From Eledone cirrhosa (Eukaryota), in contig OZ024741.1 in assembly GCA_964016885.1 (NCBI GenBank), positions 320,354,001-320,418,000 of the forward strand: a DNA stretch of 64,000 nt, written 5' to 3'. The notes under the pieces are model-generated. The model did not search any database. It was given only the letters and a program-made list of their open reading frames with translations, and was not told the DNA's origin. Numbering within the stretch: the first letter of the stretch is position 1; each line of letters begins with the position of its first letter. Both the position numbers and the translations under genes were made by a program. Shown in pieces: positions 1-64,000 of this stretch.

Positions 1-479
1 TGAGAGAGAGTGAAGGAAAGAACAAATATTGAGATGGAGAGAGAAAAGAAAAAGTATTGAGAGGGAGAGAGAAAAAAATATTGAAAAAAAGAGGGAAAAA
101 AAGTAGTGAGAGGAAGAGAGAAGAAAGAGAATGAGAAAGAGGGGCGAAATGAGCGAAGAAATAAATTATATTTGGATGAGTAGTCAGAATGTAATGTAAT
201 TCATTATGTTATGTTTATATTATTTATAAAGGTAAAGTTAAAAAATTAAATTAATGATAAAAAAATTCTTTACAAAAGAATATTGTTATAATTTAGTTAA
301 AAATTTAATTAAAATTTAATTAATTACAATAAGATATATTACAAAAATAAGTATTTAAAAATTTATTAAGATGTATTAATATTATATAGGTTTAGATGTG
401 TATTTTATGTTATAGGTTATAAATTATTTGAATGTATAGTATTTTGCATTGGAAAAAAAAAAACAAGTATAGTTTAATT

Positions 480-810
480 GATTAAAGTAAGTTTGCCAAA
501 ATTATATTTAGCCAGAGTTTATTAATAGTTTTATGTCAAATCTTAAACATCAAATATTTATGAAGATTTACGACAGTTTAGAAACGAAAAATTATTTAAT
601 TAGGAGTATATATTAAAACAATTTACAATTTCGACTATAAATTAAGACTATAAAGATTGAGATTATAAAAACAATAAGGAAGTTTAAAGGAAGTTAAAAG
701 GATTTTTTAAAAACTCAAATGACTCCAAGGATAGATAAAAATCACTACGAAAGTTATAAGAAGTTATAAAAATTCATCTTAAAATATAACTAAAATATAA
801 GACATAATTA
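480..810 (+). mobile_element. Possible very decayed Penelope-like ORF fragment
   Basis: AT-rich; YKKL..NITK-like motif near 755-800; no intact frame. Confidence 0.25.
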
Positions 811-1254
811 TTCAACATATATATAAATAATATAAATGATTGGATATATATGAAAATACATAAGTATTAAACATGTTTGGAATATTGGAAGATGTAGGGG
901 TAATGGAAGATATGAAAATAGTGGTTTTTCGTATCTTTCAAAAGAACCTTTCAAAAACTTAATCATAAGTTTTACAAAAATTTCCAGGTGGTGTTTCGAA
1001 GGCAATTTTTAGAATTTTTCAAAACATTTTTATAAAAGATTTTCTGGAGGTAGGATTGAAAAGTGCGATAATATAAGTATTAGAAAGTAAAGGTTTTAAG
1101 GAGTAAATTAAAATTAATAAGTGTACTTTATATATTTAGGATGATTAGAATTATATTGATATATATAATCTGAGGGAAGAGATTATAGGTGTTTGGATGG
1201 AGAAAAACATTATGTAAGGAAGAATGAACATATATTACATTTTATATATATATA

Positions 1255-1512
1255 TATAAAAGTTGCGTTTAACCGATGTTTACAAGAACTAAATAAATTA
1301 TTCCGCAAATTAATAGAGTTCTTAGATTTTAGTATAAAGAATATTTCCTCTACGCAAAGGCTACAAAATTTGGATAGAGCTGTGTAAGATGGTGCTTTGG
1401 AGACAATATTCCAAGATAAAGAGTAGTTTATATTCTTGGATTTTAAATTCCATAATAAGTTGTATAGAGAAGTTGAAGATTTCTTGGTAATATTCGTAAA
1501 AGATATATGTTC
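1255..1512 (-). mobile_element. Penelope-like element, GIY-YIG endonuclease C-terminal fragment
   Basis: HISF..KKSSTSL..LWNLK..YSLSWNIVSKAPSY..CSLCVEE..INLRNNLFSSCKHR pattern of Penelope-type C-termini. Confidence 0.75.
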
Positions 1513-1539
1513 AAATGAACCAGCTAACATCGCATGCTC

Positions 1540-2130
1540 AGAGTAGGCCCATTCACATGAGCTATTCTCACTACATTCACCCACCTTTTACCAAATGTAC
1601 TGAGGAGCAGCAATTATCTCTCCACCCTCACCCTCCTTTCCAAGTGAAACTTGAAAAAGTTGATCAGAGATTGGTGGAAGAGAAAAGTGTCTGTCTTCAG
1701 TCCTTTCAACCTGGTCCACCGCGTAGAGGGTTCTGGCAGTAGACGGATCGCCTCACCAATTAAACCTGTCCCTTTCACAAAAATCAAAAATGCAGACGCT
1801 CCAATTTGGGGAGGGGGAATGAGGAGGGGGGTCAAGGGACGACGGTCAGGTGGTAGTAGATGAAGGAGGCAATGTCGCGTTCGCCACCTCTGCCCGACCT
1901 TTCAAGGATAGCTTCCTATCGGACAATATCTTATCCACCTTTAGGTCCGGTCCGAACCAGAATCCAAGCAAATTCACCGGTCTGTCCGTCCAGCGTTAGA
2001 CGGCGGTATTGAACGGCATGGATTTACCTCTCCAGGTGCTGAGCTGCAAATCCAACATCTCTGGGTTCAGTTTTGCTCCTGTCAATGTTTCATATTCTTC
2101 TAGGAAGGTGACGAGCACCTCGAATTCTCA
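1540..2130 (-). mobile_element. Decayed, internally deleted fragment of a related Tx1 ORF2 3' half
   Basis: WTRLKGLKTDTFLFHQSLINFFKFHLERRVRVER matches the ORF2 C-terminus; 1870-2120 aligns by eye to ~45730-46020. Confidence 0.85.
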
Positions 2131-2189
2131 GTTATTCCCTAAAAGCTAATTATAAAACATCATCGAAATAAAAGAAACAATGAAAAATG

Positions 2190-2326
<137 letters not shown>

Positions 2327-2426
2327 TGTCTGTGTGTCTGTGTAATTAATGAATGAAAGAAACAAAACACAGGAGGCAATTTTTACACAGTGTTATTAGA
2401 ATCACGTTTGGTTTAAGTGGAGGAGG

Positions 2427-2463
2427 TTTTAACATTTCGGACAGAAGTCCTTCTTCAGGAAAG
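2427..2463 (-). ncRNA. Degenerate hammerhead motif
   Basis: CTGAAGA A GGAC TTCT GTCC GAAA TGTTA; stems I and III weak. Confidence 0.4.
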
Positions 2464-2556
2464 TTCGGATAGTGACAGAACAGAAACACGTAAGCGTAGT
2501 TAGAACAGATTAGGGAAGCAAATTAAAACACACACACACATATATATACACATATA

Positions 2557-2606
<50 letters not shown>

Positions 2607-3156
2607 TGTTTTTTTTATATATATAAAGTAATAGTTTATAGTTTATTTTATTTCAGTAGTGATTTACTACTGAGTGATTTAAGGGATAACTCTTGTGCCA
2701 TCGTTGAATTTCATGTTAGCACTTTCCAGTCTGTCTACATTTGTTAGACTGACGATAGAAAAAAAAATGTTTCCAATTTTTTTCATTATTAATGTTTGTT
2801 GCGCCGCTTTCAAATTATCTTTTGTAATCTTTATAAAGATATTCTTCTGTTCTCTACTTATTAAAACATTTTGCCGCAGTCTTCTTACTTAGCTTTAAGT
2901 TTTGTTTCTTTATATGTACTTTGATGTTTCTTTATATGGAGCGGAACTTACAAGGGTGGCGATTTTTTTTATATCACGTTATATTATACTTTCTACTTTT
3001 GTTAGTTTCTAATTATTTTTTCTAGACCTAATGTCATTAATTTGTAATAGCTTTCTATTTGTGAATAAACAAATATACACATTAAAATATGAGTATATAT
3101 ATGTACGGATGTATATAAATTTTGGTGTGTTTTTGTACATGTGAGCTTTCTTGTTT

Positions 3157-3237
<81 letters not shown>

Positions 3238-3316
3238 ATACATATACATGCACATGCATCCTCCTACACAGAAATACTCACATACACACACAGACCACAC
3301 AAACCACACACACAAA

Positions 3317-3486
<170 letters not shown>

Positions 3487-3541
3487 ATTGATAGACAGAT
3501 AGGAAGCTAGATAGATAAATAGATATATAGACAAGTATATA

Positions 3542-3612
<71 letters not shown>

Positions 3613-3876
3613 ATAGAGGTGTAACACACAAGTTATGATATATTGGTAAACGGAATAGAAAATGCTGACAAATTGCTCACAGTGAAAAATAGTTTAATTA
3701 GGAATAAGTGAGAATTAGTAATAGTATTGGTTAGTATTGAGTTCTGGTTTTTACCGGTTACGCATTTCTTATATATAATCAAACGCATTTCTTATATATA
3801 ATCAAACATTTATTATAATGCTCGGTGTGTTTGTAAACAAACATCCCGTATAAAGCCGCAGTGTCTAGCAAACACT

Positions 3877-3923
<47 letters not shown>

Positions 3924-3953
3924 AAAGAATAGAGGTGTAAAACACGAATTGTG

Positions 3954-4325
3954 ATATATTGGTAAAAGGAAAAGAAAATGCTGACAAATTATTCCCAGTG
4001 AAAAATAGTTTAATTAGGAATAAGTAAAAATTAGTAATAAGTATTGGTTAGTATTCAGTTTTAGTTTTAAGTTTTTACCGGTTGCGCATTTCTAATGCTT
4101 TTCAAAAATAATTTTGAGATGGAGCGCCCGTGATGTTTGCTATAATCGGATTAGAGCAAACATCACGGGCACTCTATCTCAAAATTATTTTTGAAAAGCA
4201 TTAAAAATGCGTAACCGGTAAAAACCAGAACTCAATACTAACCAATACTATTACTAATTCTCACTTATTCCTAATTAAACTATTTTTCACTGTGAACAAT
4301 TTGTCAGCATTTTCTATTCCGTTTA

Positions 4326-4334
<9 letters not shown>
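3954..4334. repeat. ~380 bp palindrome centred at 4148 (third arm copy at 3634-3768)
   Basis: CCCGTGATGTTTGCTATAATC G GATTAGAGCAAACATCACGGG centre with ~190 bp arms. Confidence 0.9.
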
Positions 4335-4361
<27 letters not shown>

Positions 4362-4365
<4 letters not shown>

Positions 4366-5028
4366 TAAAAGTAGACAAGGGTTAAAATGTCCTCTTCAGT
4401 AGTCTGCTGATTATCGTTGGTATTTCGACGCATTAAAGACTAGATACCTAAAATCAGTGCGAACGATAACTCAATTAAGGCATCGGGACAGTGGAAAAAT
4501 AGAGGGAAGGAAACAAACACATGGTGGTATGCAACCTAAAGAGAGGAAAATAGAGCCAAGTCAATGAATCACGTGGGCTTAAGTCCGACATATCAAATTG
4601 ACGAGGAGAAATAGACACGTCCGAGCCGCGAGAAGATTGAGAGAGGAAAGAAATTCAAGCAGGTCAGACGGGAGGAAGTGAGAGGGGGGAGAAGCAGAGA
4701 GGGGGTGAGTGAAAGTGGGAGGAAGGGTCAGCCGAGAGTGAGTGACCAGCAGCGGGAGTTGAGGAAGGCAAGAGGTGAAGGAGAGAGAAAAGGTGATAGC
4801 AGTAAATTGACAGAAAAAATACGAACCACAGCGAAGGGAAAAAATATGTGAATGAAGAATGGCGTGCTGCGTTGTTGCGAACATGAACATATGAATAAAA
4901 ATAGACAAGGGTTAAAATGTCCTCATCAGTAGTCTGCTGATATTCGTTGGTATTTCGACGCATTAAAGACTAGATACCTAAAATCTGTGCGAGCGATAAC
5001 TCAATTAAGTTATCGGGACAGTGGGAAA
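4362..5028. repeat. ~135 bp direct repeats (4362-4497, 4892-5028) around a purine-rich core, bounded by (TA)n; pseudo-LTR-like mini-element
   Basis: Direct sequence comparison. Confidence 0.8.
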
Positions 5029-5041
5029 ACATAAAGAGAGG

Positions 5042-5136
<95 letters not shown>

Positions 5137-5240
5137 TATATATAGAGAGAGAGTGATAGATAGATAGATAGATGCGTGTGTGTGTGCATATGTGTGTGCA
5201 TGTGTTCACATATATGCAGTTAAATCAGTTTATATAATAT

Positions 5241-5650
5241 ACTAGCAGAGGTACCCGGCGTTGCTCGGGTATTAAATACCAGTTATGTATACCATTTATG
5301 TCAATACTTCAGTGCTGCTTGGAAAACTATACTTTTACAAAATCATCGGCGTTTTCCAAAAGGAGGTTCCTGCCCCCGGGGTCCCCTACTCAATATGTGC
5401 CAATTCTGAGAGTTCACATTCATCTGTAGGACAAGCGTAGCCCATGTGTCAAGTTTTGTGAAAATCGGTTGCGATCTCCAGAAGTTATGATGTTTTGTTG
5501 CATTGCCCTGCAATGCTTCAGTCGACTCCAAAGAAGTGGTTAAAGAGGGTTATCTGCAAAATGAAAGTGCCCATGACCATCCGGAGTACATAAGTTACCT
5601 ATGTCTTAAGTTTGGTGAAAATACTGTAGAAATGCATAAGGTTTACACAC
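5241..5650 (+). mobile_element. Helitron/Helentron-type non-autonomous element
   Basis: ACTAGCAGAGGTACCCGGCGTTGCTCGGG start; AAGTTTGGTGAAAAT-type internal units. Confidence 0.5.
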
Positions 5651-5804
5651 ACACGCGTGTGTGTGGGTGTGTGTGTGTGTGTGTGTTTGTCTGTGTGTGT
5701 GTGTATATTTGTGTGTGCGTATGTATATGTATGTGTATGTCCGTCGGCACATACGTATGTACTGGCCTCAATCTTCAGTACTTACTTTTACTATTTTAAG
5801 GCAA

Positions 5805-5915
5805 AGTTAAAATCCCGTCGAGGGTAACTTTGCCTTTCATCCTTACGGGGTCGATAAAATAAAGTACTAGTAATGTACTGGGTATTTGCTGGCCTTGTGC
5901 TAAAAGTAGAAACAA
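5805..5915 (+). mobile_element. Nin-domain SINE, 5'-truncated
   Basis: Core and 3' end match the family. Confidence 0.8.
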
Positions 5916-6316
5916 CTGTTTTAATAACCTCTGTCATTTTCGTTTACGATTTTGTTTACATCATTCTTAAACTCCGGGGCTGGAAATCATTCGGTTATTT
6001 TAAATAGAATATTAGTCTAACGACTCCATTTACGGCATAAACTTGGTCTTGTCTTTGCATGAAATTGTTCTTCTCAGTCCACATAACGACGTATTATCCT
6101 CGCTTTTTTCCGTTCATTACCAGGGAAGGTCTACACGAACCAAAATATCTTCTTCTGATTTCCTTCGGTTGCAACGTTTCTCGAAATATTTAATTCTGCG
6201 TCCACAGATAGAATTTATTAGTTTAAGAAGATCCCGTTAATGTTGAAAGCAGTGATTCTTTGTTTAATACCCCCCTCTCTCTCTCCCTCCTGCAGAATGG
6301 AGAACAATAAAGAACG

Positions 6317-6423
<107 letters not shown>

Positions 6424-7312
6424 ATATATATATATGTGTTTGTATGTGTATGAACCACCATTCGTCGCCATTCTCTCTCTCTCTGCCTCTCTGCCTCTCT
6501 ATCTGATTATCTTGTAGCTCTCTCTGTATAACGACCTATCTCACTCTCTCTCTCTCTCTACATCTCCCTTTCTCTCTTTAGATGTATATGTATATGTGTG
6601 TGTGTGATATATATATATAGAGAGAGAGTTGCAACATGTATGTAGTTTCATATATTTTTGAGGGTAGTGAGAATGAAAATATAAACAGAGCATATAAATA
6701 AATTTACAGTAGAATAACATAACAAATATATTTTAAATATATACATAAACTACAATATTAAAGAAAATGCAAAGGAAGGGGTGAACAACGGAGCCATCAC
6801 CAGAGCAAAAGTCAGTAACGTCGCGAGTACTGGGCAACCTCTCTAATTTTGAGGCAAGCCAACACACTCGCAGCGTTGCCTCGAGTGATGGCGAGGCCGA
6901 TGCGCTGAAATATTGTTTTAAAAGACTTTTTAATAGAAATGAAGCAAAATGGAAGCTTAATGTTGAAACTTCGAACTCATGAATTTTGCAGGCCCGAAAA
7001 CTGTTCGCGTATTTTTGTACGCGTAGTTTATTCATAAAGTAAATAGATAAACAAATAACGCCTTAAAAGGGAAATGACTCGTTTCTCATCTCTATTTATA
7101 CATTTGAATTGAAAAATCAATACATTACAAATTCGATTTTTGCACTTGGCGTGGGTCGATTTGAAATTTTTTTTGACCGATGTCTCCGCCGGACCTTCAT
7201 CTATAAGTGTAGCAATTTTACCGAAATTTGAACGTACGGTTTAAGAGGAGATGTGTGCCGACCGTTTTAGTAGACAGACAGACAGACAGATAACCTCAGT
7301 TTTATATATATA

Positions 7313-7353
7313 GACTAGCAGAAAACCACCCGGTGGGTGGTTTTCTGCTAGTC
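7313..7353. repeat. Perfect 19 bp-arm hairpin formed by two Helentron-type termini
   Basis: GACTAGCAGAAAACCACCC GGT GGGTGGTTTTCTGCTAGTC; related end at ~9025-9045. Confidence 0.8.
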
Positions 7354-7556
7354 GATATATATTTAATACACACACAAACACACAAACACAAAGACAGACA
7401 CACACACACACATACATATATATATATACACCCATGTTCATATTTTGAGATGCATTATTCTCAAATCAGATTATTATCTCTGACAGGAAGAACCAGTTTA
7501 TAATTTTTAAGAAAAATTAAGCATACAGACATATTTTAGGAAACTTATGAATTCCT

Positions 7557-7625
<69 letters not shown>

Positions 7626-7945
7626 AACACTTACACAGATACACACAGACACACGCACAGACAGACACACACGCATACAGACACATACGCTAACACACAC
7701 ATACCATACACACACTTATACATACGCAAATATGCACACACGCTAACACACACATAGACACGCACATACACACTTAAACCTATATATATGTATATATATA
7801 GAGAGACACACAATACACATATATAATATATATATATAATGTATATATATATTATATATACACACACACACATATAACACACACCCATATATAAAACACG
7901 CACACGCACACACATACACACACATATAACACACACACACATATA

Positions 7946-7977
<32 letters not shown>

Positions 7978-8585
7978 ACACATACACACACACATACACA
8001 CACACATATAACACACACACATATAATACACACACACACACATATATATATATTATATGCTCAGCCCAGTGAGTTGGTTAAAACACCAAAAACCAGTCTT
8101 AAAGTTGTCTGTAAATTCAAAGAACTCGGCTGTGTCTGGCTAGATCTCCATGGTAACTACTCCAAGATCGCGCGTGCCATGGCTGGGAACGCAGGTGTCA
8201 CGTGCTGGCCTAGAACGCTGGTTGTTGGAATCAGTGGTCGACGACATAACATATATATTATATGTGTGTGGAATAGTATAAATATTTCTTCGTATTTACT
8301 AACATATATATATATATTATATATTATATATACATACATTATATATATATTATTAATATATTACATACGTACATTTATTTATATATATATATATACACAC
8401 AGAAATGTATATATATTTCTGTGTGTATATATATATATTACACACACAGAAATGTGTATATATTTCTTAGAACAAAATTATTATTAATGTTTTGCTGTTC
8501 ATAACAATTGGAATTGAAAAATTACTTTTGAAAGGATTAGTTATTTTACTAATGCTTAGATATGTAAAAATGAAGCAATGTTTCT

Positions 8586-8779
8586 AATAATTGTTTCTAC
8601 TTTTAGCACAAGGCCAGCAATTATCCAGTACATTACTGGTACTTTATTTTATCGACCCCGTGAGGATGAAAGGCAAAGTTAACCTCGGCGGTATTTGAAC
8701 TCAGACCGTAAAGGGACGTAACTCCATGCTAGGAAGCATGGTGTCCGACTCTCTACAGATTCTGCCAATCCACCGCCCT
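8586..8779 (-). mobile_element. tRNA-derived Nin-domain SINE, full length
   Basis: A box TGGCAGAATCTG, B box GAGTTCAAATAC, GTTAACTTTGCCTTTCATCCT..GGGGTCGATAAAA..GTACC core, ATT tail. Confidence 0.85.
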
Positions 8780-9674
8780 AATGTCTGTACGTAATGAGGG
8801 AGTGAGAGGGGAGAGAAAGAAAGGCAGAGGTGAAGTGACGAAGTGACTCTCTCCTCCTCCTCCTCTATCTCCCCATTCGTCACAGCGATAGAGGGGAGGA
8901 ATGTTAGTGTGTTACAAAGAGAAAGAGTGAGAGTGAGAGAAACAGACAGACTAAAAGAGAGGGATAGCTGGAGAGAGAGAGATAGCAACCACGCGCGCAC
9001 GTGATTCCACTGTCGGACAGTTTCGGGCGGTTTTCTGCTAGTCTATATATCTAAAACAGAGAATGTCTGTCTGTCTGTCAGCTCACTAAAACTTGAGAAC
9101 CATCCAACCAATTGTTTTGAAACTTTAGACATGTAATACTTATGGTCCTGTGAGTGTTTTGAGCAAAAATTATTTCAAATTTTCTGTGCCCTAGGGACCG
9201 CATTAGGCGATTTAGCGTTCTCTCTATATAATTCTTAGTCTTTCCTTTTAGATAGATACATAGATATAACGTTGCGCCCTTATAATATCTGTCTGTATGT
9301 CTGGCTGTCTGCATTACGTCATTATGACGCACTCACCGCGATTCCCTCGGCCTCAGTGACCAAAGTCAGTGGAGAGAGGAAGGTAATGTTTCTGTAGCAC
9401 GTGTTTTAGCGTCTATTCACTCTATCTCTCTCTCCCTCTCTCCCTCCCGCTATCCCCCTCTCGTAGTCTGTCTCTTTCTTTCACTCTCTACGCACGTGTT
9501 TCCACCGTCGGACAGACAGACAGAGAAATTGCTGGTTATATATATAAGTAGATATGCATGCTCACCCATCTCATAAATCTCATAAAACAGGCAATCAATT
9601 TATGCGATATTACATTCTCGACCTATTCGGTCCTACCGTTTTATTGCTTACAATTTAGTAACACCACGCCTGTA

Positions 9675-9694
9675 ACTACTACTACTACTGCTAT

Positions 9695-9734
<40 letters not shown>

Positions 9735-9786
9735 GCTGCTGCTGCTACTACTACTGCTACTACTACTACTAATACTATTGCTACTA

Positions 9787-9863
<77 letters not shown>

Positions 9864-9950
9864 GCAGCTGCTGCTACTACTACCACTGCTGCTGCTGCTG
9901 TGCTGCAGCTACTACTACTACTACTACTACAACTACTACTACTACTAGTG

Positions 9951-10011
<61 letters not shown>
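9675..10011. repeat. Compound (ACT)n/(GCT)n trinucleotide microsatellite
   Basis: Direct reading. Confidence 0.95.
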
Positions 10012-10286
10012 ACTCATTATCCCTAGTCCTTTATCACCAATCCTACCATTTACCCTATGATAACTCACAAAAAATTAATGTATGCTTTAAAATACCTTAA
10101 CTTTGGAAGCACGTATCTCAGGCTTGCAATCAATAAGAGTTAAAGTTTGTATCACGGTTGGACACATCGTGCCGAAACAATATCCTCACGTCTCCTGTGA
10201 TACTACAGTTATTTAACAAACATTCACCACCAAACACGACACAAAAATACTGAGTTGCCTGCTTCTCACGGATGTAAAGCCAAACG

Positions 10287-10407
<121 letters not shown>

Positions 10408-10569
10408 GTTGTAGTTGTGTGTGTGTAGTTGTGTGTGTGTCGGTGTGTGTCAGTGTTGTATGTGTGCAAGTACGTGTATGCGTTTGCATTTACATGTATG
10501 TATGTATATGTGTTTGTTTGTGTGTATGTATGTATACACGTATGTATGTTTCTAATGAAAGCCGGTATC

Positions 10570-12049
10570 ACAACATGGCTTCCCATGGGCTAGTTGGTAC
10601 ATGGCTACTGTCTTTTTCAGGCTTATGGTAAGTCCCAATGCAGTACACGCATTAGAAAATGCATCTATGAGATGCTGCACATCAATCTCCGTGTGCACTA
10701 CCAGGTCACAGTCATCTGCATAAAGCAAATCCCTGATTAGTGACAAGTGAACCTTTGACTTAGCATTGAACCACCTGATATTAAACAGCTCTCCAGTTGA
10801 TCGATAGCGAACATATATACCATGATTGCAGTTCCTGAAGGCCTGTTCGAAGACAATGGAGAAGTACAAAGCAAAGAGCGTTGGAGCTGGAATGTCACCC
10901 TGTTTGACTCCATTCTCGACCATCACCGGCGCAGAGAGCTTTCCACCAACATTTACCCATGCCTTCATGTCGTCATGAAACAAACGCAAGGCTAAGGGTC
11001 GTTGGCAGTTTCGTATATCTTGGAAGCACTCTGAGTATGTCCTGCGATCTTGATGAGGAAATATCAAACAGGATACAGAAAGCCAGTGATGCTTTTGGAA
11101 AACTGAACAAGCGTCTCTGGTCTCAACACGGAATTTCGGTAAAGACAAAGCTCAAAGTGTATCATGCGTGTGTGCTCGCGGCACTTCTTTATGCTTGTGA
11201 GACATGGGGGTCTACCGTAGACAGATGAAGCGACTTGAGAGGTTCCACCAGTACTGCTTACGTCGGATCCTCGGCATAACTTGGCAAATGTTTGTAAGTG
11301 ACGTCGAGGTTCTGGACAGAAGTGGCTGTGATAGTGTAGAGTCCTTGATTTTGAAACATCAGCTGCGCTGGACAGGCCATCTTGTAAGGATGAATGACAA
11401 GCGAATGCCGAAACAGCTGCTTTATGGCGACTCCAAATGGGAAAAAGAAACGCAAGCAAACCGAAGATGCGTTTTAAGGATTGCATCAAGGGGGCGCTCA
11501 AGAAAAGTAACATCCCTTGTGAGCACTGAGAAGCATGCGCTAGCAAACGATCGCATTGGAGGAAAGCAGTGGCTAGTGGCAAGAGTCTATTTGAGGAAAC
11601 AAGAAGAAGGCACGCGACACTAAAAAGAGATGTCTGGAAAGGAATCCATGTTGGCCTTCCCGAAGGCACTGACAGACGGCCTTACCTGACATGTGAGACC
11701 TGTAATAGAGTTTGTCTGAGCATGGCAGGTCTAAAGAGTCACATGAGAGTGCCCAAGAACAGGGAAGCAGGCACCTGTGGAGGTATAAGTGTTCATCAGA
11801 CGACGACATGTAATATTTGTGTAAGGGTATGCAGGTCGAGTAGTGATCTCACACGCTACCTTGGGTCACATGGTTCCATGGGCCCAGCACTAGGTGTCAA
11901 TAATTGTCACAAGTGTAGTGTTTGTACCAGAGTTTTCAAGACGCTGGCTGCATTAAAAAGCCACATTCGTTCAGCGCATCGGTAGGGGCTCTCCTACATG
12001 GATATAAAGTAGTGGCCGTACTCGAAAACGAGTTGGCAGCCACCATCTA
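10570..12049 (+). mobile_element. RTE-clade LINE, 5'-truncated with 5' inversion
   Basis: 10570-~10985 on minus (GVKQGDIPAPTLF, LLYADD), ~10985-11985 on plus (FVYLGS, LLYACETW, QLRWTGH, C2H2 fingers); 19 bp flanking duplication TCTAATGAAAGC(C/T)GGTATC at 10551-10569 and 12050-12068. Confidence 0.9.
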
Positions 12050-12552
12050 TCTAATGAAAGCTGGTATCTCCGATAGAGACTGGTAACAAGCTGCCAATGA
12101 TCGAAGTCGGTGGAGGGAAGCTGTATATGAGGGGATAATACACGTTGAAACAACCCGAAGAAATTATGAAAGGTTTAAAAGAGATTTAAAGAAGAGCTTG
12201 AAAGTCAAATTGCCAGGAAGTGTAGGAGACCAAGGCGAGATGACATGCAATGAGTGTGGGAATACTTGCCCCAGTCAAGCTGGATTAAAGAGTCACAAGT
12301 GGAACCTTGTAAAAAGGGCCGATGCAGGTTACATTGGTGTGTATGGTATAACAATCTACCATTGAAATGGTAAAATATGTCAATCAGCGGGAAGACTGTG
12401 GTGGGTGGGACATGACCATACATAATAAAACGCCAACGATTCGTGCTGCCGAAGGCCATTGTCTGTAACATCTGTGTTAAACACATGCAGAAGCGTATTT
12501 GAAAATTGCTACCGATGGCTCTATTCAAGCACGAGTTAGCTGCCATCATAAT
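12050..12552 (+). mobile_element. Older RTE 3' fragment interrupted by the insertion above
   Basis: LMKAGISDRDW*QAANDRSRWREAV..CNECGNTCPSQAGLKSH; 3' end CACGAGTTAGCTGCCATCAT resembles AACGAGTTGGCAGCCACCAT. Confidence 0.75.
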
Positions 12553-12739
12553 CAGGTATGTATATATACATGTATGTATGTTCTTCTGGTTTATCATTTT
12601 ATAAATTTTCACCAATAGAGATAGAGAGAGTCGGTTTCTAACATAGAAACAGGCCTCTTTCATTGGAATTTAGACAACTTCAACAAGGTAAATACAAAGG
12701 GATGTCGGTATGTGTGTGTGTATGTGTGTTTATGTGTGT

Positions 12740-12869
<130 letters not shown>

Positions 12870-13007
12870 GTATAGATGTTATTGCATGTGTACAATTGAG
12901 TTATATGTGTACAGGTGCATATGTTTCTGTGTCTAAACATGTGTATACGCAGTTCTATTGGTGCTGAATTTCTGAAATGTTTTACATATTTTTAGAGTCA
13001 CATTAAT

Positions 13008-13161
13008 TGTTTCTACTTTAGGCACAAGGCCAGCAATTACCCAGTGCATTACTGGTACTTTATTTTATCGACCCCGTAAGGATGAAAGGCAAAGTCAACC
13101 TCGGCGGGATTTGAACTCAGATCGTAAAGGGACGTAACTATGCTGGAAAGAATGGCGTCCG
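13008..13161 (-). mobile_element. Nin-domain SINE with 14 bp TSD
   Basis: AGAGTCACATTAAT at 12994-13007 and 13162-13175. Confidence 0.88.
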
Positions 13162-13175
13162 AGAGTCACATTAAT

Positions 13176-14734
<1,559 letters not shown>

Positions 14735-14805
14735 TTACACGGCTCGGAAATGCTTCTTTCTTTGAGCTAATTAATTGTAAATGACTCTTTGAGTGTATAC
14801 TCTAA

Positions 14806-14855
<50 letters not shown>

Positions 14856-15651
14856 TAAACAAATAATGAACAAACAATTCCTTATATTAAACAAAAAAAG
14901 TTCACACTACCGTAAACTCTTGGTAGATTTATCTACATATATATATATATATATATATATCATTTGAGGGCTTGCTGATTGAAATTGATAAACTACATTC
15001 AATAGAAAGTTAGTGTTTTGTACCAGTAGCCGACAATAAAGTCACTTCTTGGTGCTTTTTTAATTTGAAGCTTTCCTATCACAGTCTCAAGGGTACCATC
15101 ATTGTTACCGTGTTTGGTTTAATGCAGGGACAGCAGTCGTTTATATCTCTTTCAATCACATTGTATCTTGGATTAATTTTTTTATCCCTTCATATATGTC
15201 TCCAGAATGAATCTATAAAATCTATAAACTGATGTTTGAGTCGGCTGCGTCTTTTATTAATCATTTAATGTATGTATGAATATATGAATGTATGTATGTA
15301 TGTATGTATGTATGTATGTATGTATGTATGTATGTATGTATGTATGTATGTATGTGTGTATGAATATATGAATGTATCTATGTATGTATGCATGTATGTG
15401 TTTATGCATGTATGTATGCATGTATGCATATATGTATGTATGCATGCATGTGTATGTAAATGTGTGTATATGCATATGTGTATGTATGCATATGTGGCGT
15501 TAGAACTTCGTATAAAATGATTTGCTGTATTCGTTCAGGCTCTTTGCGCTCTGCGTTCAAATCTCGATCAAGGTCGATAAAAATATCTACCAGTCCAGTA
15601 CTAGGTAGATTCTTCCAATATATCTTTTACTTGCTTTAATTTGTCCTCCCC

Positions 15652-15689
<38 letters not shown>

Positions 15690-15841
15690 GATGATTTCCT
15701 TCTAATGAAACAGTTCTAGTCCTGTAGAAGCCATTCCTATATTAAATATTGTATATACTCTACTATGTATTGAGTACCTTACTAACTGTGGTTACCCTCG
15801 ATTGAACCCGGGATACGCACACACACACACAGAGACACACT

Positions 15842-15986
<145 letters not shown>

Positions 15987-16341
15987 TGAGTGAGTGAGAG
16001 AGAGAGAGAGAAAAAGAGAAAGAAATAGATATAGATATATGTAGTATGCGTGTACCGAACAACCAGCAACGTCTACAATAACATTATGCCCGACGTCCCC
16101 CAAATTATCACACCTACGACAACATGAACAATTATTATAAGATCAGATTTGTTTTAGGTTAAATGTGTAACAGTCTAAATTTGATTTACACCTCCAGATA
16201 TGGAGACCAGTTTATTAAATATTGTCAGTTTTGTTGAATTCGTTTTTCTGTTCATAAACATGCACCTAGTTGTGTACACATTTAAGTATGTGTCTAATCA
16301 AATATGCGTTTGGGAACGTATACGGATGTATAAATTTAGAT

Positions 16342-16426
<85 letters not shown>

Positions 16427-16809
16427 CATAGACACACACACAAACACATACACACACACACACCACAGGTATAGACACACGCACAAATACAGAGGCACAG
16501 ACACACACAAACACACGTACACAAACACACACACTCACACACGCACATGTATATATGTATCTGTGAGTGTGTGTATGTACATATATATATATATATATAT
16601 ATAGTATTAATTATACTATTTATGGTTATGTAAATACAAAACCCTTTTGCAGTTATATATATTTTTATACAAACCCTAAATAGTGGTAGGCAGTAATATA
16701 TTACTACCTTATTACCAGTAAGTTAAGTAGCTCAATGTAAAAACATTAGATGATTTACAGAGCAGTTATATGAAATATATGAATCAAAGAACTGTTCAAA
16801 ACATTTTTA

Positions 16810-16856
16810 TGCTTACAACTGTTTCCTCCAAACCGAGGTTTGGATTCTTCGGAGCA
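16810..16856 (-). ncRNA. Type I hammerhead motif with a core variant (CCGAAGA)
   Basis: TGCT CCGAAGA A TCCAAACC TC GGTTTGGA G GAAAC AGTT GTA AGCA. Confidence 0.55.
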
Positions 16857-17674
16857 ATTTATGAATGAATGAACACTTATATGACCTCCTTTTCACCCAA
16901 GAGACATACAGATACATATGCAAATATTGTGGGTCAACATTCATTACAGCATTTAGAGTGGCAGTACACACTTAGAGATTACATTCATATTAAAAGATAC
17001 AATAAAAAATACAGGTTAAAATACAACATGAAAATAAGCGGTTATATAGTGCAAAGGTTATATGTGTGGCAAGCACGTGCGTCTTGTTTATATAGTGTGG
17101 AAGAGAGTTATGTGTAGTAGAAGCACTTAAGTAGGTAAACAAGAGTGTTAGGTTGGTTGATCTGGTGACAAATTCTTTATATGATTGTTATAGTCTGTGT
17201 GTGGAGAAATAATATAAGCATTAAAAATAGTGCAAGCATTAAAAATATTGGAAATGCGCAGCGAAGGGATGATATGGACTTCATGTACTTCGACATTTTC
17301 ATAGTCTGGGGAGTGTATTTTTCAGATTATATGCCCCTCACATAATCCACGACGATTCGATATTGAGCGTTTGACAATCCAGTTAGAGAATCGTAGTCTG
17401 ATGTTCTTTAGTTCAATACAGGAGGATGTTACGTTTCGAGAATCGACATCAAAATACTACCCGGAAGTGTGTGTGTGGCTAAGGGGAGTTAATGCATGAA
17501 GGGAGGTAACTCCGAGGTTTCTATTACTAACTATTGAAATGTGTCTCAAAATAGACCCTAACTTCTATGGTTATGCGCAATTTCTAAAAAATTTCTAAAG
17601 TTTAAAGTGTTTTAACTATAGAGTAGTCTATTAAGTTGTGCTGAAGTTGTTCGTATTATTATGGTGATTAACCC

Positions 17675-17724
<50 letters not shown>

Positions 17725-17938
17725 TAGCGAGAATCGCATTTCGGCTATTGGAAATTAGCGAAAAACAACATCCGAGATGTGTGGCAAGCGCTCCATAGAA
17801 ACTAGTGAACTAGAGCCACAACGTACGACGTTATATCTATATATATTAATATGTGACCGTGCGTGTATGTGTTTATATGTACGTGTGGGCACGAGAATGT
17901 GTGTGCAAATGATTGCGCGAGGGATAGGCGTTGTATTA

Positions 17939-18085
17939 AATAATTGTTTCTATTTTGGGCACAAGGCCAGCAATTCTCCAGTACATTACTGGTACTTTAT
18001 TTTTTCGACCCCCTTAAGGATGAAAGACAAAGTTAACCTCGGCAGGATTTGAAATCACACCGAAAAGGGACGTAACTCTATGCTG
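17939..18085 (-). mobile_element. Nin-domain SINE, 5'-truncated
   Basis: Family match. Confidence 0.8.
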
Positions 18086-18319
18086 CAAATAATTAAAATC
18101 ATATCGATAATGACTATGCAACTGTTCAAATTTCTCATTTTAACTACGGTAATTTAATTACTATAAATATCTGAATAATGTGACTTCTGATAGATCGATC
18201 AAAGTAACTCTTATCTTCGTAAAAATACTTTTACTCATAAAATTGGCATCTAATTCACGAATGTTCTAAATGTTGATTATAAGTAAATATGAAATCAGCC
18301 TGACATTATTTTATATCAA

Positions 18320-19059
18320 ACTAGCAGATTTAACCGGCGTTGCCCGGGGTTTGAAATTATGCTAAGAATATACAGCTAGGAAGTAAAAGAAGAAAATTAT
18401 TTGTCCCCAACTTGTCAAAAGTCTTCAATAATTAATGCAATCTTCAATATTTTGTGCAATCTTTGTACACATAAAACTATACTGATAATGAAGGAACATT
18501 TTGTTTTAACTGATTTCTTCATTCTAATAATAGTTTTTTTTATAAATTCACAATATCCTGGAAGCATAGATAATGCCTGCCTCAAATGTGGACGAAATTA
18601 CTTTAAAAATGTAGAAGTTGTAGGTCCCAACGGTTTGAATGGAAAGTCCCATAAGGATTGTTTTTAGATTGATTTCTCCCTTACAGCATACACTTTAGAA
18701 AAAATAATCTTCTTGTATTACCTCGACGGCATAGGCAATGCCTGCCTCACATTTGGTAAAAAAAGCTCGAAAAATGTAAAAGTAATTGCAACTTTTAATT
18801 TGCATGGAAAATCCCATAAGGAGTTTGTCTTCATCGTTATCTCCCTTACATTATGCACTTTAGAAAAAATAATTTTGCTATTGATTTTTTATTGCTCAAC
18901 GTGGGTTGATTTGAAAAAAGATTGTGATATGACCATCTTAGCGACAGGTGCAACGTGCACAGAAAGTTTGGTCAAATTCGCTTGGGAATTGTAAAAGCCT
19001 TAGGTGTCCAAATTTGTACACAGACACACACACATCCTCGCTTTTATATATCTATAGAT
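18320..19059 (+). mobile_element. Helitron/Helentron-type non-autonomous element
   Basis: Starts ACTAGC..CCGGCGTTGCCCGGG, internal imperfect tandem units, ends ACAGACACAC..TTTTATATATCTATAGAT. Confidence 0.55.
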
Positions 19060-19074
19060 TACTTAACGGCGTGA

Positions 19075-20020
19075 ATGAAGAATTACGGCGGACTACGGCC
19101 CATTGCAGTGGTAACGTCTTTCGGAGACTTGCTGCCAAGGTAGCCTGCAGATAAGTCGTTGACTGCTCTACTCTGTGTGGGAATTAAGTGTTGATGTGAG
19201 GCGGCTGCCCATGCGGCCAGACACTTCGTAGATCACACACCTCCTTCGTCACCTCAGTTCTAGTGACTCTAGACATGGGTAACCTCTTCCGTGGCGTTTG
19301 GTAGGATCAAGTTTTAGAGACGTGTCTATGACGTGCTCTCTCGTTGCACCCACTCACATATATCACTTATGAGACACCCAGCACACTTATGGCTGCTGAC
19401 AAACGAATCACCTTCGCCACAGGTGTCAAGAAGAGGACACTCTCGACCCGTTCCTTGTCGCGCTGACTTTGATGACATCGTCCTTCAATGTCTGGTAGTT
19501 GGATGACACGACACTCAGAGGCTAGGCTGAGTCTGTTGCTGAAGACCTCCAGTAGGTCATGTCACCTAGGAGTTGAGATCAACCCATCCAAGTCCGAGGT
19601 CGTCAATGTAAGCTACGACGAAGTCTAATTCCAAGACACCGTACTTAGAAGTGATCCTCTCTTGACTGGAGCCCGGCTGACCCCGAAAGACGCAGTCTGC
19701 ATTCTCGGCTCTCCAATCCTGCTGAAAGCCATAGGTGGGTGCCTGGGGATCAATCATGCAGACCTAATGAGGATGTCGGAGACATTACGCCTTATCGATG
19801 CACACCCGTGCTCTTTCTCCTGACGAACTGCTTTACTCTCTTCAGTCTATGGTTAAATACCGCTTCCTCTTTGCATCTCTCTAGGTCGAGATCTCTGGCG
19901 CCCTGCGTCTCCGCACTGCAGTAAAGTCAGAAAGACGGCGGCTCGCTTGAGGAAAGAACCCGTGAGATAGGTTGACTGTTGCAGGTAGTGTCTCTAGCCA
20001 TTCCCCGCGGTAATACCTTT
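19075..20020 (+). mobile_element. Decayed CRE-clade non-LTR retrotransposon (RT and C-terminus)
   Basis: GGLRPIAV(G)NVFRRLAAKVAC, CEAAAHAARHF, LDMGN, FNVW*LDD, LGVEINPSKSE, terminal SLAIPRGN (cf. SxAIQRGN); many stops and deletions. Confidence 0.75.
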
Positions 20021-21429
20021 TTCACTTGTTCGCATGACGCGGCTGAGGCACCGCTCCGACACGTGTGTAGTACCTTTACCTTCCCCTCTCACTTTCTTAC
20101 GTTGCTTTATCTTTTTTTTTACTCTTTTTTCTCTTCATTTCCTTTATTTCTTACTTCTTTATCCCCTCTAATAGTGTGTTTTGTTTTTATTAAATACTGC
20201 TCGATAATGTTTATATAATGTCGATAGTTTTTCATGATATTGTGAGAATTTGTGTATTGAATATGTTTCTATATTTAGTTGTTAAATTGATATACTTTGA
20301 ATTAAATCATTGTTGTGAATAAAAGATGTAAAATCTGTTATTGATAAAAAATAAAGTCATTTAAAAGTGTATTGCTTTTTAAAATATAAAAAAAAAACAA
20401 TAACATTTATAAAAATATAATATACCATGTAGATTTTAAAATTATATTGAATTCGCCCGTATCAATTTTGAAGCATTGACAGAAATTCACAAATATGAAT
20501 TCATTAAAAAATCATGTTTTGTCAACGCCTATTCATTCCCTATCTATGATTGTGTAAGTTCATTTAATAGCTGTAAGGTGTTCAATTTGAGAAAGACTTG
20601 GCTCTTATTTAGCCACTGCTCTCTCTCTATCTCTCTCACACACACACACACACACTCACTATCTCTCTGTCCCTCTCTTTCTCCCTTTCTCTCATGAACG
20701 CATATAAATACGCTGAAGAATCATGTAGTTAAATATTTAGGGAATAAATTATTAGGGCTAAATGTTGAAGTTCATTTACAAATATCACTCTTTCGTCTTG
20801 CTTATTACTACTGTATTGCGTTTAAAGTTGTCTGGCTTCCTCGAAAGCTTCTATTGTCTCCCAAGTCTTCCTTTCGGAAATGTCTCCAGAACAAATATCA
20901 AGTCAAACAGAACACACATTTCTGTTAGAACTTTTACAAATATAACGATTTCTCTGCTTAGTATTCTTTCAATTCATCTTTCTTTGGGTTTTATGCTTTT
21001 CCGTGAAACAAAACGTATTTACTAGACTGAACATTGGGTTATATTCAAATATGGTTCGGCTTAATGTTAGTTCCAAAAATGTATTTATGGAAAGTAATTC
21101 CTTGATGTTTAGAATGATCAGGGGGAAACCACAACGAATGACAACAACCAATAGCGAGCCAATATTGAAACGAGCTCATTCAAAAGAGCTCAGACGCATA
21201 AACCGATCATTATACAACAGTTGTTTGATATTTGCATCGCATTAGGACGTCAAACATTTCTGCAAATGGGTCGCGCCCAAGCTGAACGATAATGAATAAA
21301 TAAATAAAATGAAATAAAAACCATCGACGTTGTGAAGTCTGTTCTCCGGTTCTTTGGTATAAATAAAGTCTGTCTCAAGACGGAGGCTCCATCAAGCCGA
21401 TGCTTATTGTGTGGCGAGAAGCGACTGAG

Positions 21430-21612
21430 AGTAAAAGAGCCACTCCTGGAGATCAGGCGGGTTCATCGCAGGGTAAAACCCACAGCTATTGCTGGTAGTC
21501 ATTTTAGCTGAGTATACTGGAGCAACGTGAAATGGAGTGTTTTGCTCAAGAATACAACACATAATCCAGCCCATGAATCGTACCTACGACATTATGATTG
21601 TAAGTCCAACAC
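21430..21612 (-). mobile_element. Second SINE family (CORE-like central domain), decayed
   Basis: Minus strand GTGTTGTATTCTTGAGCAAAACACT..CACGTTGCTCCAGT..ACTCAGCT. Confidence 0.55.
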
Positions 21613-21666
21613 ACATACAAATGCAAATATATCTATTTTTTGATCCCATTATCTTATATGGCTACA

Positions 21667-22010
21667 AGGGCGGTGGATTGGTAGTATCGGCAGAGCGTCG
21701 AATACTCTGGTTCATAGCATAGAGTTACGGCCCTTTACATTCTGAGTTCAAATTCCTTCGAGGTTAGCTTTACCTTTCATCCTTACGGGACGACAAAATA
21801 AAGTACTAGTCAGGTACTAGGATTGATTTAATAAACTCCCCCCCCCAAAAAAAAAAACTTTCTGGACTTGTGCCTAATCAGAAATCATTATCATATATGA
21901 TCTCGCCGAGGTTAACTTTGCCTTTCATCCTTACGGGGTCGATAAAATAAAGTACCTGTAATACACTGGTTAATTGCTGGCCTTGTGCCAAACGTAGAAA
22001 CAATTATCAT
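21667..22010 (+). mobile_element. Two adjacent Nin-domain SINEs (long variant followed by a truncated copy)
   Basis: Family match; ATTATCATATATGA duplicated around the second copy. Confidence 0.8.
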
Positions 22011-23089
22011 ATATGACCACACATGGATTTCATACGACAAACTGCGTTGTTTCGTACTGTTGGTTGAAGGAATTGAAATCTCGAAAACGTCTTCCCAAAC
22101 CGAACGGGAATCAAAAATAGCTGATTTGACAGGTGGCAAATAGATTCCTTCTTTTCTGATTTTTGAATCTCGGTGAAATTAGCAAAACAGAGACGTATTG
22201 CCAACAAATCAAAAAAAGGCACCCAGAACTACAACTAAAAACGTTTACATCCGGTATTGGTCAATTGAAGTGGGTTAGTTCCTCTTCAAGACAACCATTT
22301 ACCCCATGACGCGCAATGGGCAATGAATGTCAAATCCATTTAGTTTATTCGCCAGACAACCCTGAAGCTAACCGTCTGACTTTTTCAAACTTTGCAATAA
22401 TTTCTCGGTGAATCATTTTCACCTCAGGGAGTTAAATAAATATTGACATATTAACTAATTGATTGAATTATCGACCATTTGATTATATTTTTTCTCTCTC
22501 TCTTCTATTTCTACTGTAGAAAAAAGCATAATTATGGCTGAACTCAACGTTAATTCATTTAAAAGGAAAAAAATATATACACATATATATACACTGACAT
22601 ATATACACATACATAAACATACATACATATATACATAAATACATACATAAATACATATATACATGAATACATACATACATATATGCACACGTACATATAT
22701 ACATATATACATATATACATCCATACTCATACATATTTGCACAACCATTCGCTGGTACAAGCAGACGTACATACTCATAAATATACTCACATCTACAGAC
22801 GTATAAATAGAAGTACACTTACACACAAACGCGCTCACAGACATATGCACACACACAAATACACTCGCACACAGAAACATTCGCACACACAAGAATTATT
22901 TACTTTTCATAATTATTTACTATTCTGATTATTTTCCATCTATTTTGTAATTTTTATTTTTTAATAATTTTTAGTAGTTATTCAAAATTAAGTTGTTTTT
23001 AATTAATATAATTATATACTATTATATTCGTTGTTATTTCTGCTTACCCTAACATTATGTATAGCAATACATCCCTTTAATAGATTTAC

Positions 23090-23293
23090 CCTCATGCAAT
23101 GCTGGGTTCGAACCTGAGTAGCTATCAGAGCCCAAATGGGACCATCCATCCTTGGTTGAAGATATTAAACTAATGTTTGGGAATGGGTAAGCGACAGGCT
23201 GTATTTGGTAGCATCACATACTAAATTTTGAGAAGAATGTGTCATTGTCAAACACTCATGACCGCCTTGGTTGCACCTACTAACCCACAATGC
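23090..23293 (+). mobile_element. Third SINE-like repeat (partial second copy at ~24685-24802)
   Basis: B box GGTTCGAACC; shared GTAAGCGACAGGCTGTATTT..CCTACTAACCCACA segment. Confidence 0.5.
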
Positions 23294-23555
23294 AAATTAT
23301 TGTCAATTGTCTGAGCATACGGAGGTCATTACCATATCAATTCTTTGTTTATAGTTTGCTGTGCCCCAGAAAAGATTACTTAACTAAATCTTTTATGTTC
23401 ATACCATCTGATGACGCCATCGATCGTCTTGTGCTATTGTTTAATGACGTAAGCCGGCCACAGAAATACGTATTACTCCAATATATAACAATAAAAGAAG
23501 TTACTGCAATACGGCTTACTCATATATTTATTGAAGTGTATACATATATATATGT

Positions 23556-23633
<78 letters not shown>

Positions 23634-24279
23634 GGGGGGGGGCGGTGTATGTGTGTATGTGTGTGTGTGTGCTTGCGTATATATATTGTACATAAATGTG
23701 TAGAAGAAAAATGAATGACAAAAAGCGAGTATGTATTGTATATATGATTCACTTGTTCAGTTATTCTCGCCATTTACTAACGCTTAATCAAATCAACTGT
23801 ATTATTGAACAAATTTGGAGGTCATCAATGCCGACGAATAATCAGACTTGTAGCTCCACCAAAGTCAGTTAATCACACAATTAATTACATCATTAACTCA
23901 ATTGCGTAACAACCCAAGTGAAAATTAATTACATACTTCTTTTCTTTTCTTTACACAAGAGAGCGATATAATGAATATTACTAGCTTTTAATGATTGTTA
24001 TATAGGTAGAATAATATATATACGAGAGCCGGCTGTACATTTGTTAGGCTGACTAAGATACTCTAATGGAATGACCAAGTGAGGTTTATTCTTCAGCATA
24101 GTCCCTGGAAAGAAACAATTCAGTTATTAATATGTAGATTTGAAATTAATGCATGCAAGATTTTACAGTTCAAGCATCACTCCTTCATAGTTCAAGCATC
24201 ACTCTTTCATAGTCAGACGAAGACTTTTCCGCCAACCCTCGTATATATCATCCTTATGCTCATTGTTATATTATACAAT

Positions 24280-24470
24280 GACGGTGGATTGGCAGTATCG
24301 GTAGAGCCTCAGACACCATGCTTTCTAGCATATAGTTACGCCCCTTTACGGTCTGAGTTCAATTCCTGCGGAAGTTAAATTTGACTTTCATCCTTACGGA
24401 GTCGATAAAATAAAGTACCAGTAATGCACTGGAATAATTGCTGGCCTTGTGCCAAACGTAGAGACAATTA
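24280..24470 (+). mobile_element. Nin-domain SINE, full length, with TSD
   Basis: TTATATTATACAAT on both sides; A and B boxes. Confidence 0.85.
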
Positions 24471-25630
24471 TTATATTATACAATACACCCAAGTCATAAA
24501 ATAAATAAGCGAAATGAACCCAAGATGAATGCAAAAGGCAAGAACTGAAATGTCATAACTTACATCAAAAACTACCCCCGCTATATATTTTACGACAATG
24601 CCTCATCCGGTACCCCTCTATATATTTAGCAATATTTATCTCTCCCAACCCCTTCATTATATCTACAAGCATTGAAATTTACCCCTAATGTTTTGGGGTG
24701 TGTAAGCGACAGGCTGTATTTAATAGCATCACATTTTGGCAAAAATGTATCGCTATCAAACACACATAAACCCCTTGGTCGCGCCTACTAACCCACAGTG
24801 CACGGTTGTAATCCCAAGAGCAATACAATTAGTCTACGGGGTGCAGATATTCACAGATAAATATTACTTCTTTTCTTTCAGCAAACCTTTACGGTGTGAA
24901 AAAAATAATCGTTATTATCTACATCGAGGTGAAAATTGAACCTAGATCTGTGATAGTCCAACTATTGGAAAAATGTCTTCGTTTACCTGTGCCGAGCTTC
25001 AATATCATGTTTTCTGGTGAGTGCATTAGAGAGGTCCATTAGGGAAGTCTATTATATAAGTCCATCAGAGAAGTTTTCTCAGTAAATTTAAGAGGCTTTT
25101 ACTTTCTCCTGACATACTATAGTGTATCTAAGATAGTAACATTGACGAAGACGGCGACAACTACGAAGCCAACGACAGAGAAGAAGAAGAAGAAGAAGAA
25201 GAAGAAGAAGAAGGGGGCTATTAGTGGCAGTAATGCTGGGGATGGTAGTAGTGGCGACGATGAGGATGCCGACAACAATAACGATGATGATTATGACCAC
25301 GACGATGATGATGATGATGCCTTTGGTCACGACAATGATGATGACGATGATTACTGATGAAAATTCTGATATACTTTGACGTAACATGCAATATGGGACA
25401 ATATTCAAAACTATATATAATACATTTCGTATAGTAGTTAGTCTATCACATGAAACGGAAATAATCCTCTTTACCATCATACAATTATAGAACACACCTC
25501 ACATTTCTAAAATAGGTGTGTATTGAGCACTTTGCATTTTGGCAGGAAAGTACATATTAACGAAGACGCTCTCTCTCTCTCGCTCTCTTCCCCTTCTATC
25601 TCTTTCTCTCTCGATTTATATATATATATA

Positions 25631-25800
<170 letters not shown>

Positions 25801-26008
25801 GTGTATATATACACACACACATATTTGTGTGTGTGCACGCATGTGTGTATGCTAGTATGCATGCATGTGTACGCACGTTTGAGTTTAGATGTAGAAACAT
25901 GAAAGGAATCTACGGCTTACATATAGTAGGATTTAGTTTCTTCAAAGACTAAACTAAAGTTAGATTACACACATACATAAACACACATATACACACACAG
26001 AATAACAC

Positions 26009-26040
<32 letters not shown>

Positions 26041-26535
26041 TTTGATACGCATCTGGATATCTGTAAAGATAGATCTGTGAACAATAACACAAAGATGTGC
26101 CTTTTATCTTTTCTCGTCTGACTATTAGACTTGTACAACTGCTAAATATGGATCTACATCTGAGGAGGAGATGTCTATAACGTTAGAGATATGTAAATGC
26201 ACGCGAAGGGGAATTAACAATTTCATAGACCCGATCGGCATTTTAGAAAAACGATAATATAGTGTATTGCACTCTATATACATGAACACAATGTTGAGGG
26301 AAGAGGTTTCCTTGCATTGTGCTTAAAGTTAGAGAGGAAGGAATTCGTTTCCGAGTCAGTCTGAGGACAAGCTACATAAGCATCATCAAGGGATAGACCA
26401 CGCTCAAAGACAGAAATTCAGGAGTGTTCAATGCTGATAGATTGCAGTGGTTGAAAGTGGCGCCAAAGCTCAGAAACAGTATGATATACTGTTGATGGTG
26501 TTGACGTCAACGATGATGACAATCTTATATCATAA

Positions 26536-26672
26536 ATGTTTGTACTGTTGGCACAAGGCCAGCAATTCACCAATGCATTACTGGTGCTTTATTTTATCAG
26601 ACTCCGTAAGCATGAAAAGCAAAGTTAACACAAACCCGACGCTCTACCGATACTGCCAATCCACCACCTTAT
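26536..26672 (-). mobile_element. Nin-domain SINE, internally deleted, with 15 bp TSD
   Basis: AATCTTATATCATAA at 26521-26535 and 26673-26687. Confidence 0.8.
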
Positions 26673-27385
26673 AATCTTATATCATAAGACAATGCTAACA
26701 TCAAATAGCATTCCAATCTATACACATGAAAGACTTCGTGCAACAGCAGGGGACTATTAACTAAAACGTCTGCGAAGAATACTAGGAATAGCCTACAAGG
26801 TAATCTTCACAATCTAACGTGATTTGTTTGATTGGCCACAAGGGCCCTATATATTGAGGACAATAACAACATAACACATAACACAGAGAAAAGTTTCCAC
26901 CATGTAAAGTAAAGGGGAAACTACTAAAGGGAAATACAGCAGTAATTTTATAAAATCAGCAAGATAGCAAGAATAATAAAAAATTTCTATTAGGAACAGT
27001 TCATAGATAAGAGCATGGAGGAACAGACCTTTAGGTTCATTCCAGTACTGTTGATAATATGAATGAAGTTGATCATCTGTCAAGATGATAAAGTCGACAA
27101 TTTTGCAGTGATTATATTGATGTATTCATGGTGGTGATGATGAAGATGATGATGAGACGGAGAGGGGGTGGGGAGGAGAGTGGTGGTGGTGATGATTATG
27201 CAGATGTTGGTGATGATGATGATGATGATAATGGTAAATGTGCTGATTATAACGATGACTTATGTTGACGTAACCGACAAGATCGCACAATAGTAAAAAT
27301 TATTTAATGTCATTGGCAAATTAATCATTTTAAATTCCAATTCTTAAACACATCCACTTACACACACACACAAACACACACACAC

Positions 27386-27507
<122 letters not shown>

Positions 27508-27915
27508 TTTCGTTGATGTTGTTTTTCTTGTATCGATAGTACTTTTCGTAATATTTGTGCGGTACATAGTAATGCTAGTTTATGTATGTTGTATATATAT
27601 GGAAGTCCTGAAGTTTTGTTTATGTATCTGTCTGTGTGTATTTATCATTACTAGAGCTTCTAATATCTTTACACTTAGATACTTTCTTCATTTCCTTAGC
27701 AGATTGTCGTCTGCGAAGATTGATACATACACAGAGAGAAAGAGTGAGAGAGAGAGAGAGAGTAAGAGAGAGAGAAAGAGAGAGATAGAGAGATAGATAG
27801 AGAGATAGATAGATCGGTAGTTGCAGGTTTAGACTAGTAAAACCAGGCTCAAGCTTACCGTTGTACGTTAACATTTCGCTATATATATATATATATACCT
27901 ATATGTATATATGTA

Positions 27916-27990
<75 letters not shown>

Positions 27991-28190
27991 GTGTCTGTAT
28001 GTGTTTAATATGAAAGCTAGACTTCAAAAATATGTAATGGATTCTATATGAGTTACTAAACCATTTCATTGATCTGCTGTAGCATGACCGCCGTATAATG
28101 ACAGAGGCCAACAAAAATATGAAAGAATTCATCTGTATATCCTTACATGCATACACACCTATATACGTACGCATGTACATTCATACATAT

Positions 28191-28468
28191 GGTGGCTGCC
28201 AACTCGTTTTCGAGTACGGCCACTACTTTATATCCATGTAGGAGAACCCTTACCGATGCGCTGAACGAGTGTGACTTTTTAGTCCAGCCAGCGACTTGAA
28301 AACTGGTACAAACACTACACTTGTGACAATTATTGACACATAGTGCTGGGCCCATGATACCATGTGACGACAAGTGCAGAGAGATCTCCAGATACAAAGC
28401 AATGCCTGGCAATCCCACCAAGGTTTCTTGGTGAGGAGGGTGACTTTGGACATCCTGCAGGACTAAAA
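28191..28468 (-). mobile_element. Dispersed copy of the RTE-derived element with inverted 5' piece and 14 bp TSD
   Basis: ACATTCATACATAT at 28177-28190 and 28469-28482; ~28407-28468 is the reverse complement of ~37787-37848. Confidence 0.85.
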
Positions 28469-28745
28469 ACATTCATACATATATACATACAAACATATAT
28501 ACATACACACATCTGTCTGCTTGGTCTATGGCTGAATGTCTGACCAACAGTCTGTCTGTTTGTTCGCTTGCAACTTTTTTTCGTAATTACAGAGGAATTT
28601 TAAGTAAATTTGGATTATTCTAACGACATACTGACTGCAACACCAGTCATGCCGACTAATTATCTCGTCAGACGATTTGCCAACAGAACAAATGAAAGTA
28701 GACAATTATTGACATTGTTATTGTTTCTTATTATCATTATTATCA

Positions 28746-28859
28746 GCCGAGGTTGACTTTGCCTTTCATCCTTACGGGGTCGATAAAATAAAGTACCAGT
28801 AATGTAATGGGTCTGTTGCTGGCCTTGTGCCAAAAGTAGAAACAATTGTTATTATTATT
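28746..28859 (+). mobile_element. Nin-domain SINE, 5'-truncated
   Basis: Family match; tail abuts the Tx1 derivative. Confidence 0.8.
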
Positions 28860-29995
28860 GGTCGTTGAGGTGAATGGACGTACTATCCTGAGCTCGAGTA
28901 AGTTAGTTATTTTTACGGTTTTAAATATGTTTGTTATTTATATTTTTCTTTCAAAATGGGCATAAGTCTTTAGTTTTTGCCCTTAAGAAAGGAATCCCCA
29001 TAATATATGGGCCTTTTCGCCCAAATATTTAACCTTTGTGTGTTTAAATGAACATTTTTTTATCGAAAAAAACATGGAGGAGCCACGCTGCCCAACTTTC
29101 AGTTTGCCGTCGTGCGACAGCGATTCAAAGGTTGAAGCTAATAACGCTGCTCCTCCCACAACAATTTTAAAACGTAACAACACATCAGGCAATATCGCCA
29201 ACACCAGCACCATCAACAATACCAACAACAGTGAAAACACTAATATAAATAAAAATGACAACACCAACAACAGCAGCAACAAGGACGTTACCAAAAGCAG
29301 TAAAAAACACAGTTGTGAACAAGAGCGACAGCAGCACCAGCGGCAACGACAGCAGTGCCGGCGGCAACTGCAGTGATGACAACAGCACCAACAACAGCGG
29401 GAACGATAATACCAATAACAACAGCAAGAACGACTACACCAACAACAACAGCAAGAACGACAACATCAACAACAACAACAAGAACGACAACAAAGACAAC
29501 TATATAAACAACAGTGACAAGAGCAACAACCGCAACAGCAACAACAAAAGCAGTAGTAACTACGAAACAACACAACAGATAGGAGCCGCACAAGCTACAT
29601 CATTCGCGAAGGCTGCCAAAAATGTTGAACGAGTACGTGTCAGTGACACGGAGATGAGGCAAGCCAAGGTGTTGGTAAAAACAAAACGGACACATGGTAA
29701 GACTCACCCATCCAACGTCATGAAAAACCGACGTTTGTGTACGGTCTCCTACCGTACACTTAGACAGAAATCGCGCCGGGTGGAATAGGCGATAAAGTCG
29801 CAGGTCCAAAGGGCTATGGTTCCCGTCGGGTCACAGAAAACCTACAAAGCCCGAGGATCGAAGTATGACACAGTGGATTTTCTCATCGCTACACCCGAAG
29901 CCAGAGTACACTCCATTACCCCAAATCTTGTGTTTTTTTACACGCAGAAATGCCCAATTGTACCGTCCTGTACCGCCCTGTACCAGGGAATGATC
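28860..29995 (+). mobile_element. Internally deleted non-autonomous Tx1 relative (5'UTR and ORF1 N-terminal half fused to 3'UTR)
   Basis: N/S-rich tract then SFAKAAKN..CTVSYRTLRQKSRRVE..RGSKYDTVDFLIATPE (cf. SFAGIAKN..CTVTYRT..KSRRVE..RGKKYATVDVLFATPQ); jumps to TTTTACACGCAGAAATGCCCAATTGTACCGTCCTG of the 3'UTR; ATT repeats on both sides. Confidence 0.8.
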
Positions 29996-30029
29996 ATTAT
30001 TATTATTATTATTATTATCATTATTATCA

Positions 30030-30382
30030 AGGGCGGTGGATTGGGAGTAATGGTAGAGGGTCGGACGCCATGCTTTGCAGCATAGAGTTACGGCTCTTTA
30101 TGATCTGAGCTCAAATCCCGCCGAGGTTAACTTTGCCTTTCATCCTTATGGGGTCGATAAAATAAAGTACCAGTAATGCACTGGGGTCGATTTAATCGAC
30201 TTTTCCCTCCCCCAAATTACTGGCCTTGTGCCTATATAAGAAACCATTATTATTATCATTATCAAATCCCGCCGAGGTTGACTTTGCCTTTCATCCTTAC
30301 AGAGTCGATAAAATAAAGTACCAGTAATGCACTGGGTAATTGCTGGCCTTGTGCCAAGCGTAGAAACAATTATTATTATTAT
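30030..30382 (+). mobile_element. Two tandem Nin-domain SINEs in an (ATT)n tract
   Basis: Full long variant 30030-30255 and truncated copy 30262-30382. Confidence 0.85.
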
Positions 30383-30384
30383 CA

Positions 30385-31540
30385 TTCTTTGAGTCTCAGT
30401 CATTTATGTTATTTAACTATAAAGTTAGTTCAAATGAATATCAAGCCGCTACCTGCAGCCTCAGATACACAGGGTGTATCGGAGGGTTCTTGCTGTTCCC
30501 AGCAAACATGCCTTTTTAAGTGTCCCCAAAAAAGGGGGCTGGACTAATATTCTTTAACCATCCTTGAAAACTCTTTGAGATATCACCTAGTGCTCCTATG
30601 ACAATCGGGACGACCTTGATCCCATGACAGTCCCAAATTCTTTTTAACTCCCACTTTAAATCCTGGTATCAGTTAATTTTCTTCTTCTCCTTTTCTTACA
30701 CTCTTGTGTCAAAGGGGCAGGTTACATCTACAATCAGGCAGGATCTTTTTTCCTTGTCAAAAACCACCAGGTCAGACCTATTGTGTTCTAATTTCTTGTC
30801 CGTCTGTATCCTGAAATCACATAGCATCTTCACTTGATCGTTTTCTATCACCGACTCTGACTTATGCTCATACCACTTCTCGGAATGTAGTAAATTGTTT
30901 AGTTTGCATAAATGCCAGTGAATCACCTTTCCTATTGTATCATGCCACCAGCCTTTATATTGATTCTGGGCTAGGTGTTGACATACGATGTGAGCCACAG
31001 TCCCCCCCCCCTCTCTCTCTCTCTCTCTCCACAGATCCTACACAGTGAGCTAGCCTACTCCTTGTCAATATGGTGTTTCACTTACTTCGTTCTGAGGGCT
31101 TGTTCCTGTGCAGCCATTAGCAGTCCTTCTGTAGGTTTTTTTAACATCTCTTTTTAACCAGTTCCATGTCTGTGGATCTCTGAATTCCGTTTTCTTAAAG
31201 AAGTTGCTATGACGGGATTCTTCATGAAGGTTGCTTTTCCTCCTTGTTGTTATTTCCTCCTTCGACATCCCCTGGTCTATTGTCTTCTCAGTCAGTACAA
31301 CTTTGAACATTGGCTCCCTACTGTCAGGCACATATTTTTGCAGACTGATTTTCTCCATCTGAACACAGTCCACTATGCTGATAAGTCCTGTTCCACCTTC
31401 AGATATCTTTAAGTAGAGGAGGTGGTTGATGGTAAGCTCTCCTCTTCCCAGCTTATGAGGGACAAGGTTATGAGGGCAGGACGAACAACAAACGGGACAA
31501 ACTATCTCCCTGGAAGATACCTCCCTTGATCTTCACGCCT
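30385..31540 (-). mobile_element. 5'-truncated, internally deleted copy of the same R4/Dong-like family, with 3' end and (TAA)n tail
   Basis: ORFs 30696-30998 and 31065-31373 match 54700-55380; ends CLLGTARTLR, then a short UTR and GATAATAATAATAAT. Confidence 0.88.
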
Positions 31541-31752
31541 TACGGGGTCGATAAAATGAAGTACCAGTAATGCACTAGGAAAATTGCTGGCATCGAGTCA
31601 AAAGTAGAAATAATTGTTTCTACTTTAGGCACAAGGCCAGCAATTGTGTCAAAAGTAGAAATAATAAAAATAATAATAATTATTATTATAAAGTACCAGC
31701 AATGCACTGGGTAATTGTTGGCCTTGTGCCTAACGTAGAAACAATTATTATT
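31538..31752 (+). mobile_element. Cluster of short Nin-domain SINE 3' fragments (one inverted)
   Basis: Repeated GCACTGGGTAATTG..GGCCTTGTGCC..GTAGAAACAATTATT pieces. Confidence 0.7.
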
Positions 31753-31960
31753 ATGTATCGTTTTTATTGTCCTCTTAATTTAAGCCCTGTGTGGTTAATA
31801 AAGAAACCATTGCTATTATTGATTGTTTTAAATGTTTATTTTCCTAGTCTCTGTTATAAATTTTATTTTACACAAAGATAAACCCAGACTGTATTGTCCT
31901 GTGCCGCCTTTAATGTTTCCTTAATGTGAGCCTTGTGTGGCAAATAAAGACATTTTTTTT
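31752..31960 (+). mobile_element. Two short 3'UTR-only fragments of Tx1-family elements
   Basis: AAGCCCTGTGTGGTTAATAAAGAAACCATT and GAGCCTTGTGTGGCAAATAAAGAC resemble the Tx1 3' end AAACCCTTGTGGTTAATAAAGAAATCATT. Confidence 0.6.
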
Positions 31961-31967
31961 ATTGCGC

Positions 31968-32260
31968 ATTATTACCGCTTTACCGAGCATAGCTCTGTGT
32001 TCCTTGGGTATGAGTAGTGTAGATTGTTCTGGTGTTGCTTCTTTGTATTGATAATACTTTTCGAAACATGTGTGCAGTGCCTAGTAGTGCTATTTTTTGT
32101 ATACTGTATATATTTGTAAGTCCTGGGGTTTGGGCTATATATTTGTCTGTGTTTTTTTTTAAATATTCCCAGAGCACCTTTTATTAGAGGTATTGTTCCA
32201 GTTTTCATTTTCCACATTCGAGTTATTTCTACCTCTAGATATTTGGAGAGTTTTGTTGAA
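31968..32260 (-). mobile_element. 3' fragment of a second R4-like REL LINE family
   Basis: LSKYLEVEITRMWKMKT..IPLIKGALG and IQKIALLGTAHMFRKVLS C-terminal motifs; ends TAATAAT. Confidence 0.75.
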
Positions 32261-32669
32261 TCATACTTTTTCCCCGTATCCTGCCAAATTTCAGCCTGGG
32301 ACACACACAGATGTTAGTAATACGCACACTGAAGAATCAATTCGTATACAAATGATACCACAAGAGAATAAACAAATCAGTAAATGTCTTTACTAGTTAT
32401 ATAAATTGATGACGCCTTTTTCAGGACAAGGCCAGCACCACTCAGAGCAATTATGTGTATCCATTGCAGAGGCGGATTTCCAGGTATCTGGTCCAAATAA
32501 TATTTTGTTCCCTGTATATTATTCCAAGTGCACCTATTATTACTAGCATTATACAAGCTTTAAGATGCCACAGTTTCTCAATTATAACTGTCAGATCTTT
32601 ATGATAACTGAGCTCATGTCAATTAAGAAGCATGTTCTCTTTGGGGGGATTTCCAGTATCGGTAGAGCG

Positions 32670-35015
32670 TTGAACAACAAAACCAACAGCAGCAATAACA
32701 ACAGTAACAGTACTAACAACAAACACAACGAACTGTCCATAAAAGTGAACAACCAAAGATAAAAAAGAAGACAGCAACTGCAACATTTCTGAACAGGAAA
32801 ATTACGAGATTAACCTCCTTCCTTTACAAACTTTAACACCACATTCACAAGAACAGCTAAATAAAACAAACACAGCAATACTAATGCAAACACTGCTACC
32901 ACCAATACGACGATCAGTACCACTGGCACCACCACACCCACCGCAAGAAGAAAAAATATTACAAAAGCAGAAAAACAAATATTACCTTAACATAGACAAC
33001 AACGGCAACACAAACAGCAACAAAAATAAAAACGACAATAACAGCATCATTAATAACAATTATAATTGTTTCTACTTTTGGCACTAGGCCAGCAATAATC
33101 CTAGTGCATTACAGGTACTTTATTTTATCGACCCTGTAAGGATGAAAGGCAAAATTAACCTCGGCGGGATTTGAACTCAGATCATAAAGGGCCGTAACTA
33201 TGCATCAAAGCATGGCGTCCGACTCTCTACCGACACTGCCAATTCACCACCAACAACAATAACATCAGTAACAACAACTACATTAAATTTGCAGCCACAG
33301 CTTCCAAAGCAACTGAACTGTTCGTCATGGATATTATAGAAAAAGAAACATATTTGAACAAAGCAGCCAAACTAATAAAAGTAGAAAAATCAAGTGCTGA
33401 TGTAGCCATCCATTCCGAGGTGATGGCAGACACCCGCCACCAAAACAAACTGTGATCGATAAATTCGTGTCCACAAACACAAAATGGTCAATCATTATAA
33501 GGGTACTGAAAGAGGTAATGCCCAATATTCAACATATTGCGTAGCCCAGAGAGTATGCCAACATTTCTCTTTAAACGTGCTACACTGTCGGAGCGAAAGC
33601 ATGTGCCCTACCCATCGTATTTAGTAAGAAGGTGGTTACGGGTCAAGATCCCACTGGATATTGGCCTGCATCGTCCAAGAAGGGAATAACACTCTTCTGA
33701 AGGTGAAAAACCCAGACGAGGAAACTGATCAGGGATCTGTCTCCAAGTACTACTCCACATCAAACCAGATGACATTCGTAAGATCCCACACTTCATTCCT
33801 CTTCCAAGATTTAAGAGCAGACGTTACCAGCTGTGTCGGAAAACGGGTTACTTGAGCGCTTTCAGCACTCAGCAGACGACAGAGAACAAGAAGTCCACTT
33901 TCCTGCCAACACCCAGACACCAAAACCAATATCCACAACAACAACAATTGTGGCAGCAACAACACCAGCAGCAGCAACTCCAACACCAACAAGACCATCA
34001 TCACCAGCAGGAGCAGAAACAGAAGCACCAACAGCAGAAAACTGCAAAACACCATAAAAGAACATGTAAAAGAACCACCACCATCAAATCAACAACTGCA
34101 AGAAACTTAAAAACAATCTCAGGGGACTCCCAACATATCCCACCCCCTCTGCCCCTCTTGAAAACACACGCACACATCCCCACACGCACACTTGTATCAC
34201 AACATCCATCTGAGTTAAATGACTCAGATACAGAAACCTCCTCTTCTCAGAGTGTGGAAAAGAAGGAATCTCAAAAAGACAAAAAACAAAAACAAAAATG
34301 TGGCTTAAGAAAGACAATAACATAATGCATCATTCCAACATACACCACAGAAAACTAAACGTTGCGCTAGTTATGGAGATGGGAGGGGGGGGGGGCGAAC
34401 TATTGACATTCTTTACATCATGAAGTAAAGACATTGGGACAGAAGGGAAGATTTTCGGCACTTTCGGTACCAACTACCTACAAGAAAATTAGTAAAGGTT
34501 TCCCCAACGACCTGCAACCCTTAATGTAAAAGAAACGAGTAGGCTTTTAAAGAGGATCCGAAAGTAAAACCCCCACCAGATATGGAGGTCGAACCACCCC
34601 ACTTCCAACAGTATCCGGATGGTATGTAGCCCCCCCCCCCACCCACACACCCACCCGACCACACACACACACAATTTTAACCACCCAGCATGACAATTCT
34701 AAGAATAGGATGTAAAAATGTATGTAGCCTGGAGTTGTTTTAGAAGCAAGGCCATTTGCTTAATGACCTCAGGCTATTAGCTATAGCCGTAGCCCCATTT
34801 TTTACGACATTGTGATCTACGCATCGATTAGTCGGCCTGGAATGGGCGGCGGGATGGTAATGCTGTTTAGAAAACACCTGGCATTGAGGTACGGACGATT
34901 TTCCTGCACCGTGACAGTGAGTTGGTGGTCCTGATTGTGAGCAATAGCAAAGGCGATGCTCTCTACTTGTGGTCGACTATGCCTTGACTGAGGCAAGACG
35001 GTCAGATTTCTCCAC
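32670..35015 (+). mobile_element. Old decayed Tx1 relative (ORF1 remnant and start of ORF2 APE)
   Basis: From ~34690: MTILRIGCKNVCSL..KQGHLLNDLRLL, IYASISRPGMGGGMVMLFRK, resembling the ORF2 N-terminus; upstream N-rich and P/T-rich ORF1-like tracts. Confidence 0.7.
33060..33251 (-). mobile_element. Nin-domain SINE inserted in the N-coding tract of the decayed Tx1 ORF1
   Basis: Family match. Confidence 0.82.
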
Positions 35016-35429
35016 GCAACCATGCACTGAGGCTACAGCATTTGCTGATATTCCTAAACTGCGAATAGGTGTAATCGCCAATTGTGAAATTTGGTAGCCC
35101 GCTTTTTCTAGTAGGGAAATTGGTTTTATATTTGTTAGAAAGTTGTCGACGCTTGTATATATTGGATCAGATAACCACGTAAATTTTTTTCCTTTGTTGG
35201 GAGAGAAATATCCAACGTCTTTAGCGCTTAGATGTTTCATGAGTAGAGATGTTAAGATAGACTACTTTAGGATGGAGTGTTTGAGAGCGAGTGTATATAA
35301 TGTGTTTGTGTATATGTGTGTGTGTGGTGTTTGTGTGTGTATCTGTATTTGTGTGTGTGCTGTTTGTGTGTGTGTGTCTGTATTTGTGTGCGTGAGTGTA
35401 TGTTATAAATAATATGTAGCAGCCGGAAG

Positions 35430-35930
35430 GGCAACAAAAACGCCATAGCCGATGACAATCTACAGATGAACGAAGTGATTTATGAATGTTATTTTAAAAA
35501 GATAAGCTTTAAACTACATGACATAAGTGCAAAATACTATCTTGGGTTAACTGTGAGCAACGAAGGCGAACACGAATACATGCTTAATAGGAAAATACTA
35601 TTCCTCAATACATCTACACTATATCGAATTGCATTCAAAGTACATGATTAATTATGGAATTGTTCATTAAACATGACAATGTTAAAATATATACACAGAC
35701 AACATATACATACCAGAGACAAAATATGGATGAAACATCAGGTGAAGAAGTTTATTTGCATAGAGAGCAAAATAAAACATTGACTGGATATGTTCATGGA
35801 GCATAAAAATCCAGAAAAACAGTCCAACTTTCTCAACGGCTACTGAGACAGCTGTGACGAAATCACACCGTAAAATACTCATAGCGAGACTCTTGAATGT
35901 ATATTATATTTAAAGATATTTTATATGCCT
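35430..35930 (+). mobile_element. Possible ancient CR1/L2/Jockey-group RT remnant
   Basis: IADD-like motif followed by KYYLGLTVSN; highly decayed. Confidence 0.3.
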
Positions 35931-36384
35931 CCATATACACCTCTATTGTGAACAATGCCATGTTAGTTCTCCTGCTAATTAATCCTTGCAGGTCAACGTT
36001 GCACTATATGCAAATGGGCATCACCAGGTGATGTTTAATTTGCTCAATATACAAACGAGCATCTGAAACCGATATTTCATATGAAAAAAAAAGCAAAACA
36101 TATTTTAGCTTAAAGTTGTCTCACTAAAAAATATCACCCACACTGGATAAAGATCTAGAGACACTTGTCTGGCATTCTTATATGACCACTGATATAGCTA
36201 TGACATCATCAGGCTTACAATCTTCATAGCAATGCACTTGTATGCTTATTGTACATGAACATATCATATACGCCTCTATTATAAATTACAGTATGTTAGA
36301 GATATTGCTACTTTAAGCTCATATATATAGGCATCACCCACCCCGACACACACACACATACATATACATACATACATACATACA

Positions 36385-37929
36385 TTGTGGCTGCCAACTC
36401 GTTTTCGAGTACGGCCACTACTTTTTATCCATGTAGGAGAACCCTACCGATGCGCTGAACGAGTGTGACTTTTTAGTCCAGCCAGCGACTTGAAAACTCT
36501 GGTACAAACACTACACTTGTGACAATTATTGACACATAGTGCTGGGCCCATGGTACCATGTGACGACAAGTGCAGAGGGATCTCCAGATATAAAGCAATG
36601 CCTGTGCCGTGAAGCTTTTATAGTGAGCAAAGGCACTGCACAAAGCCAGTCCCACTCTCTTAACTGAAATGATATTTACCAAAAAGAAGAACAAGTCAAC
36701 ATCATTGGATACCATCAGGGTTGGGGGTGTTATATCAGAGTTTTCCTTCTCCTAGAATTCTGCCTTGACAAAGGCTAAGGGGTCATCTCTCCCGGTGATT
36801 TATATATATACATATATACATATATATATATATACATACATACATGGTGGCTGCCAACTCGTTTTCGAATACAGCCACTACTTTATATCCATGTAGGAGA
36901 ACCCCTACCGATGCGCTGAACGAGTGTGGCTTTTTAGTCCAGCCAGCGACTTGAAAACTCTGGGACAAACACTACACTTGTGACAATTATTGACACATAG
37001 TGCTGGGCCCATGGTTCCATGTGACGACAAGTGCAGAGAGATCTCCACATACAAAGCAATGCCTGTGCCGTGAAGCTTTTATAGTGAGCAAAGGCACTGC
37101 ACAAAGCCAGTCCCACTATCTTAACCAAGATGATATTTACCAAAAAGAAGAACAAGTCAACATCATTGGATACCATCAGGGTTGCAGGTGTTATATCAGA
37201 GTTTTCCTTCTCCTAGAATTCTGCCTTGACAAAGGCATATATACATACATACATACATACATACATACATACATACATACATACATACATACATACATAC
37301 ATACATACATACATACATGGTGGCTGCCAACTCGTTTTCGAGTACGGCCACTACTTTATATCCATGTAGGAGAACCCCTACCGATGCACTGAACGAGTGT
37401 GACTTTTTAGTCCAGCCAGCGACTTGAAAACTCTGGTTCAAACATTAGACTTGTGACAATTATTGACACATAGTGCTGGGCCCATGGTACCATGTGACGA
37501 CAAGTGCAGAGAGATCTCCAGATATAAAGCAATGCCTGTGCCGTGAAGCTTTTATAGTGAGCAAAGGAACTGCACAAAGCCAGTCCCACTCTCTTAACCA
37601 AGATGATATTTACCAAAAAGAAGAACAAGTCAACATCATTGGATACCATCAGGGTTGCAGGTGTTTTATCAGGATTTTCCTTCTCCTAGAATTCTGCCTT
37701 GACAAAGGCTAAGGGGTCATCTCTCCTGGTGATTTTGGATGGCCATTGACTCTTAAGAGCCCCTTTGCCTTTTGACAGGTTTTGTTTTTAATCCTGCAGG
37801 ATGTCCAAAGCCACCCACCTCACCAAGAAACCTTGGTGGGTTTGCCAGTTTAGTCGCCAACAACCCGACCATAAGACAGGTTGTACTGGGATACATGTTA
37901 CCAGTAGCACCAACTGGTGACCTGACACT
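36385..37929 (-). mobile_element. Three head-to-tail copies of a bipartite RTE-derived non-autonomous element (36385-36800, 36844-37236, 37317-37929)
   Basis: Last ~200 bp matches the RTE end at 11860-12046; 5' part has RTE-type CTAGGAGAAGGAAAACTCTGA; copies separated and flanked by (CATA)n or TA-rich runs; two are 5'-truncated. Confidence 0.85.
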
Positions 37930-37984
37930 ACATACATACATACATACATACATACATACATACATACATACATACATACATACA

Positions 37985-38015
<31 letters not shown>

Positions 38016-38378
38016 GTATATATCTTTCAAAATATCTAATTTTACCGTTATTTGGTGAAATGTATTCTGGTTTTGTGAAGAATACATATGAGGGAAATAT
38101 ATTTGATCGTTATCAGGTATTTTGTTTTAAATCTTTTATTAAATAAGATCCTCAACGAATTATGTAGTCTTACTTTCAGTGTAGATTGTCTCTAGTTCTA
38201 TGTATTGATATGTCTTAGTACATTGATATGTCTTGTACATCTGTGTATGAATATATTTCAATCACTTGCTTATAATGATTAAGGCTCGATTTTGTTATCT
38301 GAATTCTATCTTGTGATGTTTTTAGAGACAAGACATATGTTTGATTTTGTATCATTCATGACACCCTTTACTTTGAAA

Positions 38379-38380
<2 letters not shown>

Positions 38381-38422
<42 letters not shown>
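38381..38422. repeat. (AAT)14 microsatellite at the 3' end of Tx1 copy A
   Basis: Pure AAT run. Confidence 0.95.
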
Positions 38423-38670
38423 TTTTTCTTTATTAACCACAAGGGTTTACATAAAGTAGACATTAAGGACAGTACAGGACAATACAGTACGGTACAAATG
38501 GGCATTTCTGCGTGTAAAAAGCAAAAACAGAGGATGTAACAAAAATAGCAATGAAAAATTCCCCAATAGGGGGGAGACTTCGGAGGGACATTTGTGGAGA
38601 AAGCCCATTAAAAGGCCACAGTGACCCTGACCACCAAGGCAAGTGCCCTCTCCCAGTTTTCCACCTTTAA

Positions 38671-41600
38671 TTTACAGATATATATTCAGAGTAGGCCCAT
38701 TCACTCGGGCCATTCTTGCTTCTCTCACCCATCTTTCAACAAAATGCTGGGAAGAGAGCACTTCCCTCTATACTCTGATTTTCCTTTTCAAATGAAATTT
38801 GAAAAATCAATCAGGGCATCACCGAAGAGGTAAGTGCTCGTCTTCAGCCCTTTCAAACGTGTCCACCATACTATCTCTTTCGCCATGGCCACCAGACAGA
38901 TAAAAACTGCCTGCCCTTCCCGGCTAAAGGAGGAGGGCGGGGCAATCCTCACGATGGACTCAGATGATAGCCGGATCCGTCCTACACGCGACAGCAGGTG
39001 TTCGACATAAACCCACAAGTCAGCAATTTTCGGACACTGGATGAGTGCATGCAGGACGGTTTCGTCACCCTGCGCGCATCTCGGACATGCCCGGCTGAGG
39101 GCACCTCCATGCCTGTAGAGTTTATCCCGAACTGGCAAGGCTCCTCGGTAGCACTGCCAGGCCAGAGATTTCTGGAAGTTGTCCATAGGCCCTGGCTCGA
39201 AAGTTCTTCCGAAGAGATTGGCTAGTTGATTTTCGTCGACGCCTAGAGTTTCCCCAAGTACGTCGTCGCTCTTCCCCTCCACTAATCCTCTATAGAACGC
39301 CGAGGTGGAGTTTCCACCGATCACATTGCCCGATTGGTCGAGGGGTGTGAGCGCCTGAAGACATTCCAGTCTCCAGGCGCTCCCTCTCGGTCTTCGCTTG
39401 ACCCAGGACTGCAGCTCCGTCAAGGAAACGAGCTGGGGAAATACGTGTCTAGCAAACGGCGACCACACCTGATCACCGTCGAGGAAGAGGTGGCGATGTC
39501 GTAGCCTGAGCGCGTGCCTGCACATCATCAGCCACGGCATGCCCAGCCCTCCACGTAGCGGGTGTTGACAACAGATAGACCGCCTGACCATCAGAGCGCG
39601 TCCCTTCCACAAAAAGCGAAAGAGCAAACGCTCCAGTGCAGTCAGGCGAGGCTTAGGACAAGGTACGACGGTCAGGCGGTAGCAGATGACAGACGCGATG
39701 TACGCGTTAGCCACCTCCGCACGATCGTTCAGGGATAGCTTCCTCTCCGCCCATTTCTGGGTGAGAGAAGCCACCCTGCTCGTCACCTCGTCCCAGTTTT
39801 TGTCCGTCTGGAGGTCCGGACCGAACCAGACCCCTAGCAATTTAACCGGTCCGTCCGTCCAGCGTCCGACGACGCTGTTGGACGGCATGGACCTGCCTCT
39901 CCAGGTGCCGAGCTGCAGGCCCACTGACTTTTCCTGGTTGATCATTGCTCCTGTCACCGCTTCGTATTCTCTTAGTGTAGTGCCGATCACCTCGATGTGT
40001 TTGGCGTTCGACACCACTACGGTGACATCGTCGGCATATGCTGACACGGATCTTCCGCATCCTAGTTCGCGCGGGACGCCCCTCAACGTCTCCAGTTTGT
40101 GCAGTAATGGCTCGAGAGTCAATACGTACAAGAGGGACGAGAGGGGACATCCTTGGCGGACCGAGCGCATGATGTTGAACGGTTCCGACAGGTGACCGTT
40201 CACTCTCACCACAGAGCAGATATCGCTGTGCATGGCAGCGATCCAGCCTCTGAAGACGGGCCCAAAGCCAGCCGCCCTCAGGACTGCCGCTAGGTAACGA
40301 TGGTCGACCCTATCGAAAGCTTTCGACTGATCTAAATTGATCAAGGACCCACCCGTGCCAGGTTCCCTAGCTACCCTCTCTACGATGTATCGCATGTGGT
40401 GGAGGTTGTCGTGGATGGATCTGTCGGGAATGGCGCATGTCTGCGCCTCTCCCACCAGACCACCAACGACAAGCGCCAACCTCTTTGCTAGCACCTTGGC
40501 CAAAATCTTGAACTCTGTGTTTAGCAGAGTTATGGGCCGGAAATTATCTATGTTATCCCCCTTGTTCGGATCCTTTCTCAGCAGTGCCACCGCTCCTCGG
40601 CTCACAGAACTGGGAATTCTCCTGTTCTGTTGCCAGTTGCAGTAGACGTCCGCCAAGAGGCCTCCGAACAAGTCTGGCATCTGTATGTAAAGTTCATAGG
40701 GCAGACCATCCAAACCAGGCGATTTACCCCTTGTGCAGCCAATTATTGCCTCCCTTACTTCAGCGGCTGTTATCGGCTTTTCGCAACACTTTGACCCGGC
40801 CCACCGCTGCCCCCGAACAGCTGAGCGAAGTGTCGCTGAAAAGCTTCACATATTTGCGCAGGATCGAGTAGCATGCGCCTGTCGTGGTCCACCAAAGACC
40901 GGATCGTGGCTTTGTTGCCACGACGCGCCTCCGCCACTCTGGCCCATTGAACGGCTTTCGTCCCCTCGTGTCTGAGAGCACGCACCCTTGCTCTGACAAC
41001 GCAGCCTTCGTGCTTTGCATTGAAGAATTGGTCAAGGACCAATTTCGCCGCAAGCACGTCGGTCGCAATGCCTTTGCTAAGCGCCTCGTCTAATTTTCTA
41101 ACTAGTTCTCCCTCTGCTCTATTTTTCTCTATTGCTAAAGCCTTACTAAACCTAATCGATTCTATTCTAATCGCTCTTTTCATAGCAAACCACCACTTGT
41201 TGTTTACGATGGCTCCCGTCAACGCCCGCTTAACTAGTTCGCTAATCCGGTCTTTGTAGGCCTTGCGCGCTGGTAAGGACGCGTTTAGCCTCCAGTAGCC
41301 GGGTCCTCGTCTATGAAGCCTATCTAAGTCAAGCACACAGATCACGAATTTGTGGTCCTTGTAGCTGACTATCTTGAATTGTGGACAGCCTATGCTAGAC
41401 CTATCTATTTCCCTACAAAATACTCTATCTAGATATGATCTGGATGACCCTATGCGATTTGTCCAAGTCCACATTGGCACATTCTGGAAATCCAATCGGT
41501 ACCTGTCAGACAGTTCAAAACGCCTGAGCAGGTTCGTGAGACTCTTGCACCCTCCACCCCTATCCGCTAATCCCACACAGTCCCAGCGTGCATCTAAGAT

Positions 41601-42032
41601 CCCGTTCCAATCGCCCACTGACACTAAAGAGCGGGACGTTCCAAGAAAGGTCTCCAGACGCCGGAAGAAATCAGGCTGCCCTGCTCCTGTCGGGGCATAG
41701 ACGGCCACTAGCCTGAAAGCTTGCCCGTCTCCGCTGGTCACGTCCAGCACCACCAACTTACCCTCTGGGTCCAGGAAGATGGCCCGTATGGCGAGATCCA
41801 AACCTCTCCGAAAAAGCACAGCAACTCCTCCCCCCGATCCAGGACGGCTGGGAGATGAGTACACATCGTAGCCGCCAAAGATCGGTGCGAAGGCCCGTGC
41901 TTCGGAGATTCTGGTCTCGCTGATGGCCACTACATCTATGTTTAGTGACCTGAGGTCGTTGAGCAGGTGACCCTGCTTCCATGACGACCCCAAGCCACGC
42001 GCATTTATGCTGCCTATTCTGAGTGGGGTCAT
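38671..42032 (-). pseudogene. Tx1 ORF2 of copy A, frameshifted
   Basis: ORFs 40770-42095 (APE) and 38788-40713 (RT, YADD, CCHC); ~58 bp deletion near 40790 and 1 bp deletion near 38807 relative to copy B. Confidence 0.92.
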
Positions 42033-42057
42033 GTTTAAAATAGAGTGGGAAGACCAC

Positions 42058-44182
42058 TTACCGTACTTTTCGTATAGGAGGGATGTTTTTTCCATCCTTT
42101 TTCACTTGATCGTCTGGTGAAGGGACCGTTGAATCGTCCCTTCGGCTGGTCGTCGGCTCTTCTATGAGTATGTCCGAATATACTCTTCGGTTGAGTGTCC
42201 CTCCTAGGTCTCTGAAATCACCAACTGCGTTGGGGAATTTCGTTTTAATATTTGTGTATTGTTTCTGTGCTATTTTTAGCAGTCTTATGTTAGTTGGCGT
42301 ATTGATTGGTGCTGGTATTATGTAGTCGTGTTGTGAAATGTCTGTGTGTTCAATTATGAAAGTCATTAGTTTCTTGTTGTGTGTATTTATTGCCGTGCAT
42401 TTGTTTTTCTGGGGGTGGGGTGTGGTTCTTCTATTTTCTTGTCGTTGTTGCTGGGTGTGTGTGTTTTGTTGTTGTGTTTGCGATGTTGGTGCTTGTGGTG
42501 GTGGTGTTGAAGGTGTTGTTGGCGGTGGGGTTGTCGCCGGTGGTGATGGTGGTGCTAGTGTGGGTGGTGATGGTGTTGGTGGTGTTGCTGCTGTGAGTCT
42601 CTTTGCAGTAGCCTTTACCCTTTTTTCATTTCTTTCCTCCCTTTTCAAAGGCGACGATGCGCTGCTTCTGCGTTTGTGCCTTCTTACGACCTTTTGCCAT
42701 CCCTCTAACCTCACACTCCATGTCTGATTCTGTGAGGTCGGGGAGGGGTACCAGCTCCACTCTTTCACTTGTTGTTGTTGGTGATGTTTGCACTGGAGCC
42801 TCTGTTGCAGCTGCATTTGGTATTGCTGTTGTTGTTGTTAATACTTCCACTGCTGCTGCTGTTTTTGATTTCCGTGGCGTGGGTATGGGTGCCACGGACC
42901 TATCGTTCCTGGTTGCCGCTTGTCCTGTTGCTGGTAGCCGTGGAGCCGGTTTCGGAAGGAGGGGGGGGGGTTCTCTTTTCTCAGGGTCTTCTCGTTGCAG
43001 AAGGCCCTGAGGTGAGTTTTCGATCCACAGCGGAAGCATTTTGGGCGTTTTCCCTCAACACTTATGGGCAGTTGAGTGCCGTTATCGAAGTCTATCACAT
43101 GCGGGATAGCTTCGATGCACTCCTGGTTGGTTTGGATTAACATCTCAATGGAGGTGCCGACCCAACATTCTCTTACTTTTTTCTGTACTTGCAGTACAGT
43201 TGTTTTGTCCTCGCTTCCGACGAGGACAGACGCGGCCAGCCAAGAAGGGGCCATCCCGAGGATAACGTGGGTCAGTTTGACCCTCACAATCTTTTGCCCG
43301 CAGTAGGAGGGCACCAACACCATTTCCTCGCTCCTTAGGGTCATTAAGGATTGAGCCTTTGCCTCCTGGGGTGTGGCAAAAAGTACGTCTACGGTGGCAT
43401 ATTTCTTGCCTCGGGTGATGTGCGTTTTCCGCTGCCACACAGACCCCAAGGCTTTTTTGTATTTGAGCCTCTGTGGCTCTTTCAATCCTACGGGATTTTG
43501 TACTTACTGTACGGTACGTGACCGTACAGTGCTGTTGGGTTTCGAAAAATGTTTCCGCTGCCTTGCAGATTGCTCGGTGTCCGGTTTTTGTCACCATCTT
43601 CTTCGCTTCCTCTAATTCCTCATTTGTTATGAGGATGGTTTCCAGGTTCTTTGCGATACCTGCAAACGAGATTGGTTTTTCTTTGTTGCTGTTGTTGTTG
43701 TTGTTGTCGTCAGAACTGCTGTTACTTTTGTTGTTGCTGCAGGTACTACGACTACTGCCGCCGCCGCTGTTGCTGTGGTTGTTGTTGTTGTTGCTGCTGC
43801 TGCTGTTGTTGTTGCTGCTAATGCTGTTGTTGTTTATGCTGCTGGTGATGCTGTTGCGGCTGCTACTGTTGTTTTCCTCGTCACTGTTGCTGCTGTTATT
43901 ACAGCTGCTACTGCTATTATTCCTGACGTCAGACGAATGAAATGGGTTTTCGTATTTCCCACACACCTTTTTCGTCGTTGTCGTCGTCGTCGTGGAGAAA
44001 TCTTGCTCGCTTTGCACGTGATTTTTCTTTTCTGGCGTCGCTTGCGAAAGAGAAGGGAGGGGGAAAGACACATTTAGAGAAGGGAGGGAGAGAGACAATC
44101 TTCTCTCTGCTGTAGTGACGATTGAGGAAGAAGAAGACGGAATGAGTGGCAGTGACCTATGAAAATTCTTTTTCGTAGCCAT
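42058..44182 (-). pseudogene. Tx1 ORF1 of copy A (gag-like nucleic-acid-binding protein), frameshifted
   Basis: Pieces 43145-44215, 42838-43485, 42626-43039 and 42058-42816 join into one protein: S/N-rich tract, globular region, CFRCGSKTHLRAFC (Cx2Cx4Hx4C), P/T-rich tail; several breaks lie at homopolymers. Confidence 0.85.
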
Positions 44183-44397
44183 GTTGTTTTTTTGTTTAAA
44201 ATAAATATTGGGCACAAAACCCCAATAGGCGGTTATTTAACCACGAAGGGCCAAATAACGGGCAGAAAGACCCCTCTCACGAGGAGGAGGGTGTTTTTGT
44301 CTACAAGTTGGTTAAAGTTTTAAACAATTTACAATTGTTATAGCGGTCAAAATTTACAATACCTTACAGAGCCGAGCCTCCGTCAACCATAGCATTC

Positions 44398-44439
<42 letters not shown>
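44398..44439. repeat. (AAT)14 spacer between Tx1 copies A and B
   Basis: Pure AAT run, the only sequence between the two elements. Confidence 0.95.
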
Positions 44440-44441
<2 letters not shown>

Positions 44442-44700
44442 TTTCTTTATTAACCACAAGGGTTTACATAAAGTAGACATTAAGGACAGTGCAGGACAAT
44501 GCAGGACGGTACAAATGGGCATTTCTGCGTGTAAAAAACAAAAACAGAGGATGTAACAAAAATAACAATGAAAATAACAATGAAAAATTCCCCAATAGGG
44601 GGGAGACTTCGGAGGGACATTTGTGGAGAAAGCCCAGTAAAAAGCCACAATGACCCTGACCACCAAGGCAAGTGCCCTCTCCCAGTTTTCCACCTTTAAT

Positions 44701-47700
44701 TTACAGATATATACTCAGAGTAGGCCCATTCACTCGGGCCATTCTTGCTTCTCTCACCCATCTTTCAACAAAATGCTGGGAAGAGAGCACTTCCCTCTCT
44801 ACTCTGATTTTCCTTTTCAAATGAAATTTGAAAAAGTCAATCAGAGCATCACCGAAGAGGTAAGTGCTCGTCTTCAGCCCTTTCAAACGTGTCCACCATA
44901 CTATCTCTTTCGCCATGGCCACCAGACAGATAAAAACTGCCTGCCCTTCCCGGCTAAAGGAGGAGGGCGGGGTAATCCGCACGATGGACTCAGATGATAG
45001 CCGGATCCGTCCTAAACGCGACAGCAGGTGTTCGACATGAACCCACAAGTCAGCAATTTTCGGACACTGGACGAGTGCGTGCAGGACGGTTTCGTCGCCC
45101 TGCGCGCATCTCGGACATGCCCGGCTGACGGCACCTCCATGCCTGTAGAGTTTATCCCGAACTGGCAAGGCTCCTCGGTAGCACTGCCAGGCCAGAGATA
45201 TCTGGAAGTTGTCCATAGGCCCTGGCCCGAAAGTTCTTCCGAAGAGATTGGCTAGTTGATTTTCGTCGACGCCTAGAGTTTCCCCAAGTACGTCGTCGCT
45301 CTTCCCCTCCACTAATCCTCTATAGAACGCCGAGGTGGAGTTTCCACCGATCACATTGCCCGATTGGTCGAGGGGTGTGAGCGCCTGAAGACATTCCAGT
45401 CTCCAGGCGCTCCCTCTCGGTCTTCGCTAGACCCAGGACTGCAGCTCCGTCAAGGAAACGAGCTGGGGAAATACGCGTCTAGCAAACGGCGACCACACCT
45501 GATAACCGTCGAGGAAGAGGGGGAGTTGTCGTAGCCTGAGCGCGTGCCTGCGCATCATCAGCCACGGCATGCCCAGCCCTCTACGTAGCGGGTGTTGATA
45601 ACAGATGGACCGCCTGACCATCGGAGCGCGTCCCTTCCACAAAAAGCGAAAGAGCAAACGCTCCAGCGCAGTCAGGCGAGGCATAGGACAAGGTACGACG
45701 GTCAGGCGGTAGCAGATGACGGACGCGATGTACGCGTTAGCCACCTCCGCTCGACCTTTCAGGGATAGCTTCCTCTCGGCCCATTTCTGGGTGAGAGAAG
45801 CCACCCTGCTCGTCACCTCGTCCCAGTTTTTGTCCGTCTGGAGGTCCGGACCGAACCAGACCCCTAGCAATTTAACCGGTCCGTCCGTCCAGCGTCCGAC
45901 GACGCTGTTGGACGGCATGGACCTGCCTCTCCAGGTGCCGAGCTGCAGGCCCACTGACTTTTCCTGGTTGATCATTGCTCCTGTCACCGCTTCGTATTCT
46001 CTTAGTGTAGTGCCGATCGCCTCGATGTGTTTGGCGTTCGACACCACTACGGTGACATCGTCGGCATATGCTGACACGGATCTTCCGCATCCTAGTTCGC
46101 GCGGGATGCCCCTCAACGTCTCCAGTTTGTGCAGTAATGGCTCGAGAGTCAATACGTACAAGAGGGACGAGAGGGGACATCCTTGGCGGACCGAGCGCAT
46201 GATGTTGAACGGTTCCGACAGGTGAACGTTCACTCTCACCACAGAGCAGATGTCGCTGTGCATGGCAGCGATCCAGCCTCTGAAGACGGGCCCAAAGCCA
46301 GCCGCCCTCAGGACTGCCGCTAGGTAACGATGGTCGACCCTATCGAAAGCTTTCGACTGATCTAAATTGATCAAGGACCCACCCGTGCCAGGTTCCCTAG
46401 CTACCCTCTCTACGATGTATCGCATGAGGTGGAGGTTGTCGTGAATGGATCTGTCGGAAATGGCGCATGTCTGCGCCGCTCCCACCAGACCACCAACGAC
46501 AAGCGCCAACCTCTTTGCTAGCACCTTGGCCAAAATCTTGAACTCTGTGTTTAGCAGAGTTATAGGCCGGAAATTATCTATGTTATCCCCCTTGTTCGGA
46601 TCCTTTCTCAGCAGTGCCACCGCTCCTCGGCTCACAGAACTGGGAATTCTCCCGTTCTGTTGCCAGTTGCAGTAGACGTCCGCCAAGAGGCCTCCGAACA
46701 AGTCTGGCATCTGTACGTAAAGTTCATAGGGCAGACCATCCAAACCAGGCGATTTACCCCTTGTGCAGCCAGTCATTGCCTCCCTTACTTCAGCGGCTGT
46801 TATCGGCTTTTCGCAACACTTCGCCTCAGTGGCCGAGAGCCGCGGCAGTCCGTCGAGGTAGACACTAAAGTCCATCCCTAGACCCGGCCCACCGCTGCCC
46901 CCGAACAGCTGAGCGAAGTGTCGCTGAAAAGCTTCACACATTTGCCCGGGATCGAGTAGCATGCGCCCGTCGTGGTTCACCAAAGACCGGATCGTGGCTT
47001 TGTTGCCACGACGTGCCTCCGCCACTCGGGCCCATTGAACGGCTTTCGTCCCCTCGTGTCTGAGAGCACGCACCCTTGCTCTGACAACGCAGCCTTCGTA
47101 CTTAGTGAAGAATTGGTCAAGGGCCAATTTCGCCGCAAGCACGTCGGTCGCAATGCCTTTGCTAAGCGCCTCGTCTAATTTTCTAACTAGTTCTCCCTCT
47201 GCTCTATTTTTCTCTATTGCTAAAGCCTTACTAAACCTAATGGATTCTATTCTAATCGCTCTTTTCAGAGCAAACCACCACTTGTTGTTGACGGTGGCCC
47301 CCGTCAACGCCCGCTTAACTAGTTCGCTAATCCGGTCTCTGTAGGCCTTGCGCGCTGGTAAGGACGCGTTTAGCTTCCAGTAGCCGGGTCCTCGTCTATG
47401 AAGCCTATCTAAGTCAAGCACACAGATCACGAATTTGTGGTCCGTGTAGCTGACCATCTTGAATTGTGGACAGCCTATGCTAGACCTATCTATTTCCCTA
47501 CAAAATACTCTATCTAGATATGATCTGGATGACCCTATGCGATTTGTCCAAGTCCACATTGGCACATTCTGGAAATCCAATCGGTACCTGTCAGACAGTT
47601 CAAAACGCCTGAGCAGGTTCGTGAGGCTCTTGCACCCTCCACCCCTATCCGCTAATCCCACACAGTCCCAGCGTGCATCTAAGATCCCGTTCCAGTCGCC

Positions 47701-48117
47701 CACTAACACTAAATAGCGGGACGTTCCAAGAAAGGTCTCCAGACGCCGGAAGAAATCAGGCCGCCCTGCTCCTGTCGGGGCATAGACGGCCACTAGCCTG
47801 AAAGCTTGCCCGTCTCCGCTGGTCACGTCCAGCACCACCAGCTTACCCTCTGGGTCCAGGAAGATGGCCCGTATGGCGAGATCCAAACCTCTCCGAAAAA
47901 GCACAGCAACTCCTCCCCCCGATCCAGGACGGCTGGGAGATGCGTACACATCGTAGCCGCCAAAGATCGGTGCGAAGGCCCGTGCTTCGGAGATTCTGGT
48001 CTCGCTGATGGCCACTACATCTATGTTTAGTGACCTGAGGTCGTTGAGCAGGTGACCCTGCTTCCATGACGACCCCAAGCCACGCGCATTTATGCTGCCT
48101 ATTCTGAGTGAGGTCAT
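44701..48117 (-). pseudogene. Tx1 ORF2 of copy B: APE endonuclease, reverse transcriptase and C-terminal CCHC (~1138 codons), broken by one in-frame TAG
   Basis: APE motifs IGSINARGL, ISET, VYAP, GDWN, YLDR, TDH; GPGYWKLN; RT motifs KSPGLDG, FRPITLLN, LDQSKAFDRV, RQGCPLS, YADD; CPRC..ETVLHALVQC. ORFs 45427-48117 and 44701-45354 are in frame across a TAG at 45427-45429 that is AAG in copy A. Confidence 0.93.
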
Positions 48118-48152
48118 GTTTAAAATAGAGTGGAAAAGATGGGAAAGACCAC

Positions 48153-50226
48153 TTACCGTACTTTTCGTAGAGGAGGGATGGTTTTTACATCCCTTTTCAC
48201 TTGATCGTCTGGTGAAGGGACCGTTGAATCGTCCCTTCGGCTGGTCGTCGGCTCTTCTAAGAGAATTTCTGAATATACTCTTCGGTTGATAGATCCTCCT
48301 AGGTCCCTGAAATCACCAACTGCGTTGGGGAATTTCGTTTTAATGTTTGTGTATTGTTTCTGTGCTATTTTTAGCAGTCTTATGTTAGTTGGCGTTTTGA
48401 TTGGTGCTGGTATTATGTAGTCCTGTTGTGAAATGTCTGTGTGTTCAATTATGTAAGTCATTAGTTTCTTGTTGTGTGTATTTATTGCCGTGCATTTGTT
48501 TTTCTGGGGGTGGGGTGTGGTTCTTCTATTTTCTTGTCGTTGTTGCTGGGTGTGTCTGTTTTGTTGTTGTGTTTGCGATGTTGGTGCTTGTGGTGGTGGT
48601 GTTGAAGGTGTTGTTGGCGGTGGGGTTGTCACCGGTGGTGATGGTGGTGCTAGTGTGGGTGGTGATGGTGTTGGTGGTGTTGCTGCTGTGGGTCTCTTTG
48701 CAGTAGACTTTACCCTTTTCTCATTTCTTTCCTCCCTTTTCAAAGGCGACGATGCGCTGCTTCTGCGTTTGTGCCTTCTTACGACCTTTTGCCATCCCTC
48801 TCCCACCTCACACTCCATGTCTGATACTGTGAGGTCGGGGAGGGGTACCAGCTCCACTCTTTCAATTGTTGTTGTTGGCGATGTTTGCACTGGAGTCTCT
48901 GTTGCAGCTGCATTTGGTATTGCTGTTGTTGTTGTTAATATTTCCACTGCTGCTGTTGTTTTTGATTTCCGTGGCGTGGGTATGGGTGCCACGGACCTAT
49001 CGTTCCTGGTTGCCGCTTGTCCTGTTGCTGGTAGCCGTGGAGCCGGTTTTGGAAGGAGGGGGGTTTTCTCCTTTCTCAGGGTCTTCTCGTTGCAGAAGGC
49101 CCTGAGGTGAGTCTTCGATCCACAGCGAAAGCATTTCGGGCGTTTGCCCTCAACACTTATGGGAAGTTGAGTGCCGTTATCGAAGTCTATCACATCCGGG
49201 ATAGCTTCGATGCACTCCTGGTTGGTTTGGATTAGCATCTCAATGGAGGTGCCGACCCAATCTTCTATTATTTTTTTCTGTACTTGCAGTACAGTTGTTT
49301 TGTCCTCGATTCCGACGAGGACAGACGCGGCCAGCCAAGAAGGGGCCATTCCGGGGGGGGGGGGGGCGTGGGTCAGTTTGACCCTCACAATCTTTTGCCC
49401 GCAGGCACCAACACCATTTCCTCGCTCCTTAGGGTCACTACGGATTGGGCCTTTGCCTCCTGGGGTGTGGCAAAAAGTACGTCTACGGTGGCATATTTTT
49501 TGCCTCGGGTGATGTGCGTTTTCCGCTGCCACACAGACCCCAAGGCTTTTTGTATTTGGGCCTCTGTGGCTCTTTCCACCCTACGGGATTTTGTTCTTAC
49601 TGTACGGTACATGACCGTACAGTGCTGTTGGGTTTAGAAAAATTTTCCGCTGCCTTGCAGATTGCTCGGTGTCCATTCTTTGTCACCATCTTCTTCGCTT
49701 CCTCTAATTCCTCATTTGTTATGAGGATTGTTTCCAAGTTTTTCGCAATACCTGCAAATGAGATTGGATTTTCTTTGCTGCTGTTGTTGTTGTTGTCGTC
49801 AGAGCTGCTGTTACTTTTGTTGTTGCTGCAGGTACTACGACTACTGCCGCCGCCGCTGTTGCTGTGGTTGTTGTTGGTGTTGCTGCTGCTAATGCTGTTG
49901 TTGTTTATGCTGCTGGTGATGCTGTTGCGGCTGCTACTGTTGTTTTCATTGTCACTGTTGCTGTTGTTATTACGGCTGCTACTGCTATTATTCCTGACGT
50001 CAGACGAATGAACTGCTTTTTCGTATATCCCGCACACCTGTTTCGTCGCTGTCGTCGTCGTCGTGGAGAAACCTTGCACGCTTTGCACGAGACTTTTCTT
50101 TTCTTTCGTCGCTTGCGAAAGAGAAGGGAGGGAGAGAGACAATCTTCTCTCTGCTGTAGTGATGATTGAGGAAGAAGAAGACGGAATGCGTGGGAGTGAC
50201 CTATGAAATTTCTTTTTCGTAGCCCT
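48153..50226 (-). pseudogene. Tx1 ORF1 of copy B, frameshifted, start codon mutated (ATG to AGG)
   Basis: Pieces 49597-50142, 49385-49612 and 48153-49532; CFRCGSKTHLRAFC knuckle; homologous to copy A ORF1. Confidence 0.85.
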
Positions 50227-50444
50227 GTTGTTTTTTTTATGTTTAAAATAAATATTGTGTACAAAACCCCAATAAGCAGTTATTTAACCCCGAAGGGCCA
50301 AATAACGGGCAGAAAGACCCCTCTCACGAGGAGGAGGGTGTTTTTGTCTACAAGCTCGTTAAAGTTTTAAACAATTTACAATTGATATAGTGTTCAAAAT
50401 TTACAATACCTTACAGAGCCGAGCCTCCGTCAACCATAGCATTC

Positions 50445-50501
<57 letters not shown>
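50445..50501. repeat. (AAT)19 at the 5' end of Tx1 copy B
   Basis: Pure AAT run abutting the element's first base. Confidence 0.95.
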
Positions 50502-50502
<1 letters not shown>

Positions 50503-51089
50503 GGGAAGAGACGCACATGGTGGATATAGTGTTATGGAATCGCCCCCGTAAGTTTTGGATTTTTACTTATTTAAAACAACTGTGATAGAATAATTCTTAT
50601 TACAAATGGAACATAAGATTACATTTTTTTTACTCTCAACAAGTGACAACGCATCACATTATTGCATAGGGCCCCAATATTTAATATTTAATTTTGGATC
50701 AGAAATGTTATAGTCAAAAAAAGGAAAATGGCTACGTGGACAACAGGCAAATAATTTCACCACCAACACCACCACTGCCACCATAACCACTACCGCACAA
50801 AAAAATCTAGCCAAACCAACTGTTACTTCAACACCATCACTACAGTACTACTATCACATCACCACCACCAGTACTGCATCATTATTGCTACCGCCGCTAT
50901 TCTCTCCCACTAACTCCTGTTAAGACAGAGATATAGAAGTATTCCCACTAAGTGAGGAAGGTATCAAAAGATATAAATTTGATGACCCGGTCAGAGGCAA
51001 CAACAACAACAAAAAAAACGTTATTGCTGCTGTACCTCTAAAACTCCCTCAAAGTGTTTAGTTTAAACGATGTCAAATCTAAACTATAA

Positions 51090-52075
51090 TATAATAATAA
51101 TAATTGTTTCTATTGTTTTTCTTTCTTTGGCGCAGGGCCGGCAATTGCCCAGTGCATTGTTGGTGTTTTGTTTTATCGACTCGGTGGGGATGGAGGACAA
51201 CGTTAACCTCGGCTGATAATAATAATAATTGTTTCTACTTTCGGCACAAGGCCAGCAATTACCCAGTGTATTACTGGTACTCTATTTTATCAACCCCGTA
51301 AGGATGAAAGGCAACGTTAACTTCGGCGGGATTTGAACTCACAATAATAATTGTTTCTACTTTAGGTACAAGGCCAGCAAAATACCCAGTGCATTACTGG
51401 TACTTTATTTTATCGACCCCGTAAGGATGAAAGGCAAACTCAAGCTCGGCGGGATTTGAACTCAGATCGTAAAGGGACGTAACTATGCTGGAAAGCATGG
51501 CGTCCGACCCTCTACCGATACTGCCAATCCACCGCCCTCACAATAATAATTGTTTCTACTTTAGGCACAAGGCCAGCAATTACCAGTGCATTACTGGTAC
51601 TTTATTTTATCGACCCCGTAAGGATGAAAGGCAAAGTCAACCTCGGCGGGATCAATAATAATGATAAGCAACAAGTCGAAACAAATTTCAAAGGTTTTGA
51701 ACGCAACAGCCCTACATCTCATGAAGCTAAAATCAAAAAATCAAAAACCAAAACAGCACCACAGCAACGAAAAGAAAAACAAACCAACAAACAAAAAAAC
51801 TAAGTCACATATTCAAACATTACAGTGCATTGCTGGTGCTTTCTCTTGTCAACTCCGTGGGGATGAAGGGCAAAGTTAACCTCGGCTGATAATAATTGTT
51901 TTTATTTTAGGCGCAAGGCCAGCAATATCAGTATATTACTGGTACTTTATTTTATCGACCCCGTAAAGATGAAAGGCAAAGTTAACCTCGGCGGGATTTG
52001 AACTCAGATCATAAAGGGACGTAACTATATGCTTCAAAGCATGGTGTCCGACTCTCTACCGATACTGCCAGCTGA
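51090..52075 (-). mobile_element. Stack of about 6 co-oriented Nin-domain SINE copies separated by (AAT)n
   Basis: Repeated AATAATTGTTTCTACTTT.GGCACAAGGCCAGCAA..CGACCCCGTAAGGATGAAAGGCAA units; full copy at ~51342-51539. Confidence 0.88.
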
Positions 52076-52272
52076 TAATAATAATAATGATAAGCAACAA
52101 GTCAAAACAAACTTCAAAAGTTTTGAACGCAACAGCCCTATTTCTCATGAAGCTAAAATCAAAAAATCAAAAACCAAAACAGCACAGCCACAACGAAAAA
52201 CGTAAAGAAAAGAAAAACAAACGAACAAACAAACACACAAAAACACTAAGTCAGACATTCAAACATTACATT
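51655..52272. repeat. ~180 bp direct repeat (51655-51823, 52082-52272) within the SINE stack
   Basis: AATGATAAGCAACAAGTC.AAACAAA.TTCAAA..TTTTGAACGCAACAGCCCTA twice. Confidence 0.85.
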
Positions 52273-52331
52273 ACAATGAAAGTTATGTTTATTTTTTAAA
52301 GTTTTTACCTATTTATTTGTTTATTTATTTA

Positions 52332-55300
52332 TGTTCGTCTACAGCGTGATAGTGCCACGCTAAAATTACCGGGGGTGATCAAATCACTGGGGGTGATGAA
52401 ATCACCGGTGGTTATGTAACCATACATTCAACAATCCTCGATATGAATGTTTAAATGTCGAACCTAAACAGTTCGAATAACGGTGAAGTGGAGACTGGAA
52501 TGTCATGTGACAGACTCTCACCCAGCAGGTGCTCCCTGGCCCAGCAGCAGGGACTTGGCTGTCATCCAAATACTGCTGGTGTTGGAGGAAGAAGAAGGAA
52601 AGGGACCAGAACCAACTGGACGAAAGAATTGAATAGAACTGTCATGGAATGTTACCTGAAGAATAACCCCAAGGAAAAAGGCTATAGGAAACGGATGCAT
52701 AACATCTGGAACGAGATTGGTCTATTTAAATTAGATGAACAAAAATTGGCTGGGCAGGCTCAGGTAATAAGAACTAATGGGTGGATAAGCGAGCTGGAAC
52801 TGGAGGAACTCAGCAGAGAGATTAGGTTGGAAATGGAGAGTGGAGTATGCCAGGCAAACGAGCCAGTGGGAAATGTAGGTGAAGACGTTGAGAGAACGGA
52901 AGAAGCATCCGAAGCAGACAATGATCTGAATGCTGAAATAAATAATACCTGGAACAAAGATACGGCCTATGAGGAAATGAATGCTCACGGGCTAGGACAA
53001 GATTGGGTTGATATTGAAAACTTAGTGGTAGATGAAATGAATAATGAGAGTTGGAAACCTATGAACCTAAGATTTGTAGACAGGAAAAAGTTAAAAGAAA
53101 CAAAAGCTAAGGTAAACAAAGTCATCCCATACCTTGAGGCGAGGAACCTTCACCAGTGCAACAATATCCTCAAAGCAACAGCAAATGCGGTGAGGAAATT
53201 ACTTGGCATAAAAGCGAGAGGAAACAACAAACAAGAAAGATCAGAACCTTGGTGGAAGAATGAAGCGAAAGAAAGAGGCAACGACTTGATCCCTGATGGG
53301 AACAAACTAAGACATTCTGGAGAGGAATATGGGAGCAAGATGTTAAACATAATGATTAGGCAGTGTGGATTGAGACAGTACAAAAGGAGATTAGTGAACA
53401 GGCACACCAACAAACTGATTTGAGTATCACAGTTGAAACTCTTAAGGGGCAGGCCAGAAAACTAACCAACTGGAAATCACCAGGCCCAGATGGTGTGCAG
53501 GGGTATTGGATTAAAAATATAACATCCCTCCACTCGAAACTGACAACCATGTTCAATGACTGCTTGATGTCAGGTGAGGTACCAGAGTGGTTGACAAAAG
53601 GTAGCACAGTTCTGGTAATGAAAGACCGAACCAAGGGTAATGATGTTACCAACTATAGACCTATCACATGTCTGTCCGTAATATGGAAACTGTTAACAAG
53701 CATAGTGTCTGAGGAAATCTACCATCACCTCCACATAAACAACTTATTACCGGACGAACAGAAAGGATGTCGAAAGAAGACCCGTGGTACAAAGGACCAG
53801 TTACTTATTGATGAGATGGTAATGAGAAATTGCAAGAGGAGACACACTGGTCTTGCCATGGGATGGATAGACTACAAAAAGGCATTTGATATGGTGCCTC
53901 ATTCCTGGATCACCAAAAGCCTAGAAATCTTCAAGGTGGCAGATAACATCAGACAGTTGTTGAGCAAAAGTATGAAATCCTGGAAAACAGAGTTAACATC
54001 AGCTGGAGTATCCTTGGGAGGCGTGAAGATCAAGAGAGGTATCTTCCAGGGAGATAGTCTGTCCCCTCTGTTGTTTGTCCTTGCTCTGATGCCCCTGATC
54101 ATTATACTGAGAAAAGTGAGAGCAGGATACAAGTTGGGAAAGGGAGAGCTTACCATCAATCACCTCCATTTCATGGACGATCTTAAGCTCTTCGGGAAGA
54201 GTGAGAAGGAGTTGAATGTGCTTGTTGACACTGTCCTCATTTTCAGCAATGATATGTGTATGCAATTTGGTATTAGTAAGTGTGGAGTCCGTGTGATGAA
54301 GTGGGGTAAATTGAGCAGAAGCAACGGAATCCAGGTATCAACAGGTGAGATGATAAAGGAAATTGATACTGAAGAAGGATACAAATATTTAGGTGTTCTG
54401 GAGGCTGATGACATCAAGAACAAAAAAATGAAGGAATTGATAAGATCTGAATACCTTCGGAGAGTAAGGAGCGTATTAAAGTCACATGTGAACAGTAGGA
54501 ATGCCATAAGGGCAGTAAATTCCCGAGCTGTGTCTATTATTAGGTACTGTGCGGGAATTCTGATATGAAATGTTGCTGAACAAAAAGAAATGGATAGGAA
54601 CACTAGGAAGCTATTGACTATCTACAACATGTTCCACAAGAGGAGTGATGTCGATACACTCTACTTAAGGAGATCTGAAGGTGGAAGAGGTCTTATCAGC
54701 ATAGAGGACTGTGTTCAGATGGAGAAAAACAACCTACACAAATACGTGACTGATAGTAGGGAGCCAATGCTCAGAATTGTACTGAAGGAGAGGACAATAG
54801 ACCAGGGGATGGCCAAGGAGGAAATAACAACAAGGAAAAAGAGCAACCTTCATGAAAAATCCCTTCATAGTACCTTCTTTGAGAAAACTGAATTTAGAGA
54901 TCCACAGATATGGAACTGGTTGAAAAGAGGAGACCTTAAAAAGGATACAGAAGGAATGCTAATGGCTGCGAAAGAGCAGGCCCTCAAAACGAAGTGGCTG
55001 AAAAACCATATTTACAAGGAGGAGGCTAGCCCACTGTGTAGGATCTGTGGAGAGAGAGAGGAGACTGTGGCTCACATTGTATCCGAGTGTAAACACCTAG
55101 CCCAGACTCACTATAAAGGCTGGAGACATGATGTGATGGGCAGGGTGACCCACTGGCACCTATGCAAAGTAAACATTTTACCACATTCTGAGAAGTGGTA
55201 TGAGCATAAGCTAGAGTCGGTGATAGAAAATGATCAGGTGAAGGTGCTGTGGGATTTTAGGATACAGACGGACAAGAAACTGGAACACAATAGACCTGAC

Positions 55301-55507
55301 CAGGTGGTTTTGGACAAGGAAAAAAGATCGTGCCTGATTGTGGATGTGGCCTACCCATTCGACACGAGAGTGCAAGAGAAGGAGAGGGAGAAAATTAACC
55401 GATACCAGGACTTAAAGGGGGAGGTAAGAAGGATTTGGAACTGCCATGAAGTCAAAGTCATAGGCGCACTAGGTACTATCTCAAAGAGTTTCCAAGGATG
55501 GTTAAAG
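52332..55507 (+). mobile_element. R4/Dong-like non-LTR retrotransposon with restriction-like endonuclease, near full length, 3' end clipped
   Basis: Single-ORF layout: N-terminal WTKELNRTVMECY..GYRKRMHNIW; RT KSPGPDG, NYRPITCL, WIDYKKAFD, GIFQGDSLSP, FMDD, YKYLG; CRICG..ETVAHIVSEC, RHD, PD..D..K endonuclease. Confidence 0.9.
52455..55507 (+). pseudogene. R4/Dong-like polyprotein (RT, CCHC, PD-(D/E)xK), disrupted
   Basis: ORFs 52455-53423, 53363-54568 and 54590-55555; frameshift near 53300, probable internal deletion after EPWWK, in-frame TGA at 54566-54568. Confidence 0.88.
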
Positions 55508-56986
55508 CATGGCGTCCGATGTATGTTGCACACGTCAACATACATACCTACATAAGCATACATCCTACATACATTTCTATCCACATATAAACACAATGAC
55601 ATACGTAAACACACATGTTCTATGGTGCAACACAAATATACAAATATTTGCATACCTTTTGATGTCTATAGATATAAACGTGCCGACACGCACACATACA
55701 TATACGCACACATGCATTGCACACTGATGGGCACATACATATTTGTACACAAGTATTCCCATACGGCAGCCTAATGGATTCTCCTTGCAGTACGTACAAT
55801 CTGGACACTCACACACACCTTGGTGTTATGACAACACTATACATCATTTTACCCCTTTTATCATTAATGTTTTTGATGTTCTTTTGAGAGAATCGTTTTT
55901 GCAAATTAATGAAAATATCGAATAATGTACACCATTTTTACCAGTATCACAAAAATACTGGTCCATCCATACACACACACACATACACACATATACCCAC
56001 ACACACACATACACACGCGTACACTAACATACAAACTGACATACACACACACACTTCTGCGTATAAGACAAGAGCTGAAAAGTATCTTTCAACATGTTAT
56101 AAAATATCCCCCACACACGTACACACACATTCCTACTGACCGAATTTATTCCCTCTACCACGAACCACTCTACTACACACACACACATATTTGTCTTAAT
56201 AGACACCTGAACTGTTGACCTTTCAACATGACTGCAATTCACACACACATCCCTACTGACCATTATCACAACAATGAACCTCTTTACTACACACACACAC
56301 ACATATTTGTCTTAAAAGTCTTATTTTTCAGTGACTTCTCAATCAGTCGAAAAAGGACACTCTTCGACAAACCTACATTTGGCGCAAAATCAATTTTTAA
56401 CATTCACGACCTCTACCGACCAATCAAAATTGTTTTGACTACAAGAATTTCTGCAACACGAATTGGCGCGCAATTTATAGTACTCATTCACGTGACATTC
56501 AACAACCAACCAAATCTTAATACCTCTGGAGCCACTTTTTTCACATAAAACAGGAAGAATTTCCAAAACTGATCAGATTAGAGCAAACATCACGGCCGCT
56601 CTATCTCAAAATTAGTTTTGAAAAGCATTAGAAATGCGCAACCGGTAAAAACTTAAAACTAAAACTGAATACTAACAAATACGTATTACTAATTTATACT
56701 TATTCCTAATTAAACTATTTTTCACTGGGAAAAATTTGTCACCATTTTCTTTTCCTTTTACTAATATATATAAATATATATATATATAAGTATGTATACG
56801 TACATACATATATGTATACAGACGTACAGTAGTATGTATATATACATGCATGCACATATATATATGTACGTATGGATTCACCAAACATTTATTATAATGC
56901 TCGGTGTGTTTGTAAACAAACATCCCGTATAAAGTCGCAGTGTCTAGCAACCACCGTTGCTCGTTTGTTCAACACTGACAAAGGAA

Positions 56987-57027
56987 CGCTGTACTAGTTT
57001 CAAGCTTGTTAGCTATCGTCAGCAACG
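56987..57027 (-). ncRNA. Minimal type I hammerhead ribozyme motif
   Basis: CGTTG CTGACGA T AGCT AACA AGCT T GAAAC TA GTA CAGCG: intact core, 5 bp stem I, 4 bp stem II, palindromic ACTAGT stem III. Confidence 0.75.
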
Positions 57028-57373
57028 TATACCTTCCTGCCAGAATGTTGAACGTCCGAAAGTATATACTTTCCTTATGCATATTAACGGCTGAGTAGCC
57101 CAATTTGCATATCGAGTGGGTTAATCGGCCGGGTGCACCGAAAACGATAAACGGAAAAAATGAAACGAAATTTCATTTCCCACTCTTACTGTTACTTAAA
57201 TATAAGTATGTATACGTACAGACATATATGTATACAGACGTACAGTAGTATGTATATACATACATACAAGCACACATATATATACATGTACGTATGGATT
57301 CACCAAACATTTATTATAATGCTCGGTGTGTTTGTAAACAAACATCCCGTATAAAGCCGCAGTGTCTAGCAAC

Positions 57374-57434
<61 letters not shown>

Positions 57435-57464
57435 AAAAAATAGAGGTGTAAAACACGAATTGTG

Positions 57465-57847
57465 ATATATTGGTAAAAGGAAAAGAAAATGCTGACAAAT
57501 TATTCCCAGTGAAAAATAGTTTAATTAGGAATAAGTAAAAATTAGTAATAAGTATTGGTTTCAGTTTTAGTTTTAAGTTTTTACCGGTTGCGCATTTCTA
57601 ATGCTTTTCAAAAATAATTTTGAGATAGAGCGCCCGTGATGTTTGCTCTAATCGGATTAGAGCAAACATCACGGGCGCTCTATCTCAAAATTATTTTTGA
57701 AAAGCATTAGAAATGCGCAACCGGTAAAAACTTAAAACTAAAACTGAATACTAACCAATACTCATTACTAATTTTTACTTATTCCTAATTAAACTATTTT
57801 TCACTGGGAACAATTTGTCAGCATTTTCTTTTCCTTTTACCAATATA
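57465..57847. repeat. ~380 bp near-perfect palindrome centred at 57654 (further arm copy at ~56576-56765)
   Basis: Same family as 3954-4334; arms separated by 1 nt. Confidence 0.9.
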
Positions 57848-57865
57848 TATATATATATATATATA

Positions 57866-58438
57866 TTAATTTTGATTTATTTTGAAAAATTGGTTGAATT
57901 TTACTTGTTCTGCTTATCTTGTTATTAAGTTCTGGTATATCAAATTATTACCATAGAACCACCTTAAATCATAGACACACTATATATTTCCGGGGGTACA
58001 TTGTACCCTCAGATATATATTAACCTTATTCAATAATCTCCAGTATGTAGAGATAAATCTTTGTTGTTCTATCTAGTTACTAAAAATCTTTTTTTTAGTG
58101 GCGATTATAGACGGCTAGTCTACGATTTCCCGCCTTCACTATACACCAATGTATTTACGGGTCACTTTACGACCTTTTAGACCTGTATTAGTTGGAGTGA
58201 GGTCATATATTTTGTCGTTCCTGGGGTTTTTAACCCTAGGACAGGAAAATGCTTCTCTGATGATCGTTGCTTTTCCATTAATATCCTCGTGATATTTAAT
58301 GTTTTGCACCGTGAAACTGTACAGTTAGGGCCACTTGAATAGGTAAATATTTATATTATATTTTTTAATTTTGATTAATTATAATTGTATATTAATTTTG
58401 ATTTATTTTGAAAAATTGGTTGAATTTTACTTGTTCTG

Positions 58439-58443
<5 letters not shown>
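57866..58443 (+). repeat. Mini-element with ~50 bp terminal direct repeats and an internal hammerhead motif, bounded by (TA)n
   Basis: ATTAATTTTGATTTATTTTGAAAAATTGGTTGAATTTTACTTGTTCTGCTTAT at both ends. Confidence 0.7.
58253..58330 (+). ncRNA. Type I hammerhead ribozyme motif with extended stem II
   Basis: TTCT CTGATGA T CGTTGC..CATTAATATC..GATATTTAATG..GCACCG T GAAAC TGTACA GTT AGGG; palindromic AACTGTACAGTT. Confidence 0.6.
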
Positions 58444-58532
<89 letters not shown>

Positions 58533-59968
58533 TTATGAAAGGTGTGGCATGCAGTGCACATCCAAAAAAATATATTGTGTTGATCTCCTCTCGTGATCAC
58601 GTACGGGTGATATGACCGGCTTTTGAATGCGTAGTACAACCGCAAATTCTGGCAAGGAGATCACCTCTGGGCCCTGAAATGATCAAGATGGGTGATACAA
58701 TTGCATATATTTGATAATACATGTTTCAATACAAAGATAATATTAGGTGCAAAGTATTTAAACGGACGGAAGTTATAAATTAATCTTAGTCAACCAAGAC
58801 AAGTTTTCCATCTCCTAGTTGGATGTTTGGACTAGAGCAAGAGGTCCCGCATATCAAGTGATATTATTGAACACTTGGTTTCTAGCTTAAGTATCGCTAT
58901 ATCCATGCGCAGTAAAGCTAGATATCTTTTTATCCTGTTGGCTTCATCCCTTCTTTTGACAAATCTTCGGTTTGCCTTCTAGCAACCGTCCTCAATAGGC
59001 GAGTCTGGTGAGTGCACCGGTTCGGTGGACCGTGTAACATATTATACGGGATTACATGTTACTAATATCACTCACAAGTCATCTGACATGTTGGTGGACT
59101 GCCAACTAAGGCGCATCTGATGGGAGTGTGATAAACTAATAGGGACTATTATAGCTAGGATGGTTGTTGCATACGTGGGTTTACATATCCCTATGTAATG
59201 AAAGATATATTAAAGATTGGAAGAGAAAGTAAGAAAAAACATTACAGCGAAGCCACATATTATACATTGGTAGTTAATTGGATGTAAATTTACATAGGAT
59301 ACGAAATAAACAGAAAAAGAAGTTAAAGTCTTATCTCTTCAGCATGGCTGGTTTGAGATGCCTGTCCAAAAGACGTCTTTAACAAGAAAGCGTACATAGA
59401 GAGAAGGGGTGGGGAGAATGACAATAACAAGATAAAAAAGTATGTCATACATTTTTTAAAGGGATTAATAATCCTTATCTCTCGTGAAAGATAGAAAATG
59501 TATACATAGATACATAAAAACGTACATGCATAAATACATGATAAAGATGACGAGGCTACGTGCTTGTACTACAGACATAGAACCCATCCCCTCCATGCAG
59601 TTATGTTTCCAGTGACAAGCCAAGACAAAATAACACGACAGTTACGAGGATCGCATGTGTTGTTGTCATGGAGTTTAACCTCTCCGGGGGATGTAGCTGT
59701 ACCCACCATGCTTGGCCAATTGCAGGTTGGTGAGGCTATTTAACCCATGGTTGGGGTGGATGGCTGAGCTGCTATCAAAAACCTGACCAAGACTTGGTAC
59801 ACAACTTTACTCTTTAGGAATATACTATACATCATTTTACCCCTTTTATCATTAATGTTTTTGATGTTCTTTTGAGAGAATCGTCTTTGCAAATTACTGA
59901 AAATATCGAATAATGTACACCATTTTTACCAGTATCACAAAAATACTGGTCCATCCACACACACACAC

Positions 59969-59999
<31 letters not shown>

Positions 60000-60559
60000 T
60001 ACACACGCGTACACTAACATACAAACTGACATACACACACACACACACACATACACACGCACACACACACACTTCTGCGTATAAGACAAGAGCTGAAAAA
60101 TATCTTTCAACATGTTAAAATATCCCCCACACATACATTCCTACTGACCGAATTTATTCCCTCTACCACAAACCACTCTGCTACACACACACACACACAC
60201 ACATACTCATATTTGTCTTAATAGACACCTGAACTGTTGACCTTTCAACATGACTGCAATTCACACATACATCCCTACTGACCATTATCACAACAATGAA
60301 CCTCTTTACTACACACACACACACACACATATTTGTCTTAAAAGACTTATTTTTCAGTGACTGCTCAATCAGGCGAAAAGGACACTCTTCGACAAACCTA
60401 CATTTGGCGCAAAATCAATTTTTAACATTCACGTGACCTCTACCGACCAATCAAAATTGTTTTGACTACAAGAATTTCTGCAACACGAATTGGCGCGAAA
60501 TTTATAGTACTCATTCACGTGACATTCAACAACCAACCAAATCTTAATACTTCTGGAGT

Positions 60560-61440
60560 GATAAGGAGCAAAATGGGTCTGATAGCATTCACTATCAAAA
60601 AGGTATATTTCAGAGTGATGTCTTGTCAGTGCTGCTTTTCGCCCTTTCATTAAAGCAACTACCACATCTGCTCACAAAATAATGGCCAGAAAAATGGACC
60701 CAGCAATATCTCCCATCTTTTCTTTGTCGATGACCTGAAATTTTATGGGTTAACATTGCCCAATTTTCAACAGTATTGGAATGAAATTTTGTGAGTCTAA
60801 ATGTACATTTTTGACAAAATATTATTGCGATACCCACTGATCTAGAAGAGAGGCATTAAATAATATCTGATAGCAATCTTTCTCCCAGTAACATAGTGCG
60901 ACTCTACTCAATACTCGAACAAAAGGAAACAAACTGAGAAGATTGTACATGGGTACTTGAGACGAAAAACACAGACCATAGAGGGGATAAACCATGCTAA
61001 AAGCCTAAAATGGGTCATCAGTTGACATTAAATATAGACTGTGCATAACAAAGATTAAAGGTGTTAGCCACATTATTGCTAACTTTAAAAGAATGTCTTC
61101 TCGTTAATACCTCCCCAAGAACCACGCGGTGATAGCTATCAGGAATGCATTACGTAAGACGAAAATAAAATCAAGTAAAGGAAAATATGTTGGGACTTAT
61201 GGCTTGTGTGTGAACCTAAAAATAAAAATTGCCACAAAATTAAAGCACAATAAACCAGATATTGTTATTTATGACCACATATTAAAGACATACTTTGTTG
61301 TAGAGGTCAACTGCCCACTTGATGTCAATATGGTAAGAAAAATGCAAGAGCAGGCGGTTATCTGCGGATCATTGATGTGAAATGTTCAGATCCAGTATCC
61401 AAAATACACGTTCAGCTTCATACCCGTCATTATTGGTAGC
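60560..61440 (+). mobile_element. Heavily deleted R4-like REL LINE remnant
   Basis: YQKGIFQSDVLSVLLF, ISHLFFVDDLKFY, KLKHNKPDIVIYD..VVEVNCPLD..FIPVIIG. Confidence 0.7.
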
Positions 61441-62168
61441 CGGTCAAAAATAAACTGAAAATTAAAGAGAGAGAGAAAGAGAGAGAGAGAGCGTGTGTGT
61501 GTACCCCGGCACAATTTCATACTTATTCTTATTCTCACACTCTATGTATTCTCAAATTATTCTCTATCTCATGCATTCAGGCACACAAACACCCAAACAC
61601 ATATTACATATTATGACAATAATTTCTATCTTACACACAGCTATACAAATATATTCCCTTCCTCATCCTTCCCATTTCTCTTCAAATTTATTTTCGTAAA
61701 CGCACGCACAGACGACGAAGCGCACTCACACAGAAGATTCTATATATTTTCTCTATTATTCTTTATCGCATTGCCACACACACACACACACACACACACA
61801 ACTACACCTGCACGCACACACACCTCTACGCAACACGTCTCTATGAGATCATCTATAAGGAAAATAAACACACTGCAATATCCATGTCATTGTGTTGTGA
61901 GGACATTTAAAAGTTTTTTTCTTTTTTTAGCTGAAATCATACCTAATTATTACTTCCCTTTGTCGTAACATTTGCATCCATAAAGTCAGCAAATTCAACC
62001 GTGAAGTAAAAGAAACGTCCAATCCCATAGAAGCTGTGATACTTTCTTGCAATTTATTCTACCCTCGTGGTTTTCTTCTTTGTTACGTCAAATAAAATTT
62101 CTTTGCCTTCTAAACACAAAGATAACAATAATAAAAATCATTAGTAATACTAGTAGTAGTAGTAGTAA

Positions 62169-62221
<53 letters not shown>

Positions 62222-62317
62222 TATAGATATTGTTAATGTTACTTTATTGATAACAATAAAGAAAATATATGTAGGTAAGACACGACAAACATATTCATAG
62301 GATAGGGAACGAAAGAC

Positions 62318-62412
<95 letters not shown>

Positions 62413-63208
62413 CGTGTGTGTGTGTGCGTGCGTGTGTGTGTGAGTGAAAAATAAACGGAAAATCTCCACAGATGATGAAGTCCAATAAAGATATATATTA
62501 GATTCACGCTTAATATAGTAGGAACAGTTTTCAATTTTCGGGCGTTATATGTGTGTATATGTACGCATAAAATTCGCCGACAATGACAGGGTGTATAGTA
62601 AAACTAATCTAATAATCCTTGGAATACAGCATTGTACTGTACGTGAAGAAGTGAGAATCCCAGCGTTTTCCTTGACCTTTGTCATTTTAAGTCTGTCCCC
62701 ACCCAAATAGTTTAACCCCCACCACTATCTATATATCAATCACTATAGCCAGCATCAAATGCTTATCATTTTACTAAGTTAAAGGACTGTTAGTAGAAGT
62801 TCTTTGCTGGATCAGTTGTAAATCATCAGGTCAACTTATGTCAGATCATTGAAATTGTATACTTTCTATTACTCCTTCTTCCTGGAATCTTGGCCAATGT
62901 CACCACCATTACTGCATTCATCACAGCATCACCATCATCATCAGCAGCATCGTTATCATCATCATCAACATCATCAGTCCTCATACAAATACTATCTCAG
63001 ATTCACACATCTCCATTCCATCGTTGTATAAACACATCAATCATCTATGTTGTCCAGTATATACTGCCTCTTCTTCTTCTAATATATGTATATATATATA
63101 TATATATATATACACACGCAGACACACACACGCACACACACACACATATATATATATATATGTGTGTGTGTGAGTGTGTGTGTACGATGATGATGATGAT
63201 GACTGCTA

Positions 63209-63602
63209 TGGGAATGCAAGCCATAGCCAAACACATCAGGCTAGGGCTTGCGAGGCGAGCGGGACCTTATGCCCGACGATACCAATGCAAGCCTTAGACA
63301 GACGCACAACGTTAGGGTTTACGAGGCGAGCGTGGCTATATGACCAGCGAAGTCGAAGGAAGCTATAGCCACAGACCCACAGCTAGAACTCCCAGGGAAA
63401 GGTGTGATTTATGCACAGTGATGCTGGGGGAAGCTATATCAACTGACAAAAAGCTAGAACTTCCAAGATGAGCTGTATTTTATGCACAGCGATACCGGAG
63501 GAAGCTATAGCCACAAACCCACAGCTAGAGCTTCCATGAGCCGTACTTTATGCACAGCGTTGCTGAAGAAAGCTATCACCATAGACCCATAGCTAGAGCT
63601 TC
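63209..63602. repeat. Composite minisatellite: two ~75 bp units then about 3.5 units of ~70 bp
   Basis: AATGCAAGCC..TAGGG.TT.CGAGGCGAGCG twice; GAAGCTATAGCCACA.ACCCACAGCTAGA..TTTATGCACAG repeated. Confidence 0.8.
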
Positions 63603-64000
63603 GTTTAGTTGGCAAAACCAGAAACAAACAAACAATATTCTTCCTCTTGGTGCGAGAAGTTTGAACAATATTTGTCAATGAAAATTAGCAGTTATATAAT
63701 CAGCAGTTGCACCACTAAACCACCGAGACTGTTCGAAATTTTAGACATTTTAAAAAGTTATATTGCAAATATTAACCTTTCGAATCTTTATGGTCTTACC
63801 TATTTTACACTTACGTATTGATTTGCTGAAGTATTTTACATTGTTGGATACCGGGTTCGAATATTCAATCAATTATTAAAGGCTAAAATTTACTTTTATT
63901 TATATAATTATTTTCATTTTTGTCTAAACAAATAACCAATTCTCTCTTTTCTCTCTCTCTTACTCTCTCGCTCTCTCTATGTATATATATATATATATAT

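Follow-up and report, generated by a model that had tools for sequence, protein, structure and literature searches.

How two full-length LINEs come to lie head to tail between runs of one trinucleotide, and whether that trinucleotide is their target, is the question raised by this locus of Eledone cirrhosa. The window is the whole stretch of 64,000 nucleotides that was analysed, and positions refer to it. Elements A and B both lie on the minus strand, each a full-length, two-ORF APE-RT LINE of ~6.0 kb. The features of the locus are as follows.

38381..38422, plus strand: (AAT)14, the 3' flank of element A when read as (ATT)14
38423..44397, minus strand: element A, a full-length but broken LINE of 5975 bp
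~44182-42061, minus strand: ORF1 of element A, spread over more than one frame
42032-38675, minus strand: ORF2 of element A, frameshifted by deletions of 58 bp near 40791 and of 1 bp near 38807
44398..44439, plus strand: (AAT)14 separating the 3' end of B from the 5' end of A
44440..50444, minus strand: element B, a full-length LINE of 6005 bp without a poly(A) tail
44446..44451, minus strand: AATAAA hexamer read from the sequence, 6 nt short of the 3' end of B, with the ATT run directly next
44704..48117, minus strand: ORF2 of element B, with APE endonuclease, reverse transcriptase and C-terminal CCHC (Pfam PF03372, PF00078, PF13966)
45427-45429, minus strand: the single in-frame stop in ORF2 of element B
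48156..50223, minus strand: ORF1 of element B, ~700 codons across three frames, with a CCHC knuckle and a predicted RNA-binding core
50445..50501, plus strand: (AAT)19, the 5' flank of B when read as (ATT)19
50502..50760, minus strand: dispersed repeat upstream of B

Frame analysis identifies both elements as disrupted copies. They share orientation and first base, as the preliminary description had stated, each starting at the same G immediately after an ATT run. End-to-end alignment gives 5724 matches, 189 mismatches and 15 indels (96.8% identity), and B ranks 11th of 53 among the relatives of A, with A 35th of 53 among those of B. Because neither is the nearest copy of the other at this level of identity, A and B are independent insertions and no local or assembly duplicate, which bears out what had been claimed from the first inspection. 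Duplication of one insertion, locally in tandem or by the assembly, is seen elsewhere in the family, where the pairs L329/L330 and L334/L335 have common flanks and 99.9-100% identity over 1.4 kb, but the many differing sites and indels between A and B, together with closer relatives of each elsewhere, make it extremely improbable here.

The B-A tandem arrangement is ordinary for this family, referred to below as the A/B family. Among 54 full-length copies sampled genome-wide, another Tx1-like 3' end precedes 16, and R4/Dong-like LINEs directly adjoin 13 in reverse orientation. The latter occupy the same ATT/TAA repeat on the strand opposite to that of the A/B family.

ORF2 carries an N-terminal APE domain, a reverse transcriptase and a C-terminal CCHC, all above the curated Pfam cut-offs, and its best PDB match is human L1 ORF2p (E 1e-49; R2, E 1e-19). 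The earlier assignment to the APE-type LINEs thus agrees both with this L1-group domain order and with the top structural match. The L1-group traits of 5' truncation (33/87 resolved copies) and target-site duplications of 7-19 bp are also present. From its sequence features, the family likely belongs to the Tx1 clade. Tx1 elements have an ORF1 with an RNA-binding core and a CCHC knuckle, unlike the vertebrate L1 type, and lack a poly(A) tail, so that AATAAA is followed directly by the target. ORF1 of the A/B family contains one CCHC motif, and its Atlas look-alikes (0.88-0.93) include ZCCHC3-type proteins and CCHC clusters; no Pfam family reaches the cut-off for ORF1. The 3' junctions are arranged as in Tx1, with AATAAA, no poly(A) and the target next. 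Many Tx1 members prefer a target sequence, according to PMC4494074, and the A/B family shows this trait. Named relatives come from Argonauta (73%), Acanthosepion (45%), hagfish (42%) and sea cucumber (41%), with no named Tx1 reference protein among the matches of that search, and a metagenome scan returned no relative. Contigs of other organisms contain sequence related to the 5' end, one of them with a loose end of TAA repeats, and they carry no weight in what follows.

The family is present in thousands of copies in the genome, nearly all beside ATT repeats. Genome-wide, (ATT)3 lies directly before 745/785 exact 5' ends and directly after 5778/7386 3' ends; these counts uphold the (TTA/AAT)n preference proposed for an APE-type family in the preliminary description. 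The four exceptions among the first 100 exact 5' ends are all interrupted ATT runs. A sister variant with a different 5'UTR/ORF1 has (ATT)3 at 1366/1460 5' ends. Chance is excluded as an explanation for the exact 5' ends, since exact (ATT)3 follows only 0.05% of positions in the window. At least five ATT units lie upstream of every one of the first 30 full-length loci, and one full-length copy elsewhere (L321) is preceded by a mere (ATT)2.

Ninety 3' ends, chosen without regard to flank, comprised 54 full-length copies, 33 truncated copies and 3 that could not be resolved. Of the 87 resolved copies, whose 3' ends are intact, about 62% (54/87) are therefore full-length, to our knowledge a high value for a LINE. 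ATTATT stands at the 5' junction of all 54 full-length copies. It is missing from 19/33 truncated copies, some of which adjoin other LINE sequence and show neither repeat nor duplication there. The remaining 14/33 compare with a background of 1.3% (binomial p 3e-18), or 11/33 once three copies that follow another LINE end are removed. It is very unlikely that the enzyme cuts any AT-rich site containing ATT and that the element makes both runs itself, as head and tail. Four truncated copies (L176, L253, L260 and L272) do lie in DNA that is unique and AT-rich and has just one ATT, and a 5' run can come from the element, as at L206 (below); yet truncated copies cannot possess a 5' leader, and the upstream neighbours of copies are often repeats that themselves end in ATT. 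Targeting of ATT by the A/B family is hence supported by its 5'-truncated members.

The full-length junctions are a less secure guide. The preliminary description took pure repeat at such a junction as proof of targeting, an argument that is unsafe because full-length copies have a 5' ATT run even at sites, L206 and L213, that held one ATT or none before insertion. At L206 an older insert shows a 15-bp duplication (best control 11), and one ATT before insertion became (ATT)10 after it. At L213 the site is interior to a SINE, with a ~18-bp duplication containing 2 mismatches followed by (ATT)12. The SINE halves at L213 match the copies in the window at 74-89% (left) and 93-98% (right), and since the left half is the more diverged, two SINE copies are possible there. 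Among full-length copies with non-ATT 3' flanks, drawn from off-repeat sets selected by a pattern that required ATT, 26/29 have at least three pure ATT units at the 5' end, against 2/19 truncated copies (Fisher p 4e-8), and the other 3/29 have an interrupted or mis-called run. Exact duplication is found in 0/29 of these, compared with 5/19 truncated copies that have duplications of at least 7 bp (Fisher p 0.007). Truncated copies have duplications of 7-19 bp that include ATT, and 14 short copies gave 6 credible examples of at least 7 bp. From the ATT runs at 29/29 5' ends and the two empty sites with at most one ATT, it is likely that the full-length RNA carries an ATT leader.

These data also bear on the model taken from the preliminary description, in which the target alone would be responsible, with ATT on either side derived from a pre-existing microsatellite and ordinary duplication, and an RNA without a leader. 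The excess of upstream ATT at truncated copies over background, and the minimum of five units in the first 30 full-length loci, which fits a 15-18 bp duplication, agree with such an account, as do the identical interrupted runs on both flanks of L092. The dispersed repeat upstream of B has an ATT-rich run at its end in 10/10 other loci among the matches listed, and this end is likely the pre-existing target for B. The account is nevertheless unlikely, given 29 runs without a single exact duplication, the gain of 10-12 units at L206 and L213, and 3' junctions of the form ATT-(CTT)n 32 times against ATTATT-(CTT)n 3 times. The (AAT)19 at 50445..50501 is likely pre-existing target in part and leader in part.

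A later insertion into a former ATT run could account for many of the non-ATT 3' flanks. Later RTE-like inserts as the source of the ATT-(CTT)n junctions have little support, since 20 such loci gave a single, doubtful case in which the LINE end may be duplicated on the far side; this origin is possible for long inserts. The empty site could be reconstructed at 1/14 CTT-flanked loci. Shared interruptions of the 5' run, the signature of a copied leader, gave no clear signal among the copies compared: 15 are interrupted at position -7, 8 of them with G (6 after duplicates were collapsed), and L092 and L210 are not sister copies. An HDV-like reading of the CUCCUCGU loop in the 5'UTR was rejected, as inspection by eye showed neither a P1 nor a P1.1 partner and other 5' variants have no such loop. 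Rfam over 38300-52500 gave no family at the curated score, its 4 weak matches falling far below.

The preferred reading, to which a probability of roughly 0.7 is given, is that A and B are insertions of an abundant APE-RT LINE primed by a nick in the (AAT)n strand, with the 5' end anchored by an AUU-repeat leader. The 3' end of the element is AATAAAGAAANC, without poly(A) and with ATT next, so that insertion position and phase are observed directly. APE and RT catalytic-type motifs are present in an unbroken ORF2, and their role is presumably that of their L1 counterparts. The endonuclease would nick the (AAT)n strand and so prime reverse transcription, the first nick probably falling on the bottom strand at AAT/AAT and the second ~16 nt away. 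Transcripts would include the flanking repeats, and the (AAT)n end of the cDNA would anneal to upstream (ATT)n; this annealing is proposed to produce the uniform G-start junctions, the lack of visible duplication and the many full-length copies. At a repeat-free site the leader itself would be written in, as the two reconstructed sites suggest. Each insertion would keep or add targets, which may explain why head-to-tail arrays such as B-A accumulate, interspersed with R4/Dong-like LINEs and SINE tails.

Tx1 families specific for microsatellites are already known, as are target leaders, and the A/B family is no new kind of element. The human L1 nick falls at a T/A step, as would that proposed here, and the domain order of L1 ORF2p is the same; the A/B family differs from L1 in its lack of a poly(A) tail, its CCHC-type ORF1 and its strong repeat preference. 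Kibi (TC)n, Koshi (TTC)n and the crocodilian (TTCC)n/(TTTC)n elements are Tx1 families (PMC4494074) and are likewise L1-group two-ORF APE-RT LINEs in a microsatellite with fixed phase and orientation. Their repeats are pyrimidine-only, in contrast to the (ATT)n of this octopod, and the available part of PMC4494074 describes no 5' repeat leader of the kind suggested here. Insertion of the Koshi/Kibi type into (TTC)n or (TC)n is not the pattern found, with 32 ATT-(CTT)n 3' ends against 5778 with (ATT)3, and the full-length CTT-flanked copies examined have no CTT repeats upstream. Dong, of the R4 clade, uses (TAA)n (PMC3812793), and Dong-R4 is present in O. vulgaris (PMC13282606). It shares the microsatellite with the A/B family but on the opposite strand, and members of the R4 clade have a restriction-like endonuclease (PMC4640811), whereas the A/B family has an APE domain and is closer to L1 than to R2. 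The review PMC3812793 groups Dong with APE-type elements, at odds with its R4 placement. R2 RNAs retain 9-36 nt of upstream 28S and give uniform 5' junctions (PMC3774820); the likeness lies in cDNA annealing to upstream target, with extra target copies when annealing fails, and the difference in the RLE, rDNA target and HDV-like ribozyme of R2, the A/B-family leader being deduced from DNA alone. In Octopus vulgaris, 13 recently active L1-Tx1 families account for 421 insertions, and a supplement table contains 80 families (PMC13282606). The A/B family is probably of the same class and may already be among them as a consensus. The main text and one supplement of that paper do not contain the word 'target' and give no insertion specificity for L1-Tx1 families. 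In the literature searched, no ATT-targeting Tx1 family was found.

A wider reading is offered tentatively, in which the LINE carries its own target as AUU repeats at both ends of its RNA, the leader giving R2-style precise 5' joining and sowing new ATT microsatellites. The family would have converged on the repeat used by RLE-bearing Dong, on the other strand, with two unrelated nucleases building mixed LINE arrays at octopod ATT/TAA runs, and one ORF2 would be combined with different 5'UTR/ORF1 modules. If the targeting is as described, (ATT/AAT)n joins the targets of Tx1-type LINEs, and an APE enzyme has converged on the target of Dong. Thousands of young copies make both the reading of a microsatellite by an APE endonuclease and the joining of LINE 5' ends open to testing. 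Full-length copies likely import extra ATT repeats, so that new landing sites would arise. The targeting would also account for some of the ATT microsatellites in octopod genomes and for their clusters of transposable elements.

The elements A and B are full-length copies of a LINE of about 6.0 kb with two ORFs, and both are bounded by the same trinucleotide repeat, as read from the sequence:

38381-38422, (AAT)14
38423-44397, minus strand, element A
44398-44439, (AAT)14
44440-50444, minus strand, element B
50445-50501, (AAT)19

In the sense of the elements the order is (ATT)19-B-(ATT)14-A-(ATT)14. Both copies are broken. An end-to-end alignment gives 96.8% identity and 15 indels, and among 54 aligned full-length copies B ranks 11th closest to A and A 35th closest to B. 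Genuine local duplicates of this family have common flanks and are 99.9–100% identical. As neither element is the nearest relative of the other, and true duplicates share flanks and near-complete identity, A and B are independent insertions, in agreement with the preliminary description. At each of the 10 other loci listed, the repeat that precedes B terminates in an ATT-rich run; a target for B therefore probably existed already.

The preference for the repeat proposed from this locus extends across the genome. The exact 24-mer of the LINE 5' end occurs 785 times and is directly preceded by (ATT)3 in 745 cases, and the 3' 26-mer occurs 7386 times with (ATT)3 next in 5778. All of the first 30 loci have at least five ATT units upstream, and of the first 100 5' ends four deviate, all with interrupted ATT runs. 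Heads of a sister variant follow (ATT)3 in 1366 of 1460 cases, and further heads starting with G also recur behind ATT runs. From loci fetched around the first 100 3'-end matches, the flank not being a criterion, 87 of 90 distinct 3' ends were resolved, giving 54 full-length and 33 truncated copies; counted among the latter are a few local duplicates and one copy that is full length apart from an internal deletion. Upstream of the full-length copies lies another Tx1-like 3' end (16/54), an opposite-strand R4-like LINE (13/54), a SINE tail (6/54) or another match (3/54), with 16/54 unassigned. The B–A tandem is thus typical, since 16 of the 54 follow another Tx1-like 3' end. The SINE tail belongs to an abundant SINE-like repeat of ~230 bp that has ATT repeats at its end and is present in the window at 51125-51540, 30030-30380 and 33040-33250. 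Arrays of LINE 3' ends ~6–7 kb apart were observed on G000:C1 at 55423683-55449647 (five ends), 56169667-56181792 (three) and 57085854-57098009 (three). G000:C27 (4787000-6272000) contains arrays of a ~96 bp unit that includes the LINE 3' end, possibly a LINE-derived satellite.

That full-length B has a repeat at its 5' junction had been taken as evidence of targeting. The targeting conclusion stands, although the argument is insufficient, because full-length copies with non-ATT 3' flanks still have a 5' ATT run and one locus (L206) gained units. Of the 80 loci chosen for their unusual 3' flanks, 48 lacked (ATT)3 within 30 nt and had a resolved 5' end. The 5' run was found in 29/29 full-length copies (pure in 26/29), with exact duplications in 0/29, whereas truncated copies had the run in 2/19 and a duplication in 5/19 (Fisher p = 4e-8 and 0.007, respectively). 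The original site could be reconstructed at L206, the one such case among 14 loci (best control 11). An older insert there, classed by eye as RTE-like because it has a GAA tail, produced a 15-bp duplication since split by the LINE, and the upstream ATT count is now ten compared with one in the original site. At L213 the LINE sits inside a SINE, and (ATT)12 comes after an imperfect 18-bp duplication; this case is weaker than L206 because its two SINE halves are unequal in divergence. A single ATT followed by (CTT)n after the LINE 3' end (L301–L320; 32 genome sites) is about ten times commoner than two ATT units (3 sites). The (CTT)n frequently represents an RTE-like insert's tail in reverse orientation, the order of events being settled for L206 only. 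It is rather likely that the full-length RNA carries an ATT leader, a run of AUU repeats at its 5' end.

Truncated copies bear on targeting because a 5'-truncated insertion cannot bring a 5' repeat along. ATTATT is present at the 5' junction of 14/33 truncated copies, compared with 1.3% of random positions (p = 3e-18). Truncated copies with a non-repeat 3' flank show target duplications of 7–19 bp, credible in six of 14 short copies in one set and in the 5/19 of the second; two more found by script among the short copies lay inside the element itself and were dropped. These off-repeat copies were chosen by a pattern requiring ATT, without demanding it within the duplicated segment. ATT falls inside that segment, which shows that it is target DNA. 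Against targeting, the repeat is absent from the 5' junction in 19/33 truncated copies, several of which adjoin other LINE sequence directly. We regard the genome-wide, ATT-targeting LINE family of L1/Tx1 type as real, and place the probability that it prefers the ATT repeat at about 0.9. Four truncated copies (L132, L138, L283 and L218) are fused directly to sequence that by eye resembles a reversed R4-type LINE; their junctions show neither repeat nor duplication and may be deletions during 5' joining.

ORF2 contains APE, RT and CCHC domains and matches human L1 ORF2p (E = 1e-49) better than R2 (1e-19). ORF1 has ~700 codons and a single CCHC knuckle, with a core resembling ZCCHC3-type and CCHC clusters. 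The 3' end consists of AATAAA, six bases and then ATT, with no poly(A) tail. Both long frames are kept in 6/54 aligned full-length copies. Of the named proteins, one of Argonauta hians is closest (73% identity across 41% of the query), consistent with an octopod host. Membership of the Tx1 clade is probable. The sister variant has ORF2 and the 3' end in common (95% identical) with a different 5'UTR and ORF1. Among such variants (L115, L126 and others) protein identity is 45–65% in the best blocks of these modules, the changeover sits just upstream of ORF2, and every head seen starts with G.

Other repeats were noted in the window. An older degenerate relative (~28860-29995, plus strand) comprises an ORF1 piece, 40% identical, and an inverted 3'-end fragment adjoining (ATT)7 at 29996, and pieces of a more distant ORF2 relative (52–61% protein identity) lie at ~1530-2145 (minus strand). 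A broken R4/Dong-like LINE at 52455-55555 (plus strand), 2 kb from B, has an RT that matches R2 (E = 2e-29) better than L1 (2e-13); a relative at ~30390-31530 (minus strand) has TAA repeats at its end. At 36348-37735 a 473-bp unit occurs three times with (CATA)n runs between, and again near 28190-28470; it is possibly a second microsatellite-associated repeat.

Mutsu is targeted to 5S and Dewa to tRNA arrays. The literature search, which covered published papers, found no account of an ATT-specific Tx1 family; the family may already be catalogued, for instance in Repbase or Dfam. The available part of PMC4494074 gives Tx1 targets as Tx1D, U2, (TC)n, (TTC)n, (TTCC)n, (TTTC)n and several transposons, and that of PMC3812793 gives TAA as a target for Dong only. 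Active L1-Tx1 and Dong-R4 families are described in O. vulgaris, with no target analysis in the portion available (PMC13282606). An ATT-specific Tx1 is likewise absent from the accessible parts of PMC8967140, PMC10294476, PMC11203168, PMC5753468, PMC3747384 and PMC4640811. According to the abstract of PMC5907723, plant microsatellite-targeting DNA transposons build non-nested arrays, to which the LINE arrays described here are analogous.

What the copies show directly is where and in which phase insertion occurs, the duplications, and that full-length junctions differ from truncated ones. In the mechanism we propose, the APE would nick the (AAT)n strand, the primer would pair with the RNA 3' end and a second nick would fall ~16 nt away. 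Full-length cDNA would terminate in (AAT)n copied from the leader and could anneal to the upstream (ATT)n, masking the duplication and yielding a uniform start. R2 elements with upstream 28S in their RNA are described as behaving in this way in the part of PMC3774820 available. The leader might arise by read-through or by a start within the repeat; Rfam detected no ribozyme in 38300-52500. This leader mechanism, overlooked in the preliminary description, is testable.
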